The position numbers and the translations under genes are program-made. This document shows, in pieces, positions 1 to 64,000 of a stretch of 64,000 nt of DNA. The notes beneath the pieces are model-generated. The model saw only the letters and a program-made list of their open reading frames with translations. It did not search any database and was not told the DNA's origin. How positions within the stretch are numbered: position 1 is the stretch's first letter; every line of letters begins with the position of its first letter. This stretch comes from Candidatus Eiseniibacteriota bacterium (lineage in GTDB: Bacteria; Eisenbacteria; RBG-16-71-46; CAZAMP01), in NCBI GenBank assembly GCA_965224245.1, contig OZ245046.1:4912484-4976483 (forward strand), written 5' to 3'.

Positions 1-104
1 CAGAGCTGAAGCCGCGAAGTGGCGAAGCGATCGAGCTCGACCACATCCTGAGCCTATCGTGGAGGGCCTGGCGTAGCCCGGGCCCCAACAACAACCTCGG
101 GCAG

Positions 105-413
105 GTGGGGCACCAGGTCGACGAGATCGTGCTGACCCGGCACAAGTCGCTGCCCAATGGCGAGCAGCCGGCGGAGGACAGGACGGTCGCGGCTGCCGCG
201 GCACGCGAGCAAGACGCCTTCCACTCCGGCGAGATCACGGTGGCACGCCCGGAGGATCCGACGAACCCGGTACAGACGATCCGCTTCGACGAGGGTCACG
301 TGACGTCGATCCAGCAAGAGATCAACGGCAGCCGGTTCGTGGAGACGCTCAACATCGCCGTGAAGTCACTCCAGGTCGACGACAACATCTTCGAGCCGGA
401 ACCGGCGGAGTGA
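105..413 (+). CDS. Hypothetical protein; possible small tail/injection-system component preceding the spike gene. The start may lie upstream of the window.
   Basis: ORF with GC3-biased codon usage. Its stop at 411-413 overlaps the start of the next gene at 410 (ATGA-type coupling). No recognisable motif. Confidence 0.3.
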   Translation: MGHQVDEIVLTRHKSLPNGEQPAEDRTVAAAAAREQDAFHSGEITVARPEDPTNPVQTIRFDEGHVTSIQQEINGSRFVETLNIAVKSLQVDDNIFEPEPAE

Positions 414-1879
414 GTGTCACCGGTGCAGTGGCCCCCGGCGCGGACTGTCGGTTTCGGGTACTCGTGGACGACGATCGGCTCGACGGCATCGGCGACGTGA
501 CCATCGTCGAGGATCTCCGGGGCGGGGTGGATGCCAGGTTCGATCTGTGGCTCGACCCGGCGACTCGCATCCGGCCTGGCCAGCGCGTGACGGTTCGGGT
601 GGAGCGGGTGGGCAGGATCAACCACGACACCGAGATCCACACGTGGTGCCGTACCACGTCGACCTTTCGGGTCTCGGGCGAGCGGGCAACGTGCCGTACG
701 CACGCCACCGATCCCCTCCGCGTGCATCCGCCGCAGCCGGAGTTCCGGAGTCATGCCGGCGGTGTCGGGTTGCTGCAGCTCGCGCGCGCGGTGGCGCGTC
801 TGCCGAAAGGCGTGCGCGCGTCCGCCCAAGACGTACCGGTGCGCGCGGCCTGGCTTCTGCAAGCCGACGAATCCGCGGTCGAGTTCATGCACCGGGTAGC
901 GGCCGCGATCGACCACGTCGTGTTCTGGAGTCGAGACGAGCTGACCGCGGCGATGATCGGTGACGACCGCGAGGACCACGAGCTCGGCGACTTCGGCGAG
1001 GACGACGTTCTGCGAGCGACCTACGTGGAGTCGGTGGGCCTGCATGGGACCAACACGACGTGGATCCATCCGGAGACGCGATCGGTGCAGCAACGTCGTC
1101 AGGACCCGCACCGCTCGGGCGGTACGATCGCAACGCGTCGAAGCGCGTGGCGCGCCGGCGGCGCGGTCATGCCGGCACCGGCCGATGGTCTGTGGATGGC
1201 GACGACATTGTCGACACATCGGCCGGACGTCCGCCTCGGGTCGCGGCTCGAGATGGAGAACGGTCCCTGGATTGTCCACCGCGTCGAGCATCACCTCACG
1301 GCTCGCGGCACCTACGAGAACGTGATCCACGCCGTGCGCGCGGTGGACTGGGGACGTCCCGCGTACGCGCTGACGCCGTTGGTGATCGGCCCGCTGCACG
1401 CGACGGTGGTCGACAACGAGGATCCGGCTGCTCTGGGACGGATCCGTGTCGTCCTGCTCGAGGATCCTGACCGGCGTCCGACACCGTGGGTGCCTTACGG
1501 ATTTGCCTACGCGGGTCCAGCACATGGGATTCACTACGTTCCCGAGAAGGGCGACCTGGTCCTCGTGGATGCCGAGCCCGGCTCGCCCGAGCGTCTCTAC
1601 GCTCGAGGCAGCATCCGAAGCGCTCGGTCGCCGGTGCCCGACGATTGGCAGGTCCGTGGTAACGCGATCAAGACCTGGGTGACCCGGGGCGGCAGCGGTG
1701 TCGTCATCGACGACGGGAGCCGCACCCTCCGGGCGACCGCGGGCGCCATGCTGAGTGTGAACGCCGACGACCTGGTCGCCGAAGCGACGACTCTCCGACT
1801 CCACGCTGCCGGGAGTCTGGCGCTCGACGGTGACGAGCACGTCGCGATTCGGTCTCGCCGTCGCATCGATCTGGGGTGA
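410..1879 (+). CDS. VgrG / gp27-gp5-like spike protein (phage late control D / Rhs element Vgr family).
   Basis: The C-terminal half carries the gp5 OB-fold signature: 'ATVVDNEDPAALGRIRVVLLEDPDRRPTPWVPYGFAYAGPAHGIHYVPEKGDLVLVDAEPGSPERLYARGS'. Compare the VgrG consensus 'VVDNxDPxxxGRVRV...PW.R......G...G..F.PR.GxEVLV.F..GDPDRPIIxGxLYN'. It ends in short beta-helix-like repeats (VVIDDGSRTLRATAGAMLSVNADDLV...). At 489 aa it is short for a VgrG, so the N-terminal hub may be reduced or mis-started. Confidence 0.6.
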   Translation: MSVTGAVAPGADCRFRVLVDDDRLDGIGDVTIVEDLRGGVDARFDLWLDPATRIRPGQRVTVRVERVGRINHDTEIHTWCRTTSTFRVSGERATCRTHATDPLRVHPPQPEFRSHAGGVGLLQLARAVARLPKGVRASAQDVPVRAAWLLQADESAVEFMHRVAAAIDHVVFWSRDELTAAMIGDDREDHELGDFGEDDVLRATYVESVGLHGTNTTWIHPETRSVQQRRQDPHRSGGTIATRRSAWRAGGAVMPAPADGLWMATTLSTHRPDVRLGSRLEMENGPWIVHRVEHHLTARGTYENVIHAVRAVDWGRPAYALTPLVIGPLHATVVDNEDPAALGRIRVVLLEDPDRRPTPWVPYGFAYAGPAHGIHYVPEKGDLVLVDAEPGSPERLYARGSIRSARSPVPDDWQVRGNAIKTWVTRGGSGVVIDDGSRTLRATAGAMLSVNADDLVAEATTLRLHAAGSLALDGDEHVAIRSRRRIDLG

Positions 1880-3453
1880 ACATGTTCGAGCTGGAGGCAT
1901 TGACTCGCACCATGCTGGATGCGATCGACGATGTCGGCGCCGCCCTCGTGGAACGGACGCGCACCGCGTGCGCGAACGCGCTGCTGGCGGTGTCGGATCC
2001 AGGGCTTGCACTACCGTCTCCACCGGTCGCGCTGATGGAGTTCGACACGGACGAGACGGCAACCCTCGACCGACGGGCCTTGCTGCGGTCAGAGCTGGCA
2101 CTCAAGGCGTCAGGCGAGATCCTGGTGACTCCGGTGTGCGGGGACATCGTGGTTCATCCGTGGCGCATCGAGAGCGCCGAGTGGATCATGGACGACCCAC
2201 GCGACACCGGTGAGGACGATCCCAGGGTGGCGAGGGGCGTCGTGTGTCGGCTTCGGAGATCCCCGGCGTCGACTTGCACGCCGGGTCCCCTGACCGTGCA
2301 CGTGGGAGTGGACCCGGCGGTGGTTGGAAGCCTCAGACGGAGCATCGCGACGGCGCGCGCGATCGACGACTCGGACACCCAGCGACTGCTCGTCGTGGAC
2401 CGAAAGCCGGAGACGTATCTTGCCACACGGGTCCCCGTCGGTCCCACGACGACCGATCAGCAGGTCGCGGCACAGGAGGAGACGCTCGTCAGCGTGTATG
2501 TGACGCGCGAACTCTGCGAGCGCGAGTCATGGACGCTCGAGCTCCGCTTCGCGCGGCGAGCACTGGCCGTGTCGTCGACGCCGTCCGTGACGGCAAACGT
2601 GCACTCGGTCTGGAACTCCCTGTGGACGCGGTATCCAGAGCGCGCGTCGGTGCAGCAGACCGTGTCCGAGAACCGGAATCGCTGGGTACATGCGCTCGGG
2701 TCCCGAGACGTGGGATCGAGCTGGCGTGCGTGGAGCGTCGTTCGCGTCGGGACCTCACGGCGCCTCCATTCCGCCACGTCCTGGTTCGCGTCGACGGGCC
2801 GTTCGCCGGCGACCGACACACCGGCGCTCCTGCTGGCGTACGTCGGTGAACAGACGTCGCATCCCGAGCGACAAGTGCGCGCGACGTCTCCTACCCCCGT
2901 TCTGTCGATCGTGGTCGACGCGACCACGCGGCGACACCTGGACGATGCCCGCACGAAACTGACGGCGGAGTACTGGATCACGACGGGTGCCGACGGCAAT
3001 GGCGTTCCGGCTGGCACCGCATTTCACGTCGACTCACCCCTGTCGGCTCGTCTTCAGGGACGGCTCGTCACGTCGATGTGGGGTGGCACCGACGGCGCGA
3101 TGGGCCATGTGGTCGACTTCTCGGGAGACGAGCAGCCATCGGTGTTCGTGGCTCCACGTGGCTTGCTCACGGTGACTGACGCGATGAACATCATCGCGCG
3201 TGCCTCGGGAGGGATGCTGGACGTGGTCGATCCGCGGGACTTCCTTCGCTGGGGGGCAGCGTCGCCGATCGAGCCGCTCGTCGTGCGCGTGCGGTTCCGC
3301 GACCGCGTCCCCGGCCATCAGGGCGGAATCGTGCTGGCAGCGTGTCGCGGCGCACTCGAGCAGCGGATGGGCAGCGCGGTCGCGGCCGGACTCGTGCTCA
3401 CTTGCGACGAGATGCGAGATGGGGTCGCAATGGATGTTTCCGATGACGCGTAG
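1876..3453 (+). CDS. Hypothetical 525-aa protein encoded between the spike and PAAR genes; candidate adaptor, baseplate or cargo protein.
   Basis: Long ORF whose start overlaps the stop of the spike gene by 4 nt. Coding-type GC3 bias. No recognisable catalytic motif. Confidence 0.45.
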   Translation: MNMFELEALTRTMLDAIDDVGAALVERTRTACANALLAVSDPGLALPSPPVALMEFDTDETATLDRRALLRSELALKASGEILVTPVCGDIVVHPWRIESAEWIMDDPRDTGEDDPRVARGVVCRLRRSPASTCTPGPLTVHVGVDPAVVGSLRRSIATARAIDDSDTQRLLVVDRKPETYLATRVPVGPTTTDQQVAAQEETLVSVYVTRELCERESWTLELRFARRALAVSSTPSVTANVHSVWNSLWTRYPERASVQQTVSENRNRWVHALGSRDVGSSWRAWSVVRVGTSRRLHSATSWFASTGRSPATDTPALLLAYVGEQTSHPERQVRATSPTPVLSIVVDATTRRHLDDARTKLTAEYWITTGADGNGVPAGTAFHVDSPLSARLQGRLVTSMWGGTDGAMGHVVDFSGDEQPSVFVAPRGLLTVTDAMNIIARASGGMLDVVDPRDFLRWGAASPIEPLVVRVRFRDRVPGHQGGIVLAACRGALEQRMGSAVAAGLVLTCDEMRDGVAMDVSDDA

Positions 3454-3454
3454 C

Positions 3455-3985
3455 ATGCTGCACGATGCCGACACCCCTCGTCGAGAGCTGGGCATCGACG
3501 TCGGTCGACAGATCACGGAACGGATCGGGGAGCGCCTCGGCGCCGACGAAGGAGCCCGTGACGACGTCCCGGGGCGGGTGTCGAAGCAGCTCGGTGACGC
3601 GCTCGCGCTCCTCGCCTCGCCTCCGGTTCGACAGCGTCTCGACGAGCTGGAAACGCTGCTGGCCGTCGTGCTCACGACACCGTGGCACGTCGCCGCGATC
3701 GAGATCGCCAAGCCTCTGCCGCACGTGATCACCCGCTTCACGCGATCGGCGCACCGCGGAGCGCGCATCTCGGTGGGGAGAGGACGGCGCGCGAGCCGAA
3801 TCGGAGAATGTCGGGTCGCCGAAACGCCGATCACCGTGCACCTGCCACAGGTGAGTGAGGTCGGGCCGGATCAGCCGCGGGACTGGGTGCTCCGGGCGCC
3901 AGTCGGCACGGTCGTGCGGCCAGCCGAGGAGGCGCCGTTGGATGTCCGGGTCGGCGTCAGTTGCATCGAGGAGGATGCATCATGA
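3455..3985 (+). CDS. Hypothetical ~177-aa protein; candidate immunity or baseplate partner.
   Basis: The listed ORF 3200..3985 overlaps the previous gene in a different frame. The in-frame ATG at 3455 sits 1 nt after the upstream TAG (tagcATG). The 3' end overlaps the PAAR gene start by 25 nt. Confidence 0.4.
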   Translation: MLHDADTPRRELGIDVGRQITERIGERLGADEGARDDVPGRVSKQLGDALALLASPPVRQRLDELETLLAVVLTTPWHVAAIEIAKPLPHVITRFTRSAHRGARISVGRGRRASRIGECRVAETPITVHLPQVSEVGPDQPRDWVLRAPVGTVVRPAEEAPLDVRVGVSCIEEDAS

Positions 3986-4308
3986 GAGGTATCGCCCGCC
4001 GGGGCGATCGCATCGAAGGGGGTGTTCACTGCCACGGTGGCCACTCGCACCCTCCGCCGGCGAGCCCGGGCCGGATCGTCGGGGGCGCGCGCAAGGTGTT
4101 CGTCAACGGTCGCCCGGCGGCTCGCGCCGGAGACAGTGGGTACTCGCCGCTCTGCTGCGCCGGCATCGGCCGCATCTCGATCCGAGAGGACCAGATGCTC
4201 GTGTGGATCGAGGGAAAGCCGGCGGCTGGCGTCGGAACACCCACCATGCACTGCGACGTCGCCCCGGGACGCATTGCCACCGGAAGCACCGAGGTCCGCA
4301 TGCCGTAG
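3961..4308 (+). CDS. PAAR-repeat protein (spike-sharpening cone of contractile injection systems / T6SS).
   Basis: Literal PAAR motif 'VFVNGRPAARAGDSG', preceded by 'GDRIEGGVHCHGGHS'. A second repeat 'VWIEGKPAAGVGTPTMHCD' follows. Length is 115 aa. Confidence 0.85.
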   Translation: MHRGGCIMRGIARRGDRIEGGVHCHGGHSHPPPASPGRIVGGARKVFVNGRPAARAGDSGYSPLCCAGIGRISIREDQMLVWIEGKPAAGVGTPTMHCDVAPGRIATGSTEVRMP

Positions 4309-4388
4309 CGCGGCGTCCGGCTACACGGTGTCCGAAAAGGGCACCTCCCGCGCGTTCACTTGATGGACGCCATCAAGGGAGGTGAGAG

Positions 4389-5156
4389 ATGACGACGCGA
4401 ACGGGCGCGACCCGCTGGCCGGGCCGCCTCGGTGCACTGCTCGTACTGGTATGTGGGATACAGGCTTGCGAGAAGCCGACGGAGTCCGAGCCGGACGATC
4501 GACGTGAGTTCTCGATCCGCGCGACGCTGGGCGCCGACACGCCCGTGCGGGGCGCAACGGTGCGAATCCCGCTCGGGACTCGCTCGCTCAGTGAGCGAAC
4601 CGGTGACGACGGACGCTGCACGTTCTATTTCGAAAGGGATGAGGATCTTCCACCGCGCCTCGTCGCCACGATCGAGCACGCGTCGATCATGCCCGATGCG
4701 GTCGCGTTCGACACGTCCGGCGACGGGGACGCCCTCCGTCGCACGTGCGTTCGACGACCGTCGACGACGTACGTCGAGGACGTGACGCTTCACCACCTCG
4801 GGAACGATCGGTACGGTGGCGACCCCAACTCGCAGCTCCAGATTCCGTCTCAGGGGATCTCGCAGACGTACCGCTTCCACCTCGACACGTATCCGTCACG
4901 GATGCCGACGATCCGGCTCTATGCGCGAGGCATCCAGCATCCGACACGGATTCAGCTCAACGGACAGACGGTGTCGCGGCTCGGGGACAGCGACCCGTCG
5001 GGCGGGCTGAGCAGGTACAACTTCCGGCTCGGGGGCGCTCCGCGTTCGGTGCTCCGTCCCGGCATGAACACGCTGACCGTTCACACCGCCCCGTACAACG
5101 AGAGCGATCCGTGGGACGACATCGAGTTCTGCGCGCTGATGCTGTACTTCGAGTAG
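4389..5156 (+). CDS. Secreted protein or lipoprotein, unknown function.
   Basis: N-terminal signal peptide 'RLGALLVLVCGIQAC'. Coding GC3 bias. RBS-like 'GGAGGTGAGAG' before the ATG. Confidence 0.5.
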   Translation: MTTRTGATRWPGRLGALLVLVCGIQACEKPTESEPDDRREFSIRATLGADTPVRGATVRIPLGTRSLSERTGDDGRCTFYFERDEDLPPRLVATIEHASIMPDAVAFDTSGDGDALRRTCVRRPSTTYVEDVTLHHLGNDRYGGDPNSQLQIPSQGISQTYRFHLDTYPSRMPTIRLYARGIQHPTRIQLNGQTVSRLGDSDPSGGLSRYNFRLGGAPRSVLRPGMNTLTVHTAPYNESDPWDDIEFCALMLYFE

Positions 5157-5194
5157 CGGCGCCCCATCGCGGGGTGGGCGAGCAAATGGGATCG

Positions 5195-5227
5195 AGGCGA
5201 CTCGGCACGGAGGGCGCCGAGTCGCCT
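5195..5227. terminator. Bidirectional stem-loop between convergent genes.
   Basis: Perfect 12-bp inverted repeat 'aggcgactcggc' / 'gccgagtcgcct' with a 9-nt loop. It lies between the ends of the 4389..5156 (+) gene and sod (-). Confidence 0.45.
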
Positions 5228-5238
5228 AGCAATGGACG

Positions 5239-5850
5239 CTAGCCGCGCGCGGCGGCGTACAGCGATCCAACCTTGTCCCAGTTCACGACGTTCCAGAACG
5301 CCGAGATGTAGTCCGGCCGGCGATTCTGGTAGTGGAGGTAGTACGCGTGCTCCCACACGTCGAGTCCGAGGATCGGCGTGTAGCCCTGCATGTACGGCGA
5401 GTCCTGGTTGGCGGTCGAGAACACCTCGAGCTTGCCGTTCTTCACCGCGAGCCAGGCCCAGCCGCTGCCGAATCGGGTGGCGCCGGTCTTCGAGAACGCG
5501 TCCTTGAAGGCGTCGAAGCCACCGAGCTCGGAGCCGATCGCCTTGCCGAGATCGCCCGACGGCGCGCCGCCGCCGCTCGGTCCCATGATCTGCCAGAAGA
5601 GTGAGTGGTTGGCGTGGCCACCGCCGTTGTTGATGACGGCCTGTCGAGCCGAATCCGGGATGTCGCCGATGCCACGCAGCACGTCCTCGATCGACTTCGA
5701 CGGGAAGGCGGAGTGGCCCTCGAGCGCCTTGTTGAGGTTCGTGACGTAGGCGTTGTGGTGCTTGCCGTGATGGATCTCCATCGTGCGGGCGTCGATGTGC
5801 GGCTCCAGCGCGTCGTGCGCGTACGGGAGGTCGGGCAACGTGAAGGCCAT
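5239..5850 (-). CDS. sodA: Superoxide dismutase, Fe/Mn family.
   Basis: Motifs '[14 protein letters not shown]', '[29 protein letters not shown]' and 'FGSGWAWL'. Full length 203 aa. Whether it is Mn or Fe type is not resolvable by eye. Confidence 0.95.
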
Positions 5851-6300
5851 GTCGAGGCTCCTCTCGGTGTGAAAGACGTCGGTTTCGGATGGTCAAGGAC
5901 CCCTCGCGCTCGGGCGGCGAGGGGCGGCGGGTCGCGTGGCGCGGTCCCGCGGCGCGGGCGATGGTGCGTGCTCACCGTCAGCGGCGGACGGGCCGTCCAA
6001 TCGACGAGTGGAACAGGGTACCACCGCGGGCACGCCGGCGAAAGGGACGCCCGCTCGCCGGCGCTGTCGCGTCGAGCGACAACACGTGTGCTCGCAGAGC
6101 GTTAGCGTGACCCGAACGACGACCCCGCAAGGACGCGCGGCGACCCGGCGGGGACTCGTGGAACGCCCCCGGGTGGAAACGCGCGGACACGCCCCCGGGT
6201 TCCGTCCCGCCGTGGGTGGACGGCGGCCCGTCCCCACGTCTCACGCCGACACCCGGGTGTCGGCTTTCCCCGCGCCGCCCTCGCGTGCGAAGCTTCCGCC

Positions 6301-7125
6301 ATGAAACGACCCGGACAGCGCCTCGACGCGTTCCTCGCGCACGCCGGCGTCGGATCTCGTTCGGAGGTCCGCCGCCTCATTCGCTCGCGCCGGATCGTCA
6401 CGGTCGACGGCGAGACGTGCATCGATCCCGGGCGTCACGTGTCGACCGAGACGATCGCGGTCGACGGCACGATCGTCGCCGCCGCGCCCACCGACGTCGT
6501 GCTCCTGATGCACAAGCCCCTGGGACACGCGTGCAGCCACGACGTCGCCGAGTCGCCCACCGTGTTCGAGCTTCTGGACGACGTCTACACGGGTACGTCG
6601 CTCCAGTGCGTGGGCCGCCTCGACCGCGAGTCGTCCGGCCTCCTCGTGCTCACCGACGACGGTCAGCTCAATCACGCGCTGACGCATCCGAAGCGCAAGG
6701 TGCCGAGGCGGTATCGTCTCGTCTACGAGGGCGAGCTCGTGCCGGACGCCGTCCAGCGGGTGGCGGAAGGGATCGTGCTCCGGGACGACGAGCGGCCGAC
6801 GAGGCCGGCGGTGCTGACGCTCGGGGAGGCCGTCGCCGGGGCCGACGCGTCGCCACCCGGGCACGCCGCGACGATCGTGCTCAGCGAGGGCCGGTACCAT
6901 CAGATCCGGCGGATGATCGCCGCGCTCGGTGGACGCGTCGTGTCGCTGCACCGGGATCGGATCGGTCGGCTGGAGCTGCCGGCCGATCTCGCGCCGGGCG
7001 AGTCGCGCCCGGCGACCGCGGAGGAGCTGGAGCGTCTCGTCACGTCCGACCAGGTCCGGGGCACCGTCACGTCGACGCGCGACGACCCATCGCCATCATG
7101 CGAGTGCAAGCCGTCGCGCGAGTGA
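6301..7125 (+). CDS. rRNA pseudouridine synthase, RsuA/RluB/RluF family (N-terminal S4 domain).
   Basis: Catalytic motif 'GRLDRESSGLLVLTDDGQLNHALTHPKRKVPRRY'. S4-like N-terminus 'LDAFLAHAGVGSRSEVRRLIRSRRI'. Confidence 0.85.
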   Translation: MKRPGQRLDAFLAHAGVGSRSEVRRLIRSRRIVTVDGETCIDPGRHVSTETIAVDGTIVAAAPTDVVLLMHKPLGHACSHDVAESPTVFELLDDVYTGTSLQCVGRLDRESSGLLVLTDDGQLNHALTHPKRKVPRRYRLVYEGELVPDAVQRVAEGIVLRDDERPTRPAVLTLGEAVAGADASPPGHAATIVLSEGRYHQIRRMIAALGGRVVSLHRDRIGRLELPADLAPGESRPATAEELERLVTSDQVRGTVTSTRDDPSPSCECKPSRE

Positions 7126-7136
7126 CCTCCGGAACG

Positions 7137-9164
7137 TCACTCGGCCAGGACGACGCGCACCGCCCGCACGCCAGGGCTCCCTCGCACGAAGTACACGCCA
7201 GGAGCCACCCGGTCCCCGCGGTCGTTGCGCGCATCCCAGTCGAACCGTCCGCCCAGCCCCGGCACGGTCGATCGCACGACGCGGCCGGTCGCGTCCAGAA
7301 CCTGAACCGATCGAGGCGGTCCGGTGACGCCGTCCAGGACCACGCTCACCCGCTGCGTGAACGGATTGGGGACCGCACGACGCGTCACCGACCGTTCATC
7401 GACCACGGGCCCCTCCACGTCGAGCGACGACAGGAGGTCGTCGATCACCCCGGTCATCAACAGGGGGTCGTAATCACAGGATCGGTACGCGACCCTCCCG
7501 TCGGGGTCGATGATGAAGTCACGCGGGAACGGAGATGCGCAGTTGTGAATCAGGTAGTCGACGTACGTCGCCGAGGTCCCCGCCGGATCGGCCAGGATCG
7601 GGAACGTCACGCCGAACTGATCGGCGAAGTCGGCCGCGATCGCGGCCGACTCCCCCCGGTCGATGCCGAGCACCACCACGCCGTCGGCCTGGTACGTCTG
7701 CCAGATCGTCACCTCGAGGTCCGAAAACTCCGGACCGCACACCGGTCACCAGGATGCGAAGAAGGCGAGAAGGACCACCCGGCCTTCGTAGTCGGACAGC
7801 GTGTACGTGAGTCCGTCGATGCCCGGCAACGAGAAGTCGGGAGCGTCGTCCCCGACCTGGAGCGTCGTCGGGTTCCCCTCGAGATAGACCTGCGTCATCG
7901 GCTCGTCGGGGTCGTTGCTGGCCAGGCGCAGCGACGCCACGTAGTCCTCGCCGCCCGGGGAGGTGAACGTGACCACCACGTCGCGGGATTCGTCTTCGCC
8001 GAGCATGAAGGGGCCCGTGTCCACGCTGAACGCCCCGGCGCCGGACCCCCCGAGGTTCACACCCGTGACGTCGAGCACGCCCACGCCCGTGTTCGTCACC
8101 GTGACGATCGCGTCGGCGCTCTCGCCGGCGGGTACGTCGTCGGCGACGAACTCGTCGGGAGTGGCGCGAATGTCCGGCGACACCTCGGCGCCGTACTCGT
8201 ACACACGGAACGTGGACCAGTCGGCGACGTAGATTCGCGTGCCCTCGGCCACGAGACCCATGGCACGATAGGGCGTGTCCTCCCAGCCGACTCGCGTCGG
8301 AACGGACGGGATCGAGACGTCGACGACCGAGAGCTCCTCCCACTCGGCCACGTACAGAAGGGATCCCGAGAGATGGAGGTTGAACGCCGTCAGCGACGTG
8401 TCGTAGGTGCCGACCAGGACCGGCAGATCCGGATTCGAGAGGTCGTACACGTCGGCGCCGTCGGTCCCGACCGCCGTGGCCAGCAGTCCGCCGTCGGACG
8501 TGATGTCCTGCGCGACGCCGGATCCCGCGACGGATGCGAGGTGAACGGGGCTCCCGGGCGCGGACACGTCGAGGACCGACACGCCGCCCGCGCCGTCGGC
8601 CACGTAGAGCCGATCGTCCACCAGCACCATGCGGTAGGCGTTCTGGACGCCGTCCGTCACGACGCTCACCGGCGCCGGGTTCGCCGGATCGGTCAGGTCG
8701 AGCACCTGGATCCCGGCGTCGTGTCGCGCCGCGTACAGCGTCGTACCGTTTCGCAACACGCCCTCGATCTGGATGCCCGGAAGATCGATCGTGTCCACGA
8801 CGTGGGGATTCGTGGGATCCGAGAGATCGTACGTGCGGAGACCGTTCTCACGGGCTCCGCAGTAGCCGTGCGCGGCGCCCAGCGCCATTCCGTAGTATGC
8901 GACGGTCTGATCCGATCCGACGAGGCTCGGCGCGCCGGGATCGCCGACGTCGTAGACGCTGAGTCCCCCGGTTCCGATCACGTAGACCGTGTCGCCGACC
9001 TTCTCCGCGTCGAGGTAGTGCACGAAGAACGTCGGCCTGAACGCGCCGAGGAGCTCGACGCCGTCGCTGGCCTCGGCCCCGGTGCCGAGCAACGCCAGTG
9101 CACCGCCGACGAGGACGCGCGGCACGATCCGGCCCGCGCCCGGGCTGTTCGAACGGGATGACAT
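7137..9164 (-). CDS. Candidate selenoprotein. It reads as a secreted LVIVD beta-propeller, then a TlpA-like thioredoxin with a UxxC motif, then a FlgD-Ig/T9SS-type C-terminal domain. It is annotated as two ORFs (7746..9449 and 7137..7742) separated by an in-frame TGA at 7746-7748.
   Basis: Signal peptide '[32 protein letters not shown]', starting at ATG 9164 after the RBS 'GGGAGGGAG'. LVIVD-like repeats are present. The Trx fold starts '[32 protein letters not shown]', reaches the TGA, and continues in the same frame as 'PVCGPEF...[10 protein letters not shown]...[11 protein letters not shown]'. The TGA is therefore at the first Cys of the WCxxC motif. The C-terminus has 'NPF...[12 protein letters not shown]...[21 protein letters not shown]'. 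The alternative reading is a nonsense pseudogene. Confidence 0.5.
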
Positions 9165-9378
9165 GGCTCCCTCCCGGTTCCGGCCGGATCTCGGACTGCG
9201 CGACGCGGCGAGGCCGTGATCGCGCTGGACGGGGCGAGGCGCTCGGGAATCGAGAAGATCGTACCACGCGGAGGGGGCCAGATCGTCCGGGCCCATGCAC
9301 AACGGCCTCGGCCGAGGCGACCGAGAAGCGCTCTCGTTCCGAGGCCGCCGATGGAGACGATTCACCGCCGAACGGCGA

Positions 9379-11655
9379 TCACGGGAGCCGCACGACCCGT
9401 CGCACGTCCGTGCGTGCGCCCGTGTCGAGGCGGACGACGTACACCCCACTCGCGATCACGCGGCCCCTGTCGTCGAGACCGTCCCACGCGAGGTCGTGTC
9501 GCCCGGCATCGAGTCCTCCGGCGAGCAGCGTCCGGACCGACCGCCCGCGCACGTCGAAGACGCCCACCCTTACGTCGGTCGGCCACTCGAGCGTGAACGC
9601 GAGCGTCGTGGAGCTGCGGAACGGGTTCGGTCGGCTCACGAGACGCGTCACGACGTCGCTCACCGGCGGGGTGTCGAGCGCGCCGCCGAGCGCGTGAGCC
9701 GGCAGCACGACGATGTCCCCCGGATAGCTGCCGTTCGTCAGCATCACGGTCTCCTCGTCGGCCGCGATCTGCGACAGCACGAGCCCGGGCTCGGTGTACT
9801 CGCCCACGAGCACCGGGGCGATCGGGTCGCTCCAGTCGATCACGTAGAGCGTGCCCGATGCGGTGCCGGCGTAGACGATCTCCCCGGCGCCGGTGGGCGC
9901 GCCTCCGTCGGAGGACACGACGGCCAGCGTGCGTGCGCCCACGTCGATGGAGGCGACCTCGGAGCCGACCGCGAAGTCGTATCGCACGACGCGTGCGCCC
10001 GGCTCCACCGAGCTGCCTAGGTACACCTGTTCGGGAACCGAGGAGGGCGCGACCGACTCGACTCCCGTCAGCGGCGTCACGTGGTCGATCACCGGCGCGT
10101 CCGGATCGCCGACGTCCCAGCGCGCGGTCTGGCTGGTCGTCGCGACGACGGCGAACGTGCCGTCCACGTGAAACTCGTTCACCGCGTTGGGGGTCGCACC
10201 GAAGCCGCGGTCGAAGGGGGCCTCGGGCGTCGAGACGTCGACCACGTAGAACCCGAGCGGCGACGAGCTCGAGCGCACGACGCGGCTGCCGTCCGGCGTC
10301 GCGTCCACGCTGGAGCTGAAGCCGGGAAGCGATCCGACGATCGCCGGGTTCGCGGGGTCGGTGAAGTCGACGATGTCGAAGCCCGCGAGCCCGCCGGCCA
10401 CCGCGAGCGATCGCTCGGTTGGCCCCCCCGCCGCGACGCGCAAGAGCTCGTGCTTGTAGTGGCGGAGCCGCTGGACGGCGGCCGCGCCCGTCTCACCCAG
10501 AAGGACCGGGAGGCACGGATTGATCACGTCGTACACGCGGATCCGCCCTCCGGACATCCCGCCTGAGTCGGACATGAGCATGTGGTTGCCCATCGGGCGG
10601 GTGAGCGCCGCCGGCACCACGAACTCGTCGGCGAGGCGAGCGAGGGGGCTCGGCGTCATACCGTTGCCGTGTCGATACAGCACGAGCTCCGGGCTCGTTC
10701 CACCGCGCCGGGTGAGGAAGCGATCGCCGTGCGAGGAGACGCGACGGACACCGTGGTGGCCGCGCAGGGTTCCAATCCGTTCGAGAGCCTCCGACAGCAC
10801 GTGAACGAGATCCTCTCCGGCGGCGATCGTGGACGTCCCCGGGGCCCGCGCCACGGCCACGATGTTCGTCAGGTCGATGTTCTCGCCGAGCGGGATCGGA
10901 GGCGACGTTCCGTACCGCTTGACGCCGGCGCCGGTCGCGAGAACGATCTCGTGGTTACCGTTCAGGGCGACGTCGCGCACCGTGCCGGGGACGGTTGTGA
11001 CGAGGCTCGTCGGGGGCTCCATCGTGAGATCCGAGACGACGAGCACGGCGGACCCGACGAAGGCGGCAGTGCCGGCGTGGGCATCGTGCGCGAGGGTCGC
11101 CTCCTCCGCAAACGGGATGGCGGCCGACGTGAGGCTCGGGCCGCACGGCGAGGTGAGACGCACGACGACGGCGCCCAGGCCGTACTGCACGACGAGGTCG
11201 TTCCCGGACAGAGAGATCGACCCGACGTCGCCCACGGGGCCGAGGTCGATCGTCTCGACGAGGGTCGGGTTCTCGGGATCGGAGAGGTCGTAGCGCCTCA
11301 CGACGTCCATACCGGCGACCCAGAGGCACGTGCCGTCGGGCGAGGCCACGACGTCGAACGCCTCGTCGCCGAAGCTCCCGATCTGCTCGCCGTCGTCGGC
11401 ATGGATGTCGACCCCGAAGTCCCCGACCGCCACGTAGGTGTAGGAGTCCACCGAGACGGCGCCGTACTCGTCCTCCTCTCCGAGCCGTTCCCCGGCCGGG
11501 CGCCGCCCGTCCAGGTCGATCCGGCGGATTCGCCGCGCGTACTCCTCGTAGTCGATGGCGTCGCCCGTGGCGCCGGCCGGCGCGGGCAACGAGATCGTGG
11601 CCGCCGCGGCCACGATGAGGGTCAGGGAAAGAACGAGATGGGACTCGAGACGCAT
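9379..11655 (-). CDS. Secreted LVIVD-repeat beta-propeller protein with a FlgD-Ig/T9SS-type C-terminal domain.
   Basis: Signal peptide '[29 protein letters not shown]'. Repeated '[12 protein letters not shown] / [13 protein letters not shown] / [10 protein letters not shown] / [13 protein letters not shown]' motifs. C-terminal '[15 protein letters not shown]...[17 protein letters not shown]...[22 protein letters not shown]'. Confidence 0.7.
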
Positions 11656-11757
11656 GGACTTCCTCCGATCGGTTGCCGGCTCGCGGGCGGGGCTTCTTCT
11701 CGGAGGTATTGGTGCGGGGAGGCTGGATTTCTTCCGGGGACCGGCGGTTTTTCGTCC

Positions 11758-14700
11758 CTACGGCAACGCCACCAGCCGCCAGAGCTGGCGCGGGACCGCT
11801 CCCGTCACCGCGAGGATGGGCGGATACCGATCTCCGTCGTCCACGTAGTCGAGGGACCGCCCGACCCCGCCCCCGCTCGTGCGGAGCCGGTACAGGTAGT
11901 CGCCGCCCAGCTCCACCGCGGTCAGCGTCCAGTACTGGTCCGCATCGTCGGCCACATCGACGATCGTGGCGGGCGCGCCGCCGTCTCCCCCGTCGATGAC
12001 GCGGTCGACCCCGAGCACCACCGGTGAGAGGCGCAGGAAGCCGGTCGTGCCGACCGGACCGAGCCGCCACCGGGACGCGTCCGAGTCGTCGGTTCCCATG
12101 AACAGAAGCGGCGGCTCGATCGCGCTCACGGTCAGGCGCTCTCCGGACACCAGCGTGGCGTTCGTGATCCGGTACACGTCGCCGGCGTCGAGATCCTCGC
12201 GCGGGCCATACTCGATCACGTAGCCGTTCATGTCGTCGGTGTCGAGCTGGGTGTCGTTCCAGCCGCTCGTGCGGAGCTCGAGGAAGTCGGAGTCCCCGAC
12301 GACGTCATTCGGACGACCGAACGCCCAGGCCGTGAACGCGAACGGCTCGCCGGTGACCCACCGCCACCCGCCGTCGGGCTCGGCGGAATCGACGTCGCCG
12401 TCCACCTGGTAGCCGCCGATCCACACCGGCTTCGTCGCGAACGGCACGAGCGCGTCCACGAACGCGTTCTCGTCGGCGTCGGCGATGCATGCGAGATAGC
12501 CGCGCAGGCCCAGGTGTGTCCGGGCGGCCGCGTCGGCCCGTGCGGCGGGCCAGGTGATGTCGAGCTGCTCGACGAGCTCGTAGTAGTGACCGTTGGCCCC
12601 GTTCAGGACGACGTTGCCGAAGAGCACCTCGGTCGTGAAGGTCCAGTTCACGCCGGCGATCAGCGGATTGCCGGCGAGGTCGGTGACGGAGCCCGTCACC
12701 ATCGCCGTGTACGAGCGCCCGCCTCCGAGCGGAGCCGCCGGCGTGAAGGTCGCGCTCGCGCCGACGGCGTCGACGGTGCCCGCCACCGCGCCGTCGGGGC
12801 CGGTCACGAAGAACGACGAGCTGGTCACCGTGGCCGGGTCGATCGGCTCGTCGAACGTGACGCTGACCGTCGCCGACACCGGCACGTCCACGGCGCCGTT
12901 CGGGGGATCGAAGTCGATGGCGAGGGGGCCGCGATTCGTCTCGAACGTCCATACGGCGCCCGCGGCGATCGGGCTGCCGTCGAGGTCGGTGATGTCGGTC
13001 GTCAGCGATGCCTCGTGGACCGACGCGCTCTCGAGCGGCGCGGACGGCACGAAGGTCGCCGTGGGTCCGCTGACGTTCAGCGAGCCGTCCACGTCCACGC
13101 CGTCCCGGCGCACGCGGAACGACGTGGGCGTCACGCTGCCCGGATTCACGTCCTCGGAGAACGTGGCCACGACCGAGGCGCTCTCGTCCACGTCGGTGGC
13201 GCCGTCGGCCGGGGACGTCTCGATGACGCGCGGCGGATCGGGGTCGAGCGTCGTGAAGCCGGCGTCGAACGCCACCAGCGGATTCCCCGCGAGATCCTGG
13301 ATGCCGGTCGTGAGCTCGACGGTGTACGCGGTGAAGCCGTCGAGGTCACCGGTCGGCGTGAACGTGGTCGTGCTCCCGACCGTGGAGCGCGTGCCGTCGA
13401 CCGGCGGCGGGCCGCCGGTCGCGCGCACCCGGAACGTGCCGGCGGTCACGCTCCCCACGTCCTCGGAGTACGTGACCGTGATCACCGCGTCGAGGGGAAC
13501 GTCCACGGCGCCGTCGGCGGGGTCGATGGTGAGGACGGTTGGGCTCTCGGTGTCGACGGGCACCGTGGTGAAGCTCCAGATCACGTCGGTCTGCAGGGGG
13601 TTGCCCGCGAGGTCGGTGATGGCGGTGGTCAGGGTCGCCGTGTACGGGATGTCGCCGTCGAGCGGCGCCAGCGGCGTGAACGTGACGGCATCTCCGAACG
13701 TGGACACGGCCACGTCTCCGGCCACCGAGCCGCGCGGACCGGTCAGCATGACGCTTCGCCCGTCGACGGTGGCGGGGTCGATCTCCTCGGAGAACGTCGC
13801 CGACACGACGACGTCGAGGGGCACGTCCACCGCGCCGTCGACCGGAAACCGCTCCAGCACACCGGGGGCCTCGACGTCGGCGACCGTGAACGTGGACGTG
13901 AAGACCGCGGCGAGCGGGTTGCCGGCGAGGTCCTCGATGCCCGTCTCCAGACGAACGGTGTACGTGGTCGCGCTCGCCAGCGCCGCCGTCGGATCGAACG
14001 TGGCCATGTTCCCGGACGCGGACACGCTGCCGGCCACGGTCCCCGTGGGTCCTTCGAGCGAGAACGTCGACGGGGTCACCGATGCTGGATCCACGTCCTC
14101 GGAGAACGTCGCCGTGATCGAGACGCCCGGGGCCTGATCCACCGCGCCGTCGGCCGGTGAGATGCCGGTGACGCTCGGCGGCGTCACGTCGGCGATCGTG
14201 AACGACCAGACGACCTCCTCGGCAAGCGGGTTGCCGACGACGTCGGTCACGGCGCGGGTGATGCGGGCGGTGTACGCCGTCTCGCCGGCGAGGTCGGCCG
14301 AGGGTGTGAACGTGGCCGTGTTTCCGGCGGCCGCCGCGGCGCCCCCGACGGCGCCGCCGGGACCGGTGAGCGTGAACGACGCCGGCGTCACCGTGGACGC
14401 GTCGATCTCCTCGGAGAACGACGCCCGCACGACGACGTCGGGGGCCACGTCCACGGCCTCGTCGGCCGGCTCGGTGCTGGTGACGACCGGCGGCTCGGTA
14501 TCGACGAACGCGGTGGTGAAGGACCACTCGACGCCGGCCTCGAGCGGGTTGCCGGCGAGATCGCGGATGCCGGTGGTGATGCGCGCCGTGTACGCAGTCG
14601 AGCCGGTCAGCGGCGCCGACGGCGTGAGCTGCGCACTGGAGCCGCTCGCCTCGACGACGCCGGCGACGTCGCCGCCCGGGCCCGAGAGCGTGAACGTCTC

Positions 14701-17616
14701 GGCCGTCGCGCTGGCCGGATCGATCGGCTCGGAGAAGCTCGCGCTGACCACCACGCCGGGCGAGACGTCCACCGCCTCGTCGGCCGGCGACGTGGCCGTG
14801 ACGCGGGGAGGCTCGACGTCGCTCGTCGTGAACGACCACGTGAACTCGGCGGCGAGCGGGTTGCCGGCGAGGTCGGTGATGCCGGTGGTGAGCCGAGCGG
14901 TGTACGTGGTCGCGCTGGCCAGGTCGTCCGTGGGGTCGAAGGCGATGGCGCGGCCCGCGGCGTTGACGCCACCGGTCACCGCGCCGCCGGGGCCGGTGAC
15001 GCGGAACGTCGACTCGGTCGCCGTCGCGGGATCGATGTCCTCGGAGAGCTCCGCGCTCACGATCACGTCCAGCGGCACGCCGGTGGCGCCGCTCGCCGGG
15101 AGCGTGGTCACGACCGCGGGGCCCTCGACGTCGACCGTCGTGAACGACCAGGTGACGTCGGCGGCGAGCGGGTTGCCGGCGAGGTCGGTGATGCCGGTGG
15201 TGAGCCGCGCGGTGTATGTCGCGTCGCTGGCCAGGGGTCCGAACGCCTGGAACGTCACGGCGCTGCCGCTGGCGTCGACGCTGCCGGCAACGGCACCGCC
15301 GGGGCCGATCAGCGTGAACGTGGACGTGGTCACCGACGCGGGGTCGACGTCCTCGCTGAACGCGGCCCCCACGACGACGTCGAGCGGCACGTCGATCGCG
15401 CCGTCGAGCGGCTGCGTCGCGGTGACCGAGGGGGGCACGACGTCGGCGGTGGTGAAGCTCCACTCGACGTCCGACGCGAGCGGGTTGCCCGCGAGGTCGG
15501 CGATGCCGGTGGTGAGCCGCGCGGTGTACGTCGTCGAGCTGGCGAGCGTCGCGGTGGGCGCGAACGACGCGCTGCTGCCGCCGGCTCCCACCATGCCCGT
15601 CACGGATCCCGCGGGACCCTGCAGCGTGAACGTGGTCGCGTCGACCGTGCCGGGGTCGATCACCTCGGAGAACGCCACGCCGATGGCAATGTCGGGGGGG
15701 ACGTCGGTCGCGCCGTCGGCGGGGGTCGTCCGCGTGACGGTGGGCGGATCGACGTCGCTGAGCGCGGTCGTGACCGACCAGGTGACGTCGGCGCCGAGCG
15801 GGTTGCCGGCAAGGTCGGTGATGCCGGTCGTGACGCGCGCGGTGTACGCCGTCTCTCCGTCGAGAAGGGCGCCGGGCGTGAACGTCGCGGCGGCCCCCGC
15901 CGCGTCGATCGTCCCGGCGACCGCGCCGCCGGGTCCGGTGAGCGTGAACGTCGACGGAGTGACGCTGAGCGGATCGACGTCCTCGGAGAACGTGGCCACG
16001 AACACGGCGCCCGGCGAGACGTCCACGGCGCCGTCCTCCGGCGACGTGTCGACGACCACCGGGGGGTCGACGTCGACGATCGGCGCGGTCGTGAACGACC
16101 AGACGACGGGCTGCGCGAGGGCGAACCCGGTGAGGCTCCGGACCGACGTCGTCAGCCGCGCGGTGTAGGTGGACTCGCCCGCCAGCGGCACCGACGGCGT
16201 GAACGTGGCGACGTCCCCGCCGGCGCCGGTTCCTCCGGACACCGCGCCCGCGGGGCCGGTGAGCGTGAACGACGCACCGGTCACCGACGTCGGATCGACC
16301 GCCGCGCTGAACGTCGCCCGGACGACCGCGTCCCACGCGACGCCGGTGTCGCCGGCGTCCGGATCGGTGGCGAGCACGTCGAACGCCGGGCGCGCCGCGA
16401 CCTCGATCACCGAGGAGTCGAAGCGGCTGGGGTCGGCGTTGGACGTGGCGGTCGCGACGGTGGCCCCGACGCTCACACCGGTGACGTTGCCGCTGACGTC
16501 GACCCGGGCCACGCTCGGGTTCCCGGTCGACCACGTGAGGGCCCGATCGACGCCGGGCGATGCATCCACGACCGCGGCCAGGGGCGCGACCTGACCGACG
16601 ACGATCCGGAGCGTGTCCGGCGACACCCGGACGCCGCGCACGCCCTCGTCACGCGGGCTCGTCGTGATGTCGTCCGAGCAGCTGGACCCGATCACGACGG
16701 CGATCACGGAGCCGACCGCGATCGCGACCAGCGGTAGTCGCGCGAGGGGGTGGCGCGCACCGGCCGATGCCGGGCGGGGCGACGGATGCCGGGACGATGC
16801 GTCACGGGACGATGGGCGACGGGGCGATGCGTGACCGGGCCGGTGGTGGCGCTGGCGGGTGCGCCGGGTGTGTCCACGGCGAGAGAGCGTCCACTGCACG
16901 GGTGTCCACCTCGGTGTCTCGGCCACCGCCCCGAGACGGAGGCAGACGTCCGGGGGTTCCGACGAGGGCGGTGTGGCGGCGGCCGTGGCTGTCTCGCGAG
17001 CGTCTACGGCTCGCCCATCGGACCGTTCGGCGCGAGAGATGGTCACATTATACGTGTGGGATGCCAAGTCCCGGGCGCGCCGGGGGCGCTGGCGGGTGAA
17101 TCGCCGGGAAGTGGTTGCAAGAGACCGGCGGAGAGACGGCACGGGCCGGATCGACGGCGCGTCCGGGACGCCGGCGGGGGCCCGGGATGCGGTGGGGCCC
17201 CGGGACGCCGGCGGGGCCCGGGATGCGGTGGGGCCCCGGGACGCCGGCGGGGCCCGGGACGCCGGCGGGGCCCGGGACGTCGGCGGGGCCCGCGACGTCG
17301 GCGGGGCCCGGGACGTCGGCGGGGCCCGCGACGTCGGCGAGGCCCGCGACGTCGGCAGGGCGCGCGACGTCGGCAGGGCCGAGGCGTCGGCAGGGCCGAG
17401 GCGTCGGCAGGGCCGAGGCGTCGGCAGGGCCGAGGCGTCAGCGGGGATAGGGACGTCTGCGGGCCCGGGAGCTCGACCCGCCGTGGCACCCCGCTGGGGC
17501 CTCAAGTCGCTGCAATAGTACACTTTACACTTGATTCCGGACTCGGTTTGGGTTACGCTCCCAGCATCGATCAGCCCCCGATCGACGTCTCCGATCGCTC
17601 CCCGGGTCCACGCCAC
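11758..17616 (-). CDS. Giant secreted adhesin-like protein with about 15-17 tandem Ig-like (Big/SbsA-type) domains, a C-type lectin-like domain and a C-terminal beta-rich domain. Its true start is probably near 16.8 kb.
   Basis: About 95-aa repeats of the form '...TFTLTGPGGAVAGxVxAxGxxATFTPSAPLAxxTxYTARLTTGITDLAGNPLAxDVxWSFTT'. CTLD-like segment 'NGHYYELVEQ...YLACIADADENAFV...WIGGYQ...GGWRWVTGEPFAFTAWAFGRPND...WNDTQLDTDDMNGYVIEYGP'. A signal-peptide-like segment 'RLPLVAIAVGSVIAVVIGSSCSDD' lies about 290 codons into the maximal ORF. The region upstream of it is a Pro/Thr/Arg low-complexity translation of a DNA tandem repeat, so the real start is uncertain. Confidence 0.65.
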   Translation of the reverse strand: MAWTRGAIGDVDRGLIDAGSVTQTESGIKCKVYYCSDLRPQRGATAGRAPGPADVPIPADASALPTPRPCRRLGPADASALPTSRALPTSRASPTSRAPPTSRAPPTSRAPPTSRAPPASRAPPASRGPTASRAPPASRGPTASRAPAGVPDAPSIRPVPSLRRSLATTSRRFTRQRPRRARDLASHTYNVTISRAERSDGRAVDARETATAAATPPSSEPPDVCLRLGAVAETPRWTPVQWTLSRRGHTRRTRQRHHRPGHASPRRPSSRDASSRHPSPRPASAGARHPLARLPLVAIAVGSVIAVVIGSSCSDDITTSPRDEGVRGVRVSPDTLRIVVGQVAPLAAVVDASPGVDRALTWSTGNPSVARVDVSGNVTGVSVGATVATATSNADPSRFDSSVIEVAARPAFDVLATDPDAGDTGVAWDAVVRATFSAAVDPTSVTGASFTLTGPAGAVSGGTGAGGDVATFTPSVPLAGESTYTARLTTSVRSLTGFALAQPVVWSFTTAPIVDVDPPVVVDTSPEDGAVDVSPGAVFVATFSEDVDPLSVTPSTFTLTGPGGAVAGTIDAAGAAATFTPGALLDGETAYTARVTTGITDLAGNPLGADVTWSVTTALSDVDPPTVTRTTPADGATDVPPDIAIGVAFSEVIDPGTVDATTFTLQGPAGSVTGMVGAGGSSASFAPTATLASSTTYTARLTTGIADLAGNPLASDVEWSFTTADVVPPSVTATQPLDGAIDVPLDVVVGAAFSEDVDPASVTTSTFTLIGPGGAVAGSVDASGSAVTFQAFGPLASDATYTARLTTGITDLAGNPLAADVTWSFTTVDVEGPAVVTTLPASGATGVPLDVIVSAELSEDIDPATATESTFRVTGPGGAVTGGVNAAGRAIAFDPTDDLASATTYTARLTTGITDLAGNPLAAEFTWSFTTSDVEPPRVTATSPADEAVDVSPGVVVSASFSEPIDPASATAETFTLSGPGGDVAGVVEASGSSAQLTPSAPLTGSTAYTARITTGIRDLAGNPLEAGVEWSFTTAFVDTEPPVVTSTEPADEAVDVAPDVVVRASFSEEIDASTVTPASFTLTGPGGAVGGAAAAAGNTATFTPSADLAGETAYTARITRAVTDVVGNPLAEEVVWSFTIADVTPPSVTGISPADGAVDQAPGVSITATFSEDVDPASVTPSTFSLEGPTGTVAGSVSASGNMATFDPTAALASATTYTVRLETGIEDLAGNPLAAVFTSTFTVADVEAPGVLERFPVDGAVDVPLDVVVSATFSEEIDPATVDGRSVMLTGPRGSVAGDVAVSTFGDAVTFTPLAPLDGDIPYTATLTTAITDLAGNPLQTDVIWSFTTVPVDTESPTVLTIDPADGAVDVPLDAVITVTYSEDVGSVTAGTFRVRATGGPPPVDGTRSTVGSTTTFTPTGDLDGFTAYTVELTTGIQDLAGNPLVAFDAGFTTLDPDPPRVIETSPADGATDVDESASVVATFSEDVNPGSVTPTSFRVRRDGVDVDGSLNVSGPTATFVPSAPLESASVHEASLTTDITDLDGSPIAAGAVWTFETNRGPLAIDFDPPNGAVDVPVSATVSVTFDEPIDPATVTSSSFFVTGPDGAVAGTVDAVGASATFTPAAPLGGGRSYTAMVTGSVTDLAGNPLIAGVNWTFTTEVLFGNVVLNGANGHYYELVEQLDITWPAARADAAARTHLGLRGYLACIADADENAFVDALVPFATKPVWIGGYQVDGDVDSAEPDGGWRWVTGEPFAFTAWAFGRPNDVVGDSDFLELRTSGWNDTQLDTDDMNGYVIEYGPREDLDAGDVYRITNATLVSGERLTVSAIEPPLLFMGTDDSDASRWRLGPVGTTGFLRLSPVVLGVDRVIDGGDGGAPATIVDVADDADQYWTLTAVELGGDYLYRLRTSGGGVGRSLDYVDDGDRYPPILAVTGAVPRQLWRLVALP
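17160..17455. repeat. Tandem repeat array: about ten 18-bp units 'cgggacg(c/t)cggcggggcc', then 4 x 17-bp 'gaggcgtcggcagggcc'.
   Basis: Read directly from the sequence. It lies in the 5' extension or upstream region of the giant minus-strand gene and translates to PTSRAP repeats in-frame. Confidence 0.8.
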
Positions 17617-17694
17617 CCCCCGGACCAGGCTCTTCCGTGACCGCGCGTTCGTCTCGCCGCCGTCGCGTGACGCGGGTCAGTCGAGGGATCACCC

Positions 17695-19023
17695 ATGACC
17701 GTTTCGATCAGCCGGGAACACTCCCGCCGGGTCTGCCGGCGGCTGGAGCGGATGCAGCGCCTCGAGGGCCGGGCGAGCGCGGCGGTCGCGCTCTCGTTCG
17801 CCGAGGTGTTCGGCGAGCATCACTACCGGGCGCTCGGGTTCACGTCGATGCTCGCGTATGCGACGGAGCGTCTGGAGATGTCGGCGTCTCGTTTTCATCA
17901 GCTGCGTGGCGTGGCGGGGCACCTGCGGGAGTTTCCGGCGCTCCGCGAGGCGATGGCGTCGGGCCGCGTGACGTGGACGAAGGCACGCGCGATCGCACCG
18001 ATCCTGACCGCGGAATCGGCGACGACGTGGATCGATCTCGCGGCGACGCTTCCGCGGCGTGAGCTGGAGCGCCGGATCGCCGACGCCCGGGGCGCCGCGC
18101 GGGCGTCGTCGGCGCGCCGGGCCGCCGGCGCCGCACAGGAGGCGATCCCGGTCCCGAGGACCCGGCCGGGAGACGAGACCGACCCGGCTAGCGGCGCCGG
18201 CAGGCGTGCGACGCCCGGAGACACCACGCCCGGAGACGCGACGCCCGGAGACGCGACGGAACGCGTGACGACTCCGCGTGCAGCCGCCGCGGATACCTCG
18301 CACGGGGGCGCTCCGGCCGGGCCCGTCGCGAGCACGGGGTCGGGTGCCAGCCCCCAGAACATCGACGTTCGCGTCGAGCTTCGCCTTCGCCTCGATCCGA
18401 TCGCACACGCACACGCCGAGGCCGCGTGGGAGCACGCGCGCAAGCAGGGGTTCCGGGGCTCGAAATCCGACTTCGTCGTCGCCGCGATGTCGGCATTCGC
18501 GACGACGCTCACGTCCTCGCGTCGCGCACCCTCGGACACGGCGACCGCACCGTCGTCCGAGTCGCCGGGGTCGATCGGGTCGTCCCGGTCGGCGCGGTCG
18601 GTCGCGTCGGCAAGGAGAGCGTCGTCCTCGCTCCCCGGCGCACGATCGCAGTACCAGATCGTCGTCACCGACTGTCCGAGCTGTCGTCGAGCGCGGGTCG
18701 GAGACCGTCCGGTGTCCGATGCGGCACGGCGGGCGTTGCTCGCCGACGCGGACATCATCGACTCGCGCGGACACCGGCGCGCGACGATCCCGACGGGACT
18801 CCGGCGGCGCGTCCTGATGCGCGATGATCACCGTTGCACGATACCCGGGTGCACGACCCGACATCACCTCGCCGTCCACCACCGGATCCCCGTCGAGCTC
18901 GGGGGGCGCAACACGCTCGAGAACCTGACGACGCTGTGCTGGAGCTGTCACTGGGCGCTGCACGCGATGCCGCTCGAGGTGGCACGGACGGTGCTCTGCC
19001 GGCCGCCACGTCACGAGACGTGA
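17695..19023 (+). CDS. HNH endonuclease with an N-terminal DUF222-like domain.
   Basis: C-terminal HNH: 'DHRCTIPGCTTRHHLAVHHRIPVELGGRNTLENLTTLCWSCHWALH'. The N-terminus 'SFAEVFGEHHYRALGFTSMLAYATERLEMSASRFHQLRGVA' resembles the actinobacterial DUF222/13E12-repeat family. Confidence 0.8.
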   Translation: MTVSISREHSRRVCRRLERMQRLEGRASAAVALSFAEVFGEHHYRALGFTSMLAYATERLEMSASRFHQLRGVAGHLREFPALREAMASGRVTWTKARAIAPILTAESATTWIDLAATLPRRELERRIADARGAARASSARRAAGAAQEAIPVPRTRPGDETDPASGAGRRATPGDTTPGDATPGDATERVTTPRAAAADTSHGGAPAGPVASTGSGASPQNIDVRVELRLRLDPIAHAHAEAAWEHARKQGFRGSKSDFVVAAMSAFATTLTSSRRAPSDTATAPSSESPGSIGSSRSARSVASARRASSSLPGARSQYQIVVTDCPSCRRARVGDRPVSDAARRALLADADIIDSRGHRRATIPTGLRRRVLMRDDHRCTIPGCTTRHHLAVHHRIPVELGGRNTLENLTTLCWSCHWALHAMPLEVARTVLCRPPRHET

Positions 19024-19139
19024 TCGGTGTGCTGCGGTCACGCCGGCTCCACGGCGCGGCGCGGCGCGATGTGGCGCGCGGCCCGATGCGACGCCGAGGA
19101 CGCGGCGGACGCGGCCGGGCGCGGCGCGATGTGGCGTGG

Positions 19140-19330
19140 CGCGGTGCGACGCCGTGGGCGTGGCACGGTGCGATGTGGCGCGGTGCGACGCCGTGGGCGT
19201 GGCACGGTGCGATGTGGCGCGGTGCGACGCCGTGGGCGTGGCACGGTGCGATGTGGCGCGGTGCGACGCCGTGGGCGTGGCACGGTGCGATGTGGCGCGG
19301 TGTGACGCCGTGGGCGTGGCGCGGTGCGAT
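19140..19330. repeat. Perfect tandem repeat, 39-bp unit 'gtggcacggtgcgatgtggcgcggtgcgacgccgtgggc', about 5 copies.
   Basis: Read directly from the sequence. Intergenic, between the HNH gene and msrAB. There are no unique spacers, so it is not CRISPR-like. Confidence 0.85.
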
Positions 19331-19571
19331 GTGTGGTGGCCCGGCCTGGCGTGAGGCGGTGCGGAGTGGCGGGGCGTGCGACCCCGTCCCGCGAAGTCGG
19401 ATACGCTCGCTCTGCGCTGGGCGCTTCGGACGATCGGGTGTGGTGGGAACGGGCAAGACCGTCAGGCGCGTGGGTGCGCGACGCGTGCCGATGTGGGACC
19501 GGGTCGTCGGGAGCGGGGAGCGCGGGAAGTCGGCCCAGGGCCCGCGTGGCGAGCCCCGGGCGCGCGGTGGA

Positions 19572-20693
19572 TCAGTCCCGGAGGTAGTGGCAAGTGTACC
19601 CGTTCGGGTTCTTCACGAGGTAGTCCTGGTGGAAGGCCTCGGCGTCGTACCATTTCGAGGCGGCGACGATCTCGGTGACGATCGGGTCGCGCCACTTGCC
19701 CGACCCGTCCACCTGGGCCTTCACGCGCTCGGCCGCGTCCCGCTGGGCATCGCTGTGGTAGAAGATCGCCGAGCGGTACTGCGAGCCGCGGTCGTTCCCC
19801 TGCCGGTTCATCGTGGTCGGGTCGTGCATGCGGAAGAACCACCCGAGAAGCTCCTCGTACGACAGGACGTTCGGATCGAACACGATCCGCACCGACTCGG
19901 CGTGGCCGCTCGAGCCCCTCTTGACGTCCTCGTACGTCGCGTTCTCGACGTGTCCGCCGGTGTAGCCCACCTGCGTGTCGAGGACACCGGGGATCTCGCG
20001 AATGATCTGCTCCATGCCCCAGAAGCACCCGCCCGCCAGCGTGGCGACCTCGGTGTTCTCCGCCATCATGCCCACCTTTTCGTCCGCGCCCCGGGGCGCG
20101 TCACCGCCCTTTCCGAACAGCGGGAGAAAGTCTCCGTAGCCGGCGCCGGCCAGATCGTCCACCGGGACGAACCGGAGCGATGCCGAGTTGATGCAGTACC
20201 GCAGCCCCGTCGGCTCGGGTCCGTCGGGGAACACGTGACCGAGGTGCGAGTCGGCCATCTTCGAACGCACCTCGACGCGCCGCATGCCCAGTCGCGTGTC
20301 GGTGCGCTCGACGACGAGGTCCGGGATCAGCGGCCGCGTGAAGCTCGGCCAGCCCGTGCCCGACTCGAACTTGTCCAGCGAGCTGAACAACGGCTCGCCC
20401 GAGACGACGTCGACGTAGATCCCGTCAGCGTGATTATCCCAGAACTCGTTCTGGAACGGGCGTTCGGTGCCGTCCTCCTGCGTGACCTCGTACTGCGTCG
20501 AGCTGAGCGCCGCGCGGAGCTCGGCGTCGGCGGGCTTCTGGAACGACTCCCACGGACCCGACGCGTCGATCGCCACCGGGTTGGGGTCGGTGCTCTCGGG
20601 CTTGGGCGCCCGCGTGCGGGCCATGCTCTGCCAGGTGAAGCCGAAGACGGCCGCCGTGATCACGGCTGCCGAGAGAAATGCTCCGAGTCTCAT
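19572..20693 (-). CDS. msrAB: Exported bifunctional peptide methionine sulfoxide reductase, MsrB-MsrA fusion.
   Basis: MsrB part: '[47 protein letters not shown]...[24 protein letters not shown]'. MsrA part: '[14 protein letters not shown]...[12 protein letters not shown]...[11 protein letters not shown]'. Likely start '[18 protein letters not shown]' (signal/anchor) at 20693. The listed ORF extends to 20861. Confidence 0.9.
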
Positions 20694-20940
20694 TGGTGAC
20701 CTCCAGGTCGGGTCCGGCGGGAGGCCGGAAACGGCTCGGGACGCCGGCGCCGAGGCGGCGGGTCGCGAGCCCTGAGAATACCGACACTGGGATGTTCGCT
20801 TCCATGGGTGGGGTCCCCGGACCGGGCGCTTTTGAGCGACTTTCCACCGGGGCGTGATCAATGCGTGAGAGATCCCCCGGGAGACGGCACGTTACGGCCG
20901 TCTCGAGGGGGCTGCCGGGGGTTCGGGCCGGATCACGCCG

Positions 20941-21573
20941 TCAGTCGCCGCGCGACCAGACCGTGCCGATCCCGAACACGAACGACCAGTTCTCGACGTC
21001 GCTGACGAACTCCCGCCGCACCTCGGCGTTCATCTCGATCGGCCCCTCGCGGTGTGCCACGCCGAACGCGGCCTCGGCGCCGATCTGGGTGCTTCCGAGC
21101 GCATCCTCGAGGCTCCGGTCCGACGGCACGTCGGCGCTCACCAGGTGGAGGGCCAGGCCGGTCTTCAGGTACGTGTGGAGGCCGTCCTCGCCCCAGTCGT
21201 CGGCCCGGAACCGGAACAGCCTCGCGCGGACGTCGACGGCGATCCGGGTGTCGCTCAGATCTCCGAGGGCGGTGTCGCCGTACTTCGAGCGATCCAAGTC
21301 GGCCTTCCAGCGGCTGACCTCCAGCGAGGTGCGCAGGAACGGCTTGACGATCGATCCCATGCCGGCGACCGCGCCCAGCACCAGCCCGCTCGAGGCGTGC
21401 TTCGGTGACGCGACCCCGACCACGAACCGGAGGCCCGTCGGGCGCAGGCGGGCCTGCTCGTCCGTATCCTCGAGCTGCGCGGACGCCGCGCCGGCAGCGG
21501 TCGCGAGCAGCAGCGCCGAGGCCAGGGCGCCGCGCCAGGACCACGCTCGCGAAAGCGAAGTCGGGAGGAACAT
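20941..21573 (-). CDS. Outer-membrane beta-barrel protein (OmpW/OmpA-beta-barrel-like).
   Basis: Start ATG at 21573 preceded by 'AGGAGG'. Signal peptide 'MFLPTSLSRAWSWRGALASALLLATAAGAASAQ'. Alternating hydrophobic beta-strand pattern and a C-terminal aromatic-rich segment 'WSFVFGIGTVWSRGD'. Confidence 0.6.
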   Translation of the reverse strand: MFLPTSLSRAWSWRGALASALLLATAAGAASAQLEDTDEQARLRPTGLRFVVGVASPKHASSGLVLGAVAGMGSIVKPFLRTSLEVSRWKADLDRSKYGDTALGDLSDTRIAVDVRARLFRFRADDWGEDGLHTYLKTGLALHLVSADVPSDRSLEDALGSTQIGAEAAFGVAHREGPIEMNAEVRREFVSDVENWSFVFGIGTVWSRGD

Positions 21574-21803
21574 GTCGGACAACCTCCTGAAAAGGGGTTC
21601 GATCACGCGCAGGGGATTGTAGGAGCCGGACGTCGCGATGGGAAGCGTCACGACGTGCGCGCCATCCCTCGGAGATCGACGCGAGCGGGACTGAGAAGTC
21701 ACATGTCGGGATCGGCCGGCACGCCGGACCGGGGGTGTTGCGCGCCTGGGGGGGAGGGCGTGGCCACCGACGGGGGCTAAGTCCAATGTTCTCGGAAGTC
21801 GCC

Positions 21804-21842
21804 GTGCACCCGGGCGGGCGGTAGAGCCACACCCGGGTGCAC
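21804..21842 (-). terminator. Stem-loop downstream of the HAF-repeat gene.
   Basis: Inverted repeat 'gtgcacccggg' ... 'cccgggtgcac' with 11-bp arms and a 17-nt loop, about 45 nt past the stop of 21887..23323. Confidence 0.4.
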
Positions 21843-21886
21843 CGTGCGGTGGCGGGGTTCGCCAACGGGATCGGGCGGGTCCGCGT

Positions 21887-23323
21887 CTATCGAATCCGGA
21901 CCACGCGCGCGACCGAGGTCCCCGCGACGCCGGCGGACCCCGTCGCCGTCAGTCGAACGTGGTAAACACCGGACGACACGATCCGACCGGCATCGTCGGC
22001 GCCGCTCCACTCGATCCGGTGGACGCCGCCGGAGTGGTATCCGGAGGCCAGCGACGCGACGCGCCGACCGGAGACGTCGATCACGTCGACCTGCACCGAT
22101 CCGGGCACCGCCAGATCGAACGTCAGCGCGAACGGTCCACGCGAGACGGTGGCCGACCCCGGGGCGAGGCGCAGCCGGGGCACCATGGGACGCCCCGCGA
22201 GGTCGGGTGTGGAGACCACGTCGCGCGGGATCAGAACGAAGCCGCGGGGCGCACCGAAGCCGGGACCCATGTGACCGTCCCCCACGATCCACCCTAAGTT
22301 GTTGATTCCCAGTGCGCGGTCCAGCACGAAACCGCTCGACGGGTCGATGGCATCGTTCAGGTCCCGCATTCCGCGGACCGGATCCCAGGCGAACGCGCGC
22401 CAGTCTCCGGTCACACCGCTCATCGCGGAGCCCACGACGACCTCGGCGTCGTTGATGGCGGCGGGGTTCACCCTCAGCGAGGCGCCCCCGTCGAGTCCCG
22501 GAAGGAACGTGAAGCCGGCCGCCTCGGTCCAGGTGAACGCGTGGAAGGCCGAGCCGTTCCAGCCCGAGCCCAGCACCACGCCGTTCTCGTTGATCCCGGC
22601 CGCGCTGCTGGTCCCGGCACCGCTGGGGCTCAGGAGCTCGTGCAGCAGGACGGCGTCACCGGTCGGGACGTCGTAGACGAACGCCTCGCTGTCGCCGGCC
22701 GACCAGCGGATGTTGCCCACCGCGACGCCGGCGTCGTTCACGCGGAGCAGCTCCCGCGACGCGAGCACGTCGATCCCTCGCGTGCCGCTCTCGGCGTCCC
22801 AGACGATCGGCGTTCGGTTGACGCCGTCGGAGTCGCTCCCCGACCCCTTCACGTGCCCGACGACCAGTCCCGTGTCGTTGAGTCCGTGGACGTACACGGT
22901 CGTGAAGCCGCCGCCGAGGCCCCCGATGAAGGTGGTTTCCCCGGTGGTCAGGTCGTGGAGGGCGGCGTCGCCGGCCACCTGGTCGAGGTCGTTGATGTCC
23001 TCGATCCAGATCAGGGGCGTCGCCGACTTGCCCTCGGCCTCGGTCCACTGGAAGCCCGCGTAGAAGCTCCCGGAGGTCGAGGTACCGCACGCGCGGTTCG
23101 AGTCGTTGATGTCCCAGAGGTAGCACTCGGGGATCGAGCCGTCGAAGGCCTCGACGACGATCAGGTCGTATTCGACGTCGGCGTGGGCCGCAGGGACGAT
23201 CGGCCCCGGGCCCGACGACCACGCGATGGCGGTGGTGACGGCGACGGCCCGGATCAGCGTGGGGACGGCCGCGCCCGCGCGCGGTCGGTGTCCGTGGCCC
23301 CGCCGGCGGTCGGACTGGAGCAT
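21887..23323 (-). CDS. Secreted HAF-family extracellular repeat protein with a FlgD-Ig/T9SS-type C-terminal domain.
   Basis: Repeated 'GINDxGxVVG'-type segments (GLNDTGLVVGHVKG, RVNDAGVAVGNI, GINENGVVLGSGW, AINDAEVVVGSA, GINNLGWIVGDG). C-terminal 'VQVDVIDVSGRRVASLASG...IEWSGADDAGRIVSSGVYHVRL'. Confidence 0.65.
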   Translation of the reverse strand: MLQSDRRRGHGHRPRAGAAVPTLIRAVAVTTAIAWSSGPGPIVPAAHADVEYDLIVVEAFDGSIPECYLWDINDSNRACGTSTSGSFYAGFQWTEAEGKSATPLIWIEDINDLDQVAGDAALHDLTTGETTFIGGLGGGFTTVYVHGLNDTGLVVGHVKGSGSDSDGVNRTPIVWDAESGTRGIDVLASRELLRVNDAGVAVGNIRWSAGDSEAFVYDVPTGDAVLLHELLSPSGAGTSSAAGINENGVVLGSGWNGSAFHAFTWTEAAGFTFLPGLDGGASLRVNPAAINDAEVVVGSAMSGVTGDWRAFAWDPVRGMRDLNDAIDPSSGFVLDRALGINNLGWIVGDGHMGPGFGAPRGFVLIPRDVVSTPDLAGRPMVPRLRLAPGSATVSRGPFALTFDLAVPGSVQVDVIDVSGRRVASLASGYHSGGVHRIEWSGADDAGRIVSSGVYHVRLTATGSAGVAGTSVARVVRIR

Positions 23324-23431
23324 CAGGCGTTCTCCTTGGAAGGGGGTCGGGGTCCGAGGGTCGGGGGAGCCCGCGACACGGATGACGACGAGTGGGGGTT
23401 CGCCCCCAGCTGATACGTCGGGCCGTCATGT

Positions 23432-24499
23432 ATGCCGGATGCCGGCGATCGCGCCGTCCACGACGCCCGGGGCGCGATCCGCGACCTGGGAGCCGGCCGA
23501 ACCCCTGTGCGAGGCCGCGCCTTGCCGCCGTCGGAGCGCAACGATACGATATCGCACTCTGGATTCCCGACACCCCGGCGACGAGCCCCGGCGCGGCCCG
23601 CTTGCGGAGCGCTCCAGCCCTCGCGACCGAGAGGAAGAGGCATCGTGCCGCACGCGCCCAACGTCGACGTTCGAGTCGGACAGAGCCTGCTCTCGCGCGT
23701 GCTGCCGCCGAGGACCTGGCCGCTGGCCGTGTTCACGTTCGTGGCGCCCCTGTGCGTGGGGCTCGTGATCCACGCCCTGATCCAGCTCGACCGCCTGATG
23801 ATGGCGGCGGCCGTGGGCGTCGGGGTCCTCGCCCTGGCCGTCGGCAGCCTGCCCGCGACGTTGACCGACGCGGTGCGCCGCGAGCGCGCGTCCGACGCCG
23901 CCCCGGAGGACGCGCCCGCCGGCGTCCCCGCGAGCACCGGCGACGGCCACTACCTCTGGCCCGGCTCCGCGGGCGATCGCCGCTGGTTCATCGCGTTCCT
24001 CGCCCTGGGCATGGTGTCGGTGCTGGTGTGGCCGGTGCTGGTGATCCGGCTCGCGACCGGGGTGCCGGCGGTGTTCGTGGGGGGGCTCTACCTCGTCACG
24101 CTCGGGGCGGGCACGGTCGGACGGGCGTCGGCGGGGCCGCGACCCTCCCGGCTCATCCCGTGGTGCTATGTGGTCGGGCCGGCCAGCGCGGTGGCGCTCG
24201 CGGCACTGGCCATGCGTCCGACCCACCTCGGGCCGTGGCGCGACGTCGTCTACATGACGATGGGCCGCGGCGCGGCCGTGGCCGCCATCCTGTACTGGCT
24301 CCTGTTCGAGCGTGCGATCCGGCAGCGGTACCGCGGAACCGGACCGGCGCCCGATGCACTCCTGCCGTCACGCGTGCTGGCGTTTCTCCTGGCGGCGACC
24401 GGGTTTCTCGTACCCGGGGGCGGCACGCCGTACGCGATCTCGTGGGCGGCGGCCTGGCTGATGGTGGCCTACCACGAGCGCCGGCTCGCGATGCGCTAG
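23432..24499 (+). CDS. Integral membrane protein, unknown function. The real start is possibly GTG near 23644.
   Basis: About eight hydrophobic helices ('WPLAVFTFVAPLCVGLVIHALI', 'AAAVGVGVLALAVGSL', 'WFIAFLALGMVSVLVWPVLVI', ...). The N-terminal ~70 aa of the listed ORF look non-coding (Arg/Pro-rich). Confidence 0.5.
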   Translation: MPDAGDRAVHDARGAIRDLGAGRTPVRGRALPPSERNDTISHSGFPTPRRRAPARPACGALQPSRPRGRGIVPHAPNVDVRVGQSLLSRVLPPRTWPLAVFTFVAPLCVGLVIHALIQLDRLMMAAAVGVGVLALAVGSLPATLTDAVRRERASDAAPEDAPAGVPASTGDGHYLWPGSAGDRRWFIAFLALGMVSVLVWPVLVIRLATGVPAVFVGGLYLVTLGAGTVGRASAGPRPSRLIPWCYVVGPASAVALAALAMRPTHLGPWRDVVYMTMGRGAAVAAILYWLLFERAIRQRYRGTGPAPDALLPSRVLAFLLAATGFLVPGGGTPYAISWAAAWLMVAYHERRLAMR

Positions 24500-24506
24500 T
24501 CCGGCG

Positions 24507-25733
24507 CTAGAGCCCCGCGCGGTAGCGCGCCTTGATCCGGCCCCACGAGGACGTCGCCGTCGGCGTGACCGCGCAGGCCTCCCCGAAGGCACCGACCGGC
24601 TCCAGACACGGGTTGTTCTCCGGAAGGCACGGCGAGATCGGCTCGACGCCGTAGTCCCCACCGGCGCGATCGCAGAACAGGGGATCCACGTCGGCGTTGC
24701 CGCTGACCAGGCTGCCGTGGCCCACGAGCGGACCACCGGCGTTGTCGAACGTGATGTTGCACTGCACGCGCGACGTCGCGCCGTCCTCGACCTCGATCCC
24801 CGGTCCGGCGCCTCCGACGACGAGGTTGCCGTGGACGTGCACCGCGCTGCCGTTGCCCGCGTAGATCCCCGGACCCGATGGCGTGTCGACGATCGTGTTC
24901 CGGTACACGTCGGCGCCCGCCAGGCGGGCGTAGATCGGGGAGGGCGTCCGCACGAAGAGGTTGTCGCGGACGACCTGCCGCCCTCCGTTGCGCTGCATGA
25001 ACAGCCCGCCGGCGCCGTCGGTGAACGTGTTCTCGGCCACGACGATCATGCCCGCGCCGAACGTGATCACGCTCCCGTACCGGTTCACGCCGTGCGAGAT
25101 GATCTCGTTGCCGACGACCTCCATCGTGCCGCCGTCACCCGGGTGCAGCTCGAACACGCCACCGGGCGTGCCGTTCCCGACGATCACGTTGCCCGCGATC
25201 CGGCCCGGGCCGGTGATCGCGACCTCGTGCCCGCCCTCGATCAGTGTCGAATCCTCGAAGCGGTTCCCGGTGACCTCGTGATGGCCGCCCTCGAGCGACA
25301 GCAGCGCGAACCCGCCGTTCTCGAGGAACCAGTTGCCCACGATCTGGATCGTGGCGTTCTCGGCCGGCAGCATGAACACGACCGGGGCCTCCGTCTCGCG
25401 GAACGTGAAGCCCTCGAGGCGAAAGAGGCCGTCCACCGAGCTCTCGACGGAGAACATGACGCTCGTGAACGGCACGGGCTTCACGATCGTGTGCTCGGGA
25501 CCGAACGACGCGCGGATCGTGATCGCGTGGCTCACGACCGTGTAGGGCTCGTCGTAGACCCCCGGCGCCACGACGATCTCGTCACCGGGGGCCGACGCCG
25601 ACACGGCCTCGGAGATCGTCGCGTAGTCGACGGGCACGTCGATGGTCGACGCGAGTGGCGAGGTGACCAGCACCGGGCCGGAGAGGGCGACCGCGAGGGC
25701 CCGGCTGAGACGAGGGTAGCGATTCGGATACAT
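24507..25733 (-). CDS. Secreted right-handed parallel beta-helix repeat protein ending in a conserved Cys-rich tail 'SPCLPENNPC...SSWGRIKARYR'.
   Basis: Signal peptide 'LSRALAVALSGPVLVTSPLAS'. Repeated 'GNxIxxNG' / 'VVGNEIISHGVN' / 'VRDNLFV' / 'YRNTIVD' beta-helix turns. Distinctive C-terminus 'DPLFCDRAGGDYGVEPISPCLPENNPCLEPVGAFGEACAVTPTATSSWGRIKARYRAGL'. Confidence 0.65.
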   Translation of the reverse strand: MYPNRYPRLSRALAVALSGPVLVTSPLASTIDVPVDYATISEAVSASAPGDEIVVAPGVYDEPYTVVSHAITIRASFGPEHTIVKPVPFTSVMFSVESSVDGLFRLEGFTFRETEAPVVFMLPAENATIQIVGNWFLENGGFALLSLEGGHHEVTGNRFEDSTLIEGGHEVAITGPGRIAGNVIVGNGTPGGVFELHPGDGGTMEVVGNEIISHGVNRYGSVITFGAGMIVVAENTFTDGAGGLFMQRNGGRQVVRDNLFVRTPSPIYARLAGADVYRNTIVDTPSGPGIYAGNGSAVHVHGNLVVGGAGPGIEVEDGATSRVQCNITFDNAGGPLVGHGSLVSGNADVDPLFCDRAGGDYGVEPISPCLPENNPCLEPVGAFGEACAVTPTATSSWGRIKARYRAGL

Positions 25734-25859
25734 GCGACCTCCTCGATGCGAACGAGCCGACTCCCCGAAGGGGGGAGTGAACGTGACCGCGGGAGGGCGC
25801 TGTGAACCACATCAGTGTAACAAGCCGCGACGCGGGTGGTTCCGGCCAACGAGGGGCGA

Positions 25860-26420
25860 CTCGGGGCCGCCGCGACTCGAGCGTCCCCCAGGTCGTGTCG
25901 ACGACCGGCACCCGCTCGCCCTCACCCAGGGCGCCGATCGGCAGCTCGCAGGCGTTGTTCTCCGGAAGGCACGGCGAGTCCGCCGCGACCGAGAACTCCC
26001 CGGCGGAGGGATCGCAGAAGCGCGGATCGGCGTCGAGGTTCTGCGACTCCGGGTCGGCGCCGACGATCCCGCCCTCGCGGTCCCGAAACGTCAGGCTGCA
26101 CAGGACGACGGCGGCCGAGTTCAGGATCCGGATGCCGGCGCCGGCAGAGCCCACGATGATGAGCTTCGCGAGCTCGCCGCGCACGATGGCCCCTTCGATC
26201 CGGACCACCGCGCGCCGAGCGTCGCCCGCAGCGCAATCGCGACCGCGAGATCGGCGCCGATCGTGGTGAGTCTCGGGCCCGACTCCGAGCGCAGGATGAT
26301 CGCGACGTCCTCGATCCAGAGGGACTCGACGTGACCGGCGGCCCCTAGCACGTCGTCGCCAGCCTCGGCCGCGTCGATCGTGGCGTCGATCGTGGCGTGG
26401 TTGCCGGCGAGGTGCCCCGA
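25860..26420 (-). pseudogene. Truncated paralog (C-terminal half only) of the beta-helix protein 24507..25733.
   Basis: The reading frame gives '...IVGSAGAGIRIL...DADPRFCDPSAGEFSVAADSPCLPENNACELPIGALGEGERVPVVDTTWGTLESRR...', which aligns with the C-terminus of the neighbouring gene. There is no signal peptide or N-terminal half, and the final WGRIKA..YR-stop is lost, so the frame runs on. Confidence 0.4.
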
Positions 26421-26910
26421 TGCGAGCGCCGTGCGCGTCGTCGTGTGTCGCGTGCGTCGACCGTGCAGCGCGGCGACGCGAGAGGTGAACTCTAGTCGCC
26501 TGTAACAAAAGGCGAATCCACTTTGCGCGAGAAACTCTTTGACTCACCTGAAGGCGCTCGTTAGAAAACGATGACCGTGCTCGCTCGCCGCTTCCAGGCT
26601 GCGCGCCACGCCGTGTGATTCTCAACGCAACTCTTCGGTCGTCACTCTCGAGGTCGTCACTCCGATCCGCTTCTCGGTTTGCCGTGTGCGGCACCGCGTG
26701 ACGCTTCGAGTCGAGGGGGCTGTGTCGTTGACCGGATCATCTCTGCGCCTCCATCCGACTCTGGAGCCGATCGCGAACCGGTATCACACGATCCAGATTC
26801 CTGTTCTTCGAGCGAATGTCCCGCGCGAGGCGCCCGAAGTCGTTTTTTTCCGTTGCTGCCGCGTCGACGTCTAGCTCGCGGACGTCGAACGCCCCCTGGG
26901 AGAGCGTGAC

Positions 26911-29900
26911 ATGCAGATCGATCGGCTGTTCACGAAAGCCGGCCAGGATCCCTACGACGGGATCGAGTTCGTTCCCCGCACCTCCCGCATCACCAATCCC
27001 GACGGCTCGGTCGTGTTCGAGGCGAAGGACATCTCGGTTCCCAAATCATGGAGCCAGGTCGCCGTCGACATCCTCGCGCAGAAATACTTCCGCAAGGCGG
27101 GCGTGCCGCGGCGCACGGTGCGCGTCCCGGAAGAGGGCGTGCCCGAGTGGCTGTGGCGTTCGATTCCCGACGAGAACGCCGCCGACGTCGAGGGCGAGGA
27201 GCGCTTCGGTATGGAGACCGACGCGCGCCAGGTCTTCAACCGGCTCTCCGGCTGCTGGACGTACTGGGGCTGGCGACACGGTTACTTTACGAGCGAGACC
27301 GATGCGCGCACGTTCTACGACGAGCTGTGTCACATGCTCGCAACGCAGGTGTGCGCACCCAACTCGCCGCAGTGGTTCAACACCGGTCTGCACTGGGCGT
27401 ACGGCATCGACGGTCCCGCGCAGGGCCACTTCTTCTTCGACCCCAAGCAGGGCAAGGTCGTCGAGTCGCAGAGCGCGTACGAGCACGTGCAGGCGCACGC
27501 ATGCTTCATCCAGTCGGTCACCGACGATCTCGTCAACGACGGCGGGATCATGGACCTGTGGACGCGCGAGGCGCGGCTCTTCAAGTACGGCTCGGGCACC
27601 GGCTCCAACTTCTCGGCCATCCGGGGCGAGAGCGAGCCCCTGTCCGGCGGCGGCAAGTCGTCGGGGCTGATGTCCTTCCTGAAGATCGGCGACGCGGCGG
27701 CGGGCGCGATCAAGTCGGGCGGCACCACACGCCGCGCGGCGAAGATGGTCATCGTCGACGCCGACCACCCCGACATCGAGACCTACATCGGCTGGAAGGC
27801 CACCGAAGAGCAGAAGGTCGCATCGCTGGTGGCGGGAAGCCGGCTGGCGAACAGACATTTGAATGCGGTCATGCGGGCGTGCCACGCCATGGACTCCAAG
27901 ACTGCGAGCCACGACTCGCACGACGAGGAGCGGTTCGATCCGCGGCACAATACAGAGCTCAGGGATGCGCTCCTGGCCGCCCGCATGGCCCTCTTGCCCG
28001 AGAACTACATCCGGCGCGTGATGGACCTGGCCAAACAGGGCTACACGTCCATCGAGTTCCCCGAGTACTCCACCGACTGGAACTCCGACGCCTACGCCAC
28101 CGTCTCCGGCCAGAACTCCAACAACTCGGTCCGCCTGACGGGCGACTTCATGATGGCCGTGCAGGAGGACGGGCGCTGGAACCTCATTCGCCGCACCGAC
28201 GGCGAGGTGTCGAAGACCCTCCGAGCCCAGAACCTCTGGCGCGACATCGCGTTCGCGTCCTGGTCGTCGGCGGACCCGGGCCTTCAGTTCGACACCACGA
28301 TCAACGAATGGCACACGTGCCCCAGGGGTGGCCGGATCAACGGATCCAATCCATGCGTGACCGGAGACACGCTCGTATCTACTGGTGAAGGACTGGCGCG
28401 GATCGATAGTCTTCTCGAGGGTCCGTTCTCGGTGGTGTCCGGATCGGGGCAGCTCGAGGTGGTGAAGCCGGCGTTCGTGACCGGTCGCAAGCCGGTCCTG
28501 AAGCTCCGGACCCGAGCCGGGTTCGAGCTCCGCCTGACCGCCGATCACAAGGTCTTCACCGCCAACCGCGGCGACGTTCCGGCGGAGGAGCTGACGCTCG
28601 ACGACGTCCTGATGCTGGGCCGCCCGGTCTTCGGCGACCAGCACATCTCCAGTACGCGCGCGGCCGCGCTCGGCGAGGCGATGACCCGGCTGCTCCGGAC
28701 GGCCAGGCGCGGGGGCCGCCGCGGCGCCGCGTCGGCGACCCGGGCCGCCGACGGCGAGACCCGCTGGGCCGGCGACGGCGCCGTGGCGACGCTCGCCATC
28801 GCCGAGGACCTGGCCCCGTTCGTCGAGCTGGACGACCGCGAGATCGCGTTCGCGCCCGGCTTCTTCGCGCTGGACCGCGAGTCGATCGCGACCGTTCTGA
28901 CCACGATGTTCGCCTCGGGCCTCGTCGTCGTCGACGGACACGGCAACGGCACCGGCTCCATCAGCCTCTGCGAGCGCTCGAAGACGCTCGTCCAGCAGAT
29001 GCAGCAGCTCTTCCTGGCCTTCGGCGTCAAGGCCGAGACCGGCAGCGTGGCCGGCTCGCGCGATCACTTCGTCAAGGTGCCGGTTCCGACGGTGGCCGCG
29101 CTGGACGAGCGTCTGGCCGACGAGGATGCCCTCCTCGACGAGGACACGTTCGTCGACTTCCTCCACTCGCTGACGCCCGACGGCACCGAGACCGTCTACG
29201 ACCTGACCGAGCCCGCCACGAGCCACTTCGTGGCCAACGGCCTCGTCGTGCACAACTGCTCGGAGTACATGTTCCTCGACGACACCGCGTGCAACCTGGC
29301 GTCCATCAACCTGGCCAAGGTGTTCAGGTCCGAGACGGCCACGTTCGACGTGGCCAGGTACGAGCACGCGATCCGGGTGTGGACGGTCGTCCTCGAGATC
29401 ACGGTCGCAATGGCGCAGTACCCGTCGCGGAAGATCGCCGAGCTCTCGCACGTGTACCGCACGCTGGGCCTCGGCTACGCGAACCTCGGCACGGTGCTGA
29501 TGCTGAGCGGCATCCCGTACGACTCGAAGGAGGCGTTCGCGATCTGCGGCGCGCTCACCGCCATCCTCACCGGCGTGTCCTACCGGACGAGCGCCGAGAT
29601 GGCCGGGGAGGTCGGCCCGTTCGCCGACTTCGAGCGCAACCGCGAGGACATGCTCCGCGTCATGCGCAACCACCGCCGCGCCGCGTACGACGCCGGTCCC
29701 GAGGACTACGAGGGCCTGACGATCCTGCCAACGGGCATCTCGTCCGAGCACTGCCCCGCCGACCTCGCCAGCGCGGCCCGCCGCGCCTGGGACGAGGCGA
29801 TCGCGCTGGGCGAGGAGTACGGCTACCGCAACGCGCAGGCCACCGTCATCGCGCCCACGGGCACCATCGGTCTCGTGATGGACTGCGACACCACCGGCAT

Positions 29901-31707
29901 CGAGCCCGACTACGCGCTGGTGAAGTTCAAGAAGCTGGCCGGCGGCGGCTACTTCAAGATCATCAACCAGTCCGTGCCGGGCGCGCTCCTTCGCCTCGGA
30001 TACCGCGGCGCGCAGATCGAGGACATCATCCGCTACTGCAAGGGCGCGGGCACACTGGACGGCGCCCCGCACATCAACGCCGAGACGCTGCGGGCGATGG
30101 GCTTCGACGACGAGCAGCTCCAGAAGGTCGAGGAGGGGCTCGGCTCGGCGTTCGAGATCGCGTTCGCGTTCAATCGCTGGACGCTGGGCGACGAGTTCTG
30201 CACCGACGTCCTCGGCTTCACGAAGGAGCAGATGGACGACTTCTCGTTCAACATGCTCGATGCGCTCGGCTTCACCAAGGAGCAGATCCGCGAGGCCAAC
30301 GACTTCGTCTGCGGCACGATGACGCTGGAGGGTGCGCCGCACCTGAAGCCCGAGCACTACGCGGTGTTCAACTGCGCCAACCGCTGCGGCCGCTACGGCA
30401 AACAGTTCATCCGTCCGGAGGCGCATCTGTTGATGATGGCCGCCGCGCAGCCGTTCCTGTCGGGTGCGATCTCGAAGACGGTCAACATGCCGCCCGACGC
30501 CACCGTGGAAGACGTCGAGCGCATCCACATGCGCGCCTGGCAGCTCATGATCAAGGCCGTGGCCATCTATCGTGACGGCTCGAAGCTCTCGCAGCCCCTG
30601 AACGCCACCGGCGACGAGGAAGACGTGCTGGAGCTGGCGGTGGCCGCCGGCGCCGAGGAAGGCGCCCTGGCCAAGGTCGCCGCCGAGGGCCCGATGGTGG
30701 TGGCCGAGCGCGTGATCCACCGCTACATCGCCAAGCGCCGCCGCCTCCCCAACCGCCGCGGCGGCTACACGCAGAAGGCGGTGGTGGGCGGCCACAAGGT
30801 GTACCTCCGCACCGGCGAGTACACCGACGGCGGCCTGGGCGAGATCTTCCTCGACATGCACAAGGAGGGCGCCGCCTACCGCTCGCTGATGAACTGCTTC
30901 GCGATCTCGATCTCGCTCGGCCTCCAGTACGGCGTGCCCCTCGAGGAGTACGTCGACGCGTTCGTGTTCACCCGCTTCGAGCCCAACGGCATCGTCTCGG
31001 GCAACCCGCACCTGAAGATGTCGACGTCCGTCATCGACTACATCTTCCGCGAGCTCGCGGTGACCTACCTGGGTCGTCACGACCTCTCACACGTGAGCCC
31101 CGAAGAGCTCGAGTCCAACTCCCAGGCCACCGGCCTCGGCGAGCCCGATGACTGGGAAGGCGAGGAGCTCGTCCTGGAGCGCCTCGTCCCCAAGGACGAG
31201 CACCAGGTCGGTCACCCGATGACGGTGCACGTCGACCCGACACATGCGGGGCCCCAGGAGCCGGCCGAGTCGCCGGTCTCCAGCACCTCAGGCGCCGGCG
31301 CATCCGGCCGAGGCCGCGGCGCCCCGGGCGGCACGGGCACTGGCACGGGCACTGGCACGGGCACTGGCACCGGCGCTGACGCCGGGGCTGGCGCTGGCAC
31401 CGGCGCTGGCGGCGCGGCAACACCCGGGAGTCCCAACGTCGGCGACTCGGTCGAGCAGGGCCGCCTGGACCTCGGCGATCAGCCGATCACGGCGGGAGGC
31501 ACCGCGGTCGGCACCGCCGTCGAGTGGCGTACCCGGGAAGAGCGCCCGGGCGTCTCGGCCACGGCGGCCTACGACGCGAAGGTGGCGGAGGCCAAGCTCA
31601 AGGGCTACGAGGGCGACGCGTGCACGGAGTGCGGCTCGCTGACGATGGTGCGCAACGGGTCGTGTCTGAAGTGCCTGAGCTGCGGGGCGACAAGCGGTTG
31701 TAGCTAG
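26911..31707 (+). CDS. nrdJ: Ribonucleoside-diphosphate/triphosphate reductase, class II (adenosylcobalamin-dependent NrdJ), interrupted by a 301-aa intein. The C-terminus has a Gly-Thr linker and a CxxC...CxxC tail.
   Basis: N-terminus '[22 protein letters not shown]...[11 protein letters not shown]', then '[45 protein letters not shown]'. Active-site region 'INGSNP|C...|[19 protein letters not shown]' is split by the intein. C-terminus '[22 protein letters not shown]'. Confidence 0.95.
28354..29256 (+). mobile_element. Intein (301 aa) inserted at the NrdJ active-site NPC motif. The central region looks like a degenerate LAGLIDADG-type endonuclease.
   Basis: It begins '[13 protein letters not shown]' (Cys1 plus the TGDTLV block A) and ends '[10 protein letters not shown]' followed by extein 'CSEY'. 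Joining the flanks restores '[19 protein letters not shown]'. Internal '[16 protein letters not shown]...[14 protein letters not shown]' resembles DOD motifs. Confidence 0.8.
31331..31420 (+). repeat. Hexanucleotide microsatellite (ggcacN)n/(ggcgcN)n inside nrdJ, encoding (GT)n/(GA)n.
   Basis: 'ggcacgggcactggcacgggcactggcacgggcactggcaccggcgctgacgccggggctggcgctggcaccggcgctggc', translating to [27 protein letters not shown]. Confidence 0.8.
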
Positions 31708-31721
31708 CGCCCCGCTCTGCC

Positions 31722-32408
31722 TCACCGCCGATGCGTCTCTGATCGACGATGGATCGCCTTCACGCGCCCCCACGTCGTGCCGATGACCGGCGTCGCCGGA
31801 CACGCGTCGATCTGAAACGGATAGTCGCCGGCGAGGTCGACCAGTCCGAGATTCGCGGTGGCGACGAAACGCGGGCCGTGAGCCACGTCGGTCACCTCCG
31901 CGACCCCGAACGCATGGTCCGTGACCTCGATGTAGCCCCTGGCCCCGACATCGACATCGAACGCACCGATTACGAAGCCCCCCCGGGCGTTCATCGCGAC
32001 GGCCGGGGTCCAATCGAAGAACGCGCTCCCCGTGGACGCCGGGAACCCGAACGCATCTGTTCCGGCGTCCGTGCAATAGTGCCAGGCGCGCACGTTCGCG
32101 GACGGTGGAAACACCACTCCGAAGGCCGCGCCGCGTAGCGAGTCGGCCCCGGCGATCACGATGTAAACTCGCTGCGTGGTTGAGTTATCCCCCTCAATGA
32201 CGTACATGCCACAGCCCAGGGAGTCGACCAACTCCGGAGCGCATGGATCCGAGCTCAGATCCGCACCGGTCTCGATGTGGAGGCCGATGGACGGCACTGA
32301 CGACGCGTCGGCGGAGAGGTCTGCGTGACACACCGCCAGCAGGACGAAGGTGGCGAAGCTACAGCGAGGCGAGATCGCGCGCACGGAAAACCCCCTGCCG
32401 GCGGACAC
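31722..32408 (-). CDS. Small secreted protein, copy 1 of a tandem-duplicated gene, ending 'TTWGRVKAIHRR'.
   Basis: About 90% identical to the next gene. Signal peptide 'FATFVLLAVCHADLS'. C-terminus '...DYPFQIDACPATPVIGTTWGRVKAIHRRSETHRR'. Confidence 0.6.
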   Translation of the reverse strand: MSAGRGFSVRAISPRCSFATFVLLAVCHADLSADASSVPSIGLHIETGADLSSDPCAPELVDSLGCGMYVIEGDNSTTQRVYIVIAGADSLRGAAFGVVFPPSANVRAWHYCTDAGTDAFGFPASTGSAFFDWTPAVAMNARGGFVIGAFDVDVGARGYIEVTDHAFGVAEVTDVAHGPRFVATANLGLVDLAGDYPFQIDACPATPVIGTTWGRVKAIHRRSETHRR

Positions 32409-32461
32409 GGCACGATGGTCGGCGAAACCTCAGCCATGGGCGTGGCCTGGGCACGTAGAAT

Positions 32462-33103
32462 CTAGCGATAGGTTGCCTTGACGCGTCCCCATGTCGTGCC
32501 GATGATCGGCGTGACCGGACACGGGTCGTTCTGGAATGGATAGTCGCCGGCAAGATCGACAAGCCCGAGATGGGCGACTCGAACCAACCGCGTACCGTGG
32601 ATTACATCGGTTACCTCCGCGACCCCGAACGCATGGTCCGTAACCTCGATGTAGCCCCTGGCTCCGACATCGACATCGAACGCACCGATTACGAAGCCCC
32701 CCCGGGCGTTCATTGCGACGGCCGGGGTCCAATCGAAGAATGCGCTCCCCGTGGACGCCGGGAACCCGAACGCATCTGTTCCGGCGTCCGTGCAGTAGTG
32801 CCAGGCGCGCACGTTCGCGGACGGTGGAAACACCACCCCGAAGGCCGCGCCGCGCAGCGAGTCCACACCTGCGATCACGATGTAGACCCGCTGCGTGGCT
32901 GAGCTGTCCCCCTCGATGACATACATGCCACAGCCGAGGGAGTCCACCATCTCCGGAGCGCAGGGATCCGAGCTCAGATCCGCACCGGCTTCGATGTGTA
33001 GGCCGATCGACGGCACGGACGAAGTCTCACCGGAGACGTCCGCGTGACACACCGCAAGAAAGACCAAAGTGGCGAGGCTACCTTGTGACAAGCCCACGCG
33101 CAT
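32462..33103 (-). CDS. Small secreted protein, copy 2 of the tandem duplicate, ending 'TTWGRVKATYR'.
   Basis: Start ATG at 33103 preceded by 'AGGAAGGAG'. Signal peptide 'MRVGLSQGSLATLVFLAVCHADVSG'. The body is nearly identical to copy 1. The listed ORF extends to 33361. Confidence 0.6.
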   Translation of the reverse strand: MRVGLSQGSLATLVFLAVCHADVSGETSSVPSIGLHIEAGADLSSDPCAPEMVDSLGCGMYVIEGDSSATQRVYIVIAGVDSLRGAAFGVVFPPSANVRAWHYCTDAGTDAFGFPASTGSAFFDWTPAVAMNARGGFVIGAFDVDVGARGYIEVTDHAFGVAEVTDVIHGTRLVRVAHLGLVDLAGDYPFQNDPCPVTPIIGTTWGRVKATYR

Positions 33104-35936
33104 GGCGCACTCCTTCCTCATCGATGGCACGGACGAAGTAGACGCCGGTCGACAGACTGTGGAACTCCACCGCCGCGTGGTGATTGGCGAGGGGCTTCGT
33201 CGCAACAAGCCGTCCCTGCACATCGAAGAGGTCCACGCGGGATGTGACCGCGGCTGTGCCTTCCATCGAGACGCGCAACCCACCCGAAAGACTCTGGACC
33301 GACATCGCCGCGCCGTGACCGACAGAACCCAGCTCCGGAGCGACGTCGAGAGCGAAATCATGCGGCATCAGAAGTGATCCCATGTAGACGCGCCTCGACC
33401 AGTAGCCCCACGGATCCGTCTCGTCATAGTAGCCCAGAACGAATGCCCTGAAGTGCTGCGACGATGTCGGGTCGTCGACGACCATCAGCCGGTATGGCGT
33501 GCGTGGCCCGACGCTCGGCACGATTGCACTCAGGGGTGAGACGTAGTTCATGAACCCACTCTCTGGGTTCAGGACGGCGACGGCGGTGCAGGAGTTCGGG
33601 TCACACCCGGTGCTGGGCATTGCCATCGCCATGACGGGCCGTCCCTCGGTCGTGATGGCGACGTCCATCCCAGCCGCAAGCGTGTAATCATCGGAGCATG
33701 AAGCAACCGTCTCCCAGGGGCTCAGGCCATCGGGGTCGATTCGAAACATGAACGCCGAGTAGCGATCCAGCGGAACGGCCTGGTGGTAGCCCCAACCGGA
33801 GACGTAGATCTCGCCTGAACGTCCCACGGCTACGCCGGTCAGGCGGTAGTCAGAGCTGATGAGCTGTGGGTAACAGTAGTAGGTGTAGTCCGATTGCGTG
33901 TCGAGGTTGCGAAAGACCACGACGGGCCGAACCGTTCCCCCGTACTGCACCCGGGCGGACATGGCGAGCGTTCCATCCTCCCCGATTGCGATCAGCCCCG
34001 GAAACGCGCTCCCCTCACCCGCCGCAAGACTGACCCCCTCAACGAAGATCATCGTGGCAAGGTCGACGGCCACGAGAACCACTTCACTCACGCCGCCTGC
34101 GTCCCGAGACTCGCCAGCGATCCACAGGAGGCCACCCGGACGTGGGTCCATTACCGCGATATCAGCCGAGGGCTGCAACGCGAACACCGGCAGCGTGAAC
34201 TCGCTCTCGATCGCCCCGGTGCCCGAGACCTTCAGGACGAATTGCCTGCGCTGTGACGCCGTCTCGGTGAAGCCAACGACGTACGCACAGCCACCCCGGA
34301 TGAAGACCCCTGCCGCGGTCTCGTCTCCGTCGGGGAGCTCCGTGCTGGCGTACGGCACCGACCAGTCCACGCTTCCATCGGTCGCGTCGACCTTCATGAT
34401 GGCCAGGTCGGTCTTGCCATCGTAGGTGCGACGGCGGTCGGCGACGAACACCGAGGTCCCATCGAAGGCGATCAGACTCTCGTTTCGACGCGATCCGAGC
34501 ATGTCTCCCACCGACCCGTCGTCGCCGGGCTGGCCGACGCCGTTGTACCAGCGAGACCACTCGACGCCGCCGTCGAACTCCCGCGTCACCATCGCGTATC
34601 GGCTGTCCTTACCCACGATGGATGAGAAGGTCACCTCCGAGGCGGTACCAACGGACAGATCGACGATCGCATGAGGCACCGCGACGTATCCGGGAGCCTC
34701 GTCCAGAACATCCTCCCAGTCGTCTTGCAGTGCCCAGGGAAGGGTCGCCCCCGACACCCCCTGACAGTCGTAGATCCAGGGCTCCGCAGGGGAATCCGTG
34801 CAGAAGGACAGGTACTGGCGAGGAATCTCCGTCGCGCCGGCGGGCGGCGCGGGATTCGAGGGATCCCCCGACCCACAGATGTTCGGCGGCGCCGACCCCG
34901 CGATGGCCGCGGCACCGAGGAAGTCGGTGTCGACGAACGCGTACGGGCCCGGGGAGCCGGCGAAGCTCGGTGCCTCGGCGCCGAACGGTGCGATGACCCG
35001 CATCTCCCCCACGGAGTACGCATCCACGTCGAAGTACCCCACCGGGATCAGGCCGCCAGCCGAGGAAGCCGTCTGCGCGGTATCCCACGAGACGGTGACA
35101 CCCGCGCCGCGCGAAGGCCAGCCGCCCAGGGCGCGGGACGTGCCCCCACCGCATGTCGACCAGTCGGAGAAGCGAAGGCCCGCATCCACGTCCAGCCCGA
35201 AGGACAGCACCTTCAGGTCCGCGATGCCGGACGCGAGAAGATAGACGCGATGCGAGACCGTGCCGTCACCGTCGGCGGTGACGACCGTCGAGCAGTCCAG
35301 CGAGTCGAGATCGGCGCACACCGTGGTGCTCTCGACGACATGCAAGAAGAGCGCGGGGTCTCGAACGTCTTCACACGCGCGTTCACCGCCACCGGAGCCG
35401 GCGACATCGGCGACACCTAGATGGCCGGGCGCGATGGTGTGAGTCACCCCGTCTGCGTCCGTGTATTCCGCTCGCCCGATGCGACTGTCGTTCACGACGG
35501 TCACTACGCCGGTCGAGCCGGCCTCCACCGTCAGATAGCCGACGACGGCAAGACCATCGGGGCCGTCTGGATACTCGGGTTCGTCCCAGGTGACGGCCAC
35601 CCCGGTTCCGGATGCTGGCCATCCGGTCTCGGGGATCTGAAGGCCACCGGCACAGCTCGTCCATCCGACGACGGACACCGAGGAGTCGTACTCGATGGCG
35701 AACTGCACGCCGGCGATCGACCACACGTCGGCGGCCAGAATCCAGACGAACTGTGCATGGGCCGAGCTGCCCTCCACGATCGTCGTCGTGCACGTCAGCG
35801 TGTCCACGTCGAGTGCCGTGCATCCAGCGTAGGAAGCGTCCGTCACGTGGACGGCGAGGGCGGGCTCCGAGCGGGCCGTCCCGATCAGCCCGGCGGACAC
35901 CAGGATCAGCATTGGGATCCATGACTTGGTATGCAT
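33078..35936 (-). CDS. Large secreted protein (952 aa) with beta-propeller-like repeats and a FlgD-Ig/T9SS-type C-terminal domain.
   Basis: Signal peptide 'MHTKSWIPMLILVSAGLIGTARS'. C-terminus 'SVQSLSGGLRVSMEGTAAVTSRVDLFDVQGRLVATKPLANHHAAVEFHSLSTGVYFVRAIDEEGVRHARGLVTR'. No catalytic motif recognised. Confidence 0.6.
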   Translation of the reverse strand: MHTKSWIPMLILVSAGLIGTARSEPALAVHVTDASYAGCTALDVDTLTCTTTIVEGSSAHAQFVWILAADVWSIAGVQFAIEYDSSVSVVGWTSCAGGLQIPETGWPASGTGVAVTWDEPEYPDGPDGLAVVGYLTVEAGSTGVVTVVNDSRIGRAEYTDADGVTHTIAPGHLGVADVAGSGGGERACEDVRDPALFLHVVESTTVCADLDSLDCSTVVTADGDGTVSHRVYLLASGIADLKVLSFGLDVDAGLRFSDWSTCGGGTSRALGGWPSRGAGVTVSWDTAQTASSAGGLIPVGYFDVDAYSVGEMRVIAPFGAEAPSFAGSPGPYAFVDTDFLGAAAIAGSAPPNICGSGDPSNPAPPAGATEIPRQYLSFCTDSPAEPWIYDCQGVSGATLPWALQDDWEDVLDEAPGYVAVPHAIVDLSVGTASEVTFSSIVGKDSRYAMVTREFDGGVEWSRWYNGVGQPGDDGSVGDMLGSRRNESLIAFDGTSVFVADRRRTYDGKTDLAIMKVDATDGSVDWSVPYASTELPDGDETAAGVFIRGGCAYVVGFTETASQRRQFVLKVSGTGAIESEFTLPVFALQPSADIAVMDPRPGGLLWIAGESRDAGGVSEVVLVAVDLATMIFVEGVSLAAGEGSAFPGLIAIGEDGTLAMSARVQYGGTVRPVVVFRNLDTQSDYTYYCYPQLISSDYRLTGVAVGRSGEIYVSGWGYHQAVPLDRYSAFMFRIDPDGLSPWETVASCSDDYTLAAGMDVAITTEGRPVMAMAMPSTGCDPNSCTAVAVLNPESGFMNYVSPLSAIVPSVGPRTPYRLMVVDDPTSSQHFRAFVLGYYDETDPWGYWSRRVYMGSLLMPHDFALDVAPELGSVGHGAAMSVQSLSGGLRVSMEGTAAVTSRVDLFDVQGRLVATKPLANHHAAVEFHSLSTGVYFVRAIDEEGVRHARGLVTR

Positions 35937-36093
35937 CTCGTGACCTCCGAAATCGTGCCCTGCGCGTTCATAGGCTCATGGGTCAATCCAGAAATGATAT
36001 CAAAAGCATCTGATATTGGATACATCGAAACAGCCCAGGTGGGCACGAGAACGCAGAAGGCCGGGCCTCGGCGCGTCCGCAACGATGCTGGCG

Positions 36094-37332
36094 TCAGCGT
36101 CGCTCGAGGTGCCCCCTCGAAAGCACGATGTCGATACCCTCCGTGGCGGCATGGGACGATCGACCCCGCCGGCCGGTGACCGTCATGACCGTGTCGTACC
36201 ACCCCCGACACACCAGCACCTCGTCATCGGCGAGCCAGAACACCCGATCCGCACGTGGGTCAGCATCCAGCTCCACCCGTACGATCTCCCGCACGCTCTC
36301 CGTTCGCGGATCCAGCACGTCCCACTCCTGGAACGCGCCCGACGGTGCGTCATACGCCCCCCGGCTCGTCAGCACGTGGAGGTCACCGCCAGGCCCCACA
36401 CGCAGGTCGACGACATCGGGATCGAACGGCGCGACGTGAACCGAGACCTCCGGACAGGTGCGACACGCGGGATCCCGGCGGGGCGTCCTTGCCGCACGGA
36501 GTCGTTCGATCTCCTCCCGAGGTCGTCGATTGTGCTCGTACGGAATGCGAATCGATCCGATCCCCCCGGAAGGATCGAACACCGTGATCTCGTACCGGTC
36601 GTAGTGCTCGGCCGCGTAGACATGACCATCGGGCGCCACGTCCCATGCCCGCAGGAAGTAGTCCTCGATCTCGTCCAGCTCGATCCGTTGCCGATCCTTC
36701 CGGATCGACTTCGTCTCGTAGGTTGCGAGCTGTCGACTTCCGGCCGGGTCGAGCTTGACGAGGCTGAAGTGGTTCGTCGTAGATCGTGCGTCGCGATCGA
36801 TGCCGGACCTCTTCAGGACGAGCCCGCTGCCGCAGGTCCTGAGCTCCCAGCCGAGCGATCGCCGATCTCCACCCGGACACACCTGTCGATCCACGAACCG
36901 TCCATCGGGTGTGAACCGGAGGATGCGAGCCGGGCTTCGCTCCAGAACGAGGAGCTCACCGGTCGGGCTCCAGGCGAGCGACCTCGGATCGTCGGCGATG
37001 TCCCCCGGTCCCTCCCCCGGGCGCCCGATGCGTCGCAGAAGGGCACCATCCGGGTCGAAGACCCACACGGTCTGCTGCTGGCGATCGAGGAGATACACGT
37101 TGCCGTCGTCATCGCGCGTGGCGCCGGCGGGCACGCCGACGAGATACGCGGGGTCGGAGTCGCTCAGACGCCAGGCTTCCTCGAACGCGAGCGCGAGGCG
37201 CGACTGTGCCCGACCATCGCCGGGAGCGCCGAGAAGCCCACCGACGACGACGCCAGCCCAGACGACGCACCCGATGCGACCGACACGACCGATCGACCCC
37301 GAGATCACGGGCCGCTCCGCGCGAACGCGCAT
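36094..37332 (-). CDS. Secreted six-bladed beta-propeller (NHL/TolB-like) protein.
   Basis: Signal or anchor 'IGCVVWAGVVVGGLLGA'. Repeated 'DDDGNVYLLDRQQQTVWVFDPDGALLRRIG', 'SPTGELLVLERSPARILRFTPDGRF', 'APDGHVYAAEHYDRYEITVFDPSG' blades. Confidence 0.55.
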   Translation of the reverse strand: MRVRAERPVISGSIGRVGRIGCVVWAGVVVGGLLGAPGDGRAQSRLALAFEEAWRLSDSDPAYLVGVPAGATRDDDGNVYLLDRQQQTVWVFDPDGALLRRIGRPGEGPGDIADDPRSLAWSPTGELLVLERSPARILRFTPDGRFVDRQVCPGGDRRSLGWELRTCGSGLVLKRSGIDRDARSTTNHFSLVKLDPAGSRQLATYETKSIRKDRQRIELDEIEDYFLRAWDVAPDGHVYAAEHYDRYEITVFDPSGGIGSIRIPYEHNRRPREEIERLRAARTPRRDPACRTCPEVSVHVAPFDPDVVDLRVGPGGDLHVLTSRGAYDAPSGAFQEWDVLDPRTESVREIVRVELDADPRADRVFWLADDEVLVCRGWYDTVMTVTGRRGRSSHAATEGIDIVLSRGHLERR

Positions 37333-37556
37333 GGTTCGGTCTGGCAGGTCATCGACTGCCAGTCGTCATCGAGGACGTAATAGCAGTCGAGCGTGGAGAG
37401 CGAACCGACGCAGTTCGCGCCATCGCACTGCCGGTAGCTGCATCCCTCGAGCGGGTCCACCGGGGCTCCCACCATCTGCGTCGGCGCAAACAGCAGCCCG
37501 GCGACGGTGGCGAGCATGAACGCGCCAATCGCGAGCAGGAATCGGTTCCGGGCCAT
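37305..37556 (-). CDS. Small secreted cysteine-rich peptide (83 aa; 8 Cys in the mature part).
   Basis: Signal peptide 'MARNRFLLAIGAFMLATVAGLLFAPTQMVGA', then 'PVDPLEGCSYRQCDGANCVGSLSTLDCYYVLDDDWQSMTCQTEPCAFARSGP'. Its stop overlaps the start of the downstream beta-propeller gene. Confidence 0.45.
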   Translation of the reverse strand: MARNRFLLAIGAFMLATVAGLLFAPTQMVGAPVDPLEGCSYRQCDGANCVGSLSTLDCYYVLDDDWQSMTCQTEPCAFARSGP

Positions 37557-37820
37557 TCAAGAGCCCCCCATCGAACTGTCCAAGCGGACGAGTCATCGAT
37601 CGGCAGTCATGTTCGGCACCCGGACCATCTATTAATGGATACCACATCGCGCCGCGGAGACGCAACCGTGGTGACCGAGGGCGGCGCGCATCCGCACGGT
37701 GCCCGTGGAATCGAGGTCTCCGACGGGATGCACGGATCGGACGTCGATCGCTGGTATCATCCACCCGCCCGGAGCCGTCCAACGAGATAGGGCTTCCGCA
37801 CGTCGAACCAAGGAGTCCCC

Positions 37821-39107
37821 ATGCGATCCATCGATCTCATGGTGGGGGGATTGGTCCTCGCCGTCACGACGGGATCTCTCGCTCGCGCCGAGTGCGTGGA
37901 CTACGCCGACCCACCCGCCGACCCGCTCCTCGGATACCTCGAGATCCCCGGTGATCCCGGAGACATCACCCTTCGCGACGGCGTCGTCACGCTCGCGGTG
38001 ACCGATCCCGACGGCGGAACGCCGGTGATGATGACCGTCGACGTCTCCGACCCTTCGGCACCGACGCCCCTCGACACGATCGCGTCCCCCGCGGCGTACG
38101 GCCGGATCGTCCTCGAGGGAGACCAGCTTCACGCCGCCGGACCGTCGCTGGCGCACTTCGACGCGTCCGATCCGACGGACCTCGTCGCCCTCGGCACGCT
38201 GGACGCGATCGAGTTCCCGTCACAGAACGCGCGGGCGCTCGCGGTCGTGGGCACGCTCGCCTATCTGGCCACCGAGGACGAACGTCTCGTCATCGCCGAC
38301 GTGAGCGGAGACCCGTTGCCGCTCGGCGATCTCGCGATCGGTGCGGCGACGAGCCTCAACGACCTCGTGGTCAAGGACGGGTACGTCTACCTCGTGGGCA
38401 TCGGCGGGCTCTTCATCGTCGACGCCACCGACCCCGCAGCGCCGGAGTTCGTGGACACGATCAGCCTCGAGAACCAGGGCACGTCGATCGGCCTCGTCGG
38501 AAGCACGGCGATCGTCGCGGTGTTCGAACGCGCCAGCGCGACGTTCGATCTGTCTGCGCCGGGCTCGCCGGCGCCTCTCGGAACGGGGCCGAGCCTGGCC
38601 CGGTTCGCGACCACGGGAACGATCCTCTATGCGATCGAGGCATCGGACCTCACGGCGTACGACTACTCCGATCCGACATCACCCGAGGAGATCGGATCGC
38701 TCACGTTCTTCTTCTCGTTCGACCTCGCGGTCGATGGATGCCTCGTGGCCGGGTTCAATCCGTTCTTCCCGCCCGAGGAGCTCCGGCTGTTTCCGGCGCA
38801 CGACCGGGTGACGGTGAGTGTACCCGGGTACAGTGCCTCCGCCCCCGCCGTGTCGTGTGCGCCGAACCCGATGTCGACCATGACGACGTTGCGTCTCGAG
38901 GGTGTGACGGATGGGGAGACGCGGGTGACGATCCATGATGTGCGGGGTCGTCGCGTGCGCACGCTCCATGGCGAGGTGGACGCGACCGGCTCGCTCGTCG
39001 TGCGGTGGGATGGCCGAGACGATGTCGGTCGAAGGCCGGTGCCGGGGGTGTACGTCTGTGTCAGCGGTGATGGTGTGACGAGGGGGCGGATCACCGTCGC
39101 TCCGTGA
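37821..39107 (+). CDS. Secreted LVIVD-repeat beta-propeller protein with a FlgD-Ig/T9SS-type C-terminal domain.
   Basis: Signal peptide 'MRSIDLMVGGLVLAVTTGSLARA'. Repeats 'VDVSDPSAPTPLDTI', 'FDASDPTDLVALGTL', 'VDATDPAAPEFVDTI', 'YDYSDPTSPEEIGSL'. C-terminus 'CAPNPMSTMTTLRLEG...VTIHDVRGRRVRTLHGEVDATGSLVVRWDGRDDVGRRPVPGVYV'. Confidence 0.7.
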   Translation: MRSIDLMVGGLVLAVTTGSLARAECVDYADPPADPLLGYLEIPGDPGDITLRDGVVTLAVTDPDGGTPVMMTVDVSDPSAPTPLDTIASPAAYGRIVLEGDQLHAAGPSLAHFDASDPTDLVALGTLDAIEFPSQNARALAVVGTLAYLATEDERLVIADVSGDPLPLGDLAIGAATSLNDLVVKDGYVYLVGIGGLFIVDATDPAAPEFVDTISLENQGTSIGLVGSTAIVAVFERASATFDLSAPGSPAPLGTGPSLARFATTGTILYAIEASDLTAYDYSDPTSPEEIGSLTFFFSFDLAVDGCLVAGFNPFFPPEELRLFPAHDRVTVSVPGYSASAPAVSCAPNPMSTMTTLRLEGVTDGETRVTIHDVRGRRVRTLHGEVDATGSLVVRWDGRDDVGRRPVPGVYVCVSGDGVTRGRITVAP

Positions 39108-39430
39108 CGACCCAATCGTCCGCGTGTCAGCCTCGGCGGCATCGTTGGGGGCTGAGGTGCTCAGGCCGAAGCGGTCTGCGGGGTCGGTAGCCCCATTCAC
39201 ATGAAGCTGCCGTGCTCTTGGCCCGAGACCACGAAGGTCGGACTTCCGCTGCCGGGCTACCCCGACGCATGCGATCTTTCGATCGGTCCTGGCCGAACGG
39301 GTTGCCCAACCTGAAGTCATGGAATACAATGGGCGCGCCTCATCCTATGAATGTCGTGTAAGAGATATGAAACGGTCGATATAAGAGCACGTCGGAAGAC
39401 AGGCAATTCCCCGCTCGGAGGTGCTCACTG

Positions 39431-39742
39431 GTGAATTGGAACTCACTCCCCTGTGCGTTGATGGGTTGGACCTTTCGAGGCATTTGCGGCACGCAGAGAG
39501 CGGTACGCATGCTGCTCGCGCTCTTCATCGCAGGGTGGATCGCTGTCGACGCAGCGGCGTTACCAGCGGTCCCGAAGCCGACTTCCGATCACGTGCAGAT
39601 CATGAGCGACGGAGAGCCCTGGGATGACCCGGAGGAACATCGCTTCGGTGTAGGTGCTCTGCGTGAGGAGGTGCCATCCACTGGCCGCCGGTTGATACCA
39701 GCTGCCGACGACACCGAGATGAGCCAATCGAATGAACGCTGA
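39431..39742 (+). CDS. Hypothetical small protein upstream of the sigma54 activator, overlapping its start.
   Basis: ORF in a locally lower-GC region. One hydrophobic segment 'MLLALFIAGWIAVDAAALPA'. Weak support. Confidence 0.3.
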   Translation: MNWNSLPCALMGWTFRGICGTQRAVRMLLALFIAGWIAVDAAALPAVPKPTSDHVQIMSDGEPWDDPEEHRFGVGALREEVPSTGRRLIPAADDTEMSQSNER

Positions 39743-41939
39743 CCTCATTTCCATCGTTGCGTCTCGACATTCGCACTCGCCCACGGTCGCGACAGCTCTC
39801 GGGTGCGATAGACCGGGCGCAAGTCTCGCTGTTCAACACTCTCGCTTGATCGATCTGGTGCGGAAGCTACGAGATACCGGCGACATTGCCACCGCACAGG
39901 ACATCGCTGAACTCGTTCTTGAAACGAACGTAGCTACGCCGAAGCAGCGTGCAGATTGGTACATCGAACGATCGAAGCTGCGACGACGAGACGGCGACCT
40001 CTTCGGGGCCAGTGAGGAAGCAACGAAAGCTGCAGTTCTATTCGAGATGGAAGCGCTACCGGAGAGGACGTGTGAAGCCAACATCCTTCGTGGCGTTTGC
40101 TATGCCGCGATGGGGCAGTGGTCGTTGGCCGAGCAGATTCTGGCTAGAACCATGCACGCCGCGATCAAACTCAAAGTCGATTGGCTGACGAAGAGTGCCA
40201 GACTCAATCTGGCCATCACGCTCTACATGCGCGGTAACATCTACGAAGCGTTTGTGCATCATCGAGCCTTGCTGGCCGGACCGATGTCGGACAGACGAGA
40301 AGAGAACCTTCGAGTCGGACTTGCTCGCACAACTCGACTGCTCGGTTACTCAGCATCTGCGTTGAGGCAATGTCGTGCTCTCCTGGGCCGAAGGAAGTTC
40401 AAGGAGCAACGACGAACCGTCGCGCTGGCCAACGAAGTCCTCGGAGACTCCCTGATGGACTCCGGCCGACTCGCCCCTGCTATCCGCTCATTCAAAAAGT
40501 CCCTCAAGCTCGGCCTCCAAATCGCCCCCGAAGGCGACCTCGTCTGCGAAGCCTACCGCCGCCTCGCCGAAGCCCACCTCTCCGCCGGCGACCTCAAGAA
40601 GGCCCAGGCCGCCATCGACGCCGGCTACCCCCTCTGCGAGAAGACCCACGACGACCGTGAACGGGCCGCCTACCTCCGCGTCATGGGCGACCTCGCCCTG
40701 GTCAACGGCGAGACCGACGAGTCCGACAAGCGCTACGCCCAGTCGCTCCAGATCAGCGAATCGAGAGGCTTCCAGCTCGAACGCGCCATGACCCTCGAGA
40801 CCGCCGGCCGCGCCCACGTCGAGACGGGTCGCCCGGACACCGGTGTCGAGTTCCTCAAGCAGGCCGAGACCCTCTACGAGGAGATGCGCATCCCCCGGGG
40901 CGTCGCCCGCCTGCGCCGCGGCGAGACGCTCTTCGCCCGCCCGCTCCCCGATCCGAAGAGGACCCGGCGCACCGCCACGAGGAGCGTCACCGACGAGGAA
41001 GCCCGCTACTGGGAACGCTTCGGCATCTACACCCGCGACCCCACGTTGCTGCGCGCGCTCGACGAGGTGCGGGACGCCGCGCCGAGCCACCTCCCGATCC
41101 TGATCCTGGGCGAGAGCGGCGTGGGCAAGGAGCTCGTCGCCGCCGCGACCCACGCGCTCAGCGGCCGCGGCGGATCCCTCATCGACATCAACTGCCCGGC
41201 GATCCCCGAGACGATGCTGGAGAGCGAGCTGTTCGGGAGCGAGCGCGGTGCGTTCACTGGCGCCGAGACACGAGCGGGGCTCGTGGCCGAGGCGGATCGG
41301 GGCAGCCTCTTCCTGGACGAGATCGGCGACATGCCGAAGCCCCTGCAGGCGAAGCTCCTCCGGTTCCTGGAGACGTCGACGTATCGCCCGGTGGGCGGAC
41401 GGAAGTCGAGACGGGTGGACGTCCGCTTCATCAGCGCGACGAACGTGGATCTCGGACGGCGCGTCGACGACGGCACGTTCCGGAGCGATCTCTATCACCG
41501 CATCGCCGGACTCGTGGTCGAGATCCCGTCACTGCGACGGCGGCCGGACGACGTCGAGCTCCTGGCCCGACTGTTCCTGGCCCGCGGTCTCGGCGAGGAC
41601 GCCACGGTGGCGCCGACACTCGATCCGGCGGTGGTGCATCGCCTTCGCGAGTTCCCCTGGCGAGGCAACGTCCGCGAGCTGAAGAACACGATGGACGCGA
41701 CCGCGGTCAGGCTCCGAGGGCGGCACCGGGTCTCGATCGACCTCCTCCCCGCGTGGCTCCGCCGCCTCGATGGCAGCAAGACGTTTCGCGACATGACGAT
41801 CGACGAGGTCCTGCTGGAGATCGAACGCCGCGACGGGAACCTCCTCCAGACCGCGCGAGACCTCGGCATCAATCGATCGTCGCTCTACCGCCGCCTGGAG
41901 CGCGCCGGGATCGACGTGGCCCGGCTCCGCACGCACTGA
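39732..41939 (+). CDS. Sigma-54-dependent transcriptional activator (NtrC-family AAA+ enhancer-binding protein) with an N-terminal TPR-like sensor domain and a C-terminal Fis-type HTH.
   Basis: Walker A 'LILGESGVGKELVA'. GAFTGA loop 'ESELFGSERGAFTGAETR'. Walker B 'GSLFLDEIGDM'. Also 'GNVRELKNTMD'. C-terminal HTH 'GNLLQTARDLGINRSSLYRRL'. The N-terminal 380 aa are helical repeats. Confidence 0.85.
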   Translation: MNADLISIVASRHSHSPTVATALGCDRPGASLAVQHSRLIDLVRKLRDTGDIATAQDIAELVLETNVATPKQRADWYIERSKLRRRDGDLFGASEEATKAAVLFEMEALPERTCEANILRGVCYAAMGQWSLAEQILARTMHAAIKLKVDWLTKSARLNLAITLYMRGNIYEAFVHHRALLAGPMSDRREENLRVGLARTTRLLGYSASALRQCRALLGRRKFKEQRRTVALANEVLGDSLMDSGRLAPAIRSFKKSLKLGLQIAPEGDLVCEAYRRLAEAHLSAGDLKKAQAAIDAGYPLCEKTHDDRERAAYLRVMGDLALVNGETDESDKRYAQSLQISESRGFQLERAMTLETAGRAHVETGRPDTGVEFLKQAETLYEEMRIPRGVARLRRGETLFARPLPDPKRTRRTATRSVTDEEARYWERFGIYTRDPTLLRALDEVRDAAPSHLPILILGESGVGKELVAAATHALSGRGGSLIDINCPAIPETMLESELFGSERGAFTGAETRAGLVAEADRGSLFLDEIGDMPKPLQAKLLRFLETSTYRPVGGRKSRRVDVRFISATNVDLGRRVDDGTFRSDLYHRIAGLVVEIPSLRRRPDDVELLARLFLARGLGEDATVAPTLDPAVVHRLREFPWRGNVRELKNTMDATAVRLRGRHRVSIDLLPAWLRRLDGSKTFRDMTIDEVLLEIERRDGNLLQTARDLGINRSSLYRRLERAGIDVARLRTH

Positions 41940-41941
41940 CG

Positions 41942-42060
41942 CCCCCGACGCCCGCCCTCGAGCTCCCCGACATCCGCCTCCATTGCCCGACACTCGCCTC
42001 GAACACCCCGACACCCGCCTCGATTCCCCGACGCCCGCCTCGAACACCCCCGACACAACT
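41942..42060. repeat. Imperfect tandem repeat of a ~21-bp unit 'ccccgacac(c/t)cgcctcga(a/t)nn', about 5 copies.
   Basis: 'cccccgacgcccgccctcgagct ccccgacatccgcctccattg cccgacactcgcctcgaaca ccccgacacccgcctcgattc cccgacgcccgcctcgaaca cccccgacacaactgg'. It lies just downstream of the sigma54 activator and upstream of the DUF4157 gene. Confidence 0.7.
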
Positions 42061-42185
42061 GGCCCGCCGATCCCGTAAACTCGACGTACCCGGACGACGT
42101 CACCGCCGCCGTGCGCCGCGGATGCCGGCGACGCTCGCCCCCGGCTCGACACCGCCAAAACGCCGACGAGGCGACGGGAGGGGTC

Positions 42186-42842
42186 ATGGCAGGACCCGAG
42201 CTTCGACTGCCCACCTGGGAGCAGTTCCTCATCAACTACGGCAGCGCCACCGCATCCTGGGGCGCGCGGCTCACGAGCGATCAGAAGAAGCTCGCGAAGG
42301 AGATCTTCGGCGACTCGATCGACCTCACCCGGGTTCGGGTCCGGACCGGAGCGCTGCCCGGCATGGGCGGCGCCGCCGCGATGGTGCTCGGCAACACGGT
42401 CATCGTGGACCCGAAGTACGCGCTGAAGGGCGGGCTCCTGGCCCACGAGCTGACCCACGTCTGGCAGTACCAGACGACCGGCTCCAAGTACCTGAGCAAC
42501 GCGACCGTCCACCGATCCTATCGCGTGAAGATCGTCCGGGGCCGGCCCATCGGCGAGTACAACGCGGAGCAGCAGGCCACGATCGTCGAGAACTACTACT
42601 ACTGGCGCTACCTCAAGACGGTGTCGTCCGACTTCCGCGCCGACAATCCCAACATCAGGGGGACGATGAAGGAGGTCGATCGCCTGATGAACGAGATCCG
42701 TGGGCGGCGACCGCAGGCCGAGAGCACGCTCCAGCTCGATCTGAACCGGGCGATGACCGGAGCCGACTCGAGCTCGCTCCCGTCTCCGGCGGATCTGAGC
42801 GACTCGCCGAACCCGGTCTATCAGCTGGAGCTTCGGTTCTAG
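42186..42842 (+). CDS. DUF4157 (HExxH zinc-metallopeptidase-like) domain protein.
   Basis: 'FGDSIDLTRVRVRTGALPGMGGAAAMVLGNTVIVDPKYALKGGLLAHELTHVWQYQ' matches the DUF4157 pattern (FG.DLSRVRVHTG...A.T.GN.I.F......GR.LLAHELTHVVQ). Start ATG at 42186 preceded by 'GGGAGGGG'. Confidence 0.75.
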   Translation: MAGPELRLPTWEQFLINYGSATASWGARLTSDQKKLAKEIFGDSIDLTRVRVRTGALPGMGGAAAMVLGNTVIVDPKYALKGGLLAHELTHVWQYQTTGSKYLSNATVHRSYRVKIVRGRPIGEYNAEQQATIVENYYYWRYLKTVSSDFRADNPNIRGTMKEVDRLMNEIRGRRPQAESTLQLDLNRAMTGADSSSLPSPADLSDSPNPVYQLELRF

Positions 42843-42904
42843 CGAGTCTCGCCGAGAGGACGTCCGTTCCATCGATCCACGTCGAGCTGGAGGCGCTCTT
42901 CACG

Positions 42905-44317
42905 TCATGGGAGCACGGCTGACGCTCCTCCCGCGTTGTAGAACCGCCCCGAGATATCCTCGGCCACCTCGACCACGGCTCCGGACTCGAGATCGATCGA
43001 GAAGACATGGTCATTGCCGGAGATGGCGTAGAACGCGCGGCCCGTGTATGCGACCCCCGTACACCTTCGGGGAAGATCGGCGACGACGCTCGACGAACCG
43101 GTATCGGGATCGACGCGCAGGAGCGTCGACGCGCCGGCGATGATCGCGGCCACGTAGAGCTGGCCGTCGTGAGGCGAGAAGTCCAGATCGCCGCCGGGCG
43201 CGCCGGCGATGAATCCGATGAAACGCGTGGCGCCGGACTGGGGGTCGATCTCGAACAGACGCCCCACCGTGCTCGATCCGTCGACCTCGGCCGCGCCGAA
43301 CAGACGGCGATCGACGCTGAAGGCGAGGCTGTTCATGACGGCGCTCATCTCGCCGAGGCGGGTCATCACGGCCGTGGTCGGGTCGATCCGGTAGAGCCAA
43401 CCCTCGTCGTCACACCCGTAGAGTGCCGCGTCGGGTCCCGGCGACCATGCGATGTCGTACAGCCGCACGCCACGACCGCCGTAGCGCGCTCGCCCCAGCT
43501 CCGTGTACACGAATCCGGCAGCGGCATCGACGTATCCGACGTGGCTCGGTCGCAAGATGCTCGAGACCCAGATGAGGTCGGGTTCGGGCCACGGCAGCAC
43601 GTTCACCCGGCCGGTGCCGGAGACGCCGGCACGTACCTCGACGACCTCGAGCTCGGCCGATCCTGGCGCCGACGCTGTGATCCAGCCCTCTGCGTCGATG
43701 GTGACGACATCGTCGCCCGAGACCACGCGCCACTCGAGGGCGGATCCGGGTACCACGAACGCCTGTCCACGCGTGTCGGTCGAGGACACACTGACCGGAA
43801 AGCGATAGCCGACGGGGAGCCCCAGCGGATCGCCCTGCACCGTCAGGCTCGTGAGCGTCGAGACCAGCTCGAGTCGAGCGGTGAACAGCTCGCCCGGCGA
43901 GACGTCGAACGCGGTGGCACCCGACGCGACGGTCCCACCCTCTCCGTTGAGCAGCGTTCTCGCCACCCCCACGAGCTCATAGCGTCCCGCGGGGATGAGA
44001 TCCCGAAACCGGATCGTCTCGCTCGCCGCACCGTCGTCCGGCCGGTTGGCAACCAAGGAGTAGCGGACGTCCGGCCGGTCGGATCGGTGCATCTCGAGCG
44101 CGATACTCTCGGCATACGGCGGGATGTAGGCCATCCGTGCATCGCGAGCTCCGGACCACGTGATCGCGATCTCAACGGCGGAGCCGATCGGGGGCTCGGT
44201 GCCGACGACGTCGGGTGCCCGCTCGCACGCCGCGCTCGCAAGCAGGATCGTTGTCCACAGGGGGATCCGACCCCACCGGACGCACCCGTCGACCTTCGAG
44301 ACTTTAATCGACTTCAA
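42905..44317 (-). CDS. Lipoprotein with Ig-like and beta-propeller-like regions, unknown function.
   Basis: Lipoprotein signal 'WTTILLASAACERAPD'. A Big_2-like segment 'ALEWRVVSGDDVVTIDAEGWITASAPGSAELEVV' is followed by repeated beta-strand blades. Confidence 0.5.
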   Translation of the reverse strand: MKSIKVSKVDGCVRWGRIPLWTTILLASAACERAPDVVGTEPPIGSAVEIAITWSGARDARMAYIPPYAESIALEMHRSDRPDVRYSLVANRPDDGAASETIRFRDLIPAGRYELVGVARTLLNGEGGTVASGATAFDVSPGELFTARLELVSTLTSLTVQGDPLGLPVGYRFPVSVSSTDTRGQAFVVPGSALEWRVVSGDDVVTIDAEGWITASAPGSAELEVVEVRAGVSGTGRVNVLPWPEPDLIWVSSILRPSHVGYVDAAAGFVYTELGRARYGGRGVRLYDIAWSPGPDAALYGCDDEGWLYRIDPTTAVMTRLGEMSAVMNSLAFSVDRRLFGAAEVDGSSTVGRLFEIDPQSGATRFIGFIAGAPGGDLDFSPHDGQLYVAAIIAGASTLLRVDPDTGSSSVVADLPRRCTGVAYTGRAFYAISGNDHVFSIDLESGAVVEVAEDISGRFYNAGGASAVLP

Positions 44318-46163
44318 CGTTTCCTCCTCCGGAGACCCCGTCGTTCACGACGAGCTCGGGTAGCGAGTCGATGTCGGTGACGTCCATCGGTGCGTGACTC
44401 CACGCCGGCACGAAGCCCGGGGACGAGCACACCAGCTCCACGTCCGATATCGCCGGGAACGAGACCGTGTCGTCCCCCGGCTCGCGTCGGATCAGGAGCG
44501 CGAACGCCGTCGCCAGGAACGAGAGTGACTCGCCGTCGACCGCGGGGTCGACCGTGGACGGATTGCGCCGCCCGTGGTCGTAGAGCAACGCGGCGACGGC
44601 ATTCTCGAGGTCGTCGAACGTCCGGGGCAGAGGAGTGCCATCGCCGAGGCCGAGGAGCATCCTGGCATCCTCCACGCTCTGCTGGTCGAACGCCGGCGAG
44701 TCCTCGCTCGTGGGCGATCTGGGCGTGATACGTCGCGGGACGACGCCTGCGCGGCGAAGCTGATCACACTCCGCGATGTCGGCGTTCGTGACCGCACCCA
44801 CCTGCGTCGCGTCCGGCTGGCGTCCGTCGACCTCCATGCCATCGGCCAGCTCAACCAGCGATCGGTCGGTCTCGTCGGAGAAGACGCCCTCCTCCTCGCA
44901 GCGACCGATGGCGTCGCGGAGCGCGATCAGCTCGTTCACGTAGACGGCGCCGAAGACGGTTGCTCCCACGACCGACGGTGCCATCGCGACGGTACCGACG
45001 GCAGCGGCACCGGCGCCGAACCCGGTCCTGGCGAGGTCGAGGGCGCAGGCGGCACTGGGTGCCCAGCTCTCCACGCCGCGATAGAGGTCGTCGATGCCGC
45101 GGTCGATGATGAAGCCCAGCGTCAGGTCCTCGAGCACTTTGACGTCGAAGAACTTCGGCGCCCAGCGCGGATCGCTCAGGAGGGTGGCCAGCCCGTCCAG
45201 CGAGGAGGGAATGTCGCGCATCCACTCCTCGGGGACGTATCCAAAGACCTCGTCCGCGATGGTGCCCAGAAACGACGCGTCCAGCCGATGCGCGAAGTCG
45301 AGGACGTCGTCCCAGAACGACGACTCCTCCGGCGGACGGGATCGTGCCGTGGTTGAGAGCACGACTCCGAGCGGAAGCTCGGCCACGATTCGATCGACCC
45401 GAGATAGATACGACGCGACGTCGTCACCCGTGAGCTCGGAGTTGATCGGGAGGAGCGACGACGGACTTGGAGATCGACCCGTTCCCGCGGCCACACGGCG
45501 AACCCACGTGTTGAACACGTCCGAGTACACCACGTACGCGGCCACCTTCCCGATCTCGTCCTCCGAGCGCGCGATGGAGGCCGCCATCTCCCGGGCACCC
45601 GCGACCTGGTTGTAGCGGTAGAGGTCTCCCAGGACGCGCATCGCGTGAAACGTGCGCTCGAACATGGCGGCTGTCCACTGGGGGTTGTTCAGCGCGGCGC
45701 CGATCTCCTCCTCGTCCACCGCGAACTCGCTTCCCACGAACGAGAGGTCGTCCAGTCGGAGCGCGGTATCCAGGAGCCGGCCGTACATCTCGGCGAACCC
45801 CTGGAGCGCGACCGTCACCGTCTGGCCGAACGTGCGTAGCTCGTCGCCACCGCTCGTTCGGTGCTCGGCGAGCGCTGCGATCTCTGCAACGCCTGCGATC
45901 TCGGCGAGCTCGGGGATATGCGGCGAGGAGCCCGTCCACGCCTCGGTCACGAGCTGAACGGCGTTGCTGTACTGATCGATCCGAGCAGTGAGCGCCCGCT
46001 CGATGACCGGTCGATCGCGACCCGGCGTGCCGCTCCCGAGACTCTCGGGCTGGATCGGTGTGTTCTCGTGCGAGCAGCTCGCGAGGAGCAGCAGCGCCGG
46101 ACCGACGAGGTGCGCATGGTGTCGGCTCCCAGCGGCGCTCGCAGTGTGTCTCCGTCTCATCAT
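44304..46163 (-). CDS. Lipoprotein, largely alpha-helical, unknown function.
   Basis: Start at tandem ATG ATG (46163). Signal peptide 'MMRRRHTASAAGSRHHAHLVGPALLLLASCSHEN' with lipobox LLASC. The listed ORF's 141-aa N-terminal extension is Arg/Pro-rich, probably non-coding. Confidence 0.5.
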   Translation of the reverse strand: MMRRRHTASAAGSRHHAHLVGPALLLLASCSHENTPIQPESLGSGTPGRDRPVIERALTARIDQYSNAVQLVTEAWTGSSPHIPELAEIAGVAEIAALAEHRTSGGDELRTFGQTVTVALQGFAEMYGRLLDTALRLDDLSFVGSEFAVDEEEIGAALNNPQWTAAMFERTFHAMRVLGDLYRYNQVAGAREMAASIARSEDEIGKVAAYVVYSDVFNTWVRRVAAGTGRSPSPSSLLPINSELTGDDVASYLSRVDRIVAELPLGVVLSTTARSRPPEESSFWDDVLDFAHRLDASFLGTIADEVFGYVPEEWMRDIPSSLDGLATLLSDPRWAPKFFDVKVLEDLTLGFIIDRGIDDLYRGVESWAPSAACALDLARTGFGAGAAAVGTVAMAPSVVGATVFGAVYVNELIALRDAIGRCEEEGVFSDETDRSLVELADGMEVDGRQPDATQVGAVTNADIAECDQLRRAGVVPRRITPRSPTSEDSPAFDQQSVEDARMLLGLGDGTPLPRTFDDLENAVAALLYDHGRRNPSTVDPAVDGESLSFLATAFALLIRREPGDDTVSFPAISDVELVCSSPGFVPAWSHAPMDVTDIDSLPELVVNDGVSGGGNVEVD

Positions 46164-46281
46164 GTCTCCGTTTCCCGACGACCGGGCTTCGACGCCGAAC
46201 CCCGGACGCGACGACCGCGTCGCCCGGACCGTGTCCGGCCCGGGCGAGACGACCGCGTGCACGTGCGCGCGGCGGATTCCC

Positions 46282-48414
46282 TCATCGAATGACCAGGCGC
46301 GACGTCCGCGAGACCGAGTCGACGTCGACCCGCACGAAGTAAACGCCGGGACTCGCCAGGACACCGCCGCTGGTGCGTCCGTCCCATCGGATGTCGTGCC
46401 ATCCAGCGATGAGCACCCGGTCGGCCACGAGGGCGACGAGTCGGCCCTGCACGTCGTACACGGCGATGCGGACCGTGGCGGTCTCGGCGAGCGCCAGGCG
46501 AACCTGCGTTCCCGCGCGAGACGGATTGGGTCGCGGCGAATCCACGCTGGTGGCGTCGGGAGCCGGCGCGTGCTCGTCGGCGGCAACGATGCCGCCGGTC
46601 ATGGCCACGCTTCCGCAGCCGGTCAGGAGCAGGCAATCGAAGGCGCCGCCCTCGGCCGGTGGGGTGAATCGAACGGTCACCGTCAAGAAGTCGTCCGGAT
46701 CGATGATGTAGTCGCCGCCGCCCTCGACGATCTCGAACACGCTCGTGTCACAGGCCGCATCCAGCTCCACCCGTCCCGCGATCGGTGCGCCGCCGACGTT
46801 GTCGATGAAGATCGACTGCTCGTCGAACTCGCCCGGAAGGGCATCGAACTCCATCGTCGTGTCCGAGAGAACGCACTGCCCCGGCTGGACGCCCTCGCCG
46901 TACAGGAACACATCCTCGCAGCCGGTCTCGACGAAACAGCTGTAGAAGTCCTCGTCCACGGCGGTGAACCGGAGCGTGACCGTACGTGACTGTCCCGAGC
47001 TGAGTGCGTAGGCCCCCCCGCCCGAGACGATCTCGAAGCCCGCGTCGCACAGGCCGGGGTCGAGCTGGACGACGCCGGAGAGGATCCCTTCTGCGCCGTC
47101 GTTGCGGACGACGAACGACGACTCGGCGAGCTCGCCGATCACCACCGCGCCGAAGTCGATCTCGTCCGGTGTCGTCGAGCACGCCGGGTTCACGCCTGCG
47201 CCGTACACGTAGGGGCCGAGGCAATCCTCGTTTCCGAGCTCGATGTCGCAGTCGAAGAAGTCGGCGACCGTGGGGGCGAAGCGCACGGTCACGTTCCGGG
47301 TCTGACCCCGGGAGAGGCTGTAGGAGCCCGCCCCGCCCACGATGGTGAACTGACCGGTGTCGCAGCTACCGGTGGAGACGACGCCGGCCAGGACTCCGCC
47401 GCCGTCGTTTCGGACCGAGAACGACCACTCGGCGCTGGTGCCGGTGACGACGTTGCCGAAGTCGTGACTGCTGTCCCCGGTAACCGTGCACACCGGACCG
47501 ATGCCGTGGCCGTCGAGCTGGACGGCGAGGTCACGGATGCCGAGCGTCACGTCGCAGTAGTAGTAGTCGTCGTCGGGCGGGGCGAAGCGGACGACCACAT
47601 CCCGATACTGGCCGGGGCTCAACGTGTATGGACCCCCACCCGCCACGATGGAGAAGCCCGTGCATCCGGCGGCGAGGGCCACATTGCCGGAGATGGGATC
47701 GTCGCCGACCGACTGAATCCGGAACGACCGATCGACGGGCTCGTTCACGTAGACGCCGCCGTAGTGGATTGCGCTCTGATCCGGTACCGTGCGCGCTGTG
47801 CGTACGCGAAGCCGAACGGCGTTGATCCGCATCGTCGTGGTGTTGTCGTGTCGCTGGACGCCGATGTTCAGGTCGAAGAAGGGGTCGTCCGGATCGGCGT
47901 TCCAGTCCCACATCGACGTGAGATCGCTGAACGCCGCGGGGATGCGCCACCGGCAGATCGAGTTGTTCGTGAAGCTGTTCCCCGGATTCTGGACACCGAT
48001 GACGGTCTCGCCCCAGCGGATGCGGTTGTTGAAGCTGCCGCCGTCGGCCCCCGAGTAGCGGCCGTGCACGTTGAAGTGCACCCCGGTGATGACCTCGCCG
48101 TCCGCCAGCGAGAAATACGACCCGTCCAGGTGCCGGAAGTCCCCACAGAAGAGACGGCGCGTGCCGGACGCCACGGTGTTGTAGGCGGTCTCACCGTTCG
48201 AGCAAGGACAGTCCTGGCAACCCGGGTCGAAGCCGTACGCACCCGCGTGGTTCTGCCACTGATCGAAGTTGTCGTCGTTGTCGAACGAGTAGAGCTCGTA
48301 GATGGCACCGGCAGTGCCGGGCCACGTGAGAATGAGCAGCGCGAGCCAGAGAACCGGGACGAAAGGCGACAGATGCCGGAGACGCGACATGTGGCGGAAA
48401 CCGAGTCGTGACAT
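46282..48414 (-). CDS. Secreted protein with four ~90-aa ASH/'choice-of-anchor D'-like repeat domains and a FlgD-Ig/T9SS-type C-terminal domain.
   Basis: Signal peptide 'FVPVLWLALLILTWPGTAGA'. Repeats of the form 'FGxVVxGxxAExSFxVRNDGxGxLxGVV......FxIVxGGGxYxLSxGQxRxVTVRF'. C-terminus 'RPNPSRAGTQVRLALAETATVRIAVYDVQGRLVALV...IRWDGRTSGGVLASPGVYFVRV'. Confidence 0.65.
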   Translation of the reverse strand: MSRLGFRHMSRLRHLSPFVPVLWLALLILTWPGTAGAIYELYSFDNDDNFDQWQNHAGAYGFDPGCQDCPCSNGETAYNTVASGTRRLFCGDFRHLDGSYFSLADGEVITGVHFNVHGRYSGADGGSFNNRIRWGETVIGVQNPGNSFTNNSICRWRIPAAFSDLTSMWDWNADPDDPFFDLNIGVQRHDNTTTMRINAVRLRVRTARTVPDQSAIHYGGVYVNEPVDRSFRIQSVGDDPISGNVALAAGCTGFSIVAGGGPYTLSPGQYRDVVVRFAPPDDDYYYCDVTLGIRDLAVQLDGHGIGPVCTVTGDSSHDFGNVVTGTSAEWSFSVRNDGGGVLAGVVSTGSCDTGQFTIVGGAGSYSLSRGQTRNVTVRFAPTVADFFDCDIELGNEDCLGPYVYGAGVNPACSTTPDEIDFGAVVIGELAESSFVVRNDGAEGILSGVVQLDPGLCDAGFEIVSGGGAYALSSGQSRTVTLRFTAVDEDFYSCFVETGCEDVFLYGEGVQPGQCVLSDTTMEFDALPGEFDEQSIFIDNVGGAPIAGRVELDAACDTSVFEIVEGGGDYIIDPDDFLTVTVRFTPPAEGGAFDCLLLTGCGSVAMTGGIVAADEHAPAPDATSVDSPRPNPSRAGTQVRLALAETATVRIAVYDVQGRLVALVADRVLIAGWHDIRWDGRTSGGVLASPGVYFVRVDVDSVSRTSRLVIR

Positions 48415-48545
48415 GATCGATCCTCCTCGATGACGACCGTGAAATGACGCGATCCGATCGTGCGAGCGGGTCGAGCACGAGAACGGAGGCGCCCGCGTGA
48501 CGTCTGGGAGGTCGGTCGGGAGGCGGCAGCGTTACGTGCAGCCGC

Positions 48546-48599
48546 AATAAAAAGGGGAGCCCGACGGTGGATTCTCGGTGAGCGCTAGTCGGGGTCTCC
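48546..48599 (-). terminator. Rho-independent terminator candidate at the 3' end of the CHAT gene.
   Basis: On the minus strand the stem is 'GACCCCGAC'...'GTCGGGCTC' with one mismatch, followed by 'CCCTTTTTATT'. Confidence 0.45.
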
Positions 48600-51563
48600 G
48601 AGGTAGATCAGGCCGGCCCAGTGGTACGGATGGGGGTACGTGCTTGTTACGCTGCGTTTTGCGTCGGCGAGTGCGCTCAGCTTTCCCCCGAGGCCGGCGG
48701 CCGCGAGTCGTTCGTAGAAAGCATCCATGACCACGGCGGTCGCGGCGTCGTCGACGGGCCAGAGCGTGGCCACGACAGACGGCGCCCCGGCGTAGAAGAA
48801 GCCCCAGGCGACGGAGACCTGACTGTCCCCGACCTCGACGCCACGCCTGGTGTCGCACGCGGAGAGCACCACGAGCTCGGTGTTGGCGAGGCGGCCGCCC
48901 CAGTCGCGAATGAGATCCTCGAGGGTCAGAAACCCGTCGTCGATCGCCGTGGGCACCTCGGGCGGCGTGAAGGCAAGGCAAGCGTCGTACGGCTGTGCGA
49001 TGGAGCCGGCCAGACCGTGCATCGCCAGATGCAGAATGCGTGCGTTCGGCGCCATCGCGCGTGTGTTGGAGATCGTGGCGTCCTCTGCCAGAAGCAGCGA
49101 CGTCGACCGATCGTGGCGTCGGAATGCACGGTCGATCTCGGTCGCCTCCCACCCCGACGCGGCGAGGTCCGGCATCCAGCCGCCGTCGCGGATGAACGCC
49201 TCCAGCGGGCTGCGTTCATCATCGGTGGTCCCCCCACGTGAGGCCGCAAACAACGGCACGACCGAGCGCGCGTACCGGGGATCGGCGGCCATCAACAGAT
49301 CGAGATCGGCTTCTTCAACCCGAGCCCGGCGCCGGCGCTGCAGCTCGTCGTAGACCGCGATGGACTCCACGTACGCGACCGGCGGGCCGACGTCGACGAA
49401 CCGGTCGCGCGTTCCCGGTACCCGAAGCACCTCCAGTGGTACGCCCGAGATCCTGCGATCGAGCGAGCACAGGACGCGCTTCGCGCGTGCGATCGTCGCC
49501 CACACATCCGGCGGAAAGTACGCTGACGCGAGATAGGACTGCAGGGAGTCCGAGGGCTCAATCGCGATCCCGGGCGGCTGCTCGATGAACTGGCGGACCT
49601 GTCGTACCGCCGGTCCCAGCTCGTGCCACGGCACCGTCGACTGCCAGTGGATCGGCTCCGGATCCGTGACGTCGACGAGGAACACCGAGAACCAGTAGGA
49701 GCGCACCGCATAGCTCACATACACGTCGCCGGGTTGGAGTGTGGCGAGGATCTCGTCCCCGGTGAGCGGCGTCTCGGTCGGCCACGCGGCGCGATCGCGC
49801 GAGGCGAGCACGACCTCGAGGCTGTCACGCTCACCGCGGGCGGCCGACAAGCGCTGCTCGAGTGCGCGGAGCTCCGGCGAGCGCACGTCGGATCCCGATC
49901 GACGCCGGAGCTCGAGGTAGCGACGCTCGAGCGCCACCTCGGCTTCTCGTGCACGGCCGACGGCGGTGGCGAGATCGTGCTGCTGCGAGCCGGGCTCGGC
50001 ACGCGTTCGGCGATCGCGGCGCAAGAGGTCCAAGAGTCCGAGCCCGCGGCCGGACTCCGTGATCGCGAGCCCCCGCACGGGATCTCCTTCCTTGGTCTCC
50101 AGCGCTCCCAGCTTCTCGGTGATGGCCTCGATCTCGGCATGGCGTCTGTAGGTCGCCCGCTGGCGCTCGTCGGCATGGTCGGCCGGCATGTTCCGGAAGG
50201 CGAACTCGAGAGCCTCCTCGAGGAGGGGGCGCAGCTCGCCCAGGGTGTCCGGCTCCTCGAGAGCGCAGGCGAGTCGAAACAGCGCCGCGGATCGATTCCA
50301 CCCGGAGCGGCGTCCACCGATCGCGTCGTCCCAGGCCAGCCATCGCCGGATCCAGTAGACCATGCTCTTTTTGTCGAGACGAGACGAGGCACGAGCGGCG
50401 AGGTCGTGATAGAGAAGTCCCCGCAGATTGGAGTCGAGTCGCGTGTGGGACTCGAATTCGCGAACCAGGTCCTCTACCTGTTCGTCCGGCTCGAGAACCG
50501 CGCACGAACGAATGGAGTCGAGCACGATGTGGCTGGAGGGACCGAGACACTCGACGCCGTCGCTCACAACCTCGCCGAACAACGTGACCGCCGCCTCCGG
50601 TGAGCCGCTGTTCGCGAGGTGCTGCGCCAGGCGATACTTCGCGGCGATCGTGGCATAGTGACGGGAGCCGAACGCGGAGTCCGCCCTCGCGACCGCGCGC
50701 TCGTAGAGCCCGAGCGCGTTCGCGCCGTCGCCCTTCATCGAGAGCACGTACGCCAGCCCGATCGTGCCCACGACAGCCGTCGTCACCGATCCGACCGTGT
50801 CGGCCGCCGCGATGCCACGGCGCATGGCGATCTCGGCGGCGTCGAGGGCATTGCTGTAGACGTAGAATCGACTTCGTTCGAGCTGCACGAAGGCGCGGAA
50901 GCCCTCCGGGTCGGGCCGGTCCGCGACGAACGACCCCTCGAGGCGATCCAGGAGGACGCGAGCCGAGTCGAGCTTCGATGTCTCGAGCAATCGCGATACA
51001 TCCGCCATGCGAGCCTCGATCGCGTCGGGGTGTCCATCCCCCAGCGAGGCCACGAGCGCGTCGATCGCTCTCCGGGCGAGCGGATACGCCGCCGCGGGCT
51101 CCTCGGACAGCGACAGCGCCGAGTAGGCGGCGAGGTACGCACGGCCGACCTCCGCGTCGACATCTCCCAGCCACCGCGCCTTCCACTCCGCGACCCTGAG
51201 GCTGCGGCGGTAGGCCTCCCCGGGATCGGCCCCGACGAGGTCCGGATCCCAGGTGATCGGCTCGGTCTCCAGCTGCGAGAGCTCGGTGCGAGCTTCCTCG
51301 GGCAGATCGCAGATCCGCGTCAGTCGGTCGACCAGCGCGCTCGCCTCACGGACGCGCCAGTCGGCCGCCCGCGATGCGCGTAGCGAGTCCAGCTCGGCGT
51401 GCGCGAGGGCCAGAGCGCTCTGGTAACGACCCGCCACGCGCTCCGACGCGATCGTGATCGGCGGGTCTCGGTCCGGCGCGCACGCGAGGAGCACCCCGAC
51501 GGCCAGCCCGCTACCGAGGTACGACCACCTCGAAGAGATGCCGGACCGGATTCGAAGGTGCAT
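48585..51563 (-). CDS. TPR-repeat protein with a C-terminal CHAT (caspase-like) peptidase domain; secreted or lipoprotein.
   Basis: Signal 'YLGSGLAVGVLLACAPD'. N-terminal two-thirds are TPR-like helical repeats. CHAT block 'RILHLAMHG...TELVVLSACDTRRG...GAPSVVATLWPVDDAATAVVMDAFYERL'. Confidence 0.8.
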   Translation of the reverse strand: MHLRIRSGISSRWSYLGSGLAVGVLLACAPDRDPPITIASERVAGRYQSALALAHAELDSLRASRAADWRVREASALVDRLTRICDLPEEARTELSQLETEPITWDPDLVGADPGEAYRRSLRVAEWKARWLGDVDAEVGRAYLAAYSALSLSEEPAAAYPLARRAIDALVASLGDGHPDAIEARMADVSRLLETSKLDSARVLLDRLEGSFVADRPDPEGFRAFVQLERSRFYVYSNALDAAEIAMRRGIAAADTVGSVTTAVVGTIGLAYVLSMKGDGANALGLYERAVARADSAFGSRHYATIAAKYRLAQHLANSGSPEAAVTLFGEVVSDGVECLGPSSHIVLDSIRSCAVLEPDEQVEDLVREFESHTRLDSNLRGLLYHDLAARASSRLDKKSMVYWIRRWLAWDDAIGGRRSGWNRSAALFRLACALEEPDTLGELRPLLEEALEFAFRNMPADHADERQRATYRRHAEIEAITEKLGALETKEGDPVRGLAITESGRGLGLLDLLRRDRRTRAEPGSQQHDLATAVGRAREAEVALERRYLELRRRSGSDVRSPELRALEQRLSAARGERDSLEVVLASRDRAAWPTETPLTGDEILATLQPGDVYVSYAVRSYWFSVFLVDVTDPEPIHWQSTVPWHELGPAVRQVRQFIEQPPGIAIEPSDSLQSYLASAYFPPDVWATIARAKRVLCSLDRRISGVPLEVLRVPGTRDRFVDVGPPVAYVESIAVYDELQRRRRARVEEADLDLLMAADPRYARSVVPLFAASRGGTTDDERSPLEAFIRDGGWMPDLAASGWEATEIDRAFRRHDRSTSLLLAEDATISNTRAMAPNARILHLAMHGLAGSIAQPYDACLAFTPPEVPTAIDDGFLTLEDLIRDWGGRLANTELVVLSACDTRRGVEVGDSQVSVAWGFFYAGAPSVVATLWPVDDAATAVVMDAFYERLAAAGLGGKLSALADAKRSVTSTYPHPYHWAGLIYLGDPD

Positions 51564-52290
51564 CGAGTGGGTCTCCGTTCCACAGAAGGACGGTGTACGG
51601 TCCCGGGATGAACGTGCTGTCGCTGGAGAACGTCACGTCGACCGATCGCGTCGAGCTGCGGCGAAGCACCGCGATCGTGGCGCCGTCGGGAGATGACAGG
51701 GCGATGCACATGGGCGCGTCCGCCACCAGCGGCGGAATGGTCGGTCGGACGGTCAGCTCGAGCTGCCGGGCGGACGGCTCGATCTCGACTCGCGGCGCAG
51801 TACCGCGTGTGCCCGTGAGATCGACGTGTGGGATCAGCTTCGGCGTCGGCCGCAGGAGCGGCACGATGAGCAGCGTGGCCGCGAGCGCCGTGGCGGCACC
51901 GGCCCAGGCGCCGAGCACCCAGCGAAACCGAGAATCTCGAGATCGGTCTGGCCGAGCCGGGTGGCCGGCGGCTCGCGTGTCGTTCGCGGTCCCCAATCGC
52001 GCCTCGGCCCGACACGTGTCACATCGTGCGTAGTGGGCCCGCAGGAGCTGTTGCTCGGACTCGGAGAGCGCTGCGATCGAGTCGGGCCAGCCGACGACGT
52101 ACCGCACCGGAATGTGACCCGGCGACTCCCCGTCGAGCTCCGTCCCCACCATCGCGTCGTACACGAGCCGGTACTCGGGCTGCTCGAGCAGCGCGCGGAA
52201 TCGGACGGCGTCTTCGTGCTCCAGGGTGCCGACCTCGAACGCGAGGACGTGCTCTCGGAACCACGCGAGCGTCTCGGTGCCGTCGCTCAT
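51511..52290 (-). CDS. Membrane-anchored zinc-binding (ZAS-type) anti-sigma factor.
   Basis: HxxxCxxC motif 'LLRAHYARCDTCRAE'. Single TM segment 'WVLGAWAGAATALAATLLIVPLL'. Its start overlaps the sigma-factor stop (ATGA). Confidence 0.7.
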   Translation of the reverse strand: MSDGTETLAWFREHVLAFEVGTLEHEDAVRFRALLEQPEYRLVYDAMVGTELDGESPGHIPVRYVVGWPDSIAALSESEQQLLRAHYARCDTCRAEARLGTANDTRAAGHPARPDRSRDSRFRWVLGAWAGAATALAATLLIVPLLRPTPKLIPHVDLTGTRGTAPRVEIEPSARQLELTVRPTIPPLVADAPMCIALSSPDGATIAVLRRSSTRSVDVTFSSDSTFIPGPYTVLLWNGDPLDAPSNPVRHLFEVVVPR

Positions 52291-52820
52291 AGGAATCTCC
52301 GGAACCTCTCGAGGGTCGGCAGCCGGCCCTCGTCAATGGCTCGCTTCAGGCGACCCACGCAACGCATCCATCTCGCCCGGACGGCCCCCGGCTTCTCGTG
52401 CCCACTCCGCGCGACGGCCTCCCACGACTCGGACGAGAAGTAGGCGCGCGCGAGTGCCGCGCACGGCGGATGCTCCTCTTCGAAGAGCTCCACGACGAGC
52501 ACGCGTATCAGCGAGACGTCCTCGGGTGACATCGCATCGATGCTCTCCGTCGCCGCCGGATCGGGAGCGCCCGCCGTCGCATGCGGGACCTCGATCGCCG
52601 AGCGCCGATAGTGACGTCTGAGCCACGTGTCCAGCGCGCGCCTGACCACGACACGCGCGAGCGCGTCGAGGTTCTGGACCTTCTGAGACCGGGCGACACG
52701 CCAGAGACGCACCATGCCCTCCTGGGCGACCTCGGCCCGATCCGCGGCCTGCCGTCGGGGCATGAGGTCGTCGACCGCCCGCTGGCATGCGTCCCGAATG
52801 TCGCGCAGGTCCACGTCCAC
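52287..52820 (-). CDS. ECF-family RNA polymerase sigma factor (sigma-70 regions 2 and 4).
   Basis: Region-2-like 'EVAQEGMVRLWRVARS...LARVVVRRALDTWLRR'. Region-4-like 'SWEAVARSGHEKPGAVRARWMRCVGRLKRAI'. 177 aa. Confidence 0.75.
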   Translation of the reverse strand: MDVDLRDIRDACQRAVDDLMPRRQAADRAEVAQEGMVRLWRVARSQKVQNLDALARVVVRRALDTWLRRHYRRSAIEVPHATAGAPDPAATESIDAMSPEDVSLIRVLVVELFEEEHPPCAALARAYFSSESWEAVARSGHEKPGAVRARWMRCVGRLKRAIDEGRLPTLERFRRFL

Positions 52821-52937
52821 GTTTGTGATCTCGGAGTGTCATGGCCATCGTTCCCGGGACTACACGCGTGGCGGTCACGCGCGCGCCGCTCGGTCGGGGA
52901 ACGATAGCCAATCGACAGGGAGACTCCCAACTCTTCC

Positions 52938-54953
52938 TCAGTGGCCATACGGATCCTCGGCGTGGTAGGGGTCCGCTGCATCGAGCTGCTCGACCGCGTC
53001 GGCGTCGCCGAGCCCACCTATTCCATCCATCTCCTGGAGACAGTCGAGGGCCATGGCCAGCACGTTGCACCCCGAGCACGACAGCGTCTCCAGAACGGAT
53101 GCGGCACCGTCCTCGGCGCCGGGTGGCACGGGCAGCACCGACGACCCCGACGCCATGAGCCCCATGAGCTCTTGCATGTACCCCATCGCATCTTCGACCG
53201 ACCTGGCGAGGTAGTCGCATACGATGTCTCGGGCCTCGCCGCACGGACGGCACTCGGGATCGCGATCCTCCTCGAACGCCTCGAGGTAGTAGCCCCACGG
53301 ACACTCGTCACAGGGATCGACGACCGGGACACAGCCGAGCTCTGGATCCCAGTGTCCGCCGCAAAGCTCGACGCAGCTCCCATCGGCATCGCGGGCCATC
53401 CCCGGGCCGCAGTCGGGCTCGCAGCGACACGTCACGAAGTTCGGCCGTTCCCCAGGAGGGCATGTCTTCGCACAGCGATCGGTGCACTCCCCGGTGAGCG
53501 GGTTGAGTGCGCGTCCCGGGCACGGACCCGTGGCCACCGGCTCCTCCTCGCCGGACGTCGGGGTCTCGACGTCATCGGGAGGTGTGTTCTCCACGAGGTC
53601 GCTTCCACCCGGCCCGCCACCGGTCGGACCGCCGGCAACGGGGACACACTCGCCACGTCCGTGATCCGCAACGGTGCCCTCTGGACACTTGCAGGTGTCC
53701 TGGACGACCTCACTTCCGGCGAAGCAGTCACATGTCCGGGACCATTCGTCGAACGTCGCGTCGCCATCGCAGATGCACGTCTCGAGACCCGGATCGTACG
53801 ATGCCGTGGCGGCTCCGCAGTTGCACTCCAAGGCCTTACGGTCGTGGACCAGTGCCTCGTTCTCGCACTGACACGTACCGGCGACCGTCCGAACGGCGCC
53901 GGGAGGACAATCACAGCGCGCCTCCACGTCGTTCCAGATCATGCCGCGTTGCTGACAGCGATTGAAGAAGCCACAGACGACGCCTTTCAGGCGTTGCTTC
54001 GCATCGAGTCCGGTGAACAGCTCGTACACATCCGCCCATCCGAAGAGGGGGACACAGATGACGTCGCTTCCGGATAGCCTGAAGGTGCCGGCCAGGTCGC
54101 GAATGGACTCGAGCCGTTCGAGTCCGGCCTCGCCGACGTGGCACAGACCGCTGAGCATGAGCCTGGCCGCGGCAAGTGCGCGAAGAGCGCCGCCCGACAG
54201 ATCCTCGTCCTCCACCGCGAGATCGATCAGCAGCTGCATGCGCTTGCAGGCGGCGTCGAGCGCCATCTTCATCTTGTCGGTTCCCGCGCCACTGAACCCG
54301 ACGATGTCGCAGGCCCCTTCCATCGTCGTCCACAACAGCTCCAGGTCGGAAAGGCAGGGACCGGCGTCGGCCCAGTCGTCGGCGCGGGAGCGAAAGGTCG
54401 GCTCGTCGCGAAGTGGCGAGGTCTGGGTAACGGCATCGAACGCCGCGGTCGGACCACCGTAGTCGACACGCTCGGTCAGGCCGCGGGGGACGACGACGCT
54501 CTCGCGCACGATCGAGCCCGCCAGAGCGTCCACCGTGAACGATGCGTCGATCGGCGGATCCGTGCTCCAGAGACGGAGATCGATCGACGCCGCTTCCTCG
54601 CTCGCGGACCGGAAGACGATCTCGTCTCGCGACGGTAGCGTCCACTCCACCGCGTCCTGATCGAACTCGACGCCGAAGGTGAGGTAGCCGTCGGGGCTCA
54701 CCAGCGTGTATCCGGTCAGGTGGTCGATGTCCCCGCGGAGCCACAGGACCGAGCCGTCGGTGAGCGCGAGCGCAGCCACGACGTCCGGCGGACCGGAACG
54801 CGGATCCGCGAGCCCGATGAGCGTCGTGCCCGTCGGCGGCAGCAGCTGGTCGAGCAGAACGTCCGGGGTCGAGCCCGCGCTCGCCCCCGAGGGGTGCCCG
54901 ACAGCAACCAGGAGTGCCATCAGTCCGCCGAGGTGTGTGGTTCGCCGCCACAT
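52938..54953 (-). CDS. Secreted cysteine-rich protein with EGF/laminin-like Cys repeats.
   Basis: Signal peptide 'MWRRTTHLGGLMALLVAVGHPSGASA' (start at 54953; the listed ORF extends to 54998). C-terminal half 'CDCPPGAVRTVAGTCQCENE...CNCGAATASYDPGLETCICDGDATFDEWSRTCDCFAG...CKCPEGT...CTDRCAKTCPPGERPNFVTCRCEPDCGPG'. Confidence 0.55.
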   Translation of the reverse strand: MWRRTTHLGGLMALLVAVGHPSGASAGSTPDVLLDQLLPPTGTTLIGLADPRSGPPDVVAALALTDGSVLWLRGDIDHLTGYTLVSPDGYLTFGVEFDQDAVEWTLPSRDEIVFRSASEEAASIDLRLWSTDPPIDASFTVDALAGSIVRESVVVPRGLTERVDYGGPTAAFDAVTQTSPLRDEPTFRSRADDWADAGPCLSDLELLWTTMEGACDIVGFSGAGTDKMKMALDAACKRMQLLIDLAVEDEDLSGGALRALAAARLMLSGLCHVGEAGLERLESIRDLAGTFRLSGSDVICVPLFGWADVYELFTGLDAKQRLKGVVCGFFNRCQQRGMIWNDVEARCDCPPGAVRTVAGTCQCENEALVHDRKALECNCGAATASYDPGLETCICDGDATFDEWSRTCDCFAGSEVVQDTCKCPEGTVADHGRGECVPVAGGPTGGGPGGSDLVENTPPDDVETPTSGEEEPVATGPCPGRALNPLTGECTDRCAKTCPPGERPNFVTCRCEPDCGPGMARDADGSCVELCGGHWDPELGCVPVVDPCDECPWGYYLEAFEEDRDPECRPCGEARDIVCDYLARSVEDAMGYMQELMGLMASGSSVLPVPPGAEDGAASVLETLSCSGCNVLAMALDCLQEMDGIGGLGDADAVEQLDAADPYHAEDPYGH

Positions 54954-55014
54954 GGGATCCTCCCGGAGTGAGGCGGAGCGAAGCGCCGGCGGCGGCACCT
55001 CGCCCCGCCGACGG

Positions 55015-55596
55015 TCATGGGATGTCGAATGTGATGCCGCCCAGGACCGACGTGCCGCCGAGCCCCGCGGTCTGGTGGCGTATCTCGAGAAACCCGCTGA
55101 CGCCCTCCGACACGGGGGCCTCGAGACCGGCCAGGAGATTCGCGCCGGTCTCGGTACCCTCCAGCCGCTTCGCGCCCGGCACCCCGGCCACGTCCGCGCC
55201 CAGCGAGGTCGTCACGGCACCGATGCCGCCGCCCACGTAGATGTCGGTGGTCCCATCGCGGGGAATGAAGTACCGCGCGTCGACATTCAGAGCGACCTCG
55301 CTGAAGTCGAACTCGACGCCCTCCAGCTCGATCCCGTACAGGCTCCTCGTCGTCTGCTTCCAGTAGCTGATGCTCGGGTATATCGCCAGGTTCGGCACCA
55401 GCAAGTCGCCCATGTCCGCGTGCACGCCGAACCCCAACACGCTGTCGATACCGTCCTCCGACGGACTCGTGTACATCACACGACCTCCGATCCGATGGAG
55501 CCCGATCGGGATTGGCTCCTCTTTCTGGGCGAATGCATCCTCGGCGAGCAGTGTCGACGTGAGTGCGGTCAGAGCGATCGTCAACATCTTTCTCAT
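55015..55596 (-). CDS. Outer-membrane beta-barrel protein (OmpA-N/Opa-like).
   Basis: Signal peptide 'MRKMLTIALTALTSTLLAEDAFA'. Alternating beta-strands. C-terminal 'VLGGITFDIP'. Confidence 0.6.
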   Translation of the reverse strand: MRKMLTIALTALTSTLLAEDAFAQKEEPIPIGLHRIGGRVMYTSPSEDGIDSVLGFGVHADMGDLLVPNLAIYPSISYWKQTTRSLYGIELEGVEFDFSEVALNVDARYFIPRDGTTDIYVGGGIGAVTTSLGADVAGVPGAKRLEGTETGANLLAGLEAPVSEGVSGFLEIRHQTAGLGGTSVLGGITFDIP

Positions 55597-55625
55597 CGGT
55601 TCGATCTCCTCTCGTGTCGTTCGAG

Positions 55626-56675
55626 CTAGCTTCCGGACGGGATGACGGTCATGCCTTCTGCCACGGGACTCGAGACGTCGATCACACGCAGGAACGCGAT
55701 CTTCTCCTCGACGTCCACGACCTCGAGCGTGCCGATTGCATGGAGGTCCACGTAGAGCAGCTCACCGGTGTCGGGATCGGAGATCGTCTCGCTCTCACCG
55801 ACGGTGAAGTGCTGACCGACCGAGACCCCTTCACGCAGTCCACGATTGATGATCACGCGCGTCGGCCTGTCGGCGGAGACGATCGTGCCTTCCCACTGGA
55901 CGGCGTCGAGCTGCGCCTCGAGCGTTCGCACTGCATCTGCCAGGCAATCCAGCAGCGCGCTGCCGAGGTTGTCGTCGTCGAGACCTTCGTACCGGCCACC
56001 GCCGATGAGCGGAAGATTCCGTACGCTCACCCGGTTCTGCTTCGCGACGCCGGTGACGTTCTCCGAGGCCGTGACGACTCCGGTCGTCGCGTCGATCATG
56101 TGGATCGTCATCGTGATTCGCGAGGTACGTGACTTGAAGTCGAAGCGCGAGGCTGTGCCCGGGATGGAGATCCCCCCCAACGTGCTGCCTCCGGCGTCGA
56201 TCGTGATCGTGGTGATGTGGGCACGCACCAGGAGCTGCGCCGGCGTGAGTCGACCGACCTCGGCTTGCTTCTTGCCACCGGCGACTCGACCGGAGACGCC
56301 GAAGTCCTGCTCGACCAAGGCGTCCCGCCGCGCGTCGATCCCGCCGATCGTGACAAATCGATCCGAAGCGTGTAGCTGACCGGTGAGGACCGCGGCCACC
56401 GCCGCGCTCAGATCGCCGTAGCGGGAGTGATCCCAGTAGTGCTCCCAACCGGTGGCGTGATTCCGGACCTCACTCACCATGACCGAATACCGGAGACCGC
56501 CTCCGGTGTCGTCTCGAACCGAGCCGCCGTCGGTCTCCGACGACATGGTTCCATCACCCGCCGAGACGCCTGTCTTCGCGCGGATCCGATCACCGCGACC
56601 GGCATCCGCGCCGTCCGGGGCCACGAGTGCCAGACCGACGAGTGTGCCGACGACGGCGAACGCCCTGTTCCACAT
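55626..56675 (-). CDS. CsgG-family (curli-type secretion channel / LpoB-like) protein.
   Basis: 'RYSVMVSEVRNHATGWEHYWDHSRYGDLSAAVAAVLTGQLHASDRFVTIGGIDARRDALVEQDFGVSG' matches the CsgG-family N-terminal pattern (R.AVL.F.N.....W......G..L...L...L..SGRF.V.ER..L..I..EQ..). Confidence 0.55.
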   Translation of the reverse strand: MWNRAFAVVGTLVGLALVAPDGADAGRGDRIRAKTGVSAGDGTMSSETDGGSVRDDTGGGLRYSVMVSEVRNHATGWEHYWDHSRYGDLSAAVAAVLTGQLHASDRFVTIGGIDARRDALVEQDFGVSGRVAGGKKQAEVGRLTPAQLLVRAHITTITIDAGGSTLGGISIPGTASRFDFKSRTSRITMTIHMIDATTGVVTASENVTGVAKQNRVSVRNLPLIGGGRYEGLDDDNLGSALLDCLADAVRTLEAQLDAVQWEGTIVSADRPTRVIINRGLREGVSVGQHFTVGESETISDPDTGELLYVDLHAIGTLEVVDVEEKIAFLRVIDVSSPVAEGMTVIPSGS

Positions 56676-56900
56676 GTCTGCTCCTTGGGTTCGAGTCCAT
56701 CGGACGGTGCTCTCGTCGAGAACGTCGACCGAGGCGGAGGAGTGTTACGGGAGTTCCGCAGAAATGCCGGGAACTCGTGACGTGAGGCGGGGCTTACCTG
56801 TCAGGGACAAGGGCCCCAGGAGGCCACGGTGACGTGACGGGGGACGAGGTGCTGGTATGGACGTTCATCGGTGTCCGCCACGCGAGAACGGTGACCGGGG

Positions 56901-58642
56901 TCAATGAAGGAGGAGCGTGACCCCCGCTCGCACGCGCGACGGAACGAGCCCCGTGACGTCCAGCTCCAGCCTGGGCGATAGGCCGGAGTATCGCAGCCCC
57001 GGCCCGATCGTGAACGGGACGTACCCGACGCGCCCCCGGAATCCCCAGTCGATCGACGACCCGGCATCGGCGCGCGCGACTCCCATCTCGATCCACACCG
57101 ACGGGCGATGCAAGGGACCCCCGAGACCCACCACCGCCGTCGCCGCGGCGACCTCGCGCCCGTCTTGCAGGAAGCGGGGCGACAGCTCCAGCTGGGTGCC
57201 GAGCCAGGCCAGCGCCAGGTGGCGGAGGTATCCCACCGAGATCGCGTGCGCGGCCTCGAGATCGCCGCCCGCGACTCCCGCGCCCAGCGATCCCGACACG
57301 TAGAGCCCCGACATGCTGGGCGGATACCGCACGAGATGCACGAACCGAGTCGACGCCATATCGCGATCGCTCGCGATCGCGTGCGCCGGACCGCGCGCCA
57401 GCCACTCGGCCGGCGATGCCCAGTCGGGGAACGCCGCGGCGGGATGCAGCTCGTCCAGACCGACGAGCGCGCGGCGCGATGCGGGCCCAGCGTCGGACGC
57501 GACGTCGTCCCCGTCGACCGGCGCCGGGCCGATCGACGGATCGTGGAGGCCCTCCTCCCGGAGCTGCGGCCGGTACGCGGCCGGGCGAATCCCGTCCTCG
57601 TCCGGCGTGCCGGCCTTCCGGCGCCAGGCCGCCCAGATCGGGGTCGGGAGCGCGGCCAGCGACCCGAGCCGCTGATCGGTCAGCCACGCCGGACCCGATC
57701 GGTCGGCCGACCACTCCCGGACGATCGTCTCGGGCTCACGACCCAGAGGATCGCGAGCCACCCAGCGGTCCAGGTAGGGCGGCAGCGGGCGCGAGCGCGA
57801 CACGATCGCGGTCAGGAACAGCTCGCGCACCGCCTCCTGCGACGCCGCCATCACCCGGCAGAGGTGCGGGTGGTACCACTCGAGCTGATCGCGGCCGTGC
57901 GCCTGCCACACGTGACCGAGGTGATCGATCACGTAGACCCCGTTGCCGGCGAAGTAGCGTTCGGCGTCGCGCCGGTTCCGCGACAGCGCGAGGAACGGTC
58001 CGGAGCCTCGCGCGTCGAGCATTCGATCGGCGCTCATCGCGTCGACGAGATAGCCCAGCGCCGCGGCCTCGTGGGCGAGCGCGAACGACCAGGCGGGGTC
58101 CGAGGCGAGGGTGTCGGTGGCCATCGCGGCGAATCGCAGCGCGACCACGTGGTTCACCAGGAAGCCACAGACGGCGTTCGGGCCCGGGTCGATCCCGAGC
58201 GGCGTCGTGTGCCCGAGCCATCCCGGATCGAGGGACTCCGAGCCCACGCTCTCGGCGAAGCGCGCTTGTGCATGCGCCCATGCCGTCGCGACGTCCGCGA
58301 CCGTCAGATCGGCGAGCTGTTCGAGGACGGACTCGTCCCGGTCGCGAACGCGCGAGCCCCCACCGGCCCGACTCAGTCGCTCGGCGAGCGAGCCGATCGA
58401 GAGCGTCACGTCACCGGCATCGATCGCACGCGTCGAGTCGAGCCGCACGTCGCCGAACACCCGGGGAAGGTCCTCGACGTCGGGCCGGCAGACGTCGTCG
58501 ATCGCCCGGCTCCGGTACGTGAGGTCGGCGATCATCCGGACCGGGTGGGGGGCCAGGTTCCGGGGCGACGAGCAGCCGGCACCGAGCGCGGCGGCTACGA
58601 CCGCGATGCCGGCGAGGAGTGGTCGGACTCGGCTTCGGGACA
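56901..58642 (-). CDS. Lipoprotein with a beta-rich C-terminal region, unknown function. The listed 897-aa ORF is over-extended.
   Basis: Start ATG 58642, 'MSRSRVRPLLAGIAVVAAALGAGCSSP' (lipobox LGAGC). The upstream 326 codons of the listed ORF are antisense to the dipeptidase gene. C-terminus 'GFRGRVGYVPFTIGPGLRYSGL...AGVTLLLH'. Confidence 0.5.

Positions 58643-64000: not shown

Follow-up and report, generated by a model that had tools for sequence, protein, structure and literature searches.

A spike gene and a PAAR gene with two unrecognisable ORFs between them, standing at the very edge of a stretch of DNA, could form an orphan island serving a machine encoded elsewhere, or could be the visible end of the machine itself. 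We addressed this question for the beginning of a 64,000-nt stretch of DNA (the window, meaning the whole stretch analysed). We estimate, with a probability of roughly 70%, that positions 1..4308 form the distal end of an operon encoding the structural parts of a T6SS-like contractile machine, which is both divergent and compact. The block looks like the final third of a rare and highly divergent T6SS-like cluster, the rest of which would lie upstream of the window.

Gene order and reading frames

The block (3..4308, forward strand) comprises five co-directional, coupled genes (Table 1), the forward-strand ORFs of which are supported as coding by codon-position GC (GC3 0.79-0.88, GC2 0.42-0.61). 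The first-pass annotation had described coupled ORFs with short overlaps; the ORFs and their coupling were borne out, but the gene count and the PAAR start were not. The 'ORF 105..413', which had been taken as a gene, is incomplete, its frame being open from base 3 of the window without an upstream stop; because it is the 3' part of a gene cut at the window edge, the block has five genes and not four. The PAAR gene had been read from TTG 3961, but it starts with ATG 3982, preceded by GAGGAGGA, and this start agrees with the deposited protein P0152 and with homologues of 107-108 aa. The deposited annotation starts ORF-C at ATG 1882 (P0002) rather than at the GTGA overlap, and ORF-D at ATG 3419 (P0003) rather than at ATG 3455. 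An Rfam scan of the window gave no matches.

Table 1. Features of the block and of the gene that follows it, in window coordinates
Feature	Position	Strand	Basis
Hcp/TssD-like inner-tube gene (putative), 3' part, 136 codons	1..413, frame from base 3	+	homology, position
Tube-like/spike junction	410-413	+	GTGA overlap, read in sequence
VgrG-type spike, 489 aa	410..1879	+	PF04717, PDB matches, family profile
Spike/ORF-C junction	1876-1879	+	GTGA overlap, read in sequence
ORF-C, 523 aa from ATG 1882	1876..3453	+	predicted fold, conserved order
ORF-C/ORF-D junction	TAG 3451-3453, then ATG 3455	+	read in sequence
ORF-D, 176 aa (ATG 3455) or 188 aa (ATG 3419)	3419..3985	+	conserved position
ORF-D/PAAR junction	3982-3985	+	ATGA overlap, read in sequence
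PAAR cone protein, 108 aa, without extension domain	3982..4308	+	PF05488, phrog_281, 4jiw
255-aa protein, N-terminal signal or lipoprotein-like sequence	4389..5156	+	read in sequence

Spike, tip and putative tube

In the spike, a gp27-like N-terminal part is followed by an OB fold (residues 330-397, nt 1397-1600), and the C-terminus is a short beta-helix without an effector extension. Its earlier identification as a gp27-gp5/VgrG-like protein holds, the OB domain matching PF04717 (E=6.9e-13, 49 bits, cut-off 23.8) and the family profile (A4) aligning nearly full-length, over 51-493 of 501 positions, with the Bacteroides fragilis VgrG 8gra (8gra_I, E=2.5e-29). The PDB matches of the spike are 8gra, 9jg8, 7aef_q, Pvc8 and Afp8, and no eCIS spike comes within about 13 orders of magnitude of the match between its profile and the T6SSiii VgrG of B. 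fragilis. The scores of the NCBIfam VgrG models TIGR01646 and TIGR03361, against which it was to be checked, fall far below their cut-offs. The length of 489 aa, which had been called unusually short, is right but is no oddity of this copy, since 489-508 aa is a trait of the family across the loci examined, and the shortness reflects an absent C-terminal extension rather than an absent domain.

The PAAR protein is canonical, as first thought, with a PF05488 match of 61 bits (E=1.3e-16, cut-off 27), a further match to phrog_281 and the PAAR protein 4jiw as the top match in the PDB. It is 56-61% identical to the PAAR proteins of related loci, and no other gene of the block is conserved so well. 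Neither the PAAR protein nor the VgrG carries an effector domain.

The cut gene at the window edge encodes what is probably an Hcp/TssD-like tube protein, as sub-threshold matches, position and size suggest. It is 31-40% identical to proteins of 143-147 aa encoded between TssC and the spike in the loci L014, L016, L017, L018, L019 and L023 (pairwise E=1e-25, pooled searches E=1e-21 to 1e-29), and alignment with these homologues places about 8-10 N-terminal residues beyond the edge. The match to PF17642 (TssD) is weak and sub-threshold (E=0.003-0.007, 17-18 bits, cut-off 25.8), and the family profile found the Bacteroidales TssD structures 7yw0 and 9qwl as its sole matches in the PDB (E ~0.02).

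Related loci and their upstream genes

Word-indexed homology searches with the spike, ORF-C and an ORF-C alignment returned the query itself only. Relatives were found by a full HMMER search with concatenated spike, ORF-C and ORF-D as the query, and among the matches listed from 1.84 billion representative proteins, ORF-C and the spike have about 20 full-length relatives each at 25-39% identity; for the spike, about 17 of the HMMER matches listed were full-length, with identities of 28-39%. The order spike, ORF-C, gene in the ORF-D position and PAAR is the same, as far as the contigs reach, in nine other loci (L009, L014, L016, L017, L018, L019-21, L022, L023-24 and the P0006 contig), which have 62-69% GC. 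They differ in the genes after PAAR and contain no other variable genes.

In all six loci that extend upstream, TssB-like, TssC and Hcp-like genes precede the spike, and a ClpV-like double AAA+ ATPase is present in five of the six, which are all those that reach far enough. TssC matches PF17541 above threshold in L016, L017 and L018 (E=4e-11, 2e-10 and 7e-8), below threshold in two loci and weakly in the sixth, and a profile of this TssC-like family gave nothing significant against the PDB. The TssB-like gene is the 150-aa gene before TssC and is named by position only, without a family match. The ATPase, which adjoins the sheath genes, is a Clp/Hsp100 protein of 734-773 aa (AAA_2, E=4e-42); it matches the ClpV model TIGR03345 at E=7e-96, with ClpB and ClpA scoring equally and all below every equivalog cut-off. 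The relatives further share three conserved upstream proteins, X1-X3, two of which are single-pass membrane proteins and none of which has a Pfam or NCBIfam match in L014. No TssE/gp25, TssK or known membrane complex was recognised in the relatives.

Synteny suggests that sheath and ATPase genes would also lie upstream in the genome of the window. The alternative once offered, that the machine begins upstream of position 1, fits the 5'-cut Hcp-like gene and the TssB-like and TssC genes that come before it in the six loci; the labels 'truncated' and 'orphan' were effects of the window edge.

ORF-C as a probable baseplate wedge protein

The description of the two intervening proteins as having no recognisable domains stands, as neither ORF-C nor ORF-D has a credible match by sequence in Pfam, NCBIfam, PHROG or the PDB, nor any match to toxin families or to the adaptor families DUF4123, DUF1795 and DUF2169, which had been suggested for checking. 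A profile of the ORF-C family likewise found nothing among PDB sequences. A CsoSCA_C hit in ORF-C (E=4.7e-4) was sub-threshold, occurred in one of 23 family members and was set aside as chance. Structure prediction, which had been recommended for this protein, then under the length of 525 aa, returned a wedge fold: by its predicted fold ORF-C looks like a baseplate wedge protein of the gp6/Baseplate-J/TssF class that is unrecognisable by sequence. The top structural matches are the baseplate proteins of PVC, P1 and diffocin together with Pvc11 and Afp11, and the modelled wedge protein looks more like the phage/eCIS gp6/J type.

These matches favour the view that the block is part of an eCIS or a tailocin (Afp/PVC/diffocin-like), or a myophage-tail remnant, and not of a T6SS, as does the length of the spike, since its 489 aa come closer to the 529-538 aa of Afp8 and Pvc8 than to the length of a T6SSi VgrG. 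The tail genes of phage P2 run in the order V-W-J-I, which the order spike, J-like, I-like recalls. We nevertheless consider such an origin improbable. The relatives carry a small and a large sheath gene as a pair, the large one belonging to PF17541, with a double AAA+ ATPase of the Clp/Hsp100 type beside them, and the spike profile prefers the B. fragilis protein to every eCIS spike. Within 10-kb flanks, the genes called in L014, L019 and L023 include no tape-measure, fibre or capsid families, nor any Pfam phage sheath/tube, cap or LysM-hub family, single-ring AAA+ or gp25-like protein of the eCIS set. A tblastn search with ORF-C found no relatives among INPHARED phages or PLSDB plasmids. A 138-nt degenerate pattern, built by hand over the ORF-C motif NVxPVWNS...W..W, had no matches in IMG/VR; it matched five times in GTDB genomes, always by chance, and two of its eight matches in metagenomes were true.

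In auxiliary clusters of T6SSi, cargo genes typically sit between vgrG and PAAR. The first-pass annotation had accordingly seen ORF-C and ORF-D in a place for adaptor, cargo or immunity genes, and an orphan or auxiliary vgrG island of this kind, with both proteins acting on a VgrG-PAAR tip and the machine encoded elsewhere, would suit two products without a recognisable sequence domain and the fast evolution of ORF-D. Such islands have been reviewed (PMC13098142). Here, though, both genes keep colinear positions in all the related loci found, with the sequence conserved throughout in ORF-C and weakly in ORF-D, and ORF-C lies within a full sheath-tube-spike operon wherever the contig reaches. 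ORF-C is predicted to fold as a wedge protein, ORF-D keeps its slot and size class with the variable genes placed after PAAR, and the first ORF of the window is Hcp-like and runs off the edge. All this makes the island very improbable, and we keep to a structural operon of a T6SS-like machine.

ORF-D

The ORF-D slot is held by a gene of 135-237 aa in 9/9 related loci that reach it. Similarity is weak but significant between the window and L017 (E=2e-5) and L016 (E=8e-5), and the copies have a common helix motif and an 'LPVGT' motif. ORF-D evolves fastest in the block; the L023 copy shows no BLAST similarity to the others, no ORF-D relatives are among the best 150 matches of the concatenated-query search, and a family search gave no match. 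A single-sequence AF2 model was unusable (pLDDT 36.8). We propose that ORF-D may be the TssG/gp7/P2-gpI-like partner of ORF-C. Alternatively, it could serve PAAR, VgrG or the cargo encoded after PAAR as a lineage-specific chaperone or adaptor, with the TssG equivalent among X1-X3. Its rapid evolution and variable length would agree with such a role, and the ATGA overlap couples its translation to that of PAAR; an adaptor should change along with the genes after PAAR, which are variable. We consider this rather unlikely and prefer the TssG-like assignment.

Comparison with known systems

Four clades of T6SS are currently recognised, and subtype iii is limited to Bacteroidota (PMC13584744; PMC4793230). 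The closest known system appears to be this T6SSiii (Bacteroides fragilis GA3, Flavobacterium johnsoniae), to judge by VgrG, TssC and TssD, for which it provides the best matches (8gra, PF17541 and, weakly, TssD). The two-gene sheath and the ClpV-like ATPase of the relatives are further likenesses, as is the small PAAR that caps the spike. The cluster differs in a spike shorter by about 110-130 aa, in a TssF equivalent of about 510 aa that matches no TssF model by sequence, and in very low identity to any Bacteroidota protein. Moreover, TssE, TssG, TssK and TssN-R were unrecognised in the 10-kb flanks, where three unknown conserved proteins stand instead. That X1-X3 of L014 match no Pfam or NCBIfam model of TssN, O, P, Q or R is a weak test, since divergent homologues would be missed.

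Islands of the T6SSi hcp-vgrG-PAAR type resemble the block in that hcp, vgrG and PAAR run in one direction and unknown genes separate vgrG from PAAR. In the block, by contrast, the intervening genes are conserved and of structural type and not variable cargo, the relatives join it to sheath and ATPase genes, and the TIGR01646 and TIGR03361 scores set its spike apart. Compared with eCIS and tailocins (Afp8/Afp11, Pvc8/Pvc11, diffocin TRI-2/TRI-1) and with the V-J-I genes of P2/Mu, the phage-type sheath/tube, tape measure, fibre, cap and gp25 were not seen, whereas the relatives here have the ClpV-like ATPase and a TssC-family sheath. A P2/Mu myophage tail has a small gpV spike, unlike the full gp27-gp5 fusion found here.

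We tentatively suggest, at somewhat less than even odds, that the cluster represents an unclassified fifth T6SS clade nearest to T6SSiii, present only in rare, high-GC and mostly uncultured lineages, with a baseplate and membrane anchor diverged past sequence recognition. The operon of this clade would have about 11-12 genes (X1, X2, X3, ClpV, TssB, TssC, Hcp, VgrG, TssF-like, ORF-D, PAAR), and its baseplate and anchor may have been simplified to a phage-like J/I wedge. Most components of the cluster are unrecognisable by sequence, and we found no description of the family in the literature searched. With a sheath, tube and spike that point to T6SSiii, such a rare and compact cluster would widen the known diversity of these weapons and provide a minimal natural baseplate for studying the descent of T6SS baseplates from those of phages. 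Surveys of T6SS that rely on profiles would be seen to overlook entire lineages. For proteins of the ORF-C type (about 510 aa), a role as baseplate wedge proteins is now an annotation that can be tested.

Proposed machine

The gene order would read hcp/tssD-like, vgrG, ORF-C (tssF/gp6-like), ORF-D (proposed tssG/gp7-like) and PAAR. On the model of T6SS and phage baseplates of solved structure, three VgrG copies would form the spike, its tip sharpened by one PAAR, and ORF-C would build the baseplate wedges around it, probably as a dimer with one ORF-D in the manner of (TssF)2-TssG or (gpJ)2-gpI. Hcp-like hexamers stacked on VgrG would make the inner tube, and a TssB/TssC sheath, the genes of which are expected just upstream of the window, would polymerise on the baseplate. 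Contraction of the sheath would expel the tube, the spike and any bound cargo, and the ClpV-like ATPase would recycle the contracted sheath. For this predicted machine, we infer what ORF-D does, the subunit stoichiometry and an activity in secretion.

Genes downstream of the block

A co-directional gene with a strong Shine-Dalgarno sequence (4389..5156) lies 80 nt past the PAAR gene. Its product has no Pfam, NCBIfam or PHROG match and no homologue in any related locus; it could be a lineage-specific cargo or immunity protein or be unrelated, and whether it belongs to the system is uncertain. No sheath, tube, baseplate or phage families were found among the 25 larger downstream ORFs scanned over 4386..64000, stretches without a qualifying ORF being left out. 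A SOD gene and housekeeping genes lie downstream of the block.

Gene content at the window edge

The first 4308 bases of the window (+ strand) hold five co-directional genes, coding as judged by codon-position GC (GC3 0.79-0.88, GC2 0.42-0.61), which we read as the end portion of a T6SS-like operon that is rare, compact and highly divergent, and whose upstream genes would be those seen by synteny in related loci. The main interest lies in this operon, clipped by the window, and not in a cargo module between spike and PAAR. Most of the operon's parts go unrecognised by current profile libraries.

Genes of the operon end in the window
Gene	Position	Strand	Product
ORF-A (Hcp/TssD-like tube)	3..413	+	136 codons within the window
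Spike (VgrG-type)	410..1879	+	489 aa
ORF-C	1876 or 1882..3453	+	525 or 523 aa
ORF-D	3455..3985 (deposited start ATG 3419)	+	176 or 188 aa
PAAR	3982..4308	+	108 aa

GTGA overlaps join ORF-A to the spike gene (410-413) and the spike gene to ORF-C (1876-1879), the ORF-C stop (3451-3453) is followed by the ORF-D start ATG at 3455, and an ATGA overlap (3982-3985) joins ORF-D to the PAAR gene; direct reading bore out the junctions reported in the first-pass annotation. Its PAAR start, TTG 3961, was too far upstream: the deposited protein and homologues of 107-108 aa agree on ATG 3982, which is preceded by the Shine-Dalgarno sequence GAGGAGGA. The ORF at 105..413, formerly taken as a whole gene, is open back to base 3, and alignment with homologues places about 8-10 residues beyond the window edge.

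Pfam matches to PF04717 (OB domain, E=6.9e-13) and PF05488 (E=1.3e-16) confirmed the spike and PAAR assignments, respectively, and ORF-C and ORF-D had no credible match in Pfam, NCBIfam, PHROG or PDB sequences. ORF-A shares 31-40% identity with the Hcp-like proteins of related loci (pairwise E=1e-25), its only family or PDB signals being sub-threshold PF17642 (Bacteroidales-type TssD) and Bacteroidales TssD structures (E ~0.02). The 25 larger ORFs scanned at 4386-64000 gave no match to a contractile-machine or phage family; the larger downstream ORFs include SOD, pseudouridine synthase, ribonucleotide reductase, Msr enzymes and surface proteins. The GC3 of the spike-to-PAAR genes (410-4308; 0.79-0.82) lies below that of ORF-A (0.88) and most neighbours (0.82-0.92), which could reflect foreign origin or different expression.

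Related loci and gene order

Spike, ORF-C, ORF-D, PAAR and the neighbouring SOD are each singletons at 90% identity, found on a single 6.45-Mb NCBI/ENA contig. When 1.84 billion representative proteins were searched in full by HMMER, with the concatenated spike, ORF-C and ORF-D as query, the matches listed comprised full-length relatives of the spike (about 17; 474-517 aa, 28-39% identity) and of ORF-C (about 22; 485-541 aa, 27-35%) and, for ORF-D, only the protein itself; for a search of this size, the spike/ORF-C family is very small. No description of it was found in our literature search, and papers outside the searched collection may have one.

Nine independent related loci (62-69% GC) were recovered with a manually built degenerate DNA pattern and by looking up exact proteins, and were compared by BLASTP: L009; L014 (with L007 and L015); L016; L017; L018; L019 (with L020, NCBI MAG GCA_036001465.1, and L021); L022; L023 (with L024); and one Logan contig. 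Gene order is constant in all nine, as far as each contig extends.

Gene order in the related loci
Order	Gene	Length	Remark
1	X1	~410 aa	no assigned identity
2	X2	200-330 aa	one strong transmembrane segment (hydropathy scan)
3	X3	680-720 aa	one strong transmembrane segment (hydropathy scan)
4	Clp/Hsp100 double AAA+ ATPase	734-773 aa	ClpV-like
5	TssB-like	~150 aa	called by position; sometimes fused to N-terminal extension
6	TssC	467-472 aa	sheath
7	Hcp-like	143-147 aa	tube
8	Spike	490-508 aa	VgrG-type
9	ORF-C homologue	499-524 aa	
10	ORF-D-position gene	135-237 aa	
11	PAAR	107-108 aa	

TssC scored above the PF17541 gathering score in L016 (E=4e-11), L017 (2e-10) and L018 (7e-8), and the ATPase matched AAA_2 (E=4e-42) plus ClpB_D2-small, and the ClpV, ClpB and ClpA models equally (~1e-96). 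Since sheath and ATPase genes precede the spike in relatives, synteny supports the earlier alternative that the machine lies upstream of position 1. The spike, once called unusually short, does measure 489 aa, a length that is a family trait rather than an oddity.

The TssB-like gene carries a fused N-terminal part of ~300 aa in L019 (6649-8076) and L023 (6730-8061); in L017 it is encoded on its own by a 366-aa gene (673-1773) that separates the ClpV-like from the TssB-like gene. The L018 spike is called as two genes, gp27-like (2369-3265, 298 aa) and gp5/OB-like (3255-3872, 205 aa), either a genuine split or a frameshift or assembly error.

The two proteins between spike and PAAR

The alignment of the ORF-C family has sharp motifs (NAxL..ADP.LVLPSPAV, VHPW, NVxPVWNS....YP, WGG.DG, PL.VRVRF), despite which it matched no Pfam family and no PDB sequence. 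Structural comparison matched ORF-C to the PlPVC1 baseplate chain 9qgl_A (score 11.3), phage P1 BplA (9.7), diffocin TRI-2 and Pvc11 (9.3 each), phiCD508 Baseplate-J and Mu gp47 (7.8 each), Afp11 (7.3) and T6SS TssF 6giy_A (6.4, 335 residues aligned), and Foldseek against PDB and viral models again returned baseplate-J and wedge proteins. Because of these matches, ORF-C is predicted to be a gp6/gpJ/TssF-class baseplate wedge protein, not cargo.

The slot and approximate size of ORF-D are kept in every related locus. Its similarity to some of its counterparts is weak yet significant (BLASTP of the window copy, E=2e-5 with L017 and 8e-5 with L016), and it has a helix motif and the motif 'LPVGT' in common with them. 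It evolves far faster than its neighbours, the L023 copy having no BLAST similarity to other copies; window-to-relative identity is 56-61% for PAAR and ~30-37% for ORF-C and spike. The only ORF-D model was useless (pLDDT 36.8). Since, to our knowledge, all characterised contractile baseplates have a gp6-like gene followed by a small partner (gp7, P2 gpI, Mu gp48, diffocin TRI-1 or TssG), we propose that ORF-D may be the small partner of the gp6-like ORF-C. The suggestion that both genes fill a slot for cargo, adaptor or immunity proteins found no support: the ORF-D slot is constant across loci, and ORF-C, by its fold matches and colinearity in relatives, looks like a conserved baseplate component.

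System type and nearest known systems

The comparison points to a machine of T6SS type and away from an eCIS, a tailocin or a prophage. The T6SS type is favoured by the small and large sheath gene pair of the relatives, whose large subunit belongs to the TssC family, by the Clp/Hsp100 ATPase gene adjoining this pair, by the separate PAAR gene and by the single-pass membrane proteins encoded in the operon. It is also favoured by the lack of tape-measure, fibre, cap or capsid families among the called genes in the relatives' 10-kb flanks, and of ORF-C relatives in INPHARED or PLSDB (tblastn) or IMG/VR (motif pattern).

The nearest known system is the Bacteroidota T6SSiii, membership of subtype iii not being established. 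The spike-family profile aligned near end-to-end with the VgrG of 8gra, a B. fragilis complex of VgrG, PAAR and effector (E=2.5e-29), the best eCIS/CIS spike being AlgoCIS 7aef_q (1.6e-16). In contrast to T6SSiii, TssE, TssK and TssN-R were not recognised in the relatives' 10-kb flanks, and the putative wedge protein ORF-C is ~80-100 aa shorter than TssF and unrecognisable by sequence. Reviews up to August 2026 distinguish four T6SS clades, with subtype iii restricted to Bacteroidota (PMC13584744, PMC4793230).

Genes after PAAR and wider surroundings

Genes downstream of PAAR are non-homologous between loci, and the 255-aa signal-peptide protein of the window (4389..5156) has no counterpart in any related locus. 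On the Logan ERR15459708 contig (protein P0006), PAAR is followed by a 248-aa gene (2767-3513) and a 186-aa protein with PF27349 IcsB_M (3534-4094), a candidate effector pair. Mutually homologous TPR and CHAT-domain proteins of 1048-1140 aa lie 3-6 kb past PAAR in all three loci with enough downstream sequence (L014 15779-18925, -; L019 14633-18052, +; L023 17563-20985, +) and may be a regulator or protease tied to the T6SS-like system; the window's sole CHAT protein (48585-51632, -) is 44 kb off, its likeness confined to the CHAT domain. Near L018 (6429-7960) and L019 (18182-19712) there is an ECF-sigma-like protein (Sigma70_r2 E=2e-4 for the L018 copy; L019 protein homologous) beside a 260-286-aa partner bearing one predicted transmembrane segment, which suggests a sigma factor with its anti-sigma; L014 (18941-19723) has the partner alone.

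An Rfam scan of the window found no RNA family, and the ARAGORN tRNA-Cys call at 28452-28531 (+), within a 1611-codon high-GC3 ORF (26875..31707 +), is probably a false positive. The window encodes a class II ribonucleotide reductase (Ribonuc_red_lgC, Ribonuc_red_2_N, TSCPD), and one ORF, which may or may not be the reductase, matches Intein_splicing. FlgD_ig in five of the 25 large ORFs scanned and LVIVD repeats in three (7137-17676 and elsewhere), together with Big_5 (E=2e-267) in one giant protein, probably the 1973-codon ORF 11758..17676 (-), suggest many secreted surface proteins.

Follow-up and report, generated by a model that had tools for sequence, protein, structure and literature searches.

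A candidate exported selenoprotein combining an LVIVD beta-propeller, an Ig-like domain and a thioredoxin-fold domain with an in-frame TGA at the first position of its CxxC motif

Proteins of the ResA/TlpA/CcmG(DsbE) type are extracytoplasmic thioredoxin-fold proteins of ~140 to 180 aa that are membrane-anchored, use Cys in a W-C-x-x-C active site, and receive reducing equivalents from CcdA or DsbD. Etrx1 and Etrx2 of Streptococcus pneumoniae, surface-exposed, Cys-using lipoproteins of a Gram-positive bacterium, pass electrons to extracellular MsrAB. Families with selenocysteine (Sec) at the redox site of a thioredoxin or peroxiredoxin fold are represented in NCBIfam by the ResA-like WAxxUGC family (NF041054), a UGC-containing TlpA family, and PrxU (NF040737), their motifs being UGC or TxxU. 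The SECIS element of the Escherichia coli fdhF gene has a conserved lower helix and a bulged U. In the GOS survey of Zhang and Gladyshev (2008; PMC2398784; review PMC13188914), UxxC thiol:disulfide oxidoreductase selenoproteins with the PF00578 domain were listed as Prx-like 1.

In the 64,000-nt stretch of DNA analyzed here (the window), a complete candidate gene on the minus strand at 7137..9164 very probably encodes an exported selenoprotein of 675 residues in which Sec would be inserted at UGA codon 473 (7746..7748) by means of a SECIS element. The earlier note on this DNA had pointed to two ORFs in one frame parted by a single TGA, and we reproduced the coordinates: ORFs 7746..9449 and 7137..7742 share a frame on the minus strand, with TGA 7748..7746 as the sole separator. 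The joined translation reads W-U-P-V-C, with the TGA in place of the first Cys of W-C-x-x-C as that note had stated. The likely start is ATG 9164, which agrees with the truncated 472-aa product in the database (P0001); a putative Shine-Dalgarno-like sequence, GGGAGGGAG (9167..9175, minus strand), lies 2 nt 5′ of this codon. With the UGA read through, the gene comprises 675 codons and ends at a TGA stop (7139..7137). GC3 was 0.86 to 0.87 upstream and downstream of TGA 7748..7746 alike. As TGA is also an ordinary stop codon in the window, including the stop of this very gene, a genome-wide reassignment of TGA was excluded as an explanation.

The translation begins with a signal-peptide-like N-terminus (aa 1 to 32, 9069..9164), recognizable by a basic n-region, a core, and A-E-A followed by S. 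The subsequent parts, all on the minus strand, are an LVIVD-repeat beta-propeller region with approximate boundaries (~aa 40 to 325, 8190..9047), an Ig-like domain of the choice-of-anchor D or HYDIN-VesB type ending in a conserved SNDPDE motif (aa 329 to 430, 7875..8180), a TlpA/ResA-like thioredoxin-fold domain with the active site W-U-P-V-C (aa 433 to 566, 7467..7868), and a putative C-terminal Ig-like sorting domain homologous to type A CTDs of the type 9 secretion system (T9SS) (aa 597 to 675, 7140..7376). The propeller assigned in the earlier note was supported by Pfam LVIVD (PF08309), which scored 66.8 bits (cut-off 20.2), and weak matches to NCBIfam choice_anch_B and beta_rpt_yvtn were found in this region. 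In the case of the Ig-like domain, NCBIfam choice_anch_D matched with an E value of 7e-11 and 42.6 bits, slightly under the cut-off of 45, and the Pfam HYDIN_VesB Ig family with an E value of 1e-4; the same domains were found in the homologs. The claim that a single TlpA/ResA thioredoxin fold extends across both ORFs also held, since the matches to Pfam AhpC-TSA (PF00578; aa 437 to 560, 83.9 bits against a cut-off of 26, E value of 1e-23) and Redoxin (PF08534; 62 bits against 26.6) both cover the TGA.

ResA and TlpA-like chains in the PDB matched this domain with E values of 1e-15 to 5e-19, and the TGA aligned with the first Cys of their CxxC motif. The similarity to the ResA/TlpA/CcmG(DsbE) proteins includes the best solved-structure matches (Bacillus subtilis ResA, PDB 1st9 and 3c71, 1e-15 to 5e-17), the alignment of W-C-x-x-C with W-U-P-V-C, and an extracytoplasmic location, which in the window protein is predicted; the Cys active site, the small size, the membrane anchor and the reduction by CcdA or DsbD set these proteins apart from it. 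As the score for the NCBIfam ResA subfamily (NF002854) was only 73.3 bits and the cut-off is 170, the window protein is not a ResA ortholog, but shares fold and mechanism class with ResA. The NCBIfam Sec families resemble it in their fold and in Sec at the redox site, but differ in their motif, and the scores were far under the cut-offs (20.6 versus 300 and 26.3 versus 270).

The T9SS-type tail described in the earlier note can be detected only weakly in the window protein itself. The tail matched FlgD_ig with an E value of 1e-4 and 22.7 bits (cut-off 27), and a match to the NCBIfam PorZ C-terminal region, with an E value of 5e-8, was likewise subthreshold; Por_Secre_tail was not matched, and no curated T9SS threshold of Pfam or NCBIfam was reached. 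In the aligned tails of 58 relatives, Por_Secre_tail (PF18962) was found in 36, with a best E value of 5e-13, FlgD_ig in 41, and CHU_C in 12. That the protein is extracytoplasmic is suggested by its signal-peptide-like N-terminus and by a C-terminal domain that is homologous to T9SS sorting domains; T9SS-dependent sorting would be consistent with this homology. The product of a neighboring gene (9379..11655) exceeds the threshold of TIGR04183 (25.9 bits versus 23). Components of the T9SS machinery (PorK/L/M/N, SprA, PorU/V) were not seen among the scanned genes of the 64-kb window.

Using a hand-made degenerate DNA pattern, we collected 64 related loci with TGA at the identical codon from ~55 species-representative genomes of at least eight phylum-level groups, including Gemmatimonadota, Marinimicrobia, Zixibacteria, Krumholzibacteriota, Calditrichota, Fibrobacteres, Ignavibacteria, and others. 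The ORFs of these loci, which share the layout of the window gene when read through, are open for ~465 to 580 aa 5′ and 165 to 310 aa 3′ of the TGA, and no other disruption was found in any of them, which shows that the locus is not routinely broken at varied positions. Four metagenomic relatives (L001 to L004) also have TGA at this codon, and nine assemblies contain two paralogs with a TGA in each. In at least 12 relatives with 30 to 54% identity, the gene called in the database ends without exception at AFFA[STN]W, and a search with the C-terminal part returned as top matches mostly fragments of ~200 aa beginning just past the TGA point. Full-length Cys homologs exist as well: in seven proteins (P0141, P0153, P0223, P0245, P0246, P0252, and P0258), the propeller/Ig-like/thioredoxin part carries W-C-P-x-C, the first Cys being aligned with the TGA. 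The heptapeptide after the active site is variable in these Cys forms (PSQVTDV, TPIMTDL, IPIIVDM, and others), whereas G/A-P-E-F/L-S-D-L/I is conserved in the Sec forms, in which a near-invariant nucleotide block of the form TGA-N11-TCCGGAGTTNTCGGAC is present.

The hairpin GGUCCG-GAGUUUU-CGGACC, which the earlier note had placed 12 nt after the UGA at the spacing of a bacterial SECIS, was found at 7718..7736 (minus strand) as described, the 12 nt being counted from the U and corresponding to 9 nt past the A. With the U of UGA as position 0, it is formed by the pairs G12-C30 to G17-C25 and G18.U24, giving a stem of 6 to 7 bp and a 5-nt loop, A19-G20-U21-U22-U23, and the calculated energy is -10.5 kcal/mol. 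Bacterial SECIS elements are expected to have a loop of 3 to 9 nt, a stem of 4 to 16 bp, a distance of 16 to 37 nt between UGA and loop, a G in the first two loop positions (N1-G-[G|U]-N-N2), and a minimum free energy of at most -7.5 kcal/mol (PMC13188914). The window hairpin agrees with this set throughout, with G at loop position 2 and a loop that starts 16 nt after the UGA. With the SECIS consensus of bSECISearch and fdhF it shares the position within the coding region just past the UGA, and its loop, A-G-U-U-N, matches the pattern N1-G-[G|U]-N-N2; it differs in its short stem and in a spacing near the lower limit of the permitted range. Neither the lower helix nor the bulged U of fdhF was seen in the window element, and the two sequences are unrelated. 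A search of the whole window against Rfam gave nothing at the gathering threshold and just noise around the hairpin at E values up to 10.

The hairpin is unremarkable by itself in a window with 69% GC: folding of the 66-nt stretch gave a z-score of 0.34, and ~2.8% of the TGA trinucleotides in the window precede a perfect hairpin of at least 6 bp at the same spacing. Its significance comes solely from the comparison with relatives. Among 310 codons, 42 were conserved with a degenerate third position, and the third-position entropy of these was at least 0.81 bit everywhere except at codons +5, +6, +8, and +9. At these four codons, the third positions were G in 52 of 52, G in 52 of 52, G in 52 of 52, and C in 50 of 52 sequences, respectively; they form the hairpin, whereas loop position +23 is free. 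The window hairpin has exactly the consensus sequence of the family. In one locus (L030) the stem is kept via a 1-nt shift, with the loop GGUC. As the stem is nearly invariant, there is no covariation inside the LVIVD family, and the compensatory changes come from sister subfamilies. Hairpins that keep the register but differ in stem sequence occur in three further TlpA-like Sec subfamilies, those of Chloroflexota, Nitrospirae, and Eisenbacteria (loops AGUUG, AGGCU, and CGUCG); 35 of 36 pair cells were paired, with two to three pair types per position, compared to just 14 of 36 in six sequences that fit the search pattern by chance. Fixation of synonymous sites and hairpins in the same register elsewhere support the view that the element behaves as a conserved RNA structure fitting the bacterial SECIS model.

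A TGA at the active-site Cys codon could have arisen from TGC or TGT by one base change, either in a decaying pseudogene or through a sequencing or assembly error, and annotation pipelines do treat the gene as truncated. We give this explanation almost no credence, since 64 independent loci from different phyla carry the same TGA, as do both paralogs in nine genomes, all otherwise undisrupted, since the adjoining hairpin is under selection, and since the heptapeptide differs systematically between Sec and Cys forms. The conservation across phyla together with the paired paralogs effectively refutes a pseudogene, and the protein identities of 30 to 54% show that the 64 loci are not copies of one contaminant. 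It is also very improbable that the locus consists of two separate genes, the second one encoding a small protein, or that the TGA is read through by a near-cognate or suppressor tRNA, such as one for Trp or Cys. Gene callers do propose a 201-aa downstream ORF starting at GTG 7742, but a split at this point would sever the thioredoxin fold after its first beta-alpha unit and ahead of the active-site helix, within the Pfam match that spans the junction. Furthermore, P-V-C, the residues that precede the first possible start codon after the TGA, do not vary within the family, and the downstream starts called in relatives are inconsistent, ranging over query positions 2 to 71. Read-through without Sec is opposed by the conserved hairpin, its G-U loop, and the SECIS spacing, which are the signature of SelB-dependent recoding.

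The source organism might instead have lost the Sec machinery of a true selenoprotein family, in which case the TGA would act as a stop, only a propeller/Ig protein of 472 residues would be made, and the downstream part would be silent. We consider this improbable. A tblastn search with the E. coli proteins SelA, SelB, and SelD gave no match in the window or in any of the fetched loci, and with ARAGORN no tRNA-Sec was found in the window or in 60 loci. The lack of sel genes in the window, which would be expected after such a loss, carries no weight because 64 kb represents ~1% of the 6.45-Mb genome (6,451,234 bp). Another point in favor of a loss is that a scan of coding-like TGA sites across the window yielded antisense artifacts only and no further Sec candidate; in a second same-frame pair split by a TGA (39732..41939 and 41940..42842), this codon is a normal stop followed by noncoding sequence. 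Against a silent downstream part stand its 202 codons without stop or frameshift, whose GC3 of 0.86 is the same as upstream, its 30 to 48% identity to relatives with every invariant residue retained, and the exact agreement of the hairpin with the consensus. Judged by these sequence comparisons, the in-frame TGA at 7748..7746 is almost certainly a real selenocysteine codon.

For the selenoprotein, we propose the following mechanism. A ribosome arriving at UGA codon 473 would meet the hairpin with the A-G-U-U-U loop 9 nt further on, and this hairpin would bring in SelB with GTP and Sec-tRNA(Sec), so that selenocysteine would be inserted and termination avoided. Sec would stand in for the first, nucleophilic Cys of CxxC in a ResA/TlpA-type thioredoxin fold, giving U-P-V-C, and from this nucleophile position the domain would be expected to cycle between the selenol/thiol and the selenenylsulfide state. 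After export, the protein would most likely act in the periplasm or at the cell surface, and its most likely role is that of a thiol-disulfide reductase, an isomerase, or a thiol-peroxidase-like oxidoreductase, with the propeller probably serving as a binding platform.

An electron donor for such a surface-exposed reductase was not evident, and clustering of the neighboring genes across 65 loci revealed no conserved operon partner. A membrane-anchored MsrB-MsrA fusion is encoded in the window (19572..20861), and in L002 and L003 the family gene has an MsrA gene in its vicinity. The extracytoplasmic TlpA-like reductases Etrx1 and Etrx2 (PDB 4hqs, 2yp6, and 4hqz) matched the window protein with E values of 1.6e-13 to 4.7e-12; unlike in these Cys-using lipoproteins, the link to Msr is here a loose and nonconserved synteny.

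All database entries seen for the family are divided or cut short at the Sec codon, and most of them lack a name or are annotated as "hypothetical". Dozens of metagenome-assembled genomes from poorly known phyla therefore under-report selenoproteins and selenium use, and the block TGA-N11-TCCGGAGTTNTCGGAC offers a simple flag for mending the split annotations. The large secreted scaffold of this family would carry a Sec redox centre, in lineages in which selenium use has hardly been examined, and the family raises the questions of what an extracytoplasmic Sec-thioredoxin targets and by what route it is recycled. In the stretch that follows the active site, residues are fixed in the Sec forms and free in the Cys forms, a clean case of a SECIS element constraining a protein sequence.

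The comparison with Prx-like 1 shows that the kind of selenoprotein is already known. The PF00578 domain, UxxC with Sec first, the Cys homologs, and the SECIS directly 3′ are shared, and GOS reads of the Prx-like 1 group are genuine homologs: JCVI_READ_1054303, listed as Prx-like 1 in supplementary file 3 of PMC2398784, shows 41% identity over 192 aa (E value of 1e-44), and the GOS read JCVI_READ_724215 has the same U-P-V-C-S-P-E-L-S-D motif. Unlike the window protein, the entries in the published work consist of short reads or of proteins with a single domain. A fusion of propeller, Ig-like, Sec-thioredoxin, and C-terminal sorting domains is absent from the domain-fusion list of Zhang and Gladyshev, and the literature searched made no mention of the full-length layout or its spread over FCB-related phyla. 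It is possible, if slightly doubtful, that this is the first recognized family of T9SS-sorted surface or extracellular bacterial selenoproteins, multidomain, often present in two copies and distributed across FCB-related phyla, which would perform Sec redox chemistry in an extracytoplasmic location with no electron donor evident and in which the SECIS would dictate the peptide G/A-P-E-F/L-S-D beside the active site. As Sec-for-Cys replacement in TlpA/Prx-like domains is already well known, the field is refined rather than overturned: fragments of this family were listed before as Prx-like 1, and it is the full-length architecture that lacks an earlier description in the literature searched.

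On the minus strand, the open reading frames 7746..9449 and 7137..7742 share a common frame and are separated solely by the TGA at 7748..7746, as the earlier note had described. Read-through translation from the ATG at 9164, which is preceded on the minus strand by the element GGGAGGGAG, to the TGA stop at 7139..7137 yields 675 codons, and the coding signal is equal upstream and downstream of the TGA (GC3 of 0.86-0.87). With Cys put at codon 473 for domain matching, the product matched the LVIVD profile (66.8 bits), an Ig-like HYDIN/choice-of-anchor D domain (aa 329-430), AhpC-TSA (aa 437-560; 83.9 bits, E 1e-23), Redoxin (62 bits) and, weakly, a C-terminal FlgD_ig domain. The AhpC-TSA match crosses the TGA, in agreement with the earlier proposal of an LVIVD propeller protein whose TlpA/ResA thioredoxin fold carries TGA in place of the first Cys. 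A scan of the 64-kb window found no further Sec candidate.

Searching protein sequences with the read-through translation showed that the database product of the gene comprises 472 aa and that at least 12 relatives (447-543 aa, 30-54% identity) all end in AFFA[S/T/N]W or an equivalent. In the DNA of four related loci (L001-L004; ENA, JGI, NCBI Marinimicrobia MAG), the aligned codon is TGA, followed by P-[V/A]-C-[G/A]-P-E-F-S-D-L and then ~200 in-frame codons. A degenerate A-F-F-A-x-W-TGA-P-x-C pattern was matched to a set of genomes with a single representative for each species, which does not include the source genome of the window, and gave 76 loci. Sixty-four were family members whose frames stay open for ~465-580 aa upstream of the TGA and 165-310 aa downstream of it, found in Gemmatimonadota, Neomarinimicrobiota, Zixiibacteriota, Krumholzibacteriota, Eisenbacteria, Calditrichota, Fidelibacterota, Fibrobacteraceae, Ignavibacteria, Glassbacteria and MAGs; nine assemblies hold two copies, with TGA in both. 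Six loci were small TlpA-like genes outside the family that also contain a TGA in frame, and six were chance hits in short ORFs.

When the post-TGA part was searched exhaustively, most matches were ~200-aa fragments beginning just past the Sec position. In seven full-length proteins (568-685 aa) that share the propeller, Ig-like and Trx domains but mostly lack the C-terminal tail, Cys aligns with the TGA codon, as in FASWCPVCPSQVTDVE and FATWCPICTPIMTDLE. The ortholog comparison suggested earlier thus revealed a Sec/Cys pair as well as TGA-containing orthologs, the two classical hallmarks of selenoproteins. A further Cys-form, the database protein P0118 (332 aa), has a signal peptide, a Trx domain and a T9SS-like tail but no propeller and keeps C-A-A-C-G-P-E-L-S-D-L-E after the active site; it looks like a recent Sec-to-Cys conversion in which the SECIS-encoded peptide has not yet been lost.

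The hairpin GGUCCG/GAGUUUU/CGGACC is located at 7736..7718 (minus strand), where the earlier note had placed a hairpin with SECIS-like spacing. Taken alone it is unremarkable (fold z-score 0.34), and a perfect hairpin of at least 6 bp at that spacing accompanies 2.8% of all TGA trinucleotides in the window (69% GC). Among 65 distinct sequences, numbered from the U of UGA as 0, the Pro, Val and Cys codons directly after the UGA vary freely at their third positions, as does loop position +23, and +14 U (63/65), +17 G (64/65), +20 G (65/65), +26 G (65/65) and +29 C (63/65) are fixed. In a 310-codon alignment of 52 members, third-position entropy was at least 0.81 bit in the conserved degenerate codon columns (n=42) except for codons +5, +6, +8 and +9 (0-0.24 bit), all four of which lie within the hairpin. 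As synonymous sites are fixed only there and the corresponding peptide is not conserved in the Cys-forms, the comparison indicates that it is the RNA, not the protein, that dictates the G/A-P-E-F/L-S-D motif.

The family stem is nearly invariant and hence shows no internal covariation; in one member, L030, a one-base shift preserves the stem, with the loop GGUC. Three other TlpA-like Sec subfamilies, from Chloroflexota (L048, L051, L070), Nitrospirae (L062, L069) and Eisenbacteria (L035), form a hairpin in the identical register (pairs 13-29 to 18-24, loop 19-23), but their stems are different (GGCGGG/CCCGCC, CUGCGG/CCGCAG, AAACGG/CCGUUU) and their loops read AGUUG, AGGCU and CGUCG. In these subfamilies 35 of 36 pair cells were paired, each position showing two or three types of pair, compared to only 14 of 36 in the six chance hits. 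Published constraints for bacterial SECIS elements are a loop of 3-9 nt, a stem of 4-16 bp, 16-37 nt from UGA to loop, a G within the first two nucleotides of the loop (N1-G-[G|U]-N-N2), and an MFE <= -7.5 (PMC13188914). The window hairpin fits them (loop AGUUU, 16 nt spacing, -10.5 kcal/mol), and by these alignments it is a selected RNA element.

The genes of these subfamilies (Dehalococcoidia/Chloroflexota, L048:2588-2617, L051:357-386 and L070:7962-7991; Nitrospirae, L062:7099-7128 and L069:2881-2910; Eisenbacteria, L035:6227-6256) are small and TlpA-like, with TGA at the first Cys in the variants U-P-H-C, U-P-Y/F-C and U-P-P-C, frames open on both sides, and a post-UGA hairpin of common register and individual stem sequence. 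They probably represent further unannotated selenoproteins.

A pseudogene was excluded by the TGA at the identical codon in relatives with open frames and by the Cys-forms. No tRNA-Sec, selA, selB or selD was found within the 64-kb window, and no close relative of the source lineage was present in the databases among the matches listed. That the window copy alone is a recently silenced relic is unlikely, because its downstream frame is intact and so is its hairpin, which is identical to the consensus. We consider the window gene very probably a genuine selenoprotein gene, and the family a probable secreted selenoprotein family.

By inspection, the N-terminus resembles a Sec signal peptide that would be cleaved after A-E-A. 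As for the T9SS-type tail envisaged earlier, the last 80 residues are weakly FlgD_ig-like, and the homologous tails of 58 relatives matched Por_Secre_tail (36), FlgD_ig (41) and CHU_C (12), some relatives having an additional Ig domain or a dockerin in its place. The same tail type closes several other window genes, and the neighbor 9379..11655 clears the TIGR04183 T9SS sorting-domain cut-off. Because these tails match sorting-type domains and the N-terminus is signal-peptide-like, export and T9SS-type sorting appear likely. Secreted-looking products with FlgD_ig or Por_Secre_tail-type C-terminal domains are unusually dense in the window: 9379-11655 (minus; directly upstream, Por_Secre_tail-type), 21887-23323 (minus), 37821-39107 (plus; LVIVD repeats), 46282-48414 (minus) and 60300-63170 (plus).

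No neighboring gene is conserved across the family loci. Oxidative-stress genes occur near some members (MsrA and a second redoxin at L002 and L003); the window has a superoxide dismutase (5239..5850) and an MsrB-MsrA fusion (SelR + PMSR; 19572..20861, minus), whose N-terminal hydrophobic segment suggests a membrane-anchored, extracytoplasmic methionine sulfoxide reductase. The latter is possibly a client of the secreted thioredoxin-like reductase, at a distance of 10 kb and with a link that is not conserved. Elsewhere, the minus strand carries a giant ORF at 11758-17616 (~1950 aa; many ~95-aa repeats, TFSE.IDP.SVT…FTL.GP.G.V.G…TFTP…Y.A.L…I.DLAGNPL; lectin-like C-terminal region), suggestive of a large adhesin-type surface protein, and a row of genes for a CHAT-domain/TPR protein (48585-51563), an ECF-type sigma factor fragment (52287-52820) and a CsgG-like lipoprotein (55626-56675). 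On the plus strand, 26911-31707 encodes a class II (B12-dependent) ribonucleotide reductase (1598 aa) that contains an intein (Intein_splicing, aa 518-782) and is long enough for more than one insertion. The 80-nt 'tRNA-Cys (GCA)' called there by ARAGORN (28452-28531, plus) is most likely a false positive, lying in this coding sequence on the same strand, with no tRNA in Rfam. Read-through from 39732-41939 (plus), a regulator with an AAA+ ATPase core and C-terminal helix-turn-helix that is sigma-54-activator-like by inspection, into 41940-42842 was rejected: an ordinary TGA stop precedes a GC-rich spacer, and an open high-GC3 frame mimics read-through.

In the literature searched we found no description of the architecture at full length, of its T9SS-type tail, of its distribution over FCB-related phyla or of the near-invariant SECIS, nor of a selenoprotein with LVIVD; selenoprotein and T9SS topics were not joined among the matches listed. 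Proteins with Sec at the first CxxC position of a TlpA/Prx-like thioredoxin fold have long been known as a class, under the names 'Prx-like thiol:disulfide oxidoreductase', 'Prx-like 1' and 'thiol-disulfide isomerase-like'. As family reads appear under Prx-like 1 in the supplementary sequences of the 2008 GOS selenoproteome (PMC2398784), the catalytic domain is already catalogued as a predicted selenoprotein. The present results correct a systematic mis-annotation, the underlying biology being already established. No NCBIfam model attains its cut-off for the window protein, the best being the ResA subfamily (73 bits versus 170). Among solved structures, the thioredoxin-like domain matches ResA and further extracytoplasmic thiol-disulfide oxidoreductases of TlpA-like type (E 5e-19 to 1e-15), the TGA falling on their first Cys of W-C-x-x-C. 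The GOS Prx-like 1 read JCVI_READ_1054303 shares 41% identity with the window protein over 192 aa (E 1e-44); it reaches back into the last part of the upstream Ig domain and contains U-P-V-C-S-P-E-L-S-D.

Follow-up and report, generated by a model that had tools for sequence, protein, structure and literature searches.

Does an exported caspase-like peptidase encoded beside an ECF sigma factor take part in the switch that controls this sigma factor? The question is raised by four minus-strand genes of the window, a stretch of 64,000 nucleotides from a Candidatus Eiseniibacteriota genome, which the first-pass annotation had joined into a single extracytoplasmic signalling unit. Our analysis points, with a probability of about 0.55, to genes 52820 down to 48585 as a three-gene operon for an envelope-signalling switch, in which the TPR-CHAT protein would act in trans on the anti-sigma factor. 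The sigma, anti-sigma and TPR-CHAT core of the proposed unit is thereby retained, and the Cys-rich gene is not. The features are as follows.

52938..54953, minus strand: secreted Cys-rich orphan protein, 671 aa with 38 Cys (ORF, CxC repeats)
52287..52820, minus strand: apparent divergent ECF-type sigma factor, 177 aa, sigma2 and sigma4 regions (HMM matches)
52287..52290, minus strand: ATGA stop/start overlap of the sigma and anti-sigma genes (direct DNA reading, '...ttc cta tga' against 'atg agc gac')
51511..52290, minus strand: single-pass anti-sigma factor, 259 aa, with cytoplasmic N-domain, TM helix and extracytoplasmic beta-sandwich (ORF, hydropathy, AF2)
52144..52284, minus strand: three-helix bundle, anti-sigma residues 3-49, like a class I anti-sigma domain but without zinc ligands (AF2)
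52012..52035, minus strand: H86-x3-C90-x2-C93 motif (direct DNA reading)
51853..51921, minus strand: transmembrane helix, anti-sigma residues 124-146 (Kyte-Doolittle)
51514..51798, minus strand: extracytoplasmic beta-sandwich, anti-sigma residues ~165-259 (AF2)
51511..51563, minus strand: 53-nt overlap of the anti-sigma 3' end with the CHAT 5' end (ORF coordinates)
48585..51563, minus strand: putative TPR-CHAT peptidase, predicted to be exported, caspase-like and of separase/craspase/DdvA type, 992 aa (Pfam, AF2, Foldseek)
51480..51563, minus strand: signal peptide with lipobox-like LLAC, CHAT-protein residues 1-28 (hydropathy)
49791..51452, minus strand: all-helical scaffold and TPR superhelix, CHAT-protein residues ~38-591 (AF2, ~27 helices)
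48594..49532, minus strand: CHAT peptidase domain, residues 678-990 (PF12770)
49017-49019 and 48855-48857, minus strand: codons of the putative catalytic dyad, His849 and Cys903 (alignments)

The layout given in the first-pass annotation, four minus-strand ORFs with an ATGA and a 53-nt overlap, is borne out by the DNA and by public annotation. The HxxxCxxC motif, the single TM helix, the signal peptides and the CHAT domain were likewise found in place, with the His/Cys dyad intact. The public genome record holds identical lengths and sequences for all four products (177, 259, 992 and 671 aa), each of which is a singleton cluster at 90% identity, and the GC3 of the four ORFs is of coding type (0.80-0.84). 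An alternative GTG start of the Cys-rich ORF lies at 54998. The ATGA junction, also present in locus L080, couples the sigma and anti-sigma genes translationally. The anti-sigma and CHAT ORFs are in different reading frames, and their 53-nt overlap implies a coupled and roughly stoichiometric synthesis of the two proteins. The ATG at 51563, which is also the start in public annotation, is the sole CHAT start that keeps the signal peptide; the only later in-frame starts are GTG codons at residues 24 and 43, either of which would delete it. Candidate ribosome-binding sites of GGAG type lie within the preceding gene. All four genes are part of a longer series of about 11 with one direction, which extends between 60004 and 42905, so that their shared strand alone is little evidence of a unit. 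No promoter or terminator evidence for the operon was obtained.

The product of 52287..52820 looks like a divergent ECF sigma factor rather than a failed match. It scores 20.6 bits against Sigma70_r2 (curated cut-off 24) and 26.8 bits against TIGR02937 (cut-off 42.9; E=3.4e-6), the latter match covering model positions 25-164 of 165. No region-4 match was found in Pfam, and other NCBIfam subfamily matches are weak and all far under their cut-offs. A custom ECF HMM spans both sigma2 and sigma4 at 35.5 bits (E=5e-13), and the length of 177 aa is typical for ECF factors. Membership in the 'WvLsqe..' family of CHAT-linked sigma factors of Acidobacteriota was considered separately and rejected at 1.3 bits.

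The anti-sigma protein has no Pfam or NCBIfam match at E<=0.01, and its AF2 model, made from the single sequence with a mean pLDDT of 58, is confident for residues 1-49 only. These residues form helices 3-20, 25-35 and 38-49 (pLDDT 80-93). Such an N-terminal helical bundle, encoded directly downstream of a sigma gene and coupled to it, is what is expected of a class I anti-sigma factor. Within the protein, the pattern 'VLAFEVGTLEHEDAVRFRALLEQPEY' parallels by eye motif 1, 'RYLLGxL...E....E.rL..D', of CHAT-linked anti-sigma factors, and motif 2 matches an HMM of these factors at P=1.7e-5. In the common layout, the two motifs are followed by a TM helix near residues 115-155, and a beta domain of about 110 aa forms the C-terminal part. 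The TM region of the window protein is the sole place where a 19-residue mean Kyte-Doolittle value exceeds 1.6 (maximum 1.98). Beyond it, strands are modelled across residues 167-256 at pLDDT 52-78, for which Foldseek returns generic Ig- or macroglobulin-like domains. This C-domain is collinear with those of CHAT-linked anti-sigma factors and has the motifs '..PGxY.v.L' and '.F.V' in common with them, a likeness that is not established statistically (hhalign P = 0.01-0.03). The beta-sandwich is a candidate docking or cleavage target.

In the zinc-binding anti-sigma (ZAS) family, which includes RsrA and ChrR, the HxxxCxxC motif occurs around residues 30-45 in the first bundle. The ZAS label proposed in the first-pass annotation holds as far as the motif goes: it is real, and H59, 27 residues upstream of H86 (H59-x26-H86), has a compatible spacing for a possible fourth ligand. 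The motif, however, lies at residues 86-93 in a second anti-sigma-like repeat, outside the confidently modelled bundle, and there is no zf-HC2 match at E<=0.01 in this protein. Comparison anti-sigma factors do match zf-HC2 (L080, E=3e-4; L007, E=4e-5), and relatives with the layout of the window protein have mostly lost the cysteines.

The third protein is predicted to lie outside the cytoplasmic membrane, where the TPR-CHAT part of DdvA is located. Its N-terminus, MHLRIRSGISSRWSYLGSGLAVGVLLAC, is signal-peptide- or lipobox-like: it combines a basic n-region with a hydrophobic core of 13 residues (mean hydropathy 2.13 from residue 16) and contains Cys28. The relatives of the protein likewise bear N-terminal signal peptides. 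TPR_12 (E=2.4e-6), TPR_MalT and TPR_10 matches cover residues 225-332, and PF12770 matches residues 678-990 with 140 bits against a cut-off of 24 (E=1.1e-40). H849 and C903 do not vary in either alignment, A1 or A2, and in A1 H845 is invariant too. The motifs 'HLAMHG' (H849) and 'LSAC' (C903) are kept in 26/26 sigma-linked CHAT proteins, that of the window included. Judged by these residues, the protein is a putative peptidase that should be catalytically competent. The AF2 model (pLDDT 83.3, pTM 0.79, with low confidence at residues 1-34) has a helical TPR superhelix followed by a caspase-like alpha/beta domain. Its best Foldseek match in the PDB is Csx29 (8eey_B, E=1e-12); DdvA (8rw5 and 8rot) matches at E=2e-11 with 15-16% identity over ~1030 columns, and the further best matches are other craspases and separase. 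No close orthologue was found among 1.84 billion representatives, of which the best is 38% identical over residues 452-957, and the TPR-CHAT family as a whole counts 63,731 representative clusters at E<=1e-3.

Conservation of gene neighbourhood had been proposed as a check on the unit, and the sigma/anti-sigma/TPR-CHAT core does recur. Of 78 genome loci that hold relatives of the window CHAT protein, 30 have an ECF sigma gene no more than 2 kb from CHAT, and the same applies to 16/77 metagenome loci. Across the 78 loci, the density of ECF genes is 1.09 per 10 kb near CHAT and 0.13 in the distal flanks, an 8.6x enrichment (Poisson P ~3e-18). The sigma-linked CHAT lineages come from at least four phyla and include Acidobacteriota (Pyrinomonadaceae, Blastocatellia, Terriglobia, Thermoanaerobaculia), Pseudomonadota (Halioxenophilus, Rhizobacter), Bacteroidota and Chthonomonadales. 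The gene order and topology of the window were found again in three loci. For instance, L080 encodes a sigma factor, an ATGA junction, a zf-HC2 anti-sigma factor with a TM helix and a Pfam-confirmed CHAT protein of 993 aa with a signal peptide; L036 and L071 both run from sigma through TM anti-sigma to exported CHAT. The order CHAT, sigma, anti-sigma is commoner than that of the window. The linkage persists across gene orders and across sigma and anti-sigma families, a pattern that would suit partners better than a single given regulon.

The compartments also match. A membrane anti-sigma factor is paired with a signal-bearing CHAT protein in 17/17 loci and a soluble one with a signal-less CHAT protein in 3/3, with one ambiguous locus (Fisher P=0.003, the lineages being non-independent). 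The cytoplasmic variant (L054, L058, L078) encodes a sigma factor, a soluble partner of ~200 aa, CHAT and a conserved downstream protein, which is a Pfam-confirmed subtilase in L054 and L058. A Peptidase_C11 gene adjoins CHAT in L037. No sigma gene was found within the ~6-10 kb flanks fetched on both sides of several of the closest CHAT relatives (Planctomycetota L003-L006 and L008), and the ECF-CHAT linkage is therefore frequent, not obligatory; TPR-CHAT proteins clearly have other roles too. There is no orthologous locus for the window operon, nor pairwise similarity of its sigma and anti-sigma factors to those of other CHAT loci. Taken by its gene content, sigma followed by anti-sigma and TPR-CHAT is supported as a unit of a recurrent type.

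Starting from the observed gene structure, dyad, predicted export, fold likeness and recurrent linkage, the following course of events may be proposed. The cytoplasmic N-domain of the single-pass anti-sigma factor would hold the ECF-type sigma factor at the membrane, and the co-translated, exported TPR-CHAT protein would act in the periplasm on or with the small extracytoplasmic domain of the anti-sigma factor. Binding of a protein or peptide signal by the TPR superhelix would activate the His849/Cys903 dyad, upon which CHAT would clip the anti-sigma factor outside the membrane as the site-1 cut. An RseP-type site-2 protease and cytoplasmic proteases could then complete the degradation, and the freed sigma factor would transcribe its regulon, probably including its own operon. 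On the cytoplasmic side, zinc or redox state may form a second input, received by the HxxxCxxC motif. We infer trans site-1 cleavage or sensing at the anti-sigma factor as the mechanism. Co-transcription of the operon is likewise an inference, as are physical contact between the proteins and the assignment of substrate, signal and regulon. By analogy with known systems, processing of the anti-sigma factor by the CHAT enzyme is a reasonable proposal.

The first-pass annotation had seen no characterised precedent for this arrangement, yet two systems are closely analogous, DdvS/DdvA (PMC6061681, PMC11506125) and Craspase (PMC10028731). DdvA of M. xanthus joins a zinc anti-sigma domain to a periplasmic TPR-CHAT part through a TM helix, all in one protein (PMC6061681, PMC11506125; PDB 8ROT, 8RW5, 8RLZ). 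Removal of the TPR-CHAT part exposes DdvA to RseP; autoproteolysis is a proposal, and dyad mutants had no phenotype in unstimulated cells (PMC11506125). The window genes and DdvS/DdvA are alike in the ECF sigma factor, the single-pass anti-sigma factor with an HxxxCxxC-type motif on the cytoplasmic side, the module of ~900 aa with scaffold, TPR and CHAT outside the membrane, and the conserved His/Cys dyad. In structure, DdvA ranks within the first three matches to the window CHAT model, and the proposed logic is also the same, with CHAT as sensor and site-1 protease before RseP. By the 'Rosetta stone' argument, the fusion of anti-sigma and TPR-CHAT in DdvA supports a partnership of the separate window proteins. 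In contrast to DdvA, the window has separate, overlapping genes for the anti-sigma factor (259 aa) and for the TPR-CHAT protein (992 aa), which brings a signal peptide or lipobox of its own; the anti-sigma factor also has its own beta-sandwich ectodomain, and its zinc motif lies in the second repeat instead of the first three-helix bundle. No sequence similarity of the CHAT protein to DdvA was detected by phmmer against the PDB. With two complete ORFs in different frames, the window system is at best DdvA-like in its working and not a member of the family.

The authors of the DdvA study found the fused form only in Myxococcota and one Comamonas, and control of a defence island holds for DdvS/DdvA and only a subset of DdvA-like pairs (PMC11506125). 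Among the ten genes flanking the operon, PADLOC found no genes of CBASS, CRISPR or other defence systems; its one match, weak and of BovA type, falls on the CHAT domain itself. The neighbours encode T9SS-tail, OMP and CsgG-like envelope proteins, and no defence island was seen in this set. Unlike that of DdvA, the host is probably not a myxobacterium, as judged by the T9SS-type sorting domains encoded in the window (Pfam, NCBIfam).

The type III-E Craspase comprises Cas7-11 (gRAMP), Csx29, Csx30, Csx31 and CASP-sigma; its TPR-CHAT protein Csx29 cleaves Csx30, which binds and inhibits the ECF-like CASP-sigma, and cleavage relieves the inhibition (PMC10028731). Both systems have a TPR-CHAT peptidase and a separate sigma-inhibiting polypeptide, the latter predicted in the window, and Csx29 is the best structural match of the window model. 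The differences are that Craspase is cytoplasmic, RNA-guided and bound to Cas7-11 whereas the window enzyme is predicted to be exported, and that the window anti-sigma factor is a membrane protein unrelated to Csx30. No cas or csx family was found by Pfam in 29 window ORFs (a set without the large ORF 11758..17616) or by PADLOC in the ten flanking genes.

In the regulated intramembrane proteolysis of anti-sigma factors of ECF type (RseA/DegS/RseP, RsiW/PrsW, RsiV, RsiP), site-1 removal of the extracytoplasmic part precedes site-2 cleavage. In the known cases, the first cut is made by a PDZ serine protease, by a PrsW-type enzyme or by signal peptidase. These pathways, also summarised in PMC11506125, resemble the window in the single-pass anti-sigma factor with an extracytoplasmic part and in the translational coupling of sigma and anti-sigma genes. 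The putative site-1 enzyme of the window differs: it would be a cysteine peptidase of caspase-like type, would sense through TPRs, and has its gene within the operon itself. A fourth comparison is offered by ECF54. According to PMC8999054 (citing Huang 2015 and Casas-Pastor 2021), genes for CHAT, subtilase and carboxypeptidase stand beside the ECF sigma gene, the group is described as lacking an anti-sigma factor, and proteolysis is proposed to control the sigma factor. On that description, ECF54 has the genomic link of ECF sigma to CHAT protease in common with the window and resembles the cytoplasmic variant L054, L058 and L078; the window differs by its membrane anti-sigma factor, exported CHAT protein and lack of a subtilase.

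Alternatively, the TPR-CHAT protein could be an output instead of a part of the switch, the sigma/anti-sigma pair driving expression of an exported protease with other envelope or secreted proteins as its substrates. In ECF operons, the sigma and anti-sigma genes are often followed by target genes. Regulators and targets are not separable from genomic context (Casas-Pastor et al., PMC7826278), and both the compartment matching and the co-operonic position are equally expected if CHAT belongs to the regulon. The stimulus of the pair could be thiol or zinc stress, sensed through the HxxxCxxC motif that it possesses, or damage to the envelope, relayed by an unrelated site-1 protease. Many TPR-CHAT relatives lack a nearby sigma gene, and the peptidase genes that adjoin CHAT in L037, L054 and L058 suggest protease cascades with their own substrates. 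Against such an output role stand the physical fusion of TPR-CHAT to the anti-sigma factor in DdvA (PMC11506125), the craspase substrate, which is itself a sigma inhibitor (PMC10028731), the coupled synthesis implied by the 53-nt overlap, and the survival of the linkage where gene order or the families of the sigma and anti-sigma factors differ. We regard an output role as unlikely, though a serious contender.

A unit of four genes, with the Cys-rich secreted protein as ligand, sensor or substrate, appears improbable. The Cys-rich gene is immediately upstream on the same strand, 117 nt from the sigma gene with no overlap and no predicted terminator between them, and export is predicted for its product, as it is for the CHAT protein and the C-domain of the anti-sigma factor. 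The protein has an N-terminal signal-like segment and six CxC pairs at a spacing of 13-16 residues. It has no match in Pfam or NCBIfam (E<=0.01), where the EGF/laminin-like repeats of the first-pass annotation leave no signature, and none in PADLOC. Searches of 5.8 billion proteins returned only the protein itself, and no homologue occurs in ~155 fetched CHAT loci, which speaks against the proposed role of fourth component or ligand. Loci with the window architecture have unrelated genes upstream, ETF subunit-like in L036 and on the opposite strand in L071. The gene sits in the 11-gene co-directional run and could equally belong with the upstream OMP and CsgG-like genes, the gap between its ATG start and the OMP gene being just 61 nt. 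Membership is not supported, and we treat the gene as a neighbour of the three-gene module.

Chance juxtaposition of an ordinary ECF pair with one of the TPR-CHAT genes of the genome might be expected from the huge size of the TPR-CHAT family, the abundance of ECF sigma factors in large genomes and the lack of an orthologous locus. It is disfavoured, and very improbable, in view of the overlapping genes, the ~9-fold enriched adjacency in the 78 loci across several phyla and gene orders, and the matching compartments. Scarcely credible is an artefact of assembly or a frameshift, in which sequencing error split one DdvA-like gene: the overlap in different frames and the fused form known in Myxococcota (PMC11506125) would fit, but the anti-sigma factor has a complete C-terminal beta-sandwich and the CHAT protein a complete signal peptide, separate genes are the rule in L036, L071, L080 and more than 20 other loci, and, in a screen of 207 CHAT ORFs, none of those with >=700 aa turned out to be a fusion of anti-sigma domain, TM helix and CHAT.

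For the three-gene switch, the window operon looks like the unfused counterpart of the Myxococcus DdvS/DdvA system, the split arrangement being new. Together with ~45 related loci, it suggests that the partnership is much commoner as separate adjacent genes, in several phyla. A wider proposal, to which we would give somewhat less than even odds, is that unfused operons of sigma, membrane anti-sigma and exported TPR-CHAT make up a widespread and undescribed class of envelope signalling. It would span Acidobacteriota, Pseudomonadota, Bacteroidota, Chthonomonadales and the window lineage, with a periplasmic caspase-like cysteine peptidase as dedicated site-1 protease and sensor in trans, DdvA as a rare fused derivative of a commoner split ancestor, and control that reaches beyond phage defence. 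For most ECF anti-sigma factors we know of no identified site-1 protease. With enzyme and substrate as separate proteins, the unproven autoproteolysis model of DdvA should be easier to test. Caspase-like control of transcription would be extended past the CRISPR and CBASS contexts to general envelope signalling, and a testable role may be assigned to three otherwise orphan genes in the window genome.

Four same-strand genes make up the locus, preceded directly by a further gene pair:

55015..56675, minus strand: CsgG-like lipoprotein and small OMP beta-barrel, directly 5′ of the Cys-rich orphan
52938..54953, minus strand: ORF for the Cys-rich protein, 671 aa
52287..52820, minus strand: ORF for the sigma factor, 177 aa
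51511..52290, minus strand: ORF for the anti-sigma factor, 259 aa
48585..51563, minus strand: ORF for the TPR-CHAT protein, 992 aa

As observations, the four-gene arrangement and the sequence features reported in the first-pass annotation are confirmed. The ATGA overlap of sigma and anti-sigma genes was read in the DNA, and the anti-sigma and CHAT genes do overlap by 53 nt. The anti-sigma carries the claimed HxxxCxxC (H86-x3-C90-x2-C93) and has one TM helix, which spans residues 124–146. The downstream product is, as described there, a CHAT-domain protein (Pfam E=1e-40), predicted from its signal peptide to be exported. Codon composition is of the coding type in all four ORFs (GC3 0.80–0.84). 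Their translations are 100% identical to proteins in a public 6.45-Mb genome record, and all four are singletons in a clustering at 90% identity of ~15 billion sequences. The description of the genes as one tight cluster has to be tempered. They are on the same strand, but so is the entire stretch from 60004 to 42905, and the Cys-rich gene is closer to the OMP gene (61 nt) than to the sigma gene (117 nt). This co-directional run comprises, in order, an M19 dipeptidase, an unknown gene, the CsgG-like and OMP barrel genes, the four genes, a choice-of-anchor-D/T9SS-tail protein and two further genes. Scans for sigma-70 promoters and terminators and a search for GGAAC-N15-18-CGT gave nothing usable, and no ECF promoter is claimed; Rfam had no match. 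Further along the minus strand, the ORF listed at 44304..46586 shares 305 nt with the 3′ end of gene 46282..48414. Translation probably begins instead around residue 150 of this ORF, at a lipoprotein signal (MMRRRH...LLLASC), and the protein has no family matches.

The sigma factor aligns end to end with TIGR02937 at a score under the family cut-off (E=3.4e-6) and falls slightly under that of Sigma70_r2. With a custom ECF HMM, built iteratively from the sigma genes of fetched loci, it scores 35.5 bits over sigma2 and sigma4 (E=5e-13, one target). From these alignments we read it as a real but atypical, divergent ECF sigma. The AlphaFold model of the anti-sigma, made from a single sequence, is confident solely for a three-helix bundle (residues 3–49, pLDDT 80–93), which in the model is shaped like a class I anti-sigma domain lacking zinc ligands. 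The HxxxCxxC is placed, at low confidence, in a second helical hairpin (residues 77–107), followed in the predicted model by the TM helix and a C-terminal Ig-like beta-sandwich. CHAT-linked anti-sigmas of other genomes share this layout of two N-terminal motifs, a TM helix at about residue 130 and, at the C-terminus, a beta domain of ~110 aa. Alignment pairs the HxxxCxxC stretch with the second of their motifs (P=1.7e-5); comparison of the C-terminal domains by HMM and hhalign was suggestive, short of significance.

The annotated ATG of the CHAT gene is the sole start that retains the N-terminal signal peptide, MHLRIRSGISSRWSYLGSGLAVGVLLAC. An AlphaFold model built with 40 homologues (pLDDT 83.3, pTM 0.79) consists of the signal peptide, ~27 helices of scaffold and TPR superhelix, and a caspase-like domain. 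The solved structures that match it best are Csx29, which is the TPR-CHAT peptidase of the type III-E craspase, the Myxococcus anti-sigma DdvA, other craspases and separase. By sequence, searching the PDB by phmmer with each of the three proteins (CHAT, sigma, anti-sigma) gave nothing relevant, and a PDB search with the A1 profile was dominated by TPR proteins. His849 and Cys903 are invariant in alignments of relatives.

The closest non-self relative of the CHAT protein, among 1.84 billion representatives, is 38% identical over half the protein. No orthologous locus was found for the module, and linkage was therefore examined at the family level. Word-indexed homology searches with the sigma factor and with the Cys-rich protein returned the queries alone. 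Likewise, when the window sigma and anti-sigma were compared by phmmer with every ORF in the genome loci, they matched nothing but themselves. For the family-level scan, the window protein was aligned with its 25 best relatives, and this alignment was run against one genome per GTDB species. The best 80 loci, from which the window's own genome is absent, were taken, and the CHAT ORF could be delimited in 78. An ECF sigma lies within 2 kb of CHAT in 30 of these 78. ECF sigma genes have a density of 1.09 per 10 kb near CHAT; further out, in the distal flanks of these loci, it is 0.13 per 10 kb (Poisson P ~3e-18, in a census whose lineages are not independent, many being Pyrinomonadaceae). A second scan, of metagenome contigs, found the sigma linked in 16 of 77 loci. 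Linked lineages include Acidobacteriota of four classes, Pseudomonadota, Bacteroidota and Chthonomonadales. Linkage is not universal, since the contexts of two distant CHAT matches (L001 and L002) hold no sigma.

The most frequent order is exported CHAT, sigma, single-pass anti-sigma; loci L007, L018, L024, L084 and L098 are convergent. The window's order, sigma followed by membrane anti-sigma and exported CHAT, is found again in L036 (Halioxenophilus), L071 (Acidobacteriota) and L080 (Thermoanaerobaculia). In the last, the sigma and anti-sigma genes also meet at ATGA, the anti-sigma is of the zf-HC2 type with a TM helix, and the CHAT protein is 993 aa long and has a signal peptide. Predicted compartments match: a membrane anti-sigma is paired with an exported CHAT in 17/17 cases and a soluble one with a cytoplasmic CHAT in 3/3, one case being ambiguous. 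The His/Cys dyad is kept in all 26 sigma-linked CHAT proteins inspected (26/26). The cytoplasmic form is a conserved four-gene module (L054 6353-12887, L058 4382-10227, L078 6205-11800) of ECF sigma, a soluble partner of ~200 aa, TPR-CHAT lacking a signal peptide, and a conserved downstream protein. The partner has HxxxCxxC in L054 and L058, and none in L078. The downstream proteins share 42–46% mutual identity and are subtilases (Peptidase_S8, Pfam) in L054 and L058, with a homologue in L078. This module recalls the published ECF54 context (PMC8999054).

Two other arrangements were observed. Closer CHAT relatives in L007 (11795-13560), L084 (7788-9553) and L098 (~7772-9444) are accompanied by a different, long sigma of 312–349 aa with an N-terminal extension and a classical zf-HC2 membrane anti-sigma, the pair being convergent to the CHAT gene. 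CHAT linkage is thus combined with several unrelated sigma/anti-sigma families. Separately, some loci from Pyrinomonadaceae and Blastocatellia have a Cys-rich gene directly 5′ of an exported CHAT, sigma, anti-sigma module (L037 5945-7561, L043 6580-8283, L018 5832-7784, L024 6311-8566), which hints at a cysteine-protease pair or cascade. That of L037 is a clostripain-like Peptidase_C11 (Pfam, E=4e-39), and that of L043 has the same N-terminal motif.

Gene coupling, recurrent linkage, matching compartments, the intact dyad, the fold and two published systems lead us to propose a three-gene envelope switch. The sigma would be sequestered by the anti-sigma, whose ectodomain would be the target or the partner of the exported TPR-CHAT. 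The likeliest role for the TPR-CHAT is that of a site-1 protease activated by a ligand; once it had cut, an RseP-type protease could cleave within the membrane and the sigma would be freed. In DdvA, a zinc anti-sigma domain, TM helix and periplasmic TPR-CHAT reside in one protein, which becomes exposed to RseP when the TPR-CHAT is removed (PMC11506125). CHAT autoproteolysis in trans within a DdvA dimer is so far a proposal (PMC11506125). In craspase, the TPR-CHAT Csx29 cleaves a separate protein, Csx30, which binds and inhibits an ECF-like sigma (PMC10028731). Parts that are fused in DdvA are separate genes in the window, which provides a gene-fusion argument for interaction. We infer here the interaction, substrate, signal, regulon and co-transcription, and assign a probability of about 0.55 to TPR-CHAT as a regulatory partner.

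The main rival holds CHAT to be a mere output of the sigma. It would give the same operon position and compartment matching, and we consider it possible, if doubtful.

The first-pass annotation regarded all four genes as a likely ECF signalling unit, with the Cys-rich protein as a possible ligand or sensor. The sigma/anti-sigma/CHAT core of that interpretation is supported; the Cys-rich member is not, having no homologue in the ~155 fetched CHAT loci or anywhere else in the word-indexed search, and the four-gene unit is improbable. Among the 38 Cys of the protein are six CxC pairs spaced 13–16 residues, and its N-terminus is signal-like. The label "EGF/laminin-like" was rejected for lack of a family match of any kind. 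The CsgG-like lipoprotein (PF03783, E=9e-12, plus a FlgT_C-like domain), the OMP barrel and the Cys-rich gene are spaced by 29 and 61 nt. The first two are a putative pair for secretion or assembly, and the Cys-rich gene might be part of that group instead of the sigma operon.

Chance juxtaposition is very improbable beside the ECF sigma density near CHAT. That the anti-sigma and CHAT genes are a frameshifted DdvA-like fusion is hardly credible, as each ORF is complete and no fused ORF was found among those of at least 700 aa in a collection of 207 CHAT ORFs.

Elsewhere in the window, at least six proteins have a FlgD_ig or Por_Secre_tail sorting domain at the C-terminus, pointing to a T9SS in the host; LVIVD repeats are present too. 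Judged by these sorting domains and repeats, the host probably belongs to the FCB group (Gemmatimonadota, Krumholzibacteriota or similar). Three scattered genes are, judging by their domains, related to contractile injection systems or secretion:

410..1879, plus strand: VgrG/phage-baseplate OB-domain protein
42111..42842, plus strand: eCIS_core-domain protein
60300..63170, plus strand: DUF6345 protein with FlgD-Ig tail

At 7137..9449 (minus strand), two same-frame ORFs, the first with LVIVD repeats and an Ig-like domain and the second a thioredoxin/AhpC-TSA-like tail, are parted by a single in-frame TGA (7746-7748). The TGA falls at a redox motif, FFASW-[TGA]-PVC, a WCxxC with the first Cys replaced, and an 8-bp hairpin of ordinary energy for its GC content (z=0.08) begins ~11 nt downstream. 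The gene is a candidate for a selenocysteine (UxxC) protein. A class II (B12-dependent) ribonucleotide reductase of 1598 aa (26911..31707, plus strand) carries an intein (Pfam Intein_splicing, residues 518–782). The ARAGORN "tRNA-Cys" at 28452..28531 within this gene is almost certainly a false positive.

The window system would work like DdvS/DdvA, yet it lies outside the DdvA family as defined, which takes in single polypeptides, and has no sequence-level similarity to DdvA. Unlike DdvS/DdvA, it has no defence genes among the ten flanking genes screened with PADLOC. It is not a craspase, since no cas genes were found among the 29 window ORFs scanned with Pfam or those ten flanking genes, and it resembles ECF54 solely in the CHAT neighbour. 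The authors of the DdvA study report the fused form solely in Myxococcota and one Comamonas (PMC11506125), and in the literature searched we found no published description of split operons of sigma, membrane anti-sigma and exported TPR-CHAT. The principle is already known; the split architecture appears to be widespread and uncharacterised. With it, site-1 cleavage of anti-sigma factors by caspase-like enzymes could be tested in cleaner experiments.
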